DNA of 59,865 nucleotides, counting the filler, from Basidiobolus ranarum (lineage: Eukaryota): the NCBI GenBank assembly GCA_040143965.1. It is 4 parts of 4 records of this genome, joined end to end, with 100 filler letters (N's around TTAATTAATTAA, not from the genome) between each part and the next. Parts side by side here need not be neighbours in the genome. Positions count along the whole stretch, not along the records: positions 15,012 to 29,919 come from JASJQH010000406.1; 3 more parts are not named here. One strand, given 5' to 3'. Of the stretch, positions 1 to 59,865 are shown piece after piece. The notes beneath the pieces are model-generated. The model had not been told where the DNA came from. It saw only the letters and a program-made list of their open reading frames with translations, and did no database searches. The position numbers and the translations under genes were made by a program. How positions within the stretch are numbered: position 1 is the first letter of the stretch; every line of letters starts with the position of its first letter.

Positions 1-117
1 CAAGTGATTCCAAATATGAGTCTATCTTAGTGTACCAGGCACTGGGTGATTGTTTAAGTCCATAGAGTGATTTTTGTAGCTTACACAAGTCCTCAGGAGA
101 GATCTCAGAATTGATCA
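1..117 (-). mobile_element. Ty1/copia reverse transcriptase fragment (cut by contig start)
   Basis: Manual minus-strand translation gives LCKLQKSLYGLKQSPSAWYTKIDSYLESL, matching the copia RT (RVT_2) motif CKLxKSLYGLKQxPRAWY. Confidence 0.85.
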
Positions 118-577
118 GAGAGATTGACCATTGGCCGAACTATCGAGAAATGGTACCACCATTTAGTTTAGTAGCACATACACGCCAAATCAATGGATTA
201 TGGCGGTAAACAGTTTATTGAGGGCAAGAATGGATTCCAGACATGCAAGGGAAGGCCAGGTAAATCTAGTAGCCATGAGACTTGTGTATCAGGCAGTATA
301 CTACTTGGTGATTAATGCAATAGACTGGCGAGCAGATTTTAGCCTAATGGATGAATGTGCAAATGATCGTTACGCTCAAATCGTACATATTCTGTTTATT
401 TTGATGCAAGTCAGAAGGGTGTTGTCTAAATTCCGAACAATCACAGTAAAATACATAGAGATCGATAGATGTTGACGCATGGGAATTTCCAACTGAATAT
501 CCTTTCCAAATAGAGCTCTGCTATGATGATGTGAGCATGTGTATACCACCATTTCTGATCTCAGCATGTCTTGAACC

Positions 578-961
578 TTAGTCATCGTATTGTATTGGAT
601 CAGGTCTTCCCCCAGTAGTGTAATACACTCGAAGATCCGGGTTCCTTTCAGATCCTACATAATCGTCGTACTCGGTGGGAGCCTTGATGTTGGGCTCCAG
701 TCCTTGGTCTTTAAGCTTGGCATCACCCTGAAGAATATTATGTTCGCCCTCTCTCTTGAGACTCTTGCTTCCAATTAGCGAGCCCACCCCATGCTTAAAG
801 GAGGCTTAGAAAAGAATAAAGAAATGAATTCATACAAATCTTACCTGGATTGATCCCTTCATCTTATCCGCTAACCCGGAAATCGTGGTTGTTGTGGATC
901 GCTCAGGTTTGGAATTTGGAGCAGGTGACTCGTAATGTCCGTGGTACGAAGATGCATTCAT
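578..961 (-). CDS. Small CsbD-like stress-response protein (2 exons)
   Basis: Exons 961-845 and 793-578, separated by a 51-nt GTAAGA...TTTAAG intron (844-794). The spliced product includes DKMKGSIQHGVGSLIGSKSLKREGEHNILQGDAKL, which resembles the CsbD repeat. An alternative upstream ATG lies at 991. Confidence 0.55.
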
Positions 962-2177
962 GATTGTTAACCCAGCCCCGGAAGGCAGCATCTTGCCTAT
1001 TTATTCAATAGCGCAAGGTGGGCACTAGACTGCTGAATATACCAACAGAAATAAGCAAATAGTAGGTGCGTGACGTATGAAATCGGGTGGAGAAGTCAAA
1101 ATACTAAAATATGCCATCACAGCAGGGAAGGTCCACAACGCTAGGTCGCAATTGACTACTTTGAACGCAGCCAAATCCACACACAATAAATCGCTGCTTT
1201 CCAATGGCCATCGGCACTTTAACTTGCGCTTACGTGATTGATCTATTCCCACTTCATGGCCAATCATGAGGGGATGATGACAAGACAACGACAAACCCAT
1301 TCCGACCAGTCGTTGGATTGGGATTATAGTGTAAGGTGAGTTTAAAGGGTGTGATATGATTGACTCATCTTCCATATGGATATTTTGCATATTAGCTCCG
1401 GTGGTCTACCCAATGACACACGATGTTGACCACGATTCGGCCAATGCATAGCTAGATAAAATGTTTCAAAGTATCATTGCTAGATGTGTTTGGTGGGTGT
1501 GCAGCATTGATGTAATTGTTTGGATTGGAAACATCTCGCTAACTGGATCTTCTACTCGGGTTAATAGGAGTGCTTTTGATCGTTCGTTTAGCTTCTCACT
1601 GGCCGATAATTGTACTGGCCACAAGAGTCTGCAACTAATTGCGAATACATATCCTCGATCTAGGTAACAATCTTAATTTTCGGTATTAGAAATTCATGAC
1701 TCGCATTACGGATTTGCATATTACCTCATGCATAATGCCAGTCACAGGATTGGACCAAGCTTCTATGGGTTCCAGTAGCTCCATCTAAATGGGCGATCCC
1801 GGCAACTCATAGATACTTGCTTTGTTAGACAGAGAATACCTGTACCAAGAACTAATTCAAGATCATATTTTGGATAGTAAAAACGATTGAAGGCCAGCAA
1901 CAGTTATACTGTGAGCTATCGTTATCAGTGTAGGGCCTTTTTAATTTCTATAGTTTTCAATGGGGAATTGAAGCCTCAATGAAAGAACTGGAGCTATTAG
2001 TGATGGTGAAACTGAGAATATGTTTGAAGCAAAGTTTAGGGGGTTAGCTAAATATCACTAAAGTACACTTGATTTTTTGTGGCTTGGGAAGCAACCAACA
2101 GTCCTGAAGAGGTTCAAATATTAAGGTTTTGTAAAGCAGCTATAATCCTACCAACATAACCCCAGGAATACTCTTCA

Positions 2178-2497
2178 CGTTGAAGTATTTTGGGAGTTGG
2201 TTGGAAGTGGTTTAGAGAATTAGAGAAATTGGTGGTTTTCACTAATTGATTTATTGAGTAGAGAGTTGACATTTATAGTTTTGTCAAGAGGTAAACAAAC
2301 AAACGTGTAGAATGTGTTAAGGAAGATCCCAGGAACATGTGTGCAAAGTTTGGGGTTTCTAGCACAGGTTTGAAAAATCTATATATCTTCAAACTTTCAA
2401 GTAAATTCCGATTGAGAATAGTGAGTGATATCTTAGCCTAAACACCTATATAGCTTAGTATTTAGTTATTCCATATCAAACTATGCTAATTTCAACA
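2178..2497 (+). mobile_element. Solo LTR (copia-like), copy 1, with 5-bp target-site duplication
   Basis: 320 bp with (C/T)GTTG...CAACA termini, flanked by CTTCA at 2173-2177 and 2498-2502. Similar to five other copies in the window. Confidence 0.85.
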
Positions 2498-5400
2498 CTT
2501 CATACAATATTACAATACTTCTTGAGGTTTTCTTCCAGAAGGATGGATACTCCTTCACATTTATACCTGATGAAAACCACTTTTCAGTTATTAGTAACAT
2601 TCTAACTACTAATATGAGCACTTGAAGAATTATATTGATTAGCACATGAAAATAGCTCAATTCTGACAATGTTGAGCATGATGATATATTTCAGATTTTG
2701 AAATTCCTCACAGGCATTCTGACTTGTATTTTTCTAAAGCAGGTGTATATACAAGTAGGTGGACCAACGAGTGCGATGATAAGAACTTTCCAAAAAAAGG
2801 CAGGACATACATAACTAGAGGTCTAGCAACGTAAAACACATTCATTGCAGTAGAGTATTTGCTTGCACGCAAATAAGGAGACATAATTCGTAAGTATTAG
2901 CTATTATGTGGATATCTCAATCAGATATCTGGCTATACTGCCAGATTTTCTTATTGTCAATATCTTACAATAGCACTGCCTGGTTGATACATAAAGATTG
3001 TTGAGTCAAATTACTGCAATTTGATTGAAGATCAATGGTTGGTCAGCCATAATTGCGAGATAAAGAGAGCTAGAAAGTACTCCAATACTTATAAGAAATT
3101 CTGGGTTGTATGATACATTTATGTACAAGTGTCTGGACACTGATCATTACACTTAATGAAGAACATCCCCATTAATTCCTACCAACGCATCCTATTCAGT
3201 GTAAATTAAATGATATAAAACTTTAATCCGATCATTAAGAACACTTCAATGCTCTCCATCCAACAGCAACAATGCTAAATACGAAGTGTCAAATACTGAT
3301 TTTCATTGCTTCATACTGTTAATGGTTGCGTTGAATGCCGCAAGGTTAGTGAAATATTTTCAAACAGACTTTCGAACCTGAGATTTCCAAAAGATCGGTC
3401 AAAAAGATAAAAGACAGAACCCTTGAGAAATTTGGGACATTAAAAACGTAACTTCAAAAAGACAGGAAAATTCATATCACATGACAAACAACCTCAGCCG
3501 AAAACAGGTCATTAATGGATAATAATGGTTGTATATATATCTCATTCGCCAGATATTTGCATCGACGGTAGTACAACTTTTTACGATAACCCAGAGGCGC
3601 CCTCGTGTAGTTTGTGGTTTTCGTTCTGAAGCTTGGGAAGAAGTATGCTATAACATGAGATATCATTGTAATCAAAAGACCTCATCGGTATTGACTACTC
3701 GTGAACTACCAAAACAAATCGTCTCCTCTATTTGGATTCAGCTGTCTTCTCAATAGTTGATTTATTTTATTCACTGAGTCAGAGTAGATCAGTATTGATG
3801 TCAAGATAGGCCATCAGAGAGACTGCCATTGGCTTGTTTTCTGTCCCCCTTTACTTCTCTCAAGCCTAGGATATATATAGCCTGCTATTACCGTCATAAA
3901 TACCAGCATTAGACAAACCTTAAATACGATTTTTTCCATCAAATTTGCTACTTTAAACAACCCACAGTTTCTCATGTAATAATCGGGAAATAAATGATCA
4001 GCGTATGAGGGAATCTGACTCATTTACTTCATACTCCAGGGTTAACACTACTGAATAAGTACCCTTTCCTATCAAGCGATTGCAATTCATATACAGAAAT
4101 GCGGATTTCCGCTCTAACTTCATTTCACCATCAGAAATAGTAAATTCCATGATTACAGAGATGTTCTAGGACGCGCAAACCATTTGAATGACAGCTATTA
4201 CTGTTGGAGACACAAAATATGGCGTAACAACAGTAGGAATGGTGGGGTTTCTAATCCGCCTCAGCTTTAACAAACTGTGGTATTCTCTCGAGGACTGCTT
4301 GTTCATATGACCAAGAAGTTTCGAAAGAATAGAAATATTGGCATGCTAAATAGTAGTTAATATCACCTTACGTTTATGTGAAATATCTTGGGATTCGGCT
4401 TGCCATATTAATACTGATATATACGGTGATTTATTATAGTGATGTTGAGATTAGTGTAAGTTATGATCGTATTTCTAAATTTAGCCGACACTGCGTGAAT
4501 GGTGAATATGTACAATCCGAGTTTTTACATCAACCTACGAAACAAACAACAGAATCTGCATCCTCTTAAGTCTTCCCACATTATGTTTGCCAGTGTCACG
4601 AGTTAGTCCAAAGTGGTCACACACTGAAGTAGTTGCTAACAAGTTAAAATTAATAAGAAACCGGATGCCATTGCTAGAGCAGATAGTCAATAGAGAGTTT
4701 GACTTGCAGTGCCTTCATGGAGGAAATGAGGATGATTAACATATTCACTTGTGAGAAGGCTCTCTACAAAAGGCTGGTATTTTTTTCTCAGCATTCAACG
4801 GCCACCGTAGCCCAGAAGCCTCGCTCACTGAAAAATGTGTGCGATAGAACCAAATGCTCACCAGCCAATCACTCATTGATTTTCATTAATCTCAGTACAA
4901 ACAGGCTGGTTGGAATATATATATATTCATTGAGTATATCCAAATAAGTATCTTCTTGTTCATGATTCAGCCGACACCAAGTCATATGATTAGGATCCAT
5001 CACAGACCATTTTTTATGGCAACGTGTAGAACCCTAACAGTTGGATACGGAGTTGCTGATCTAGGTTCGGTATGACGAACGTGGTCTACCAATGCACAGT
5101 CAAGAAGTAGTTACCCGAGTTCAACTTTGACTTGCGGTGGAGAATATGTAAATGGAAAATTCTCGATTACTCTAACACACTTGCAGCCCCACAGTGAGAA
5201 GAATACTTTACACTCCAATACACTTGGAGAATGTCCGATACTTCGCACATTACCGAATTTTGTAGAAGGAATGACAGCCTCGAACGAACTACTGCCATCA
5301 TGACACACCTCCATTGGCAACTTTAGATTATAAACACTATTAGCTCGACCGTGTGGCGTGGCTAAATGTCTGACGAATGGTTAGATACATCAAACAGTGA

Positions 5401-6630
5401 CCAAAACGGAAGGGGAGATATAAGCTACGTGGGGTGGTTGGTCAGGGATATCCAGACGGGCAATGATATTACTGTGGTAACCAATTATAGAAACAAACTC
5501 GCCCAATATCAGAGTTTGATGGGCTTGGTTAGAAAAACTTGAATACATGATGCTAGAGTAGTCTACGATTATCAAATGAGTCCGTGAGATCGAGTGTGAA
5601 TTCCGGAAATTCTCTAGACACCATTACTAGGGTAATTTCTGATGTTGAGTTGATTGGCATTCGGTTACTTGCCGATACCAACCGTTACAAGGCTTGAGAA
5701 AGTTTAGAGCTTTAGTCTATATACGAGCATGAAGACGTTCATGTCCAATTTTGCCTCCCGAATTCAACAGATAACGGCGATATTTCCAAACCAAGTACTG
5801 GATCAGACGGGGTTTGAAAGCTGGATACAAGGTGAAGATTCCAGGAAAAGGTGATTATAGTGCCTCCTCTCTGCTCACGTCGAGGCTTGATATATGCCAC
5901 CGGATCCAATACCTTCACCGTTCAAGGCCAATACTAAGCAACATCCATCGTGAATATTACCTTCGTGATCCATTTAGAGTAAGCAATGGTCTTGGTTACT
6001 AGGAGAGAGATTGAAAGTCAAACCTAGAAGCAGATATAAAGCCAGTTAATGTAACTATGGCCTTCAATTGGATTTGGTATGAGTAGTACTATTCATTCTA
6101 GATGTTCACGAGTTTCGTGATCCACTTAATGTGCTTGCTGTATCAAGTATCTCGGAAAGTGGTGATTCTTAGGATACCATCTTTGATGGTCCGGTTTATA
6201 TTACCTCTCCTTGTGCACCCTTATTCCTGAGATGGTTTCTGCTTCCACGATTCTATTAAATCCCTCACTTCGAAGAAGTGGATAAAGTATGATTTATTGA
6301 GTAGCTTGTCAAGACGCAAGAATTCCAAAAGCCTACTAACTAATTCCACTTTGAATTTCGATGGAACCTCAGCATCCAATCCCACGACACCTTTGTGATA
6401 GTAGCATGTCCACGAATGGTGAAATGGAGAGTTACTTAACGATTGGATGATCAACTTGAACGTTATCTGCTGATACAAAATTCACACAGACTGGTTCTAG
6501 GTCTTCACTCTCCTCTATTGCAATCCCCTCAAAATTCCAAATCCGTCCTCCCCATTTTCTATGCTCATCCAGAGATTATAAATAGGTCGATGGTCTTCGT
6601 AATCTTTATACATTTGATATCGCCTTTAAG

Positions 6631-7323
6631 ATGAACACCAGTGGACCGTTAAACATCTCCAATCTGCTCAATAGGGATAAAAAGTCCCCTACGCCCAATC
6701 CATACTTCCATACATTTTCTATAGCTACCAACGTCACGAAGGCCCCACGCCCTTATGCGTGTAGTCTTTGTGATAAATCGTTCAATCGTTTGGAACATCG
6801 CACTAGGCATCTTCGCACCCATACTGGCGAAAAGCCCTACCACTGTGATTTCTATGGCTGTTTGAAGAGCTTTGCTCGTTCTGACGAGTTACTTAGACAT
6901 AAACGAATCCATGGAAAGAAACCTTCCAGCAGTGAATCAGTAAGTGCACAGCTGGATTCTCCGAGAAATACTGCCGTCACTCCAAAGCATAGACCAGAGG
7001 AAATGAGCCTTCCCTCAGTTAGAAGTAAAAGACCCCGGCCGACTCCGGTTCTTTCCTAACAGGAGCATGGCTTCTCTCTGCCTGCACCTGCTAAAATTTA
7101 CAACGATCAATGGGTCTCCTCCGAGCCAGCTAGCCCCATTACTCCAACTGATATTGAAAGTTACCCAGCATTGGCCCCTAGTCATTATCCATTCGCCGAA
7201 TCGTGTGAACCTATATTTAACACAGCATACCAATGGAAAACATCTATGATTATTAACTCGAGAACTCCAACCATCCCAAAGACAAATTCGGTCTTTTCTG
7301 TTGAATCCCTTTTAAACCCTTAA
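6631..7323 (+). CDS. CreA/Mig1-like C2H2 zinc-finger transcription factor
   Basis: [56 protein letters not shown] matches the CreA/Mig1 finger pair. Removing a probable 123-nt intron (6940-7062, GTAAGT...CTAACAG) removes the TAA at 7057 and extends the frame to ...FSVESLLNP* at 7323. Confidence 0.85.
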
Positions 7324-10300
7324 TTTCGTCCTTGGACGGTTTGTTTTTTCCAGTGTAGATAATCCCCCCACTCTCAACATTGAGCACCATGAGTAGATAG
7401 AGAATCATAGATTTTTATCATCAATTTTGCTTGTATATACAATAAAAATAGTTCTCTAACTATATAAACGTATCCAATTATGAATTCAACATCAACAGAA
7501 ATCATGCATACGCTCGCCTGTACGCTCTGATGTAACAAACATGCCCCTTAATTATCTATATCAAAGATCCTGCTTTAGGGTTGAGAGATCATCTGCTACA
7601 CATGATGTTTCTGGACCAGTGAAGTGTTTGCTCGTGTTACCTGAATCAAGTAATTTGGATAGATATATTAGCCTTAGGAACTCCTCAAGACTGGTTGGTG
7701 GGATATAATTCTGTAACCATTGCCAAATTGAAACCTACTATGTTGCGGATAATTCAATGCAACAGTAATCAGAAGGGAATTGTCCAACAATCTAAAAAAA
7801 TATATTGATCACACTTGCTACCCAAACCCTATTGCCTTGCGCTGATGAAACCAATTGTAAAAATATCGTGAGCATATGGATCCAAGACTAATTTAGAAGT
7901 GGCCTTACTTCATGACCTGCGTAATACATTATATTTCATCTTCTTGTACGTCCAGTGTGGAATTTATTCATAGCGAAAATCTCATAGCAATGTGGTATGA
8001 AGAATCTGGCTAATCCTTGAGACTCCTCCATACGCGTAAAACACAAAGAGAACCAAAAATGAACAGGACATCCAAATCGTAGCGGATTCTTTAACCATTG
8101 GATATTGCTTCATATCGCAAATGTACAGCGAAAAAGCGGGGGTAACATGTTCTAAATTTTCACTATCAAAACAAGGAAATACCCATACAGTAAATTGAAT
8201 TTCCTTAAATGCCAAGAATCCTGATTGTCTATTTTTCACAGGCAGAAATAACAAGTTCCGATCAACCCTATTTAGTCATTTGTGCCCAACAGTTTAAATA
8301 GGCGACACAAATGACGAGGAACGACATCTAGCAAGCTGGGATGTGACACCGAATACGATATAAGGCTAATATGTACGGCACAACTTGATCATAAGCCACT
8401 CAAAAAGAATACTATCATTAATTCCGATCATTTGAGGTCCATCGAGTAGGTTTCATTTTAAAGCCTGTTTCCATCAAGAAATTCGTATACACTTGGTCTG
8501 GATAGTACTGCCGAGTATTCATTAGAATACTTCCGACGCAAGAGGGTTAACTCTGGCTTGAACTGATGCAAATTCACCCCTCTTCTGGTGACTGCTTAGT
8601 TCTATTGTCTTTTAACCAATTTATCCCACCACCATGTTGCCGTTGATCTATATACATCACGTACTGCCATGGTGAGACATGGAACTAATAATCTTCAATC
8701 ATGACATCATGGCATGTCACGAGCACAAAAGCATATTTTATACGGATCCAGACAGATAATCCTAGTGGTTGCACGCTCAAGCCCATACACACTCCATCCT
8801 ACTTTGCCAATACAAAAGTACCATACTCATTATTTCCGACAAGAAACTAGGTATTCTGACAAGGTTCTAGTATGAAGCCTGTACCCATGCTGAGAATTCA
8901 TTTCATTTTGCTATTTTATTCCCGCTATAATGATTCGGATAGCCACAAGTTTGAGTGGGCCAATAGGAGAGAGTAATATCGAGCCATATCAAGCTCTCCA
9001 CGGTCTAGACCTTGCCCATGGACACAGCCAATGAATCCATTTCAAATATGTGAAAGTCATAGAATCATAGAAGAAACCGCCGAGCCCAATCAATCCACTG
9101 GAGTCATCATCTGTAGATACTTTGGTGTAGAATCGCACCGTCGTGAGAACTACGTAGTAATAATGAACCATCTTTCCTATAAGAGAATGCGATAGCGAAG
9201 ATAATGGCATGGGTTTGTTGATGAGATACAGACTAACAATTTGAGCCAATCAAGAGTGCTGAAGCTACTAGTGCAAATCACCATCTATTTGTTCGCAATG
9301 CCATGTAAAAATCAGAGGGGATCTTCACCTCATAGCATCTAATACCTAGGTTAGTGGTCTGAAATGTAGATCGAATTTATTAGGCACACATGCTGGAGTA
9401 CATGGTACAGGGACCTCTCTAGCGCTACCATTCGCCACTACTAGCACAGCAAGTCAAACTTTGCCAAACATAATCGAAGACCTTGTGTAATCTTACGAAT
9501 ATTGTGATCGTATTCAGCTCCAAATATATAACATTCTGGATTTCTTATCTATATGCCTTAACAGAAACGGTGTTGGAAGTAATTTCATCTCCGCTTACCT
9601 CTATTGGTTGTAGATATCGTGAAGTGGTCACCCTCCAAGAGATCAGAGCACAGTGGCTGTGATCATGTCACCAAATATATAGTTTATCCTTCTTATGGTA
9701 ATAGTTGGTTTATTTCAGAGTTTCTTGCTATTTTCCCCGCATTGGGAGATTATATTGAGGTTCCTGGCGGACTAGTCCACGGTGTATGTATACTTCAACC
9801 ATATTCTGGCTGGGTGGATGAAAAGACTTCTTTTTGCATTAAAGAATGAATCTTTTAGGTATAGTATTCACTTTATGTGGAACTTTCATTTAACACTGGG
9901 CTCTTGATGTGAAAATTTCTCATTCTTGCTTTGATGATTACGCAGTTAATGTTCTATTTTTATATGACATAGTCACCCTATATATTCCTATAAATTGTTG
10001 GGGGTAATAACACAGTTAATGCAAAGAATTTCAAATATTCACAAGCTGTTAGTTGTCTATATATATATTTGAATTTTTAGTTCGCAATTGGTACTAATAA
10101 ATATAGAATATGTTGTCCCAGGCCAATGTCCGGTTTGATCCGTGATGCAAGCAATATGATAAGTCCGCTTTAGGTTACCCACCATTCTGGTTGAGGTAAT
10201 AAAAAGGAAATTGGAATGTTATTACTTGATTCAAGCGTTACAGACTTCATAGTTCCACCCACAATTTGAGTTTTAGCCTTCTGTCGTTCAGTTGGGCAGC

Positions 10301-10396
10301 TCAACTAAATTTGACATTTGATAATAAAGAGAGTAGAAATTCGGTATTAGTCATTTGTATTGTTGTTACCTTAATATTTGACACGTATGTGATTTC

Positions 10397-10709
10397 TGTT
10401 GAAAATGACATAGCTTAGCTCCCTAAATTTCACTATTTTATTATTCAATATCTTCACTCGGAATTTACTTATAATCTGAGAACTTCCCAGTTGGTAAAAA
10501 TATTCTATGATTTTCTCAAACTTGTCCAAGAGACCCCAAATCTTGTACACATATTCCTGGGACCTTCCTGAGCATATTCTACACATTCCTTTACCTACTC
10601 TTGACAAAAGTAGAAATGTCAACTTACACTCAATAAATCATTAAGTGAAAACCACCAATTTCTCTAGTACTCCAAGCCACTTCCAACAGGCTCCCAAAAT
10701 ACTTTGACA
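10397..10709 (-). mobile_element. Solo LTR copy 2
   Basis: Reverse-complement match to 2178-2497 (e.g. AAGTGAAAACCACCAATTTCTCTA, GGCTCCCAAAATACTT). TGT...CAACA ends; no clear TSD. Confidence 0.8.
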
Positions 10710-12885
10710 TATATATCGTGAACTGTTGTATAGTTCATAAATACAATGCTTGAAATGAATCAGTGGGGATAGCATACTCTGTTACTTTCTCAATTTCTTT
10801 GTACAATATCTCTTCCTTGAAAGCTGCTGCTTTACTGGCTTTAAACACTTGTGTATTCTATGAAAATCATTGTAAGCATAAGGGATAAAAGTTTGTAGCC
10901 ATACTTCAGTACACTTCTCTCTTTGGTATGTGGGATATAAATATGAAAAACTGAGACCAAGAAAATCCAAAGAATATTCACCAAAGCATTTCCTTGCTTA
11001 CTCTTTAACTTTGAGCAAACTTCAGCACTGAGCTAATTATAGGGCCACTACGAAGATCGTAGACTTATACCCGGAGAGTATGACATCACTGACAGTAAGA
11101 GTATGTGCTAGTGAACTAAATAGTAAAGTTTGATTTGTACACAGAATATCTGCATAGCATGAATTGGAGAGATTCGAAAAGCTTTTAACTCTTTAGGGTT
11201 GCAAGTCTTATATCTTGGCATTAATATGGATAGATCTGCAATTTCTTTTCCTATTCCTCGCTAGTGACTACTTACATCATCCTTATCCCCCACCTGGACC
11301 AATAAACAGCGTCATCGAAATACGCAGATGGTTTTTTTCCGGCCAACATGAATCACACTATATAAAGAATTCCCATATCCAAAGTTTCATCGATATTGAT
11401 AAAATCACGCGGATCTTTTAGTATAATATTTTGAATATCAAACCAAGAACGGCGCTTGCACAACTACTACAGTTTAAAATGAGGTGAATATATATACTTC
11501 TTTCGTTACCACGTTAGGAATATGGCGCCTATCGTCACCCAAGATGTAGGGATAACATGTGCTGGTCACAAATACGCCACTTTAGAGAATTTAAATCTAT
11601 TATATCCAAGCCATATCGAAGAAGGTAAAAGCAAGGGGTAGAGAATGGAATCCATCACCATCACGAGAAGGAATAACAGGGATCCTACCTGAGTCTAGAG
11701 ATATCTCTCTGGTTCATGCCGCCCTTGATTTGCTACAGATAACTACTTGACGTTACAGCGTAGGTTTTTTGGGAACTATCGCGAAATCTTGAAGACATCT
11801 CAACCTGCGCAACAATGACCTAAACAATAATCGTCAGGTATCTGATAACACATATAGAAGCAGATAAATTCGTAGTCCCTGAATACAATTAAGCAATCAC
11901 AGATGAGTACCACTTTCGGCTTGATACTAAATACAAACCTTTCGTAATACACTTTCCTCTCGATCAAAGTCAAATAATATCATTTCTCCCCACTAATGGG
12001 CTGAGTAGCAATTATAAGTGATTTCAGATCAGCCGATTTATGGTAGTTGTAACGGATCCAAACTATACTTGGTCCATTGTAAGTCGACAATCCATGTCTA
12101 GTAAATATTCTCAAGGAAATATGTAAAATCCCATTACTCGCCTCTAGCTTCAAACTTACTATCAAATATAGCTGAGATGAAGAAATCAACACGGATGTCC
12201 GTATTCACCTGACTTCTCAGAAATGAGCTCTGCTACCACCTCAGCATATGAAGCCACAGAGAGTACACCATATGGTTGCATGACATGTATCCTTTTTATT
12301 AGTTCAGAACCAACTAGTAAATCACTCGTTCACACTTCCACAGTATTAGTGCGTTTCAGTAGATATATTTTCTATGGGCTGACTTCTGCTGATGAAAGAG
12401 TAGCACCGTATGGCGTGACAAACATACATACTCCGCTCAGTCAGAGGTTCGTATTTGCGGAGCTTATATACTTACGAGGCACTATATGGAGTTAGTCAAG
12501 TTAGTTACTCGTTGTCATGACATTGTCAAGGCCATTCATATCTGATTAAACCTTGGATCAAGTTAACACATGGTGTGATAATTCCATAAGTGAAACCTCC
12601 AAAATAATATCATACATTTAGAGGTATCATTAGCGGTAATATATTAGTCCAATAATATCTAATTTAGTCAACCATAAAATACAAACTGGGCATTGACCGA
12701 CCAACCGCGCGATTTATACGACATTGATTGGGATCTGGGATTCTTTAATCCTCCAAACGCGAATTATCTATGCTGAGACTAGTACGTATCTTTTACATAC
12801 TTTCACCACTAAACAGTGAACTAAACAATACTTTCGAATACCATATAGTATTTAAGACTACGTAAGATATCGAAGTGTAAACACA

Positions 12886-14911
12886 ATGACCGAACCAAAG
12901 GCACTTAGTGAGCATAACGAGTCCCAGACACAGCTTTCGGTGAATAATCAGAAAAGTCCACAGCTACCACCTCCTTCAAAATCTTTCAAAACTCCCAGTC
13001 CAAGTTTCGTTTCAAAGATCCCCATCCCTGCTAGACTTGTTAAAGAGAGATCGCCTAATACTTCCCCAACCGGTCTACTTGGCTTCAAATCACCACTTCC
13101 GGAGCAGAAAGAGCACTGGCGCCAGCATCGTCCTCTATCTAGCCCCACACTGTCCAACTCCTCTGGCGAAGAAAGTCCACTATCTAAAAAGCAAAGTTCT
13201 AATAAAGTTGACGCGTCTACTGATAATATGAACGACACCACGGACGATGAGGAAACTAACATATCCAAAAATGATACTTCCCCAACTGCAATTGGTACCA
13301 AGGAAGGTACCTCAATCGATACAACTTCTGAATCCAATTCTTATCTACCCACAGACGCTAATGATGAAAATTCCCACTCCCTTAATCAAGAATCTGTACA
13401 ACCGATTTTCGAAAATAAGGAAGGTGAGGAAGGCGATACATATCCAAAAGGCGGTCTAAAGGTTCGTTTTGATGACAACTCTCCAGAAAAAATAGCCAGC
13501 TATTGGGATTCAATCGCAGAGCCTATAAATAAGACGCCCAATACCACCCCTTTCTACAAAAGCCCTTTAGCAAATACCGTCAATTTTGACGAAAGCACAA
13601 CAGAGAATGAGGATAGTGTGTTTATGGAAGAGATATCGTATGTCAGTGACTCTGATGATATTAGGACATATCGACCCTCTTTCCTAGATGAAACAAGCTT
13701 TATGTCAGAGATTGACCATTCCAGTACTTCCATTGTCACGATGGAGAAAGAGGCAACAGTGCAGAAATTCTTCGCTGGTCTCTCTGAATCGGAATTTACA
13801 ATATACGAAAGCTCGCAATTTGACAGTTCCATCAAAGCAGAAAAGCAGAGTGATTTATCAACCAGTAGCCAATTGCAAGAGGAGGCACATAGCAGTTATT
13901 TAAGCACGGAAGACTCTCTAGTCGAACCAAAGAATCTCATTAGATTGGAGCAGACTGACTCAACAATGAATATTGAATCGAGCGAGGAAGATCACCGTGA
14001 TTCTGAAAACATTAGAGAATCTCATCCAACGCCTACCCATTCTGAAGAAAATATCAAACCCAATGTTTTTGAACCGAGTGAATTGAGAGTTGGAAACTCC
14101 ATAGTCGAGGTCGAAAATGCTGGTGTAGCTGATGAAGTCAGTCAATCGGGTACGATAAACCCTGAATCTTCCGAAAATATCTTGGAACATGACGAAGAAT
14201 CGTATAGCGAGGTGGTAAATCAGTCACAAGAAATCAAAAGACAGACAGGAGAATCTTCCGAAATATCAGAAACTGAACAAACTGTTCCTGTACGCGCGGA
14301 GTCGCCAGAAGATGCTGAACAAACTGTCCCTGGTCAGGTAATAAATACCAACTCGCTTGGGCATCCCAATAAATCATATGCCGATGCTGTCTCAAGTTCA
14401 CTTAAACATGGTCCGAATGAAGACGAATCGAAAATGGAAAGTACACCACAACTTGAGCCTTCAACTACTGAAGATACCATGGACAATTCATGGCCACTCA
14501 AATTTCCTTTACCGAATACTCCATTTGGTCAAGAGGCCTCTACTCAGATTGATAATGATTCAGGAAATTATCCTGAATATCACTCCGAAATAACATGGAA
14601 CTATAATGAGAGCCTGGATCGTAGAGACGAGCTCTCTCAAAGGTCCGACGTATCTGACATTAACGAAGCCCAGTCAAATGACCTAGATGCTGTAGTGGAC
14701 TCTGGCCAAACCGACCAAACGGGGCTATTTGAGGATGAAAGCACAATGAAAAACCCCTCCATCGTTGCAAGCCACACTCAAAGCATTGAAACTCCGAGCT
14801 TTTCCAGCTTTGAGACTCCCCAAAAACTTCTCAAGCAATTATCTTCGAGGCAGGCTTCTTCCGCCCCACCTCCAGCCAACATTGAGGAATTCAATCATAT
14901 CGAGTCAGGAC
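12886..14911 (+). CDS. Large acidic S/T/E-rich, probably disordered protein; 3' end cut by contig end
   Basis: Uninterrupted ORF of about 675 codons running into the N spacer. It has many SP sites and a KVRF (RVxF-like) motif, but no recognisable folded domain. Confidence 0.8.
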
Positions 14912-15011
14912 NNNNNNNNNNNNNNNNNNNNNNNNNNNNNNNNNNNNNNNNNNNNTTAATTAATTAANNNNNNNNNNNNNNNNNNNNNNNNNNNNNNNNN
15001 NNNNNNNNNNN
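14912..15011. other. Artificial contig spacer
   Basis: N44-TTAATTAATTAA-N44 (stops in all frames). Confidence 0.98.
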
Positions 15012-15100
15012 GATTCTTAGACTATAGATTTTGATATAGTTCCTTTTGATAGAAATGAAAATACCCTGAATCAATTTCATGAATAAACTCCATTTTGCCA

Positions 15101-15634
15101 GTCATTGTACCTCAATTTCATGGATGGATCTCTATGGTTTTCCCCACTTGTTCGTGGTGAGCACGGGTGGCAGATACGTTTAGAAGGTATACAGGTTGGT
15201 CCAAGCGTAATTGAAACTACGAAGCCTATAGTTATCGACTCCGGCTCCGCTTTTATAACAATTGGTTCCGATGTGGCCGCCGCTGTCCACGAGAATATCA
15301 TGGGTGCTACGTATATCAGAAGGAGAGGCTGGTACATACCATGTCAAGGCACATCATTAAATGATGTGAGTTTTATTTTCTCAGGAAAACCGTTCGGGAT
15401 CCCTGGTACCATGCTTCCCACTGCCAAAAGAAGTACCTTAGACCCCAACTTATGCTATTCTGGTATCCAGGAAACCCCAGGGGTAAGTACTCTATCCATA
15501 GTAATGAAAAGGTGTCCAAAATTAAATACGTCTTTATTTAGGCTTGGGTTATTGGACTGAATTGGTTTGAGTTCAATTATGTCGCTTTTGATGCAGACAG
15601 TAAACGTATTGGTATTGCACCAATTCGTATTTAG
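15101..15634 (+). CDS. Pepsin-family (A1) aspartic protease, C-terminal part only
   Basis: Second catalytic motif VIDSGSAFI and YIPC. After intron 15483-15541 the frame reads AWVIGLNWFEFNYVAFDADSKRIGIAPIRI*. The 5' part is lost at the contig start, and the start coordinate is approximate. Confidence 0.85.
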
Positions 15635-16551
15635 TACAACCAGATGTTTATGATTTCCTTTAGATTTTTCTAAGTTTTTGTCTTGCGCCTATTCCCTGTT
15701 CAATAATTTCTATTTGCGATGTTTGCGAAAGTTGCTTGTATGTACGTGTTTGTTCCTTTGTCCATTACCCTTCTAACTGAATTCCCCAGACTCGGATCAG
15801 TAAAATGTAGATCGTCATTCTATTTAATCCATCTATATAAAGAAAATACCTGTTATTTTGAGAGATCTTGGTAAAGATTAAATACTCATGCTTAGATAAC
15901 CACAAATAGTACAGCTTTGCACCTTTAAGCGGAGCATTAAGTGTGTGATATACGTATGGAATAGACTGATAAGCTTTGTTGAAATACGTATCCTGAGGTC
16001 ACGTACATTCTCCATAGCCAAGCTGCTGAAAGCACGTTTTTGTCCTCTAATAGCTAATAGCAACTTTCCGAAAATACCTCAATCTAGACCATGCTAATTC
16101 CTTACTACTAAAGTCGTACGATTTTCCTAGAGACTCTCTCATACTCGTAATAGGATAAAAACGGGCAATGATATCATGAATGAAATCATTCGTTTCGCAT
16201 AAAAATAGTAACCAACGCTATTGACAGATGACGTTCAATAGAGGATCATAAACCGCTTGGATGCTGGAAATTAGGTATTTAGGTTACTGGATGGCACGAT
16301 TATATCTAAACTGTAGAAGTGAATCTACTTCGGATCAAAATACGCAATATACAGCTAAGTTAGTAAGTATTTAGCAAATTGAAATGATGCTTACCGATCT
16401 AAAAGAATGGGATAAAACGAGTGAACGTTTGATGTTGATTTCTCACGTTTCGTAATGTTATATAAAATACAGCAGTGACAAGACTCTTATCATTTATTCA
16501 TTATTGAATTCTGCTACAACGAATCTCCAGATTGTCATACAGGAAATCGAA

Positions 16552-17379
16552 ATGTCTAATATGTCCACTTCTATAGAGTCTAGTCGGTTCCGGCGAGTGT
16601 TTAAACTACACGATTTTGATCTCACAACTCCAGTCACGTCCCATTTCGTATCTCCTAAAACTCTACTGATAGTGCGAACGATTCTAGCAACTTACACCAT
16701 TATCATTGTGCTCACCACCTTTATCATCAGTTTCCCAGATCCGCTTCGTGATTATTTTGCTTACTTCACACACCTCTCTTATCTAGGCTTAACAGTTTAT
16801 CTATGTGCCGCTGTGTATCACAGTTTCCGCTACTACCGTCAAGGAGATAAATACCTGGTTAATTCGAGGATAGCGAACAGTTCATTTGCTCTATTTGTCT
16901 ACTGGCTGGCTTATCATACTGTTGTAGTGTACCATATTGTAGTTCCAGTTATATATTGGGGGACCATTTATAGATCGGATATAACAATGACTAACATTAA
17001 CTGGTGGACTACCACCTCTTGTCACGGACTTGACTTCGTTTTCATGTTTATTGAGTTTTCATTGTCCAGATGGGTTCTCAAAGTTCCTTACTTGATTTTG
17101 GTTTTATTCATCTCCGTAACCTATATGTTTTGGGCATGGATTATCTACGCCATCTATAACAATTGGGTCTATGGCTTTCTAGATTGGTATCGACCAACAG
17201 GTGCCGTGCTCGGTGGTTACTTGGGTGTTACGGCCGCATTTGTTGTTGTATGTTTCTTCATGTATGGTTTACACTATACACGGGAATATATTGCACGAAG
17301 ATTCTTTCCTCAGGAGAAAAGTGCCGATTTTTGTGTGATTGACACGGGAAGTAAAGAGTGTGTAGAAGTGAATATCTAA
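16552..17379 (+). CDS. Multi-pass membrane protein, FAR-17a/AIG1-like
   Basis: Intronless ORF with about 6 hydrophobic helices and motifs YFTHLSY, HGLD and WVYGFLDW. TATAAAA at ~16461. Confidence 0.75.
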   Translation: MSNMSTSIESSRFRRVFKLHDFDLTTPVTSHFVSPKTLLIVRTILATYTIIIVLTTFIISFPDPLRDYFAYFTHLSYLGLTVYLCAAVYHSFRYYRQGDKYLVNSRIANSSFALFVYWLAYHTVVVYHIVVPVIYWGTIYRSDITMTNINWWTTTSCHGLDFVFMFIEFSLSRWVLKVPYLILVLFISVTYMFWAWIIYAIYNNWVYGFLDWYRPTGAVLGGYLGVTAAFVVVCFFMYGLHYTREYIARRFFPQEKSADFCVIDTGSKECVEVNI

Positions 17380-17871
17380 CACTTGCTTCAATAAGTTTCA
17401 CTTAGATAGACCCACCTTCTTCAGTTTTTGCTTTGATGAATTTCTTGTTTCATTGTGGAGGGTCATTTGGTTTATTTTCAATGAGTAACCTTAAATATTT
17501 TCTGATGACGAAGGATCAAAGTTTTAGGCTTGAATACCTAAGTTTTCTATAAATACATGGCTAAAATGCAATGAAGAATTCAAATAATATTTTGAGGAAA
17601 GATTTTTTTCTTGTGCAAATTAATTACGACTTATCCCTTATCCTAACCCTAAAGCTACCAAGAGAAAGGAAAGTAAGCCAAGTTGGGAATAATTGGGAGA
17701 ATACAAAATACGTTAAGTGAAGTGGAACCAAAATCACATTAGATCGTATGGATTGATTATATGGTTGACTCACCTTAAAGTTGTGTTGGTTGAACGAACA
17801 ACTAAGAATGACATAAGAATACAACGGGAAGTTTGGCTTTAACAATGTGAGCGATAAATTCATAGGAAATT

Positions 17872-19496
17872 CTAAGGCCAAATTTTGGTTTTTTTTTCAG
17901 GGGAGTCCGAAGAATCCGAATCCTCTGTCAGCAACTGTCTCTTATGATTAAGTTCTATCGGATCTTGAAATTCATCAAGTTCAATTCTACACTCTTCGAA
18001 CTCTGGCTCTTCTAGAGTTGCTGAAAAGGTCGGGGTGTTTGGTAGGAATTCCTGGTCATCCAATGCTAATTCAGAACATAGCGCGTTATTAGCTTCTAAC
18101 GATTTCAGATCGTCAATCTAATAAGAAATTAGATGAATTCGGCGTAAGGTGTCTTATTTCAGTCACAATATGTACCTTCAAGGATACTTCATGAATTGAG
18201 GAGATAATATCTGCGATTTCTCGTTCAATTAATACATATGGATCTTCATGCTCGGGTGGTGCTTTTGCCTTTCCTTTTCCAATCGCACGATCCACAACCT
18301 CAAGTTCAAGCTTCATGCTTTGGATACGTCTTATCATAATCGCTTGCACGTGTTCTAAATGCTCAATCGCTTGGGGAAGATTCGAAATATGTTCATGTAT
18401 CAATGCCACTTTATAGTAAGTGCGAATGAGTTAAGAAATATAAGGTTTGCTTCAAAAAAATAGCATGGCTTCTGATGATGTAAAGGATATGCTTCAGCCA
18501 AGGTTCGGTTATCTGGTTTGAGAAAAAGTTGTTTCAAAGAGAGTGATTCATGATAATCAATGAGCGCCTGTCGGTAGTTTTCTAATCGTCGTATATAATT
18601 AATGACGTGATGGTGAGGGCAACATTCTTTGCTAGATTCAGCTGTTATATACAGAAAAATAGATTACCAGATTCCATGGCGATATCACCCAGTACCATGA
18701 TCACCTCAGCCAGTTTCAATTTGGCATCAACCGTGTCTATGCTTTGGTATATCTCTCGAGCAAGATCCAAGTTGTGCCATGCATTTTCGAAATCGTCTGA
18801 CTGCTCTTCATTAATCCCACTAACCAACTCTGCCTCAGTTTCCGATTCGTAACCCAACTCGGAGCCATCTAAAATTTGCATATTCGATTCTGATGTGTCA
18901 AGTAAGAGTCACGGGATGATTCGGTTGATGCAAATTTTGATTGAGGAGTTTTTGGTAGAGATATCCATAGAAGTAGACCCGAAAGTAGGTTTGGTTCACA
19001 CATAAAATAAAGGTACAATCAGTAAATATCGTGCTTCGTTGTCTCGGAATATATGCCATCAAAAAAAGGTTCGTGGGATAAGAAACCTAGGTTTTGAAAA
19101 TTCTTGGGCGATGTTTTATATACGATCGTACTTTTAACGATGTTATTTCGTTGTATCGAACTTCCAAATAACGCTTGTCCATACAGAAATAAACCATCTG
19201 CACACTGTGGAGAGGAAGAGCCATAATGCTTCGCTCTACAAGAGAAAGTCTGTCAAAAAGTGTTTCATGGCAAGTAGTAAGTTTACGTACAATATTTCAG
19301 ACGCTTCACCAAACTTGTGAGAGGCTTCTGCATATTTCAAAAGCAACATGGCATTTCTACCCTCAAGAAACAAATTCTCCACATATTGGGCGTCTTGGAA
19401 GCCCTCAGCTAAAGTTGCCGGTGTGGGCTCTTTAATTTCTGCAATAGAGCTACAAGTTTCTTCACAAGAACTTTCAGGCTCAGGTAAGCTTTGCAT
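17872..19496 (-). CDS. NASP/Sim3/Hif1-family histone chaperone (SHNi-TPR), multi-exon
   Basis: Exons translate to YAEASHKFGEASEIL, HYGSSSPQCADGLFLYGQAL, DFENAWHNLDLAREIY, LAEVIMVLGDIAMESENYRQALIDY, RTLAEAYYKVAL and KIDDLK, with an acidic C-terminus ending in a KKTK NLS-like motif. Exon structure around 18890-19130 is uncertain. Confidence 0.85.
18420..18490 (-). other. U12-type (minor spliceosome) AT-AC intron
   Basis: The minus strand reads ATATCCTTT (donor)...TTTCTTAAC (branch point) TCATTCGCAC (ends in AC). Removing it restores LAEA-YYKVAL in frame. Confidence 0.88.
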
Positions 19497-20228
19497 ATTT
19501 ATCCCGACAAAAATAAAAAAGTGTATAAAGTGAGTGAATAAAGTAGTAAGTGTCTGCTTCAGTGTCGTCTCACGAGTGAGCTCGCAACTTGTATGCGTCT
19601 TCGAAGGGGTGATTAAAATATGGATGTTCTCTATAAAAAAGCTGAAAATTTGTTCAGTGGTGTAAAAAAAAATAGGTTGAGGTCATCTAATCTCATTTAG
19701 TAAAGAGCTCATATATACTTACGATAATGGCTACAAATGATGGACTGAGTTAAGAGTGAAGAAGCCTAACAAAACTATTTAAATTGACTGATTTTCCACA
19801 AAGACCCTAGTTTATATGAATTGAAAATATCCACAAGTGAAACCACCGGGAGTTTCCCCCTATTACCAACCAATGACAACGTATTTCTTCTATGCATGCA
19901 AACGAAGTCAGTCACACCAAGACATATCTGAGCTGCGGTTCCGGCTCAGGATAACGGATCTGGCAAGGAAGTGATATTTTGATATCACTTGATTTCTCCC
20001 AATACTCCTGCTATCGAAATGGTAAATGAAGATCTAGCTGCTGCGTGATCACATACAAACAAGGCAGTAGTATTTCAAGGGTTACATATGAGTTTAATGA
20101 TTGGCACATATTAGCCCTGTGTATGTATTTAATGCAAGTAATCGGACAGTAGGTCATTTATTAGGTATGTACAATATAATTTGAATTCATTAAACTGTAT
20201 AATTTGTCTGGTGGAGGTTTGAAGATTT

Positions 20229-20888
20229 TCATTGATCAATCTCCATGCTACTTTGAAGTAAATCGTCGTCATCCTGTATTTCATAAACAGTGGCATGCAC
20301 TGATTGCTCCGCACTATGCTGACATGCTGAGTGGTACGAAGGTTGGTAGGGCACTAATTGCATTGTAGAATGATCCAAGCCTGGTGGTTGTAGTTGTACG
20401 CAGGGCTCAGAATTAGAAGGTACATTATACAGAATTCGAAGATTTTCATTTGAAAAGGTAGGATGATTGTGTCTAATCAAAGCTTTGGTTCGGACATTCG
20501 AATGAACGCTTGATGTGGGAGGTGAAGTGAAGGATACCTCTTGTAATACTTCGCCACTGGTAATGTCGACGATACGTGGTTCAATCATGGATTGGAAATC
20601 TTCAACCAGGTGACTGGCCACAGAATTCTTATAGCCATTGGGACGAATCCGTTTGGAAGAGGACACTCGTGAATATGAGTCGGACTCCACAAATTCCTCT
20701 TCCAAAGAGCGCTTAACCGAATTTGAGTTAAGTATCGCTTTCTCTCTATCGGAGTATTCGCCTGAACGCCGTTTCTTGCATGAGCCAAAATAATTTTCTT
20801 CATAAAAACCACGCTTGAAGTTGGGACAATTCTCGTTGCTGTAGGTGAAAATACTCTGATTGTTACTAGGATACTGAGTAGAGAGCAT
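20229..20888 (-). CDS. Hypothetical protein, 219 aa
   Basis: Intronless ATG-initiated ORF with basic NLS-like clusters (CKKRR, SSKRIRP) and a TATAAAAG upstream at ~20972-20979. No family recognised. Confidence 0.7.
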   Translation of the reverse strand: MLSTQYPSNNQSIFTYSNENCPNFKRGFYEENYFGSCKKRRSGEYSDREKAILNSNSVKRSLEEEFVESDSYSRVSSSKRIRPNGYKNSVASHLVEDFQSMIEPRIVDITSGEVLQEVSFTSPPTSSVHSNVRTKALIRHNHPTFSNENLRILYNVPSNSEPCVQLQPPGLDHSTMQLVPYQPSYHSACQHSAEQSVHATVYEIQDDDDLLQSSMEIDQ

Positions 20889-21492
20889 TGTGTAAAATTG
20901 AGTAAAGTAATGGAGTCGCAGAAACTTGAAGTGAATCTTTTGATCAACGGCAAACTATCGAGAATAGGTGTCTTTTATAGTGCCGTTCAACGCGACACGA
21001 CGCTTAAAATAGCGCGAAATTCTTGGGTTTTTCGAGAGTGTTCTCCAAGAATCTATTGGCTCTATGACAGGCTGATTGGTGAATCACGATCCAAATTTAG
21101 TTAGACCTTAGTTAGCCTTGAACATAAACCATGCTGGCTATATGGAATTAACTTCATTATCATAGCAAATATAGATTGTCTGCTAATTGGTTGGAGACGC
21201 ATGAGCCAATAGACCAGCCGATATTTGTGTTCAACATGGAATTTCTTAGAAGGATTCCATCTCACTATTTTAACTGGACAGGTGTACTAAAGACTAGTTT
21301 GATGATTTAACCTAAACACGAAATCACTTTATTAGTTAATAGATTGTCAATGATGGCTTGTGTTGCTTGTTTGACAAGTGCTCAATGCTATTTGGTGTAA
21401 TAAATTTTCAGTCTTGTTTATATTTATGGGTTTATATATAAAAATAAGTGAGAAAGAAAAGGGAATACCAGGGATTCGAGTGATTTGTAGCT

Positions 21493-22945
21493 TTATGTGA
21501 GTTTGGCGGCTTTCTCGTAGAGTGATTCGACAACCAAACTCATTTGCTTCAAGGTATCAAGGGAGGCCTCATAAGTCTTATCCACTGCAGGTTCTTCAAA
21601 GACGATCAAACAACCAGCTCCCTGATCCAAAATACCATGGAATACTTTATCAAGAATCATTTGAGATAACTTGGTCTCGACCTGTGCTGTAGGTAATTTA
21701 ACCATTTCTGCAATATGAGAAATCTCTACTTTAGAGAATGGCTCAATGATGCGGACCAAATTTTGCTCTTGTAGAGTATCATAAAGAGAGGCCAATTGAG
21801 AACGGATAATAGGATCCTTTCCGAGTTCTTCATTGTAAGTGGCCAAGGCGTGTTCAAATTCTTGAAGTGAGCGATTTTTATGAGCAGTAGCCACGGATTT
21901 CATAGCATCCACTTCGCGTCCAGCATAGCGAAGTGCAAGCTTTCCACTTACGATGTTGTGAACATCATCCGCTGAGCCTATCATAATCTTGCATAATAGC
22001 ATATACTTGAGGGCAAGGACAGCCTTGGGATGATCTAGTGAAGAGTATCCTTCGAATGTTTCATAAAAGTATGAATATGCCGTTTTATAATCCTTTTCTT
22101 CGGCGTGAAGGATGCCGGATTGCATATCAAGTGCAGCTTGGAGTAATGGGGGGCAGTAAATAGCATTGGCTGAGGTTCTAGCTGAAGTTAAAGCGGCCCT
22201 AGCTTTAGGCAAGCTTCTCAAGGCGTGACAAACCTGACTTTCAAGTAACTGAACTTCAATTAACACCATCTTGTCATCCAAGCGCTTCAACTCTTTTAAG
22301 AGAGTAGAGATCAATTGGAGTGATTCGGTATACATCTTGTTGTCAAGGTACAAAGCAACAAGACGAGTCTCCAAAGATTGCTTTAAGAAAATACGTTTAT
22401 CTTCAATGCACCATTGAATGTTTTCTTTGCAAATGGAGATTTGCAAATCAAGAGAGTTTGGTATGCCGGTGAAGCAGTCGACTAGTGTTTTAACTAAACA
22501 GCAAAGGGTGTATAAATATGATATAACTTTTTCGAACAAATCATTCGAAAGCGTACGTACTAAGTTTAGCAGACTTTGCTTTGGGAATAGAGGCTAGGAA
22601 TGAGCGAGAATTGCGAATCAATTCAGAGAGTTCAGTTGGTTGACTACAAAGTAAATTTCATGGTGAATATGATTGATCTCGGATTGTTGAAAAATAAAAA
22701 CAATATTTACTTGAGTTGTCTGTAAAGTTCTCCCAGCTTCAATAGAGACTGTTCCTTTATCTTTACCGATTCTTCTTTGGAAGCTATTATAAAAAGGATA
22801 TCAAAATGAATGAACTTAAATACAGTCATCAGAGTGCTTAAAAACCTGATTCATCAGCGAGGAGACGTTTGTAAATTTCCACTGCCTTCTCAGGAGAAGT
22901 TTGTACAGTTTCTTCAGCAAGTCTTAATTCGTCTTGTACCGACAT
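21493..22945 (-). CDS. RPN6: 26S proteasome lid subunit Rpn6 (PSMD11)
   Basis: Four exons (22945-22846, 22783-22711, 22643-22561, 22493-21493). Conserved [30 protein letters not shown] and PCI-domain LSQMILDK. Confidence 0.96.
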
Positions 22946-23224
22946 CTGAGATTTGTTCTTAAGAGTAAGATGTTATAACTGATATTGAAGTGACTAAAGG
23001 GAGATAAAATAATTGTACAGTCAGTTTTTTACTGCTAGCACGCTATCAATCCGTCCTTATTTTCTCTTTCTTGTTAATTGCTCACGTATACTTTGATTAC
23101 GCAATAATCAATTGCGAAAATCACATGATCAGGAATTGCTTTCGTAAAGCATTTTTTGAGTAGGATTAATATCACACTCAGTAAAGCTCATACAACTTAC
23201 ATATATCTTATTTGTATTCACAAA
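22946..23224. promoter_or_regulatory. Bidirectional promoter region of RPN6/RPN7
   Basis: 279 bp between divergent ATGs, containing ATTACGCAAT, ATTGCGAAAA, TCACATGA and GCTTTCGTAAAGC at 23096-23150. Confidence 0.6.
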
Positions 23225-24501
23225 ATGTCAGAAGCTCCCATCGCTAAAATTCCCAACTTAGATTTGGCACACTACCGATTCATAATTCATAATGGTTCCA
23301 AGGACCTACACGAGGAAGCCCAACAAAAGCTTTTTCAAGAGATAAAAGAAAATAGTAAGTAAACTGAAATGGATATCTAACTAATAGGCTGTTCTAACCA
23401 TCTCTTTCTATCAAAATATAGATATGGCTCCTTTTTATCGTCTGATGTGTGAAGAACTGAAGGTACCCATTGATAACTCCGTGTTGGAAAGTATGGAAAA
23501 GGTTAATGAGGAAGAAATTCAAAAACTTGACGTGAAGCTTCAAGATGCCGAACAAAATGCCGGTGAAACTGAAGTTAGTGACGTACTCTTGGCTAAAGCA
23601 GAGCTTTATGCCAAGATTGGTGACAAGGTATGAAATAGTTTTGATTCCTCTATGAAATGGCTCTAATTTCATTTAATAGGAGAAAGCTTTGAGTGCTTAT
23701 AAAGTTGCTTATGAGAAGAATGCCACAGTAGGATATCGCTTGGATATTATATTTGCATTTATAAGAATCGGTCTCTTTTACTCGGACAATGATCTAATTA
23801 GTCGCAATATTGAGAAGGCCAAAGGAATCATTGAAGAGGGGGGTGACTGGGATCGTAGAAATCGCCTTAAGGTTTATAACGCTACCTATTTGATGTCCAT
23901 TCGTGACTTCAAAGGAGCTTCTGGTCTTTACCTTGATACACTCTCCACTTTTACCTCAACTGAACTCATGGAATACAAGGATTTTGTCAAATATGCTGTA
24001 TTAACTAGTGCCATTAGCTTGAACCGCGTGGATATGAAAAAGAAGGTTCTCGAGGCACCTGAAGTTTTGGAAGTTTTACACGAAATCCCTGGATTAGAAG
24101 ACTACATCACTTCTCTTTATAATGGCAATTACGCCAAATTTTTCCAATCGTTGGCCTTAATGGAGGAGAAATATCTCAAGGCATCTCGTTTGTTGTTCCC
24201 TCACATGAGATTCTATGTTCGTGAGATGCGCATTATTGCATATGCCCAATTGTTGGAATCTTATCGTAGTCTTACCATCGAAAGCATGGCCACTGCATTT
24301 GGTGTCAGTGAGGAATTTATTGACAATGATTTGTCGAGATTTATCTCTGCTGGTAGACTTAACTGTGTGATTGATAAAGTAAACGGTATAGTAGAAACCA
24401 ATCGTCCTGATAACAAGAATGCTCAGTATCAGCAAAGTATCAAGCAAGGCGATTTGCTTCTTAACCGGATTCAAAAACTCAGCCGTGTCATTAACGTCTA
24501 A
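23225..24501 (+). CDS. RPN7: 26S proteasome lid subunit Rpn7 (PSMD6)
   Basis: Three exons (23225-23354, 23422-23627, 23680-24501). Conserved [19 protein letters not shown] and [18 protein letters not shown]. Confidence 0.96.
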
Positions 24502-26529
24502 ATCAACCACTACTCTGACTCTGCCAACCATCCGGTTTCCATCGTATTATAGCACATCTTTTATATATATGTCGATTGGGTTTGAACTAATAAACTGACT
24601 TTGGAAATCTACCAGTGTATTAATACCCCATATCTCATAACAGACAGTAAGCTAAAATATACTCACCAATCTATGGTGGATATTAGTCTTTGACTACGAC
24701 TCTAATAGCTACGTAAACTGACCCACTCAATTCATTTATTACCTTACATCATTCTGCATTGTAAGCTAGTTACCAACTGTATCTCTTGAGAAAGTAGTGT
24801 AAAGGTTGAGGTGCACTTCTTAGCCAATGAATAGCGGTCAGGGAGCGTCGTAATCCTTATGGTAACGGTATGTAACCGAGTTTCTTTTCAAAGTTGCATT
24901 TTAGCAGAGAACATTTCTCACAATTATTTGGTTGAAATCTATTTGCTATAAAACATATTAGAAGACCGAAAAGGTTTGGAGTGTGTGAGAACATTTGTCA
25001 TGCCGGTGATTTTTTTCTTTAGGTTTTATTCAGTCTTTATCTATTTCCCTATGTTCTTGGACAAAGTTTGAGTAAGTCAATGAAACCATTCCACTACATA
25101 TATCATCATTATGACTTCTATCTTATGTTTATCTCAATGGTGGCTGAATTGTGCTATTTTATTTATCCATCACAAGCTGTGAATCTCTAGGATTTGATTT
25201 CCAGATGTCGTTCAATAAGTGTTATTGAGGCTTTTGAAAGTATACGTTACTTGGCACTAATTCATTGAATGTCTGTAGATGAAAATACCAAATATTGTCG
25301 TTCATTGACCTACCCCACCCTCACCTCGACTTCTGCAAAGTACCTGGTACCACAGGAAAGACCCAGAGTTTTTATGCCTTTAAAGGGTATTCTGTATCCT
25401 GTTAATTTATCATGAGATTAACTTCATTGCTGATTTTCCATCTGGCATTCACTACATCTCAAAATTTTATATGTCACGCCTAGACATTGTATGCAATACC
25501 TAATCAAGCAACTCGTTTGCAATTAATAAACTTTTAGACATTGCTTGCGTAAATCTCCTTCAGTATTCAATATAGCGTTCTGATCGATGTTGTATTTGTA
25601 AGAATAGCATCACTTCTTCCTGAAACTCATGTCAAGTATGATGTTGGAATGAATTGGAAGAAACCCACTCGCAAATTTCTTGTCAAACAAATATGGACAC
25701 GACGCCAAATAGCAATCTGCCTAATCATATGACATTTGTCAAGTGCATGTCTTATCAGGCATTCAACATTATTGACTTTCTTGCTTCTATCTGTACTGAT
25801 AGAATAAACTCGGCTATTCTAATTAATATCTTTATATCCTTGGCTATATAGGACAGCAATATTTCAAATGGTATCACCCGATATTCAGGATGCTCTGAAT
25901 CAAAGACACCTGTTGATTCTGTTGTGTACGTAAGATCACCATGGGGATTCCCCAAATGGCCTTAGACTTCATAAATAGTACTTGGCTGTAGCCGATGGGC
26001 CTGATCTGATCATATGGTAAAATTCTGACTCCACTTATATGGTGACCAATCTTCAGCTCATGGAATCGGCATGCTAACCACCAAAGCACGAATTCTAGAT
26101 TATCACACAAGGTAATGTGAGGTTATGACGCAGATCTAATCACTCCAGCAAACTCAGGAACGATCGGTGCGCACGTGCTGACAATATGATTAGCATTTCC
26201 TTTTGAGGTTCTCAAAAAAAATGAGTTGACTGGGCACCGCAGCTTCCCTAATCAATGGATCTTACTCGTCAAAGCTAATACTTATAGCCCCAATCCACAT
26301 CTGATATAATCTCGGATTGTGCAAAGCATCAAGTTATCTATGCATTCAGCTATGAGTCAAAACGAATCACTATCAATCAACCTCCTTCATTCGAGGAAGA
26401 TGCTTTGACGGATGCCTATTGGCCGATTTGAATTTAACTTTTTCTACCATTTATTGTCCACCAGTGCAACCAACTTGTCTACAGCCACCTTTTGTCGTCT
26501 TTGCTTTAGTATCCTTCCTTGTTGACAAT

Positions 26530-28153
26530 ATGAAATATAGATCCACCCGTGGTCAATCTTCCGGTCTTTCTTTTGAGGATACTGTCCTTACCGGTCTAGC
26601 CCCGGATGGTGGTCTCTTTATTCCTCACGAGATTCCTACTCTCCCTGAGAACTTTCTCTCTGAGTGGGCCAATCTTTCTTTCCAAGAGCTAGCCGTCAAA
26701 ATCTTGTCCTTATTTATTGACTCCTCCGAAATACCAACCGAAGATCTTGAGAAACTGATCGAGAAGAGCTATTCTACCTTCCGTCACCCTGAAGTTGCTC
26801 CAATCCACAAAATTCGTGAACGCTTGTATATTCTCGAACTTTTCCATGGGCCTACTTTTGCTTTCAAAGATGTCGCCCTTCAGTTCTTAGGAAACTTGTT
26901 CGAATACTTTTTGGAAAGAAAAAATCGTAACCTTAAAGAAGGTGAAGAGCCACACTTTATTACCGTAGTTGGTGCTACTAGTGGTGACACTGGTAGTGCT
27001 GCTATTTACGGTCTTAGAGGCAAGAAGAATGTCTCAGTGTTTATTCTCCACCCTCGTGGCCGTGTTTCTCCTATTCAAGAAGCTCAAATGACCACTGTGC
27101 TTGACAAGAATGTACATAACTTTGCCGTAGAAGGAACTTTCGATGATTGCCAAGTAAGATACTTCCGTTATATTATCATTTATCACTCTATATCTAACCC
27201 TACGTAACTTAAAGGATATCGTCAAAGCTTTGTTTAGCGAACCTGAATTCAAAAAGGAATATAGACTTGGTGCTATCAACTCTATCAATTGGGCTCGTAT
27301 TCTTGCTCAAATTGTCTATTACTTTTACTCTTACTTCTCTCTTCTTCGTGATCTTAAGATTTCACCCAACTCTGAGGAAGCCAAAACTGTCAAAGTTCAA
27401 TTTTCGGTACCTACTGGAAACTTTGGTGATATTCTTGCTGGGTACTATGCTTACCGCATGGGACTTCCTATTGACAATTTACTTATTGCCACAAACAGTA
27501 ATGATATCCTGTATCGCTTCTATGAAACTGGCTCATATGAAAAACAAGAAGGTGACCAAGGTGGTGTCAAAGAGACTCTTAGCCCAGCTATGGATATTCT
27601 TATTAGCTCCAACTTCGAGCGGCTTTTGTGGTATCTCTCTCGTGAATGTGAAGTAGCCGACTCATCCAGTTCCTCCGCTGATCAAGATGCTGGAGATATT
27701 ATTTTCAAGTGGATGAAAGAACTAAAGGAAAATGGACGTATGAGTGTCAAACCTGAATCCTTAGCTAAATTCAAGGAAGTATTCACCTCTAGAATGGTAA
27801 ATGATGATGACACCATTGACACTATCAAACAGTATTATCAGCCTAGTGATGAAGCAACATCGCCCTATATTTTGGACCCCCATACTGCCGTTGGAATTCA
27901 CGCATGTGAATCGGTAAAATCGCAGTTTAGTGATCACTATACCGTGTCTCTTTCTACCGCGCACCCAGCCAAGTTTTCGGAAGCAGTTGAAAAAGCTCTT
28001 TTAGGCACAAATAACTTCACTTTTGAATCGGTATTGCCTAAAGAATTCATTGGTCTACTTGAGAAGGAAAGAAGATGCATACATATCAAGGAAAATACTG
28101 CAGAAGCAGTCAAACGGGTGCTCGTTGAGCAATTAAAGAAAGACCTGCAATAG
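26530..28153 (+). CDS. THR4: Threonine synthase
   Basis: Exons 26530-27153 and 27215-28153. Motifs MKYRSTRG, GLAPDGGLF, PLP-lysine motif FHGPTFAFKD, ATSGDTG, NSINWAR, VPTGNFGD and STAHPAKF. Confidence 0.96.
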
Positions 28154-29368
28154 GAACCTAGCCTTTCATAACATTAACCTCGATCATCCATATCATACCC
28201 ACATTGCACTATTTATCCTATACATAATAAATTTTCCATTTCAATATCATTAATTGAACACGAATAAGATTAGCGATATTTGAATCTATCATGCGCTGTA
28301 CCTTTTTGTGGAGCTAACTTTATTCGCTTAAATACCTTACTCTGGTACCTTGACCCAACGACGCAGCATATGTTGAGATTAGGATATATATATATACGCC
28401 TATCGTCATAGCATTTATTTATCATTTTTTTGACCATGGTATTTAAAAGGTGTAGACCTGAGAAGATTCATTGGTGTAACAGTCCTTAACAAACAAGTGA
28501 CAACTGTACACGGATCGATTACACAAATGAAGTGTCCAGAAAACCCATATCCTATTCCAAAGTCTGAGTAAATGAAAATACCACTAATATCATATATTAT
28601 TCAGCAATAAATATACCAACTTTCGATCATTTATTCTCCGCCTGAATCCGGCTTGTTGCAGATACTGTAAGTTTAAAAGTTAATGGCACAAGCTAGACTC
28701 AATGAGGCGTCATGATAGATTAGCAGTGGATGCATGAAATATAGCATTTCGGTTAATCCTAATTTTCTTACCTGGCTTCCCTTAGATACCCTAACCTGAT
28801 ATACAGCACCCAGTTTTTCACTTCGAGATAATAGCTGCTATTCAGGCAGACCGATACTAATACTAGTTTCAACATTACAAAGTTCGTGCTTATTAGGTGA
28901 CCTTTTGTAAGAAGCGCCTACATTGTCCAAGATATCCCTGAACCTGGTACTCAATACACTATTATTTGGCCATCTGAGTTCTTAGTTTCTTCTATCTATG
29001 GGGAGTTTTAAATTACCCCACTGTGTGGAGATAAGAAACGGTGGTTGAAATGATTTACAGTGACAGGCAGATGATTGGCTGGAATAGCGATTACTAATAC
29101 AATCCAAAGTTATCACTAAGTGAATCCTAACAACCCGAGATTTGCAGGTACTATGCGTAATGTTTGGTAAAATAAGAACAAAGATGATTGGTCACTGAGA
29201 GCTATGATGCTGACAAAACGGTGGTCTCGGCTACTAAAGATATCAACCGAGGTTGAATATATAGAGGAGGTATTTCGCATTTGTTCTGAACGTTCCTTTT
29301 ACCTAGCATTTCGCAGGTACTTCTTGCTTTTACACCAACTCCTTAGCATCTTCCTTCATTCTTACATC

Positions 29369-29919
29369 ATGCTGGATTTCCCTAACGCCAGAGTGGAGCA
29401 GTACGTCGGTACACAATCTTTCATGCCAACCAGGGAAGCCATTGTGTCAATCGATCTCAAAGTCGAAAATGCAAGTGAAAAACGAAAAGAGATTTGGAGG
29501 GCCTTTAACGACACTTACACTCTATACGAAGATCTTTTTGACTCCATTACTGATAAAGCACACTATGTGCGCGCTGATCCACTTAGACATCCATTAATAT
29601 TTTATCTGGGCCACACTGCTGCTTTCTTCATTAACAAGCTAGTCCTGGCAAAAATCTTGAAGTATAATGAACGTATCGATCCCAGTCTGGAATCATTGGT
29701 CTCTGTTGGGGTTGACGAAATGTCTTGGTGAGTTTCGGTGCCAAATTGTTTCCTAACATAGTCTTGATATATAACACGCACCATTTCCTTCAATTGTATA
29801 TAGGGATGATCTTCTTTCCGACGACTACTCTTGGCCAACATTAGAGAGTATTCGTAGCTTTCGTTCGCAAGTACGTTCCCTCGTTTCCGAGGTGATTCTA
29901 GAAAGACTGCCCTTGAATG
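29369..29919 (+). CDS. ovoA: OvoA-type 5-histidylcysteine sulfoxide synthase (ovothiol biosynthesis), N-terminal part; cut by contig end
   Basis: Exons 29369-29727 and 29804-29919 (intron GTGAGT...TAG). The protein KRKEIWRAFNDTYTLYEDLF...LRHPLIFYLGHTAAFFINKL...VGVDEMSWDDL...YSWPT matches the recalled N-terminal DinB-like region of OvoA. Confidence 0.85.
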
Positions 29920-30019
29920 NNNNNNNNNNNNNNNNNNNNNNNNNNNNNNNNNNNNNNNNNNNNTTAATTAATTAANNNNNNNNNNNNNNNNNNNNNNNNN
30001 NNNNNNNNNNNNNNNNNNN
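29920..30019. other. Artificial contig spacer
   Basis: N44-TTAATTAATTAA-N44. Confidence 0.98.
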
Positions 30020-31095
30020 TCTCCGGACTTTGGAAGGAGAACTTCAATGGTACAATAAACGGGTGGTTTATCTGACCTAGAACTGTTCTTTCTGCTAGAG
30101 TATGCGTTACTTCATCACGGGAGACTATTTTTGATTTGTTGAGAATCTTCATAGCATAAATCCGGTTTGTATCACGCTTACGAACTTGCATCACCTTTTT
30201 ACAACGGTCCAATGCGTCAATAAGTAGACGATGCGAATACATTTGTGTACATCCAAACTCTCACCTTTCCAAAACTTCCTTTTCCAATCACTTTGAGAAG
30301 GTCGAACTCATCAATGGAGAGTGGAGTTGTTCTCTGTGATCCATAGCAAGGTTAACATAATACACCAGGGCCACGACAAGAAGTACCATACCTCGGTTTT
30401 TTTGTAACACATTTGTACCCTGATATGCCCTGACCCGCCAGCAAGGGGAAACCACTCATCTTGTAATCTCTAATAATGATATTAGCTCGTTTGAAGTGAT
30501 TTAGCGCTGAATCCAATGAAATTCAAACATACTCCACTAAACTCGGGATTAAGAATCACTGCCCCTAGAAATACAGATTTACCGGAAGTCATCTTTGGGT
30601 CTTCAGTACGAGTGTAAATGGACACTGCAACCTCGCTCTCACGAGATACATCGCTAAATTTTGTTTGTCATGATTAGTACGAATCAAATCAGTGGTTTCA
30701 TTAACACAATATGTTATTGGCAGAAATGAAACTTACAAGTTAGCTTTGTACTTCCAGACCGGGTTCTCTAACTCTCCGCCCAGGGCTTCGATCAACAAGT
30801 CATTTCTGTCATACTCCAAGACAACGTATGGTAGTCTCCAGCTTTCTATTCGTCCGGTTGGGAAAGCAACTTCTGCCGGAAAGCGTAGGTTTTTTGCCTC
30901 TACTACTCGAATCAATAATGTCCCAGAATTGGGGCTTTTCTGTTGAGTAGGCGCTAAATTCGGTGCTGACACTACAGGAACAGGCGCTTCTTTATTTTCT
31001 AAAATAGAAGTGAATAACAATTAGATTACTCCTTATATATGGCATGAAGTACGAAAAGATGAAATACTTTTAAACCCAGTAATCTTCCAAGACAT
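30020..31095 (-). CDS. YPK1: Ypk1/Gad8-like AGC Ser/Thr kinase, 5' part (cut by contig edge)
   Basis: MSWKIT start, C2-like region (LLIRVVEAKNL, PYVVLEYD), then FDLLKVIGKGSFGK, VMQVRKRDTNRIYAMK and HTLAERTVL...HPFIVPLKFSFQS across several GT-AG introns. Confidence 0.92.
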
Positions 31096-32210
31096 GACTT
31101 TTCTAACGTATATGTATTAAGTGGCTATGTGAGATATGGGTCAAGTTCAGCTCAACCGTTGACTGCGAATGTTGCTAGCAATAAAGTTATGTTTGTGAGA
31201 GAGTACGAAATCAACGCTAAACGTGGACCAGGTATAATAGTGATAACTTCCACTCGAAAAGCCCAAGAAACAAGCTCGAAAAATTAAGAAACAATCAAAG
31301 ACCTATGGATGTAGTTTCTATAAACTCCCAATTATCAAGGTAGGAGTGGAAATCTAAGCATTGACTGTAATTAAGTTTCGGTACTTGTATTCAATAAATA
31401 TTGGGATTTTCTTTAAATGGATCCTTTGTCTCCTTTAGTGAATTGGAGCCCATTTTATTAATCTCCAGTGAGTTTCCGGACCCCTAATTGGGAAGCCATA
31501 CCATTGGATGTTGTGTGAGAATGGTGTCAAGTAGCTTTGACGTGATAGGCCTCATTTGGCTGTGCCACCAGTTCATTCAATTCAACACTTCACATAGCTT
31601 GGTCCTGATATAGACATCGAATTGTGAGAGATAATTGAGATATGTTTGGAAAGTCTCATTTGCAAAACACAGATGCATCAGGTATCCGTGGTGAGAGGTG
31701 TCCATCCTGGTAACCAACATGCAATCCATTCATATTCTGCAGAGGTGACTTCTGCGCATAGTGGGCTGATATCTTCGCTTTTGAAGTGTTGCATCTCACT
31801 ACTCTTCTTGGGTTATACTGATCCATCAGCGCATATATTTGTAATCACTGTGTGCATTATTGGTGTTTCGAATATTTACCTCGTCATAGACACAAAATTT
31901 GCCTTGTATTGCAGAGCTTGAATGAATTCTAGAGTAGTCCGATTCAATACTAGGTCCATTGAACACTCTCACTGGATGGAAGGGTCTTTTGTAGATAGGT
32001 TTACTTTTTCGGACTCTATGGCATTTGGGTGATATATTCTATGAAAGTAATAGCATTTGAATTTATCATAAATCCACTGTATGTAGTTAAAAATAGCCTC
32101 AATCATATTGATATGGATAATTTAGAACATCTCGATTCGTATTATGCTGCAATACCGATCTTCCTTCTCAGATATCTATAACCGCTTGTTCAATACTGTT
32201 TATTTGCAAC

Positions 32211-33459
32211 ATGGAACTTCAGAAATATAACCGTTTATTGTTAGTTTTTGTTCACGGTTTCAAGGGTGACGAAAAAACCTTTCAGGTATTTATCTTCTCA
32301 TTCTTCCACCTCCCCCACATAAGGCCATAGCTTAATACCATCTTCAATAGGATTTCCCGGAGCGTTTAAGAGCAGTTTTAACTAACACTCTCGCGGCCAC
32401 CGATGTGGACGTTGCTATATATCCTCGTTATGAAACGAGGGGAGACTTGAAAACTGCCGCCAATAATTTATGTAGCTGGTTAATAGAAACTGGGGAGAAT
32501 CGCGCAGACCAAGGTCTTCCTCCACCGATGATCGTACTCCTAGGGCATTCCATGGGTGGTCTGTTAGGTGGGACACTAACTATACACATGCATCTTATCC
32601 ACTTGATATACTAAAACATTGCCCTCTTTTCAGTTGCCGATGCATATTTCAACCTCAGAGAGGCAAGCATCAATGCTTCTGAAGAGAAAAGAAAAAATAT
32701 GCCAAAGGTGATAGGGATTTTGAGTTTCGATACCCCTTACTATGGGGTAGAGGGGAATTTATTTGCAGAAACCGCCAGAACGAGAGCCACTGACCTTCAA
32801 AGCAAATATAGTTCTACTATATCGTTTGTATCTACTTTGGCTGCTGCTGCTAAATCAGCCACCACCAGCACAACAGTTACTACAAAGGCTGTGACCAATA
32901 GCGCCCCCACATCCGGCTCGAAGCTTAAGTGGGGTGTTTTTGGTGCAGTAGCAGCGGCTACCGCAGCTGCAGGCGCTACTGCATATTGGCAAAGAGAAAA
33001 GTTACAGAATGGTGTCGATTACGTAACAAGTCATTTAGAATTTGTAAAGGCATTGACTCAACAAGATCAGCTAAATGACAGGTAACCTTGAGTATGCTGT
33101 GAAGGGAGTAAAGCGCACTAAGTTCACATTGATTTATCTAGAGTTCAAAAGTTAAAAGAATTGTCTAATGAGATAATATTTCATTGCTATTACATGCAGG
33201 TAAGTTACTTTACTTATTTGTTTGGATAAGAACTCACATAAAACCTGTTCAGATCCAAGGAAATACTGGCTATATGAGAACATTTATTGTTCCTCCACCA
33301 GAAACCACTGCAGAGTTCTTCACTCCCATTAAGTCTACTGCAACGGATGAGGTTGATGCTCACACCTCTATGTTTAATCCAAATGCCAATCCTGACTACT
33401 ATTCACTTGGTGATGCCAGTATTAAGCTCATCACTGCAATGGTTCGGAATCATACCTAG
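32211..33459 (+). CDS. Alpha/beta-hydrolase (DUF676-like putative serine esterase)
   Basis: LVFVHGFKG, nucleophile elbow GHSMGG, FDTPYYG, and C-terminal RTFI...EVDAHTSMF. About 5 exons. Confidence 0.85.
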
Positions 33460-34131
33460 AAATACCGGTGGAGTAAACTCAAGCCCTACCCATGAGCACT
33501 CCATCTTTTAACGCCACCTTCAATGAAGGTATACCACTAAATCCTTTACAAAATGCTCATGAACGTAGTCCTCAATATCCTCTTCTAATCATGGTACTAC
33601 TAAAAGGGGTAAATTTTAGTAAATATACTAGTAAATAAAAATCAAGTAGTGAGTCTCATTAAACAACGTCGTAAACATATATCCGTTTTTTTTCTGCGGT
33701 AGTAGTGTCCATTTTTTTGAGTGTTGTAAAGGTGGCTATAGCATGTTCAGCGGATATCCTTCCAAGAGAGTTGTAGACACATGAATTTCATTCGGTTAAT
33801 CAATGTAGTTCAATCTAGCTATACCGGTGATCTGCAATGAGCACAGCTGGATGATGCTAAGAAAGAATATTGCAAAGTACGGTATTCACATACAACCCAG
33901 TAGTTTCGCGTAATAGATCCACACTATATGATCACCGCCACTGCACGACACATCCATTTCTGAGATTAAAACATTCTATGGCATTATCTCGTAATTTGAT
34001 AGTTCTTATCCTTGATGTTTGGTTTATTTATGAATCACGCTATTTACGCGGGAATATTTTGTAAAAGACAGTATATTTCTGCATGTTTAAGGGTTAGGTT
34101 TGATTCTTGCATTTGAACATAATCAACGCTT

Positions 34132-35592
34132 TTAATCATCTAAGTTGCCCCAATGTTCACCATCGTTTTCATCAAGAGCATTGGGAATGTCGTTCAGATC
34201 TATGACCATAATTTCTTGAAGCGCTTTTTTGATGATGTCGATTCCCTCCAATAACTCTTCTTTGGTAATGCAAAGTGGTGGTGCCAGGCGAATGATGTTA
34301 TCATGTGTCGGTTTGGCTAGAAGCCCACGTTCTTTAAGGAGCAAGCATAGGTGCCATGCAGTTTTAGGTTTTGCTTTTTCCTGATCAATGACTATGGCGT
34401 TCAATAATCCACGCCCACGTACTGTGGAGACAATCGGACTATTAATTGCAGTTAGTTCTTTGCGGAATATTTCACCCAGCTCCTGGGCTTTTTGTACCAA
34501 GTTCTCTTCTTTGATGACCTCCAAGGCAGCTATAGCAACTGCACATCCCAACGGATTGCCACCGTAGGTACTGCCGTGCTCACCAGGCTTAATGCACAAC
34601 ATTATATTTTTGTCGGCTAGAACTGCACTGACGGGATATACACCACCGCTAAGAGCCTTACCCAGCAGCACTATGTCGGCACGAACACCGGAGTGGTCAA
34701 TACAAAGCATCTTACCTGTTCTAGCCAATCCTGTCTGAATCTCATCAGCTATAAACAATACATTATGCTTCTTGCATAATGCATAACATTTCTTTAAGTA
34801 ATCTTCGTCAGGCACCATAATTCCTGCCTCTCCTTGGATGGGCTCAACCAAAAAAGCCGCTACGTTCTTTCCATGTTTCTCTAATGCGGATTCCAAGTCT
34901 TCATAGCAGTTGAATTTTAATTCCTTTTTAGTCTTAGGACAGTAGGGCCCAACATTTGGTAAATAAGGCCCAAAGTCATTTCGGGCATCTTCATCTGTAG
35001 ACATTGAGATCACACCCACGGTACGACCATGGAAGTTATTGGTGCAGGATAAGATATAGGCTTGATTTTCAGGGATACCTTTGCGTTGGTAACCCCACTT
35101 GCGGGCCAATTTTATAGCAGTCTCGACAGCTTCAGCCCCGGTATTCATAGGTAAAACCATATCATAGCCAAAATACTCGGTTACGTACTTGGCATATTTA
35201 CCAAAGACATCATTATAGAATGCACGTGAACTTAAACAAAGCTTCTGTGCTTGGTCAGTTAAAGCTTTGACAATTTTGGGATGGCAATGGCCTACGTATG
35301 ATACGAATTGTTAGAACTCAGAATAGTAATAAATACGTCTACGCTTGATACCTTGGTTAACTGCAGAATAAGCAGACAAGAAATCGAAGTACTTTTTCCC
35401 TTCAGGATCCCAAACGAGAGCGCCTTTGGCCTTGGAAAAAACTACAGGTAAGGGGTGGTAGCTGGGTATTAAGTTAGTTGGTAAAGTATCTATGGATTAT
35501 GTAGTAGTATGTATATGAGCCTACTTATGAGCACCATAAGAGTTTTCGAGGGAAACCACTTCTTGTGAAGATAAATGAGAATTGTCAGCCAT
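34132..35592 (-). CDS. CAR2: Ornithine aminotransferase
   Basis: [66 protein letters not shown] and HGSTYGGNP. Two 5' introns. Confidence 0.96.
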
Positions 35593-36233
35593 GGTAAGTA
35601 TCTACAGTGTATTTGAGGAGTCGTTTAAAAGAAGTAGCAATAGACACAAGTGATATACCTTCACACTCTTCATTAATGAGGTTTTATATAATAACCCGCC
35701 CCCCTATTTTTTATGCGCTGATGATCCACCGGCATACCTGTCCTGCACCTTATATATTTATTTGTTCGAGTATGTGTAATCCGATGCGAAACAAAGCCAA
35801 TTGTTGTTTCCTGATTGGGTTTTGATGAGCCTGGTCATCTTACTAAAGTAAATCAGTCATTCATGTCAAGAACCACTCCACATAGGTTTATCGCGTAGGA
35901 TTTGGTCTGCAATAGATTACATGATCAACTGCAAATATCAACTTGACATGTTCTCGCTACAAACAAGACTGGGATTGACTACGCCCCTCAAATGCCTATG
36001 ACACAACAGGTGCAGTTACACAAGCGACCTACTCACCCCTGATCCAGTAACTTTGGCTAGAGAACTCATTCTTCCATTGTAAGGGGAATGGCATTGTTGC
36101 GGTCTATCGTCATTAAACAGAAACTTCAATAAAGATCGCTTACATCAGACCTACAGAAGAATTAATAACTCAATGCTATATCTGCAGGTTCTCAAGTTAC
36201 CCCTATTCAATATTAACCCATTCGAGCTACATA

Positions 36234-38040
36234 AACGAGCAAAAGATCACCAGATCTTTGTCTGAACTTGAGCTGTCGCCAAAAAACACCAGTGACGCCT
36301 GCTCTAAGGCCCTTAATCTTAACCGAATCTTTGCCAAACATCCCGTTACCAAAAGAGATGATCGGTGGCTTATTTTTATCCTGGTTAAATTTCTCTGGCT
36401 TCCAATATCTGTTGGTTCTAATAAAATAACACATGAATATATATGACTCTAATTTGAATAATTTACGAACCTACTTTGCACTTTCTTGTATTGATTGTTT
36501 GTTACTATCATTCCTTACGGCCTCTTTATTTTTTCTTCTCTTCCTTCTTCTCTTTCTACTCTTCTTTGTGTTTTTTCGCTTTGATTTGTTATACTTTCTA
36601 CCACCGTCTACTAAAATGTTTGTCATTTCTGCTCTTGCTCTTTGAACACCTTGGTACAGGTAGAAGCGGTTTTTAGCGGTTAAGCTACCATTGAAGCCCA
36701 GGATCTTGTCAAGGTTTAGCAGAATATAAGTGACATATTGAAGGTTAACTTTTACGAAAGATAACATCAGCGGCGCAGCTGTCAGTTCTGATTAAGTTTG
36801 AGAAAGCAAATTTTGTCTTCTTGTCTGGATCTTTTAGGTCTTGGAAGCTACTATACCCAAGAGCTTGGTTAGTAAGAATTTTTACATATTATGTGTCACA
36901 TATGCTCAAATATCTTACCTGTTTAGTCTGAGTTTCTTAAAATCAAACACCTTGTTAAACATTTCAAGTTTGACTTCGTATGTGACTGGGAATTTTATAC
37001 CAGCAAAAGCTGAAATAAAGTTTGGGCTGAGCGCTATGAACCTCCACTTCAGTGAAGGCACAGGACATAACGAAAACAAGCAAGGAGGTACTTATTTTTG
37101 CTCTTCATCTTGTTTTTTTCTTGTCCTTGCTGTTGTTCTTGTTGTTGGTGTTCGTTCCTTCTCATAAGTCTAGCCAACATGGGAATATACGCCCCAGGAG
37201 AGGTAAACAAGCGTTACAGGCTTAGGCATATCTGTTAACAGTAAATCGTTACATATCTCTTCAATAGCTGGTCTTTTATCGTTGTAGTCTTCAGGAAACG
37301 CATCTGGCCAGGCTGGACTTCCTCCACAAACGTATTGATAGCAGTATGAATGAACAATTTTCTTATGAGACCTTTGTTTGGCTAAATACAGAATGAATGG
37401 GTTATTTTGGAAATAGTAATAATATAATTTTGTATGTATATTTACCTTTTTGAATAATTTCATTATATCATACAATGGATGATTTAATTCTGGACTCGAA
37501 ACACTCTAAAATAGCGTTTGTGTAGACAGTAGCAGTTAGACAATTACCACTGACAGGTGTCATCTCATAAGTTACGTTGTATCTCGAAAAGAAGCTTTCC
37601 CAAAAGGTCAAACAGTCGTTTGGCATGGATTTTGTATTTTTTGGGTTTTTCTTAAAACTAACTGCGTTACGTAGTACCAAAAATTCTGTGTAAAGACTCT
37701 TTTGTCAGCAACTTGATCACAGTGTGTTACATAGTAGTTCACAAACAGTTGAGCACGTATCATTATGTTACGAATGTGCTCTGATACTAGTCGTACTTTG
37801 TCTGTGATGGGCGTCTTGTGTGCCGGCTTTAAGATCATATTCAACTTTATCTTTCTTGTTATGCTTGTGTGATTCCCCAGCAGTGCTTGTACTTCCTCTT
37901 GCTTAGTTAGCTTATGGTTTAGTCATTCTCTTGACCTTGAACTTTTATGACCACTTTGGTGACAGCTTGAGCATACAGCTACGCTCTCTACTTGTCACTA
38001 CCCTTTCATTTTGCATCAAGTCTTTGCCTTTTTGACTCAT
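36234..38040 (-). pseudogene. Degenerate Fanzor1 (eukaryotic TnpB-like RNA-guided nuclease) gene with introns
   Basis: Colinear fragments RKIKLNMIL, RAQLFVNYY, FTQNFWY, TVYTNAILECFESR, LFSLCPVPSLKWRFI, FSNLIRTD, RFYLYQGVQRARAEMTNILVDGGRKY and PIISFGNGMF...LRAGVTGVFWRQLKFRQRSGDLLLV resemble recalled fungal Fanzor1 proteins. It carries frameshifts and stops, and the RuvC catalytic motifs are missing. Confidence 0.75.
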
Positions 38041-38499
38041 TTTTTTCATATTCAGTAGGTCTTTTATGCTTTGTACCGACTATATTATGTACATGGGTAT
38101 TAGATGTTGCTATTACATCTTCTATGTGTCATGTACGTATATAAACGAATAAATATCTATATTTACCATGTGTCGACATTGATGCTAATATGTACAAAAC
38201 GTATTAAACTATATGTACGTATACTATGTATAATATCGTCTTTAAGTTTTACCTTGTTTCTCTTCTATCTCTCTTTTACGCTTCCATACCCTTTTTAGTA
38301 TATCATGGATTTCTTCTCTAAATATTTATTTTATAGGTAATTATATTATATTGCTAGAAAGTAAAAGAAAGTCAGGGAGAGTGAGGGAGGAATATAGAGA
38401 TATGAAGCTATATGGTAGACAGGAAAAAGCCACCGTTATTTCTATTTTGGGCTATTTTTTGAAACAGTCATCTTCAATAAATCATTTTTCTCCTTAAAC

Positions 38500-38837
38500 T
38501 ATATAATGGCCCTGACATATATTACGAATAACACTCAGAATTGTCGTACTCAAATAGATTAATACACATGTGAGTTGATCATTGGCAACTGATACAAGAA
38601 GATATGTGGGTTGAAGGGCCGACTTTTTGCCTGCTCAGTCCAATTGAACACGTTTGGGCTTATTGGGAAAGACGCATTGAAGGCTGTAGAAATCAAAAAT
38701 CAAAAACGTTGATAAATTAGCCCTGCATGGTTAGTGGTATGTGATACCTTCATCATTTTTAGAAATATTGGTGGGAGGCATGAACTCCCGATATAAGGCT
38801 GTTATCGAGGCTAAAGATGGCAATACGCGAAAGATAA
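38500..38837 (+). mobile_element. Tc1/mariner (IS630-family) transposase C-terminal remnant
   Basis: Frameshifted FLPAQS..PIEHVWAYWERRI and LVGGMNSRYKAVIEAKDGNT correspond to the Tc1 motifs WPxQSPDLNPIExVW and LVxSMPxRxxAVIxAKGGxT. Confidence 0.8.
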
Positions 38838-40450
38838 GAGGCGTTCTGAAGTAAGTAGTCTTCATCTCTATCCATCATATATCCGGTCTAATTTTTTTCC
38901 TTCTAGTTCTACACATGACTGATAGCCTTATACTGTTCATCAATTCCCTGAACTTACGCAAAAAAAGGACAAAAAATCATAGGGGAACTGACGAACAACA
39001 GTCAAAGAACTTGAAGGTGTGATTTTGTAACCTTCGATCAATTCATGGGTCAACTATCCTTCAACTGACACATAAATAGTGCTCCCTTTGACAACTCTAA
39101 ATAAAAGAATCACCGTTAACAATATGTTTAAATCTATTAAGTTCTTTTATTTATAAGGAGCTTAATAATTATTTTGCTCTTGTTACCTTGACTATTTTCA
39201 CAAGGTTGACTTTTGTTACATTATCGAGCTATCTTCGTACCTCAATTTTATTTAAAAACGTCCCAAACCCAACCTAGAATACTGTAGCAAGCGTGCAGGC
39301 ACAGTCATACTGACCCTGCATGATAAAAACTAGCAACTGACAAAAGAGATTGTGGTCTATCACCAATGATACATAGCCAAGCCAAATATTTTAGATGCAC
39401 CCCATTCACCTGTTTCTGATCGCAGTATTGTATTAGAGCAAGTTGTGTGTGAATTAAAACTGGTACCGAACCGTCATTACTAAATATGCTACTAACAGTG
39501 CTCAAAATTCTATTCTATTAGAGTATTTCCGCGATTTGTCTCATGTAGTCCCTTGAGATTTTTTTTAATCAACCGTAACGTATGAATGGTCGCAGTTGCC
39601 ACATGTCTTTGCCGTGACTTTTGAACAAAGCTCAATGACAATGCACCCAGCTTCTGATTACATGGGATTACTGTGGATGTGAGGCATTTTCCCAAAACGA
39701 GTAATTCCTACTAGCCGTGCCCCAGCTTATGTAACGCTTATCAACCATAAATAAAGTGTATATTGGGCATTCAAAGGCAGGATAATACATTCTAAGATGG
39801 ATGCCTAATCCTCTGGGATTACACCATCTCTAGTTGGTGATTTACAGGGTGACGGCTGACCAAATTAATTCAGGAACCGATCAATGCTACATGGGTCAGA
39901 TGCGATAGTAGGTGCTGGTGTCTATTCACCTACTGTCTGGCTTGTTCGACACGCTTCAATCATCAGTGAAGAGGAAAACGTTTTAGCGATACCCATTTAG
40001 TCCAAATCATTGGCTTAGAGTTAGGTCTAAACCTAAATTGCAGGAAACTAATATTCATAAATAGTGATTCTTTAAGCTTACAAAGGATTAGTTCAAGTAT
40101 ATCTTTTGCATAATATTCAGTACAAGTGTTTCATATAGATTTATGTACTTTCGGCAACTAGCCAATGAGAGGTACCGCACTCAACGAATGAGGGCCTTGT
40201 TTTGCGTCGGGAACGTATGCTCTTGGCTGCTGTGAAAGCTATCCAAACACACTAATGCCGGTTCTATATACTTTTGTGGCAAAAGCTCTTATCGTAGAAC
40301 CGGAAAAGTTATTTCATATCCGGGTGGTCGAGTCATGGTCAAGGCACTTGTTTTCTCTCCAGTTGCCAGTTTCTCACATATAAAACGTACCTGGGGATTC
40401 ATAAATTTCCATACCTGTGCGTTCATCATTCTCTTTTGTGTTACTTGGTA

Positions 40451-42380
40451 ATGGCTACTATCAGTATGTATGCACCCAAGGATGCACCTCATCTGGAGGA
40501 GTCCATTGGGAATTTCTTCCCTGATTCTGTTGCTGAAAAGGCTTTAGTTCGAAAGATAGACAAGAAGTTGATTCCTTTCCTTTCTATGCTTAATGTTTGT
40601 TCATTCCTGGACCGTGTGAATATTGGTATGTGCTACTGGTAAATTTCAATGCCTCCGTCATTTTCTGTATCTAACTTGGTTTTCGGTAGGAAATGCCAAA
40701 CTCGCCCACATTGACCACGACCTCGGTTTAACCCCAAACCAGTTCAGTTGGTCCTTGTCTATATTTTTCATCGGTTACGTGAGTAGAATTTAAAGAATTT
40801 ACTCGGTTATTGTAAAAATATTACTAATTAGTTCATTGAATTGATATTTATTTCATAGGTTATCTTCGAAGTGTAAGTGTCTTCCATATTTGTCTATCGA
40901 ATGAGAGTTTACTAAGCCTGATACATCTGTAGTCCTTCAAATATTATCCTGAAAAAGATCGGCCCTTCAAGATGGATTCCAATTGTCATGATAACATGGG
41001 CCATAATAATGATGTGCATTGCTGCTGTAAGAAACGCATCCGGCCTTATAGCATCTAGATTTTTCTTAGGAGTAGCAGAAGGTACGGTCTGAGCTGCCCA
41101 TAGATACTTTACTTTAAGAAGCTACTACCGAGCCTAATCCTACCTCTTTCTTTAGCTGGTCTGGTTCCTGGCATAGTATTTTATCTCTCTCTATGGTACA
41201 CACGGCAAGAGCAGGTGCTCCGTATCGCAATTTCCTATAGTGCAACTATCATTGCTGGTGCCTTCGGTGGCTTGTTAGCTTACGGCATTATCCAAATGAA
41301 TGGAGTGAGTCATTTAACTGGTTGGCAATGGCTATTCATCATTGAGTAAGTTTATTTAAAGATGAGAATATATCTTCGTTGAACACTGACTAATACTAGT
41401 TATTTTGTCCCATAGAGGATTGCCAACACTAATTCTTGGCATTGCAGCATATTTCTACCTTCCAGACTTTCCGGAAACTGCATCCTTTCTTACTAAACAG
41501 GAGCGTAACCTCTTGATAGATCGCCTAAAGCACGATGCTGGCCCTGCTTCTGAAACCGAATTTTCCTGGAAACAGTTCAAAGATGCTTTCATAGACTGGA
41601 AGGTTTATTTTCATATCATCATATATATATCTAGTTCCGTCTCGTTATACAGTTTAAGTTTGTTCTTACCAAGTATCATCGGAGGTATGGGATATACAAA
41701 CTTAACAGCTCAATTGATGTCAGCACCTCCATATGCTGTTGCTTGTGTTTTTACTATCCTCGTTTCCCTTCATTCTAATCGTAAAAGAGAGCGCGGCCTT
41801 CATGTTGCTGCTTGGATGTTCGTTGGAATGCTAGGCTATCTATTGCTTATCTTCTTGAGACATCAAGGTCCAACTGCATTGTATATTGCAGCAATCATCA
41901 CAACCACTGGTGTGTTCGCGAACGTTCCTAGTATGTTATCTTGGTTTACCAATAATATTGGCGGACATACCAAGAGAGGAGTAGCCACTGCACTCATAAT
42001 CTCATGTGGTACCATCGGTGGTGCTTTTGGTGGTCAGGTATATGAGTACCGCTACTGATCATATTAAAACCTTTAAATATCATGCTGAACTATTGTTAAA
42101 TGTAACAGGTCTACCGAGTGGACGATGCACCGCTTTATGTTCGTGGGCATGCTATTTGTATGGCATGCATGGCATTGGGTTGGTCTACTGCCTTACTTTT
42201 CAAGTGGTTGCTGATCAATGAGAATATGAGGCGCGATGCATTGACACCTGCGCAGTACGAGGAAGAGAGTCTTCGGCTTGAACCAGCTGATTGGGTAAGT
42301 TCTAATGATGTCTTATTTCAAGTTACATTACTGAAAATACTTATATTAAACAGCATCCTGATTTCCGCTATATTTCGTAA
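40451..42380 (+). CDS. MFS transporter, anion:cation symporter (Dal5/Tna1-like) family
   Basis: ALVRKIDKKLIP, FLDRVNIGNAK, EVPSN, RFFLGVAEAG, GWQWLFIIEG, NNIGGHTKRG and HPDFRY*. About 9 exons, including a 14-nt microexon. Confidence 0.92.
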
Positions 42381-42694
42381 TCTAAATTGGCAGATATGCA
42401 GCAACCTCAGTTATTGGTGGTTGAGACTAAATCATTTGTAAATAAGTTTATTGCGTTTGTAAGATGGTATGTCCTTCAAGTCATATGTTTGTATGGATAT
42501 CCCTTCATATTAACATAAAGTTACGGCAACAGTAACATGTGTTTTCTATGCCAAATTATTCTTGGAAATACCTGATGCTACAATGATGACGGTACTGTAT
42601 CAGTTGATGATTGAACATAATTTGATTCAGTAGTATTAAGTGCTTGATTATACACCAGTGCTTATAATTGATTCATTTTTTTGCTTGCATTTTT

Positions 42695-43043
42695 TGTTTA
42701 AGTATTTTGGGAGCCTGTTGGAAGTGGTTTGGAGAAATAGAGAAATTGGTGGTTTTCACTTATTAATTTATTGAGTATTCAGTTGACATTTATGGTTTTG
42801 TCAAGATGTTAGCAAACCAACATGTAGAATGTGTTAAGGAAGGTCCCAAGAACATGTGAGTAAAGTTTGGGGCTTCTAGCACAAGTTAGAATACTTTTAC
42901 CAACTTAGAAGTTCTCAGATATATAGATATTTCAAAGTAAACTCTAATTGAGAATAATGAGTGATATCTTAGTGGAATATAAAACAACTAAATACTTAGC
43001 TATATATGACTTTATGGGCTTGTAGACAATGCTAATTTCAATA
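42695..43043 (+). mobile_element. Solo LTR copy 3
   Basis: TGTTTAAGTATTTTGGGAG...ATGCTAATTTCAATA, colinear with copy 1 except for internal inversions. Confidence 0.8.
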
Positions 43044-43151
43044 CTCTCCATCAACTAAATAGTCATATAAACTAATACTAAGGAAGCTCTAAATTTCTCA
43101 AAGTTATGCCTAGCTAATGATTTGGTTAATATATCAGCAATCATATTTTAG

Positions 43152-43477
43152 GTAGTAATGAAAACGGCAACGGTAGCAGTGGCTTTAGTAATGGAGGAGA
43201 TAATTGAAACGGAAATGGCAATAATGGAGACCTCACTTATAATTCTGGAAAGAGTGGTAGTGGAATCGGTGCTGGAAATAGTTATTCCGACAACAGAGGA
43301 GACAATGGCAATGGTGGTGAAGGAGCTGGCCCTTATGAAGCTTGAAGTAGTTGAGACAATGGAAATGTCAATGGTGGCCATGAAGCTGGTACCTACGATA
43401 CTGGAGCGGGTGAAAATGGCAATGGTGATAGTAGCAGTGGTTCTGGCAATGGAGGAAATAGTGGTGGTGTTCCATGA
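43152..43477 (+). pseudogene. Gly/Asn/Ser-rich terminal exon with three in-frame TGA codons
   Basis: Follows a TTTTAG acceptor. The frame reads GSNENGNGSSG...GDNGNGGEGAG...GSGNGGNSGGVP* with TGA at 43205, 43343 and 43352. Confidence 0.6.
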
Positions 43478-44741
43478 ATGAAGCAACAAGTTGCGTTCAT
43501 CTAATACTATGAAGAGTACTATACTGATGTGAGAACCAGTAGCGTGGTTTTGATCGATAAATTTGGGAGTAACCTAATTTGGAAATACCGAATTGCTCAT
43601 AATGATATATCATCGCAATCCTCACGCTTTCTTTCAATTCAGTGCTTTATGCCCTATAGAAGGAAAATTTTCTTATTGGAGTAGGTAGTAGGTAAGCAGA
43701 TTAGGAAATTAGAAGCGCCATACCTAACGTTTGCTTTTCATTGGCATTTCGAACACGAACTGAATAGCCCTACCAAATCAACAATATGAATAATCCTTGG
43801 ATTGACTCTATTTGCTGCCAGGTAACAATCAAGGAATATCTGATACGGTTTCTTCGAATTTCTGGCGGTTTCTTTGCCGTTGCGCAACTAGATTTCCTCA
43901 CATTCTACACCAGATAACTCCATTTTATTGGACCGTTGCGTGTGTCCCGAGTATCACGTAATTGCTGAGAGGTTGTTTTTCATCTTCATTCAGCTCTTCT
44001 CTAGACTGGAACTATTCCTTCTATACTATATCGGGAGTCACGTATTTCCACCTACCGCATTGAAGGATCTTCGGCCATCGAGTCAGATAGAAATCTATAG
44101 CTATTTGCTGGACTTCATCTAAACCGTAAAATATTGATATATCGCCACCAGATGGCTTTGTGATTAAGTTCTTTTCATTCGTTGAATTCCAGATGTCTCT
44201 TTCCCATTGGAAAGTGCAATACAGTTTTCTCTGGACTTATCGATCTGAGTGCAGCCACGTAACATGCTACAAGCACCATAATTCTCGGTACGTTGCGGTA
44301 TTGACCTACCCTATGATAGTTGACTGATAAGGAAATCGTAGTCAATCTTCCTGAAGTAGTAGTATAGTATTAGCTTGACAAATACCGCCGGTGGTCGTGA
44401 GTTTGTTCTACTTTCAATTCATTCGCAAGGACTAGCCAGATGAGTGTCATGCCCCACAGTGGGTAGCATTGAGCCCTATCATGTCTAATTAGAACCAAAT
44501 GAAAACTGATGTGCCTGGAAAGTATAGCAAAGTAGTCCTGGTTCTAGAGCCGGAGGTTTTTAGAACCGAAGGTTAGGTGCGAAACTAATTGCGCTAATTG
44601 GTACATCAGTTGGTTGGAATTTAGCAAGTAGATATGCATGGTACCAATATGGATTGGAAAAGCCAAAAGCGCATGGTGGGTGGGAGCTATATATAAGCAT
44701 ATCACAGAGATCATGCCACATTAGTTTACTATCTAAAAATC

Positions 44742-44902
44742 ATGTTGTGGAAACCGATTGTGTTAGCTGTTGCTGCCCTACTACCTTTAAGCGTCAATTC
44801 TGATGCGATTGATATGTGGATGTCACTTCCTCGCCTTCCTACGCTTTTCACTAGCTTTCAACCTTCTCTGGAAGTTGCTGAGGGACACGATCCGAATTAC
44901 TC
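44742..44902 (+). CDS. Secreted protein, N-terminus only (cut by contig end)
   Basis: TATATATAAG at ~44689, AAAATCATG start context, and signal-peptide-like MLWKPIVLAVAALLPLSVNS. Confidence 0.6.
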
Positions 44903-45002
44903 NNNNNNNNNNNNNNNNNNNNNNNNNNNNNNNNNNNNNNNNNNNNTTAATTAATTAANNNNNNNNNNNNNNNNNNNNNNNNNNNNNNNNNNNNNNNNNN
45001 NN
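44903..45002. other. Artificial contig spacer
   Basis: N44-TTAATTAATTAA-N44. Confidence 0.98.
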
Positions 45003-46805
45003 CCAACCAGTACTACCCGATACCACTCTACTCCATATAGATTGGACCGTCGTTTGGAGGCGGCGGGCTTTGGTGCATATAAGTCGGAAGATTTGTTCAC
45101 GCTTCCATCATATTAAACCGATAAAGTACCGTAAGTAGTTAATACAACATCTGTATCACTACAGAGTTCGCCAATATCTTTTGCTCGATCTCCACCATAA
45201 TAAACCTTAACTCTAAGTGTGCCCGGTTCAAATGCATGAAGGATTTCATCGCGCCATTGAGATAAAAGACTCATCGGGCACACAACCAGGGTCGCTGGTG
45301 TAAATGGCAATCTGGCCTTGTTTAAGGAATTGGTTGAATCTTTGTCTGATTTTGAGAGATCAAAGAAATTGTGAGGAGTGGTTTTGATGGACTCTATAGA
45401 AGACTCATCGGATTCTATATAGCGATTCGTATGAATTAGGGATAATGTTTCTAGGGTTTTGCCAAGTCCCATTTCATCAGCCAATATGCCACCTCTATAT
45501 GTTTGATCTAATGTCGGTAAATCTAAACTCAGCTCTCCAGTGTACGGATTTAGATAAAATCGCTGTTCTTCTCCAGGAGTTGAGTCCTCATTTTCGCAGG
45601 GGAAAATGTATGTATGCCACAATAAAGACAGTGTTTTGTTGTCGGCATATGAATTCTCTTTAGACGTCATCCACGAGAGAGCCTATAAATAGTATATGAA
45701 TGTATTGTATTTTAGAGAAAAATGTAATTTCAAACTCACTTGCTTCTGGTATCCTCTCAATTCAACGGTCATTCCAGCAGATGGCTCCATTTCTTCCAAA
45801 CGCACATCCGCTTTTTGTGCTTTTTCGTAAAGTAAATTCATTTCTGTCTCTGATATTTGCTTTTCTTCATCCTCATCATTCTCATTTTCGTCAGTGGAGG
45901 TGATATCTTTTGATGCTGGAGGCTCGATGTTTCCTATTAAGCCGTCGTAATCTAATGTTGTATTTTTTGCCGATGAATTTGAGGTAACTGGATGTAACGA
46001 TATAGCTTTAAATAATGATAACATTGCAAATTTACGCTCTTTCAGCAACGAATCCTCATCATCATCTGTCATCGCTGAAACGGTTGGTGCTGACAAAACC
46101 TCTTTTGTTAAGTATATTTTGAGTTGCATTATCACATCATCCATCATACGAACATCTTCAGGTGCTGAAATAATCTTCAGAAGCGGAAAAGAGAGACTTA
46201 GTAGAAGTTGACGATTGATAGAAAGTCTGAAATAATACCTTTCCAACCATGTAACATATACCCAAATCAAAAAGCTTGGAAATAAATTTGCTTGTATCTG
46301 AAGGCAGTTTTCCAACCTCTCGCCCTCCAATTGTAAGTCTTACGATGGTGTTTTGAGAATTCTTTGCTGCATTAGAGCCAAAATTGAATTTTTTCTTAGA
46401 ATTTCTAGCCTTGGCTACTGTAGGCTTTGCTCTTTCTATATTGACAGTTTCGCCTTCTTTGAAGATGTTCTTCCCTTTTGTCATCGAGAAAGCAACTAAA
46501 ATCATGTCTCCAATATACTTTGGCCATTTATCTTCACGAACAGGCTTCTTACGTGGAGAAGAAGGAATGGATTGCTTACGCTTTAAAGGTACTGTCGAAT
46601 CAAGTTTTGCTTTTTCAGAGAGTTTTACATCTTTCTCCAACTTTTTATAAATATCTGGACACTCGAAATATTTGTTTATCGCCAGATTTAAGTCTCCGTT
46701 AGCCTCATTCCACAAGTTTCCTAAGTCGAGCTTTGAAACTACTTCGGAACCTAATATGGAGGTTAATGATTTTGAAAGCTCATTGGAAGAACCTTCTGAG
46801 TGCAT
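45003..46805 (-). CDS. RAD5: Rad5/HLTF DNA repair SNF2 helicase, 5' half (cut by contig edge)
   Basis: N-terminal UBA-like segment (GDLNLAINKYF), HIRAN domain (KYIG...IVR...REVGKLP), LRGYQKQALSWM, FYLNPYTGELSL, GGILADEMGLGKT, TLVVCPMSLLSQW and EWYRVVL. There is an in-frame TAA at 45113-45115. Confidence 0.92.
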
Positions 46806-49203
46806 ATTACTTGAAAGAGGTGGACTTGTCACAGATATCAATGAGAAGTTCGAGTTTCAACATCAAGCGTGATTATTTTGTTTTGGAGTGAAAAATACAC
46901 TTGTATTTTCTACTAATTGTTATCAATTTGCTATTGCGCATTAATATTTTGATTAATAATATTTCTCAAATTATTTAATTCTGTTGTTAAAATATTTCTA
47001 TTTGCCAGTCACATCATAATTGCCGCAGCTTTCATTCAGGATTGGTGTTGGAGATAATCAATCTGCGAGTTGGCTATGTATCTAAATGCTTGATTTGTCT
47101 ATCTAATTAATATGGGCTATTACAAAAGATTTAGAAAACAACGCTAGTGTAGTTTGTTGCTATTGTTGATTGTTTTCGCTGTTTGGCTTGATCAGGTCTC
47201 TGGTCTTACTAGATGCTGCACTCGGGATTTCCAGTAATCCCATAATGTTCGCATTGACTCATTCCCACAATACCAATTCACTTGCCAGTGTTCTAGATTG
47301 GTTCTATCGAGAATTCAAACAGCAATTGAATGACTCATTTTAAAGCTCATCGAAAATCCTCCTGCAAATATTACCTAAAATCATAGACATCCTCAAGACA
47401 GGTTATAGTGATTATATATGTTGTATGAATGTATTTATTCGTGCACACAATATCGTCCCTATTATACTTGTATAATTAGATGATTGGATACAGTTTTCAA
47501 GTCGAGTTATAAAAGATGACTTCTTGGTACAAGATAATATCATACAGCTTCGAACATGTATATCACTTTGATGTTTGATTAGGATCAGTGGAGGTTGTAG
47601 CCAACCGGCCAGGTATTGTCATATCGAAGCATGGGATACTCATTAAGCTATTCTTACAATGTACAGCAAACTCTTTTTGGAACAGATGCTTGAGATTGCA
47701 ATGCCAACGCAAGTACACCTTTTTCCTGACATATGGGAAATGAAACATTCATCACATTAAATGAAAATCCCGACTTTTACACAAGTTTACCTTGATGGCT
47801 TGGTTCCATTGCCAGGAAGATTCTCCACTTTGAAGTCGAGTCTCTTAAATCTCTTGTGTAAAAGTTCCAACTATAGTACTTGGTTTGTTGCTTTTACTAG
47901 TTCGCTTCAGGTCTAGTTTTTGAATCGTATATCAAATATGTCTTATCTATAGGGTCAATTTCAATAATTTAATCGGTTTGAACATAGGGTGCAATTGGCC
48001 TTAGGTTCCATTTGAATAAAACTCTGTAACGTAGCGCAGTACGGTCGTAGTTCTTTAATTTAATCAGGAGCTATACATACTTCTGGTCAAGATGTACTTG
48101 TATACAATAAGATGCAATAGACTTTGCTTGATTCCAGTCGATTGACCGACTCGAATGCGTGCTCATGGGTACTCGTTATGCTAAAGTAGTTGCCTATCAG
48201 ATCTTGTCTAAATTAGCATATATTAACTATTTGGCAGTGGTGATCGTATTCTGTGTTCGGATATTCTCATGAATAAAACAACAGTAAGCAACCAGGCCTC
48301 TGGTTACAAAATCTTACGCATTCTAGATACTGCCTTCGTGACCAGGACGACAAGATCAAATCGGCACCGCTTCTTACTTGATACATGATATTAATTATCC
48401 TTATCCAGAGACGTTAATCTCAAGCTTAAAGTAGAGCAATCATGACCATGCGCGTGAAGGGCGCATATCGTTTATCCCTTAGAAATATAGTTGGAGCTGA
48501 TGACCTACTCCAATTTGAAGGGTTCTGCCCAAGGGAATCCCATATCTGCTATGGTGGTGGGAGAGACCGTAGTGGTCCTGTAAATACCTCTTGAAGTTGG
48601 GCAGTAGATGGGTTCGATGCATGGCATAATCATTACTTTACCCCTTTTTGGGCACCAGTCTGAGTTCCCAAAGAAAAGAATTTATCCAATTTAAGCGAAC
48701 CTTTAATGCTTACAGACCTGTTTACTGAGTGCACGACATTTCATCTAGCTAATAATGGATTCCAAGGCAGATGAACATCTTTCAAGCTGGATACCGTCGG
48801 TTCTCATTAAAAAAGTGACTTCTTTCCCATCCACCGTTCCCTCGTAGATGAATCATTCCAGTGTTGCGACACTGGAGATGTAAACATAGGATGCTGATCT
48901 ACTTGGAAGATTCTACCCAAGAGGGTGGGGCCGAATTAATCATAATACTAAAATAGCAAATGATGATCGTAAGCCCAAAAAGGTAAGATTAAAGTGCCTT
49001 GAGGCCATCACAAAGGAGTGAATGGTGCTAAGGTGGTATCAAACCAACAAGCTGACAGGAAAATGGAGGTATCTGCTTCTTCACTATCTTAATTAGACAG
49101 TCATTAGCCAATCCCTTCGGAAATGCTGGTCCCCTCCACAATGCTATTTAAGTCTACACACCAACTGGGCATTCTTTAGAACAAAAACATTCTCTCAGCT
49201 ATC

Positions 49204-51892
49204 ATGGGTTTCCACACAAAAGCTCTTCTCGTATTAGCCTCTGCTTGCTTGGTACTTAATTTCTCTGCAGCCTTTGATGTAAGTCATCCAGTTCATAGGT
49301 TAAAGGATCCAAAGCCTATCAAACTAACTCTCTTTTGAACTATCTGAAGGCCAGTTGCAACAACAATCTTGTAGCATGTACGTACACCTTGAAAGACTGA
49401 GGAGATCCTCATGTATATGCATTTACTTACTATTCCATTCTCTAGATTGGTAATTTGTAATCTTGGCTGAGCATATAGACTCCGATTCTAAACTAGTGGT
49501 TTCTCTTTTTCCCATTGCTATCTCCATCAATTCTAGGGGTCAAAACAGTTATGGCGGTGGAGGCGGTGACTCTAGTGGCTGGCAGAAGAACCTCGCCTAC
49601 TATTGCCAAGACGACACCATTGATATCATCCCTGTTTGTTAGTTTCCTCTCATTTGATGATTTCAAAGTATGAGTGTACTGACTTCCTTCAAGCATTTTT
49701 AAACACATTCTTTGGCAAAGGTGGATTTCCTGAGCTTAACTTGGCCAATGTAAGTCCATCATCACCATAGGCTATTTCACACGAAACTAATCCGATGAGT
49801 TTCCTGGTAGACTTGCAACATGAAAGATAATGCTACTTTCCCGAACACTAATATGGTCAATTGCCCAAGCATTGGTGATGACATTAAATTCTGCCAATCG
49901 CGTGGTAAATCTGTTATCCTTTCACTCGGAGGTGCTGGTGGTTCGTATGGATTTCAAGACGATACCCAAGCCAAGAACTTCGCTACTCAAGTTTGGTTAG
50001 TAGCCTTTGAGTTGTAAATTCAAATAAGAAGTTGACGCTTAAACGGGGTACTTTTAGGAACTTATTTCTGGGTGGTAAATCAGACACCAGGCCATTTGGT
50101 AGTGCTGTTCTAGATGGCATTGATCTCGATATCGAAGGTGGTGGCCCTACAGGTTACGTTGCGTTTGTCAACCAACTCCGTTCCTATTATCAACAAGATA
50201 CCAGTAAGAAATATTTGATTGTGGCTGCACCTCAATGTGTTTACCCTGGTATGTTACCTTTACACCATTACCCAAGACTTGGCCAATGAGTTCTGATGAT
50301 CCGATATTTAGATGGGCAACTTGGTAGCACTTTAAATAATGCTTGGTTCGATCTCGTCTTTGTGCAGTTTTACAATAATCCTTGTAAGTTGTCGAACTTC
50401 TCTTCACAAGTACTGGAAACTCTTCAGTAATACGTATGTTCGGTCAATTAGGTGGATTGCAGTACTACAACAATTACCAAGCCTGGAACTTCGGTATCTG
50501 GGATTACTGGGCTACCCATATTTCACCCAATCCCAATGTTAAGATATATATTGGTGCTCCTGCTGCGCCAAAAGCTGCTGGATCAGGGTAAGTATCGACG
50601 TTATTGCATATTCCTTATCTATCCATTAACATTCTTGACCACTACTAGCTATGTGTCCATTGACCAGCTAAAGACTATTGCCCAAGAAACGCGTGCTAAC
50701 TTCTCTAGCTTCGGTGGAGTGATGTTCTGGGATGCATCGCAGGCTTGGGGTAATAGTGTTGGAGGGGGAAATTATGGTCAAGCAACTAAACAGGTAAATC
50801 CATTTACTGCAAACATAGAGCGTCATAGTTGCTTTCAACAACTCATTTTGAATCAACATTCAACTAAACCAACCTATTTAGTTCCTCAAAAATGGTGGTG
50901 GCTGCAATGTGAAACCCAACCTTCCATCTTGTAACTCGGCTCCAGTTTGGACTCAAGCTGGTTCATACCCTGGTGGTTCGGTGGTTTCATATAGCGGATA
51001 TATTTGGAAAGCTCTCTGGTGGACCCAAGGACAGGCACCTGGTACTACAGCTGGATATTGGAGTGCCCTAAGTGGATGCTCTGGTAACAGCGCTAGTTCA
51101 ACCATTACCTCAGCCACTTCGACAACCACTACTGCTTCGTCTCCTATCACAACATCTGCCACATCAACTACTGCTAAGTCAACCTCGAATGTACCCACCA
51201 CCACCTCTACAACTTCTGTACCTACTACCACCCAAACTCCTGGTGGTTCATGTGCCAATGTAGCTGCTTGGAGCTCAAGTGTTGCTTACAATGGGGGTCA
51301 AAAGATCAGTTACAATGGTCATCTCTGGCAGGCAAAATGGTGGACACAAAATGACACACCTGGAAACAATGGTCAGAATGTTTGGACTGATTTAGGTTCC
51401 TGCACTTCCATTCGTAGAAGATCACGTCGTGGAATCCCCGAAGTTGATATTGGCCCTGCTACTAAACCAACGGACTTTTTGGTAGAGAAAGCCATTGGTA
51501 ATTTCTTGGTCACTTTTAGTAACCTCAAACTTGAGTCCAATGAGTTCCAAATGGGAGTAAGTACTCTATCATCAAGTACGTACACACAGTTTTTCCATTG
51601 CTAACTGCTTTCACATCATTGTCAGATCAAGATTACTTCCCAAAAGCCAGGTAATGCTATTTCCGATCAATGGAAGCTTTCTTTTCCCTTTGATTCTACC
51701 GTAGTTAGCGTTAATGGAGCCAATTCTGGACAAAACCAAGGAACTCTGGTTTTATCTGCAGCCGCTCCTAAGGATGAAGTCAAAGCTACGCAATTCATGT
51801 CAGTATTCGTGGATATTAATGGAAAAGTCGATGCCAAATCCTTGGATAAATTCCCTTTCCCTGACATTAGCAAGGCCGTATTCTCATCCTAA
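49204..51892 (+). CDS. Secreted GH18 chitinase (class III / CTS1-like) with two CBM5/12 modules and a C-terminal domain
   Basis: Signal peptide, YWGQN, LSLGGA, catalytic [19 protein letters not shown] and FGGVMFWD. Two W-rich AxWWTQ modules are separated by an S/T linker, followed by an RRRSRR site. More than 10 introns. Confidence 0.94.
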
Positions 51893-52875
51893 ACTTATGA
51901 ATCCATTAACACCGATGATTCTAACGTTAACACATTATGAATCGGAGAAGTATTGAATAAACCACACATTGCTTAGTCAATGACTGAAACTCTAATCAGT
52001 ATTTGAGGCATCAAAGTAGCTCATCATTTTAATCACACAAAGTCATCAATTTGCATGGGCTAATACGATTATCATAAAGAAATTGTTATAGATACACATA
52101 GACCAACCAAATCTCTTAGGACAAAGTATTGCTTGGAAACCGCTCAATTTACAGAAAGTAGTAAGGATCTTCGAACTCGTTTTTCTTGATTTTACTAGTG
52201 TTTCCACTCTAGCAAGGACAGTTACTTTGCGGATAATTTCTAGTAAAGAATAGTCCAAATTTCAGATTTCCATGATTGAATATTCCATAAATCTTATGAT
52301 TGAAAGCGACATGGGAACCAATAACTGATTCCCATATGAGGAAATTCAATAATCTAAACACTTCATCCAGAGGTGATGGTATAAGCATAGAAAAATTAGG
52401 TGTACAATAATTGATATGAGAATTAGTGTAGTTCACGGCAAGATAGCACTTGACTTTGATGAGCAGAAAGTGTATGTGAGAAACATGGGCTTTCAGAAGC
52501 GTAGAGAGTTTAGTTCATATTATAATTTGTAGATATATGCTCTCCTAAAAATTTGTGTTCTCAGATTCATTCTTTGTTTGCATATTTTTTGTAACAACAG
52601 TTTAAACATTTCAGAATGTGTACAAGTAGATGAATATCATCTAAAATCGTTCCATAAATTTTCACTTCTATGCACACTCTATACTAATTTCCCAGCTTGA
52701 CACCTCCTTCACTAGTCACACTCAAACCCAAATGTTAACAATGATGCCATAAAATAGGACATTGAAGCTGTATATGTTTGTCCCAATTGATACCAAAAGT
52801 TGTATTTTAACTTCTACTGCTTTATTCCAGTAATTACTTGAATCAAACATGCACATCTTCTATGTATGACAAACT

Positions 52876-53187
52876 TTTTAAAATTAGCATTGCCTAATCA
52901 CCTATATAGTCATATATAGCTTAGTATTTAGCTATCCTATATTGAACTAAGATATCACCTCATGAGGAATTTCCTTAGAAGTTCTCAGATATATATATTT
53001 TTCAAAGAAGCCCCAAACTCTGCACATATGCTCCAGGGACCTCCTTAGCACATTCTACACAATAGTTTGCTTACATCTTGACAACACTATAAATGTTAAG
53101 TGAATACTCGATATATCAATAAGTGAAAACCACCAATTTCTCTATTTTCTCCAAACCACTTCTAACAGGCTCCCAAATACTTTAACA
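52876..53187 (-). mobile_element. Solo LTR copy 4
   Basis: Reverse-complement match to copies 1 and 3, ending ...CTCCCAAATACTTTAACA on the + strand. Confidence 0.8.
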
Positions 53188-53269
53188 GGTTATGAGCCCC
53201 AAGCTTACACTCTCTGTAATGTCTACTTCTCAAATTTATGGAACTTTTCCCTCTTCTGAAAAATTAGAC

Positions 53270-53431
53270 CAACTGTTCTCAAACTTGCCCAATACATATT
53301 CTGCACGTTGGTTTGTCTACTTCTTGACAAAAGTACAAATGTTAACTTACACTTAACAAAGCATTGAGTGAAAACTACCAATTCTTCTAGTTCTCAAAAT
53401 CACCTCCATCAACTCCCAAATTATATCAACA
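53270..53431 (-). mobile_element. Partial, more diverged LTR copy 5
   Basis: CTTGACAAAAGTACAAATGTTAACTTACAC...GTGAAAACTACCAATT...CTCCCAAATTATATCAACA matches the 5' half of the family. Confidence 0.7.
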
Positions 53432-55504
53432 TAATCTAGATTCACTCTTTCATATTCAAAAGACCTATAATGGTATTTATAAATCTCATACTTATCCTTT
53501 GGAGATATTTGTTGCCGAATATGATCCATTGAATTAAGTTGAATCCTTGGGCATCAAGATCATCCATGGAACTACTGTAGGTACCTAGTAAATATGGAGC
53601 CTTGGTAGATCATGAGTGGTATTTAGAAATCTGATGGATCCTATCAATGATGCTATGGAAGTCCCAGGAAAAGTATTTCGCTTAATTAATATACAACTGG
53701 AACATAAGAAATGTGATATCTTTAGCTCGGAAACGCTTTTATTTACTATCTTAATATTATCACCATCTGTCTTAGGTGTTGGAACCTTAGATTTGAAAGG
53801 TATTCCGGTAAGGTGGGTATACATATATATATCCCAAGTACCTGCTCTGAAGATCTAGTCGCATTGTTTTACCGCTTTCAGTATTAAGTAATCTAAGACA
53901 GGAAACATTTAATATGCATATTTCAGATGCGTAATCAGAAAATCTAATTTATCCGGAACGGGGTTGTCGATCATTTAAGGACAGTTTTCTGAAATACTCT
54001 ATCATATCAGCATGTTATTTTATTATTAGATATCGAACTGTGATAGTCTAATCACTTGAAATAATTCACGAAATCATAATTATGTGACGTCATTGAAATT
54101 TTTCATTTATATTTCAAATCCTCTACTGGAGGTCAGTTGGGTGGTGTGGCATCTACCTAAGCTTCTGAGGAACGGATTGGATGAAGACTTGAGTGGCAGG
54201 CTCCTGCTGGTGGGTCCGATTCATGTTGAGGACGTTGCTTTCGGGAGCCTGGTGTTGACATTGATCGATCGAATAATTAGAAGTACCAAGGCTATTAAAG
54301 ACCTGGGGAACGCGTGAGACTGGCAACAGAGTAACGAAAATCAAGCGCACTGGAGCAGCCCGAGGTTGGCAAGTCTGAAGGACTACCCATTTTTTGGCAT
54401 CATACTTAATAGACACTAAAAAAGAAAATCCCATTTGAAGGCAACTATCGGTTTAGTATGAATACCAATAAGATAGTTGTGAGCTGGGGGAATTATGAAT
54501 GTGGGCAAGGAATGTGGGCGAGAACTCTTTGTGTTTATGGTATATTATGATATTCCACAATGCCTAGTCCTATTAAAGCCAACATTCGTAGTGGTGTCGG
54601 TCAACGGTTTATTTCTGGGAAGGTAGAATCCAATCTAACTTACATGCCCAAATGTCGATAAATAAATTAAATCTAACTTCTTACCCAAATGTCTGGGTGA
54701 GTAGTACATGAAAACAGCATACGATGGAGTTGCAGTTAATTGATAACTTGGGAACAGAATGCATCATTAATAGTGATATTAAAAAATTTGCTGTAAAATA
54801 GAACATTGAATTCTGCCTATTTAGTCGTAATTTCGGGTTTGTTACTCATGTGTTACATGACTGTGAATCTGACATTCCAACGAGCCTGAGGTTTTGATTA
54901 GGTTAGTCAGATGACAATTCATTAAACAAATGAAATCCCTATATTCGGATCAGTAATACTATTTTCAACGTCTTATGAGACTGGACACCATGTACTGAAC
55001 AACACACTGGTAAGAGAACCTTACTAAGTTTCTAATTTATTGCTTATCTTTTCAGCAATTCCAATTTCTTTATTAGTGTATAACTTGATGGACACATCCG
55101 TCGGTTTTAGCAGTAGTTGTGTTTTAGAGGCACGCCAAGCTATTATATCCTTAACCATACCTTGCGCCTTGTATTCAAATGGTTCTTTGTAGAGGGAACA
55201 AAGAATAACTGTTATAACTAAAGTCTTTCTAATGTTGGAGTTAGTTTGCGGCTATATTCTCATTCAAAAACCGATACCATTTAGGCTATAGTGCCAAGCT
55301 GAAATTCACTTCAATCCTTCTTTTGATGAATATTAGATGCCCTTTTTTACTGGATCAACGTCATGCCCAAATTAGTTACAGTCTCTGTTTTTATCATATT
55401 TCCAGAGAACTGCCAGCTTGATCTAATTTACTAGCAACGTTAAATTTACATAAAAGCTCGCCAGTTTTGTTAATGTCGAGACAACAAACATTTTATTTTA
55501 CGCC

Positions 55505-56035
55505 ATGCCATTAATCATGCCTCGTCCACGTCCGTACTGCAAGGACGACCTCGGGAATGTACTGAACTTGACTCAATGTGTCATTTCACCAAAGCCTGGA
55601 ATTTTATTGGATCTAACTCAGTCGGTGAACTTGACGTTCATTTATAATGCATCTGCCGAATGTAACCCGTATGGAGATCATGCCCCTTGGCCAATTTATT
55701 TTAATCCTGAATCCAGAGGAGATCTTCTTGAGCTATCTAGGCCCGGAAGAGTGGGCTCTTCAAAATTGAGTCAACTGGAATTCGGAGACCTCCCGGACAT
55801 CTTACCATACACTAAATCCACCGCGAATTATAGTGGTTATTATCACATAATGAGTGAGTTTGAAAAGCCAGTTGACAACAAGTGGGCTGTTGGTTTAAAC
55901 CTAGGAAGACTCGAGTTTGAATGCATTGCTCCTCTTGATTACACGTATGTCAAGTCCAAGCCTGGTACTTCGAATGCTTCTGTCGTAAGGATTTCATATG
56001 CATTACTTGTATTCTGCGCAATGGCTTTCTTTTAG
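55505..56035 (+). CDS. Unknown Cys-containing protein with C-terminal hydrophobic (GPI-signal-like) tail, paralog A
   Basis: Intronless 176-aa ORF. It shares QCVISPKPG, SAECNPYGD, PVDN, CIAPL-YTYVKS and SNASV-RISYALLVFCAMA with paralog B. Confidence 0.75.
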   Translation: MPLIMPRPRPYCKDDLGNVLNLTQCVISPKPGILLDLTQSVNLTFIYNASAECNPYGDHAPWPIYFNPESRGDLLELSRPGRVGSSKLSQLEFGDLPDILPYTKSTANYSGYYHIMSEFEKPVDNKWAVGLNLGRLEFECIAPLDYTYVKSKPGTSNASVVRISYALLVFCAMAFF

Positions 56036-57470
56036 CAATCTCACGGAGATCTTATTCCTAAATGTAGAGCTAAATAATTCCCAAAAAGCATGCTCCGCCG
56101 GCATGCAACACGTATCGGTTCGACGCTCTTGCTCAGCCCTTATTCGTACTCCCAGTGTCAAATACTTCTCCACATAAAAGAACGCTGAAATGAAGTTCGT
56201 TAGATGCAAGGCTCGTTGCATGTTCCATTATGTAATTGTTAAAAATAAATTGCCAATTTTCTGTATACTTTGTGTAGTGCTTGGACGCATGTAATCGGTA
56301 TCACCAATTATCACAATGTGTCAACATAAAATTAGAACCATAGAGGTTGATAAAGTTTTCGAGACAAAGCAAAGCATTACACTACTTAATGGGAAGTGAT
56401 TTTATTAAGCAGTGTTTCATAGTATTACCAAGTAATTGTTGCTTTGCAAATAATCCAACGAAGCTTAAGCATTGCCTTCACTGCAAAGACGGCAGCCACT
56501 GGAAGAAACTTCGGTACCCATCAATTTGTGCTTACTCAATACTTTATATTGTTGGATGATATTGCCAACCATGCTATATTGCATGGATTAGAGATTTAGC
56601 AAAGTGCATCCGTTATGTAAGTTAACTGACACTAATACACCAGTTTTAGATGAAGTAGTATCAGTTGCTAATATACCCTCTACTTTGACACATACAAAGG
56701 TATAATGCTATGCTTTACAAGCTATGTCCTATTCATTGAACACAAAGAGTACCCAATGCTAACGCTAGTCATCCGAACAGGGCATCAACCGCACCGTTAA
56801 CAAGCATGGACTGCTACTCGTTTGTTATAAGGCCGTAATTCAGACATTCTAGTTGGCCTAACCCTAACTTTTAGTCAGTTAGCCAGATGATAACTCATTT
56901 AGCAAATGAAACCCCTATATTCCATATTTTATTTTCAATATCTATTCCATCAAGAGGTAGCATGCATTCAGAAACTCCAATCTCATTGTTAGCTTAGGAC
57001 TTGGTAGGTATTTCCATCAGTTTTGGCTATAGTTGTTATTTAGGAAAACGTCAGACCAGGCTGATTTCTATCATCAAATATACCTTTTCATATGCAAACG
57101 TTTCACTGTAGAATGAAAAAGAATAAGCGCCATAATTAAGATCCTGCTAATGTTGGAGTTCAGTTGAGGCAACGTTCTTATTCAAAAACTTATACCTATT
57201 TCGGCTGTAGTGCCAAGCTGAAATCCTTCTCAATCCTTCTTTTGATGCATATTGGATGCTCTTTTCTTTTTGATCGAGCCCATATGATAGAGCCCAAATT
57301 AGTAATGGTTTTTCTGTTTTTGTCATCTTCTAAGAACAATCAAATTGGCTTGATTTACTAGCAAAGTTAAATTGATACAAAAACCGCTTAATTTACTAGC
57401 GAAGTTGCATGGATATAAAAGCCCGCCATTTCTATTAATACTGAGACAACAAACAATTCCACTCTACACT

Positions 57471-57950
57471 ATGCAACGTAATATAGTTCACCGCTGTATG
57501 GATGATGTGGGCAACTTTATGCTGAGTTTACCTCAATGTGTCATTTCACCGAAGCCTGGAACTTTATTGAATTTAACTCAGCCCACGAAACTTGAATTCG
57601 TTTATGATAAATCCGCCGAATGTAATCCTTATGGTGACACTTCTCCTAGCCTGGGTTTATTTGAGGAGTTCGAAGGAAGAGGTATCATGGCAACTGGACT
57701 GAATGCATATGCCATGAGGAACAATAGCCTTTATCACAATATAACTATTGATATAGATCAGCCGGTTGACAACAGGTTGGCTGTTGGCTTACTTTTAACA
57801 CAACGTTCTAAGCCTGATACCGGTAACCCCTGGGTATGTATTGCTCCTCTTGAATACACTTACGTCAAGTCTAATTCTGCTACCTCCAATGCTTCTGTCG
57901 CAAGGATTTCGTATGCGTTACTCGTATTCTGCGCAATGGCTCTCTTCTAG
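57471..57950 (+). CDS. Unknown Cys-containing protein, paralog B
   Basis: ATG at the position homologous to paralog A, downstream of TATAAAAG. 159 aa with the same conserved blocks. Confidence 0.75.
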   Translation: MQRNIVHRCMDDVGNFMLSLPQCVISPKPGTLLNLTQPTKLEFVYDKSAECNPYGDTSPSLGLFEEFEGRGIMATGLNAYAMRNNSLYHNITIDIDQPVDNRLAVGLLLTQRSKPDTGNPWVCIAPLEYTYVKSNSATSNASVARISYALLVFCAMALF

Positions 57951-58325
57951 CAAAACCATGAAGATCTTATACCTAAATGTAGAATATAATTAATTCCCAA
58001 AATACGTTATCCATCAGTATATAACACTCTCGTTGACTCAAAGTTCTTGTTCGGTTTTCATTACTCCTGCTTTGCTGAATGGTTCTACTTCTAAATAAAT
58101 ATCTTCATAGTTACACATGTGCCTTATTTCATAATTGTTCCAAACAGATCTAAAATTCTCAGTACGGCTTTTGTGGGCTCCAGTAATACGGCTTAACTAT
58201 ATAATCTCTCGATCATGTTTAACTCCTATCTTGGTCTAAGATTGTCACTGCTTTCTAACTGTGTGATTTACTTCTTTCATTGCAAAACTTGTATGGCTGA
58301 AACAGTGAAATGGCTGGTATGGCAC

Positions 58326-58403
58326 AAATCAATAAGTGAAAACCATCAGTTCTTCTAGTTCTCAAAAAAACTTACTTCTAATAAACTCTCAAAACTACTT
58401 ACA
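58326..58403 (-). mobile_element. Short LTR fragment copy 6
   Basis: AATCAATAAGTGAAAACCATCAGTTCTTCTAGTTCTCAAAA matches the 5' part of the LTR family. Confidence 0.6.
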
Positions 58404-59865
58404 TACCTTAGTAAGTGATAGGGCTGGGAATTTCATAAAAACTTAGAATATTCTCATCAAAAAATATTTTCTTATAAAGAACTTCAAAATTATCATAGTG
58501 AAAATGTGAGATATTTCACTATGCTATTTGAAATATTTATGCATTTTGTAAGATTTAATAACACAAATTTCATTAATATGATACATGTTAAGTTTTTAGC
58601 CACTTGTATTTAAAATATTCATAATTAGAAATAAACATGGTATAGCCCTGTAATGCAGCCTGTAAATATGGCACTCTTAAGTAACCCAGCTTGTAAACAA
58701 GGTATTGGCCTGTAATTTTGGTCATAAGGGTAGAGTTATGGGGATGAAAAGGGAATGGGGTTGAGCAGGGGGTGAAAAGCACCAGGTGGTGTGAGCTTAA
58801 TTTAGCGTACATACTGATCTAAACAAACAATGTTATAAATAAGACATCAATCTTTAAAGATAGTGTGATATTGCAGTATCACATTCATATTTACCCTGAT
58901 GGTCATTGTAGTCAAGCTCTGAGGGTATGCATAATGTGTAAAGAGGAGGTGGTAAACAAAAAGGAATGTATTCAGAGTACTTCTAATGGACAATAAGACA
59001 GAAATCAGGAATAATAGGAATTAAGAAAGGTATTTTAGAGGCAAGGTACTGCTTCCTGAGATCTAGCTGGCACACTATAGCAACAATTGTAGGTTGTATT
59101 GTTTTTGTTGATAATTATTCTTTATTCAACATCTTAGTATCATTAATTATTGTAGATATATCAGAAACAGAGATCAATGTATCTATAGGGTTAGGTTTAT
59201 AGTAACTTCATTGGCCATCACTTATGCAAAGTGTGCTTAAAGAATATCAGGAGAATGTAAAGTCAGGCAAATGAAAAAATGTCAAAGATCCAGTAGGGAT
59301 AATTTGTCAGAAGTAAGATATACAGGTATAGAGAGAACAAAATTTGTTGATGAAGAAAGCTGGCAAATGATATAGCCCATGAGCCCTGACCCTATTCATT
59401 ATCTATCTGATGGCTTGAATAAGATATTGTGACAATACTAGATCATATCAGCAGTTAACTTGTTGATCAATATCATCAAGTTCTGAGGGTGTAAATATAG
59501 TGATGTGTCCAAGAAAAAAGTGGATAAAAAGTCTGGAACTTTACAGAACCATAGAAACAGTCAAGTACAGAACCCTAAACTGTTAAAGCAGGATACATTA
59601 GCAGAGCAGATATAACTAAAATATGTCCTGGGAATAGCAGTAGGTAACTATGTTACACCCTAACAAAAATAATATCACTTTATTCCAGATCAGATCCACC
59701 TTTCTGGATTGCAAAACCATCAGAGAACCATCACAATATTGGTGCCTTGCATTCTGTCATGATTCTGATCTTGGCATACTGATCCACTGCATATGGAACT
59801 CTTCTATTATTAGATTATGACATCATATCTACTGTGCCATCCCTTCTCGGCAATCTGGTGTCAGT

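Follow-up and report, generated by a model that had tools for sequence, protein, structure and literature searches.

An intron-containing ovoA gene in the fungus Basidiobolus ranarum, with a conserved paralog and a predicted route to ovothiol

The window analysed here, a stretch of 59,865 nucleotides from the amphibian-gut fungus and occasional human pathogen Basidiobolus ranarum, consists of four contigs joined by N linkers, of which positions 15012-29919 represent the single contig C406 of the genome assembly (G000). At the 3' end of this contig, exon 1 of an ovoA gene begins with the ATG at 29369 and extends to 29727 on the plus strand, comprising codons 1-119, the TG of Trp120 and the start of a DinB-like domain. 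It is followed on the same strand by a predicted spliceosomal intron of 76 nt (29728-29803; GT-AG, phase 2) with the boundaries GTGAGT...TATAG and a CTAAC at 29753-29757, which divides the TG|G codon of Trp120 in GVDEMSWDD, and by the start of exon 2 (29804-29919, plus strand), whose frame is open up to the contig end at 29919, where the gene is truncated after 158 visible codons. The protein reads ...LRHPLIFYLGHTAAFFINKL...GVDEMSWDDL...WP, and the first-pass annotation had described the gene accurately in its N-terminus, its canonical intron through a Trp codon, the GVDEMSWDDL stretch and the roughly 158 residues. The adjoining linker between contigs (N/TTAATTAATTAA/N, 29920-30019, without strand) is artificial and not biology, and beyond it lies unrelated contig DNA.

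Upstream of ovoA, the threonine synthase gene THR4 (26356-28153, plus strand, two ORF segments) provides a synteny anchor shared with contig C8443, and profile matches identify the main exons of two genes for the 26S proteasome lid, RPN7 (23680-24501, plus strand) and RPN6 (21496-22593, minus strand). Because threonine synthase, RPN6 and RPN7 reside on the same contig, C406 is eukaryotic, and the earlier claim of a nuclear gene stands; bacterial contamination was rejected. The assignment of the gene itself to a fungus is a probable one, based on its best OvoA hits. Among the genes identified on C406 there is no ovoB-type neighbour. Further upstream on this contig, an intronless ORF for a multi-pass membrane protein (16456-17376, plus strand) has no Pfam or NCBIfam match.

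In the TIGR04344 profile (ovoA_Nterm), exon 1 covers positions 3-93 (E 2.7e-29) and exon 2 positions 95-127 (E 7.8e-6), and since these positions are consecutive, the arrangement is the one that splicing would be expected to produce. With 102.3 and 25 bits, the two window pieces, as well as a piece on contig C1653 (119.8 bits), are too short for the TIGR cut-offs. In sequence searches against solved structures, exon 1 best matches OvoA-Th2 (8KHQ, E 4.8e-20), followed by EgtB-IV (E 1.6e-12), and Arg73, Tyr79, His82 (an iron ligand), Val115 and Asp116 of the window copy correspond to R62, Y68, H71, V102 and D103 of OvoA-Th2. The N-terminal RxYH and the D of the OvoA composite motif, which include the first iron histidine and the cysteine-binding Arg/Tyr, are therefore present in the window copy, which begins straight at the DinB-like domain with no N-terminal EgtD domain ahead, unlike Egt1 and EgtB I-III. 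In the composite motifs of PMC11030361, the N-terminal motifs are common to OvoA as well as EgtB-IV; what differs is (Y/F)AF versus NWF. As EgtB-IV also has the RxYH and GVD motifs that can be read here, the product could not be settled from the window by itself.

The genome holds five related pieces, located on C7808, C1653, C8443 and C7094 in addition to the window copy on C406. The piece on C7808 is a complete paralog of 847 aa with a 64-nt intron at a position identical to that of the window intron. Its exon 2 alone passes both OvoA models (TIGR04344, 433.9 with a cut-off of 400; TIGR04345, 229.1 with a cut-off of 170) and remains below the cut-off for SenA (134.5 of 420) and EgtB (TIGR03440, 132.8 of 360). 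Each of the OvoA-Th2 residues named in PMC10696552 (H71, H162, H166, R62, Y68, V102, Y406, F409, T413) is matched by the same amino acid in the paralog and in P0002, a protein of B. meristosporus; in the paralog R78, Y84, H87, H183, H187, Y457, F460 and T464 correspond to R62, Y68, H71, H162, H166, Y406, F409 and T413, and its residues agree with the published composite motif of OvoA. The HX3HXE iron motif and the catalytic tyrosine that corresponds to Y406/Y417 of OvoA are seen in the paralog (H183, H187, E189, Y457) and in the B. meristosporus proteins P0001 and P0002, as are the histidine-site phenylalanine and the YAF motif (F460 and Y490-A491-F492 in the paralog), a region that is unassembled in the window copy. 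The best solved relative of the paralog is likewise OvoA-Th2, with E 6e-135 for OvoA versus 5e-11 for OvsA. A structure model of P0002 (pLDDT 86.8) also matches 8KHQ first (E 4.9e-75); the rmsd to 8KHQ is high, a hint that the two domains are set at another angle to each other.

The Tyr-Ala-Phe motif sets OvoA apart from EgtB-IV and AshA. EgtB-IV (8VIG/8VIH) and AshA (9PHY) belong to the same family branch, are OvoA-derived and attack C2; PMC13674229 presents AshA as a two-domain OvoA relative with H526-F527-Y528 at the YAF site. Both carry NWF or HFY and their methyltransferase is absent or vestigial, whereas the paralog and the B. meristosporus orthologues have YAF and a methyltransferase over the cut-off. 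The HxxxHxE motif, a sulfatase-type FGE domain (matched by PF03781) and a C-terminal methyltransferase, for which the first-pass annotation had advised to look, are all found in the paralog, and an Egt1/EgtB-type protein or a loss of the iron histidines, which it had named as refuting, is seen there in neither the TIGR03440 score nor the residues. The TIGR04344 match at both exons, OvoA-Th2 as best hit and a YAF-bearing paralog over both OvoA cut-offs thus confirm the window gene as the 5' end of a nuclear ovoA of Basidiobolus. With OvoA-Th2 of Hydrogenimonas thermophila and the OvoA of E. tasmaniensis, the Basidiobolus proteins share the domain order, the iron ligands, the cysteine-binding Arg/Tyr, the catalytic tyrosine, YAF and the SAM motif DLGCATGR, and OvoA-Th2 is the best match in sequence and fold. 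In contrast to bacterial OvoA, they are encoded by fungal nuclear genes with an intron, are about 130 aa longer and contain clade-specific inserts, and Basidiobolus differs from the bacterial systems also in having two copies plus a stand-alone methyltransferase; the activity of its enzyme is a predicted one.

The first-pass annotation had proposed to recover the rest of the gene from other contigs, which succeeded for the 3' end, probably, and for a complete paralog. C1653:1-444 comprises the final 147 codons of an ovoA and begins at the contig edge. The sister locus on C8443 carries THR4, a DNAAF5-like gene and remnants of a decayed ovoA from its 5' and 3' parts, and aligns with the end of C406 and, in eight segments, with C1653, including its start. 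As C8443 bridges both contigs, the ancestral order was THR4-ovoA-DNAAF5, and in all likelihood C1653 follows directly on C406 in the genome; from this synteny, C1653:1-444 is most likely the 3' end of the window copy. The C-terminal SAM methyltransferase is whole in the paralog, and its last 147 aa on C1653 are tied to the window copy in this way. After the duplication, one locus retained ovoA and the other DNAAF5 (reciprocal gene loss), and a dS of 0.87 for the THR4 pair makes the duplication of the sister loci more recent than the divergence of the two ovoA genes. Of the window copy, the middle part (534 codons, 153-686 of P0002) was not found in the assembly with the paralog's exon 2, P0002 or three family models as queries, and because these codons are unassembled, its two further iron ligands and the catalytic tyrosine are not visible. 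A side observation is the DNAAF5/HEATR2-like gene itself (L010:1225-4048 on C8443), a dynein arm assembly factor in a flagellum-less fungus; its sister on C1653 (L015:703-3540), located downstream of the 3' end of ovoA, has decayed.

The paralog's best matches are two B. meristosporus proteins, with 85% and 80% identity, and a protein identical to it is labelled Basidiobolus ranarum. This species holds two intact ovoA copies, ORX96010.1 (P0002) and ORX91743.1 (P0001), which are 82-89% identical to the visible parts of the window copy; together with a stand-alone methyltransferase (ORY04178.1) it thus shows the same state as B. ranarum, in a different species and by machine annotation only. By sequence, P0002 is the probable orthologue of the window copy, with a modest advantage in identity (85 versus 82% and 89 versus 86%). 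In the tree, P0002 and the window piece form a group (84/92), whereas P0001 and C7808 form a pair that excludes the C1653 piece (91/95); diagnostic sites, split 5:5 and 3:5, favour neither side.

We consider it quite probable that Basidiobolus has retained two functional ovoA genes over a long time, that the window shows the 5' end of one of them, and that these serve a route from OvoA via an Egt2-like lyase and methylation to ovothiol A. The full protein would be a two-module OvoA of about 840 aa, whose non-haem iron sulfoxide synthase would use O2 to link cysteine to histidine at C5. One of three Egt2-like enzymes would most likely be the PLP-dependent C-S lyase that then frees 5-thiohistidine, and either the SAM domain at the C-terminus or its stand-alone counterpart would methylate it to ovothiol A, which may serve as a cellular antioxidant. 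The coupling and methylation steps are expected from family membership, and we infer the lyase and the antioxidant role; the window copy's middle is presumably intact and the genes are presumably expressed. The ovothiol pathway that had been proposed from the window is in this respect probable, given the OvoA cut-offs passed by the paralog, its active-site residues and its methyltransferase. PF00266 gave 14 matches; nine of these loci were classified, with scores for 11 out of 25 candidates, and three proved to be Egt2-like lyases (E 1.9e-41, 6.5e-41 and 3.8e-43 to N. crassa Egt2). Since Egt2 and OvoB are described as each selective for its own sulfoxide in the review PMC9103826, the assignment of the lyase is uncertain. 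The stand-alone OvoA-type methyltransferase on C7094 (L012:1492-2460, 322 aa) passes TIGR04345 (222.6 of 170), like the stand-alone OvoM/OvsM enzymes (9BXL, 9BXH), and is 78% identical to ORY04178.1; it may perform a second methylation or salvage 5-thiohistidine. As it carries the insert of Basidiobolus OvoA, its source appears to be the fungus's own ovoA lineage and not a bacterial ovoM. Besides, on an AT-rich giant-virus MAG contig from IMG/VR (23% GC), the gene for a 1009-aa OvoA (TIGR04344 511.6 of 400) and that for an Egt2-like C-S lyase (E 1.4e-30) stand head to head (L121:3576-7961), one independent case of this pairing and a possible viral ovothiol cassette; the viral OvoA is closer to that of Vitrella than to the Basidiobolus clade.

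Several other readings have to be weighed against this route. The window copy might be a broken or decaying duplicate, with the C7808 paralog alone working, as its middle is unassembled and the third copy on C8443 (L010:709-941) has indeed decayed to 5' and 3' scraps with stops, its middle gone. However, the window copy has an open frame at both of its visible ends, which show strong purifying selection (window piece against the paralog, 158 codons, pN 0.084, pS 0.81, saturated; C1653 piece, 146 codons, dN 0.078, dS 2.3), its splice sites are canonical and P0002 is intact, so that we regard decay as improbable. About equally improbable is that OvoA replaces Egt1 and that ergothioneine, or both compounds, arise from hercynine made by two EgtD-like methyltransferases and are completed by Egt2. 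No Egt1 was found in the 13,754 contigs of G000, an assembly that misses part of the window ovoA: TIGR03440 and PF03781 have one match each, the OvoA paralog, and the two PF10017 matches are stand-alone, intronless, bacterial-type EgtD-like genes, so neither half of Egt1 was detected. Egt2-like lyases are present, and PMC10696552 states that OvoA-Th2 takes hercynine with about 50% coupling, also yielding ergothioneine sulfoxide, and oxidises cysteine. Against such a replacement, OvoA retains YAF and an intact methyltransferase, the separate methyltransferase copy is conserved, and the EgtD-like proteins stay under the TIGR03438 cut-off (261.7 and 263.2 versus 290.9). In addition, the latter have Ser/Asn in place of Met252 and Gly in place of Glu282, two EgtD positions that we take to determine histidine specificity, which makes hercynine synthesis by them doubtful. 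The importance of Glu282 in EgtD is in print (PMC8593015). These EgtD-like genes (L018:1344-2315 and L019:1471-3048, both minus strand), with their changed substrate pockets, possibly encode aromatic amino acid betaine synthases, and the protein from L019 is extended at its N-terminus by about 200 residues, putatively a further methyltransferase. The selenium analogue (ovoselenol or selenoneine) that the first-pass annotation had offered as a variant was rejected and appears hardly credible: although the paralog's methyltransferase domain scores slightly nearer to OvsM than to OvoM (1e-43 versus 1.4e-38), G000 has no SenB match and no SelD over the cut-off, the sole match being sub-threshold and AIR-synthase-like, and the low SenA score and weak OvsA match go along with an active-site motif of the OvoA type, which differs from the xNEH..HRH of OvsA/SenA.

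A further possibility concerns the origin of the gene rather than its product, namely a recent bacterial transfer into Basidiobolus. According to PMC7466969, Basidiobolus has many genes transferred from bacteria, most of them with few introns; ovoA has one intron only, and among the best 120 matches of the protein searches there is no named fungus besides Basidiobolus, with named bacteria at 40-47% identity. Nevertheless, the closest relatives after Basidiobolus are unnamed environmental proteins (P0003-P0005) at 48-56%, with bacteria next in the search with the paralog at 40-44%, and a profile search of 50% representatives and a further search added P0122, P0133, P0137, P0263 and P0276, all without taxon. 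A mixture-model tree unites 11 rows in a clade (SH-aLRT 99) with no named bacterium inside, based on 62 chosen rows, quick mode and an alignment to a profile from the same clade, which may favour the clade. FastTree with 172 rows gave 97 for a six-row core and 88 for a wider group including a Bdellovibrio MAG protein, a grouping dropped since it is gone under the mixture model. Independently of the trees, 13 of 73 measurable proteins have an insert of 25-30 residues in their methyltransferase, each of them from Basidiobolus or a clade relative, and the insert is seen in none of the 56 measurable loci among 160 from GTDB genomes and metagenomes. Moreover, P0263 begins ...LLPR-DDLL, where homology ends exactly at the Trp codon and is followed by an Arg, the residue expected from an AG|G acceptor, as if it shared the phase-2 intron; it is one of ten proteins starting near the intron point and known as protein sequence only. 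Together, clade, insert and P0263 start suggest an old eukaryotic lineage and make the recent transfer unlikely. Of the earlier claim of an anciently retained or horizontally acquired gene, long residence in eukaryotes therefore appears to fit better than recent acquisition, and since the tree is without labelled animal or choanoflagellate OvoA and its deepest branching is open, inheritance from an opisthokont ancestor and ancient transfer are indistinguishable. No link to Holozoa emerged, as a Corallochytrium-labelled methyltransferase (P0461, label from its id) is without the insert. Scans of metagenome, viral and GTDB contigs for clade members gave, among the matches listed, 27-49% best-segment identity, and the ESM Atlas returned general OvoA clusters alone and nothing on the clade lineage.

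Building on the predicted ovothiol route, a wider scenario, which we hold for possible yet somewhat below an even chance, is that Basidiobolus swapped its fungal thiohistidine: Egt1 would be gone, ovothiol would be made via an OvoA of an old, mostly uncultured and possibly early-fungal eukaryotic lineage, and an orphaned Egt2 would act as lyase. The fungal Egt1/Egt2 pathway uses a related sulfoxide synthase fold, and Basidiobolus has its Egt2-like lyases, although Egt1 was not found there. In the overview given in PMC8433421, ergothioneine is the thiohistidine of fungi, and ovothiol that of bacteria, protists and marine animals. This split can be put to a direct test in a land fungus that is culturable, has two conserved ovoA genes and shows no detectable Egt1. 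Such a fungus also offers a testable answer on the eukaryotic lyase acting after OvoA, as OvoB-like proteins are, in the same overview, not found in animals apart from hydrozoans. If this wider scenario is correct, Basidiobolus would be the first fungus shown to make ovothiol and would supply a candidate for the missing eukaryotic lyase. Its redox defence is of some interest; the OvoA chemistry itself is known.

As to novelty, this is a real and conserved OvoA gene, unusual for fungi and already machine-annotated in the sister species B. meristosporus, one of whose copies bears the UniRef name 5-histidylcysteine sulfoxide synthase. The present locus adds a second ovoA that is under selection, a stand-alone methyltransferase, an apparent lack of Egt1 beside Egt2-like lyases and the deep unnamed clade. 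We found no literature on ovothiol in Basidiobolus or devoted to a fungal OvoA. The study of Gerdol et al. 2019, reportedly the main OvoA phylogeny, may list fungal sequences, as may Braunshausen and Seebeck 2011. Fungi are named among the carriers of OvoA homologues in a single sentence each of PMC4768315 and PMC12631010. No paper discussing ORX96010.1 or ORX91743.1 was found; neither accession is named in the two supplementary files of PMC11291939, and the supplements of PMC7466969 could list such genes as transfers. The novelty that had been suggested for a fungal OvoA is therefore reduced by the annotated orthologues and the two mentions, but the gene is not widespread among named fungi in the best 120 matches.

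Elsewhere in the DNA, two adjoining genes (L016:8151-8606 and 9321-9899, both minus strand) encode CHAP domains, a bacterial-type peptidoglycan hydrolase domain, the first of them confirmed by Pfam. In the window, a chitinase-like gene with two CBM5/12 modules lies at 50011-51889 (plus strand), and two similar ORFs (55454-56032 and 57354-57947, plus strand), each encoding about 195 aa and ending in a hydrophobic C-terminus, are tandem paralogs to which Pfam has no match.
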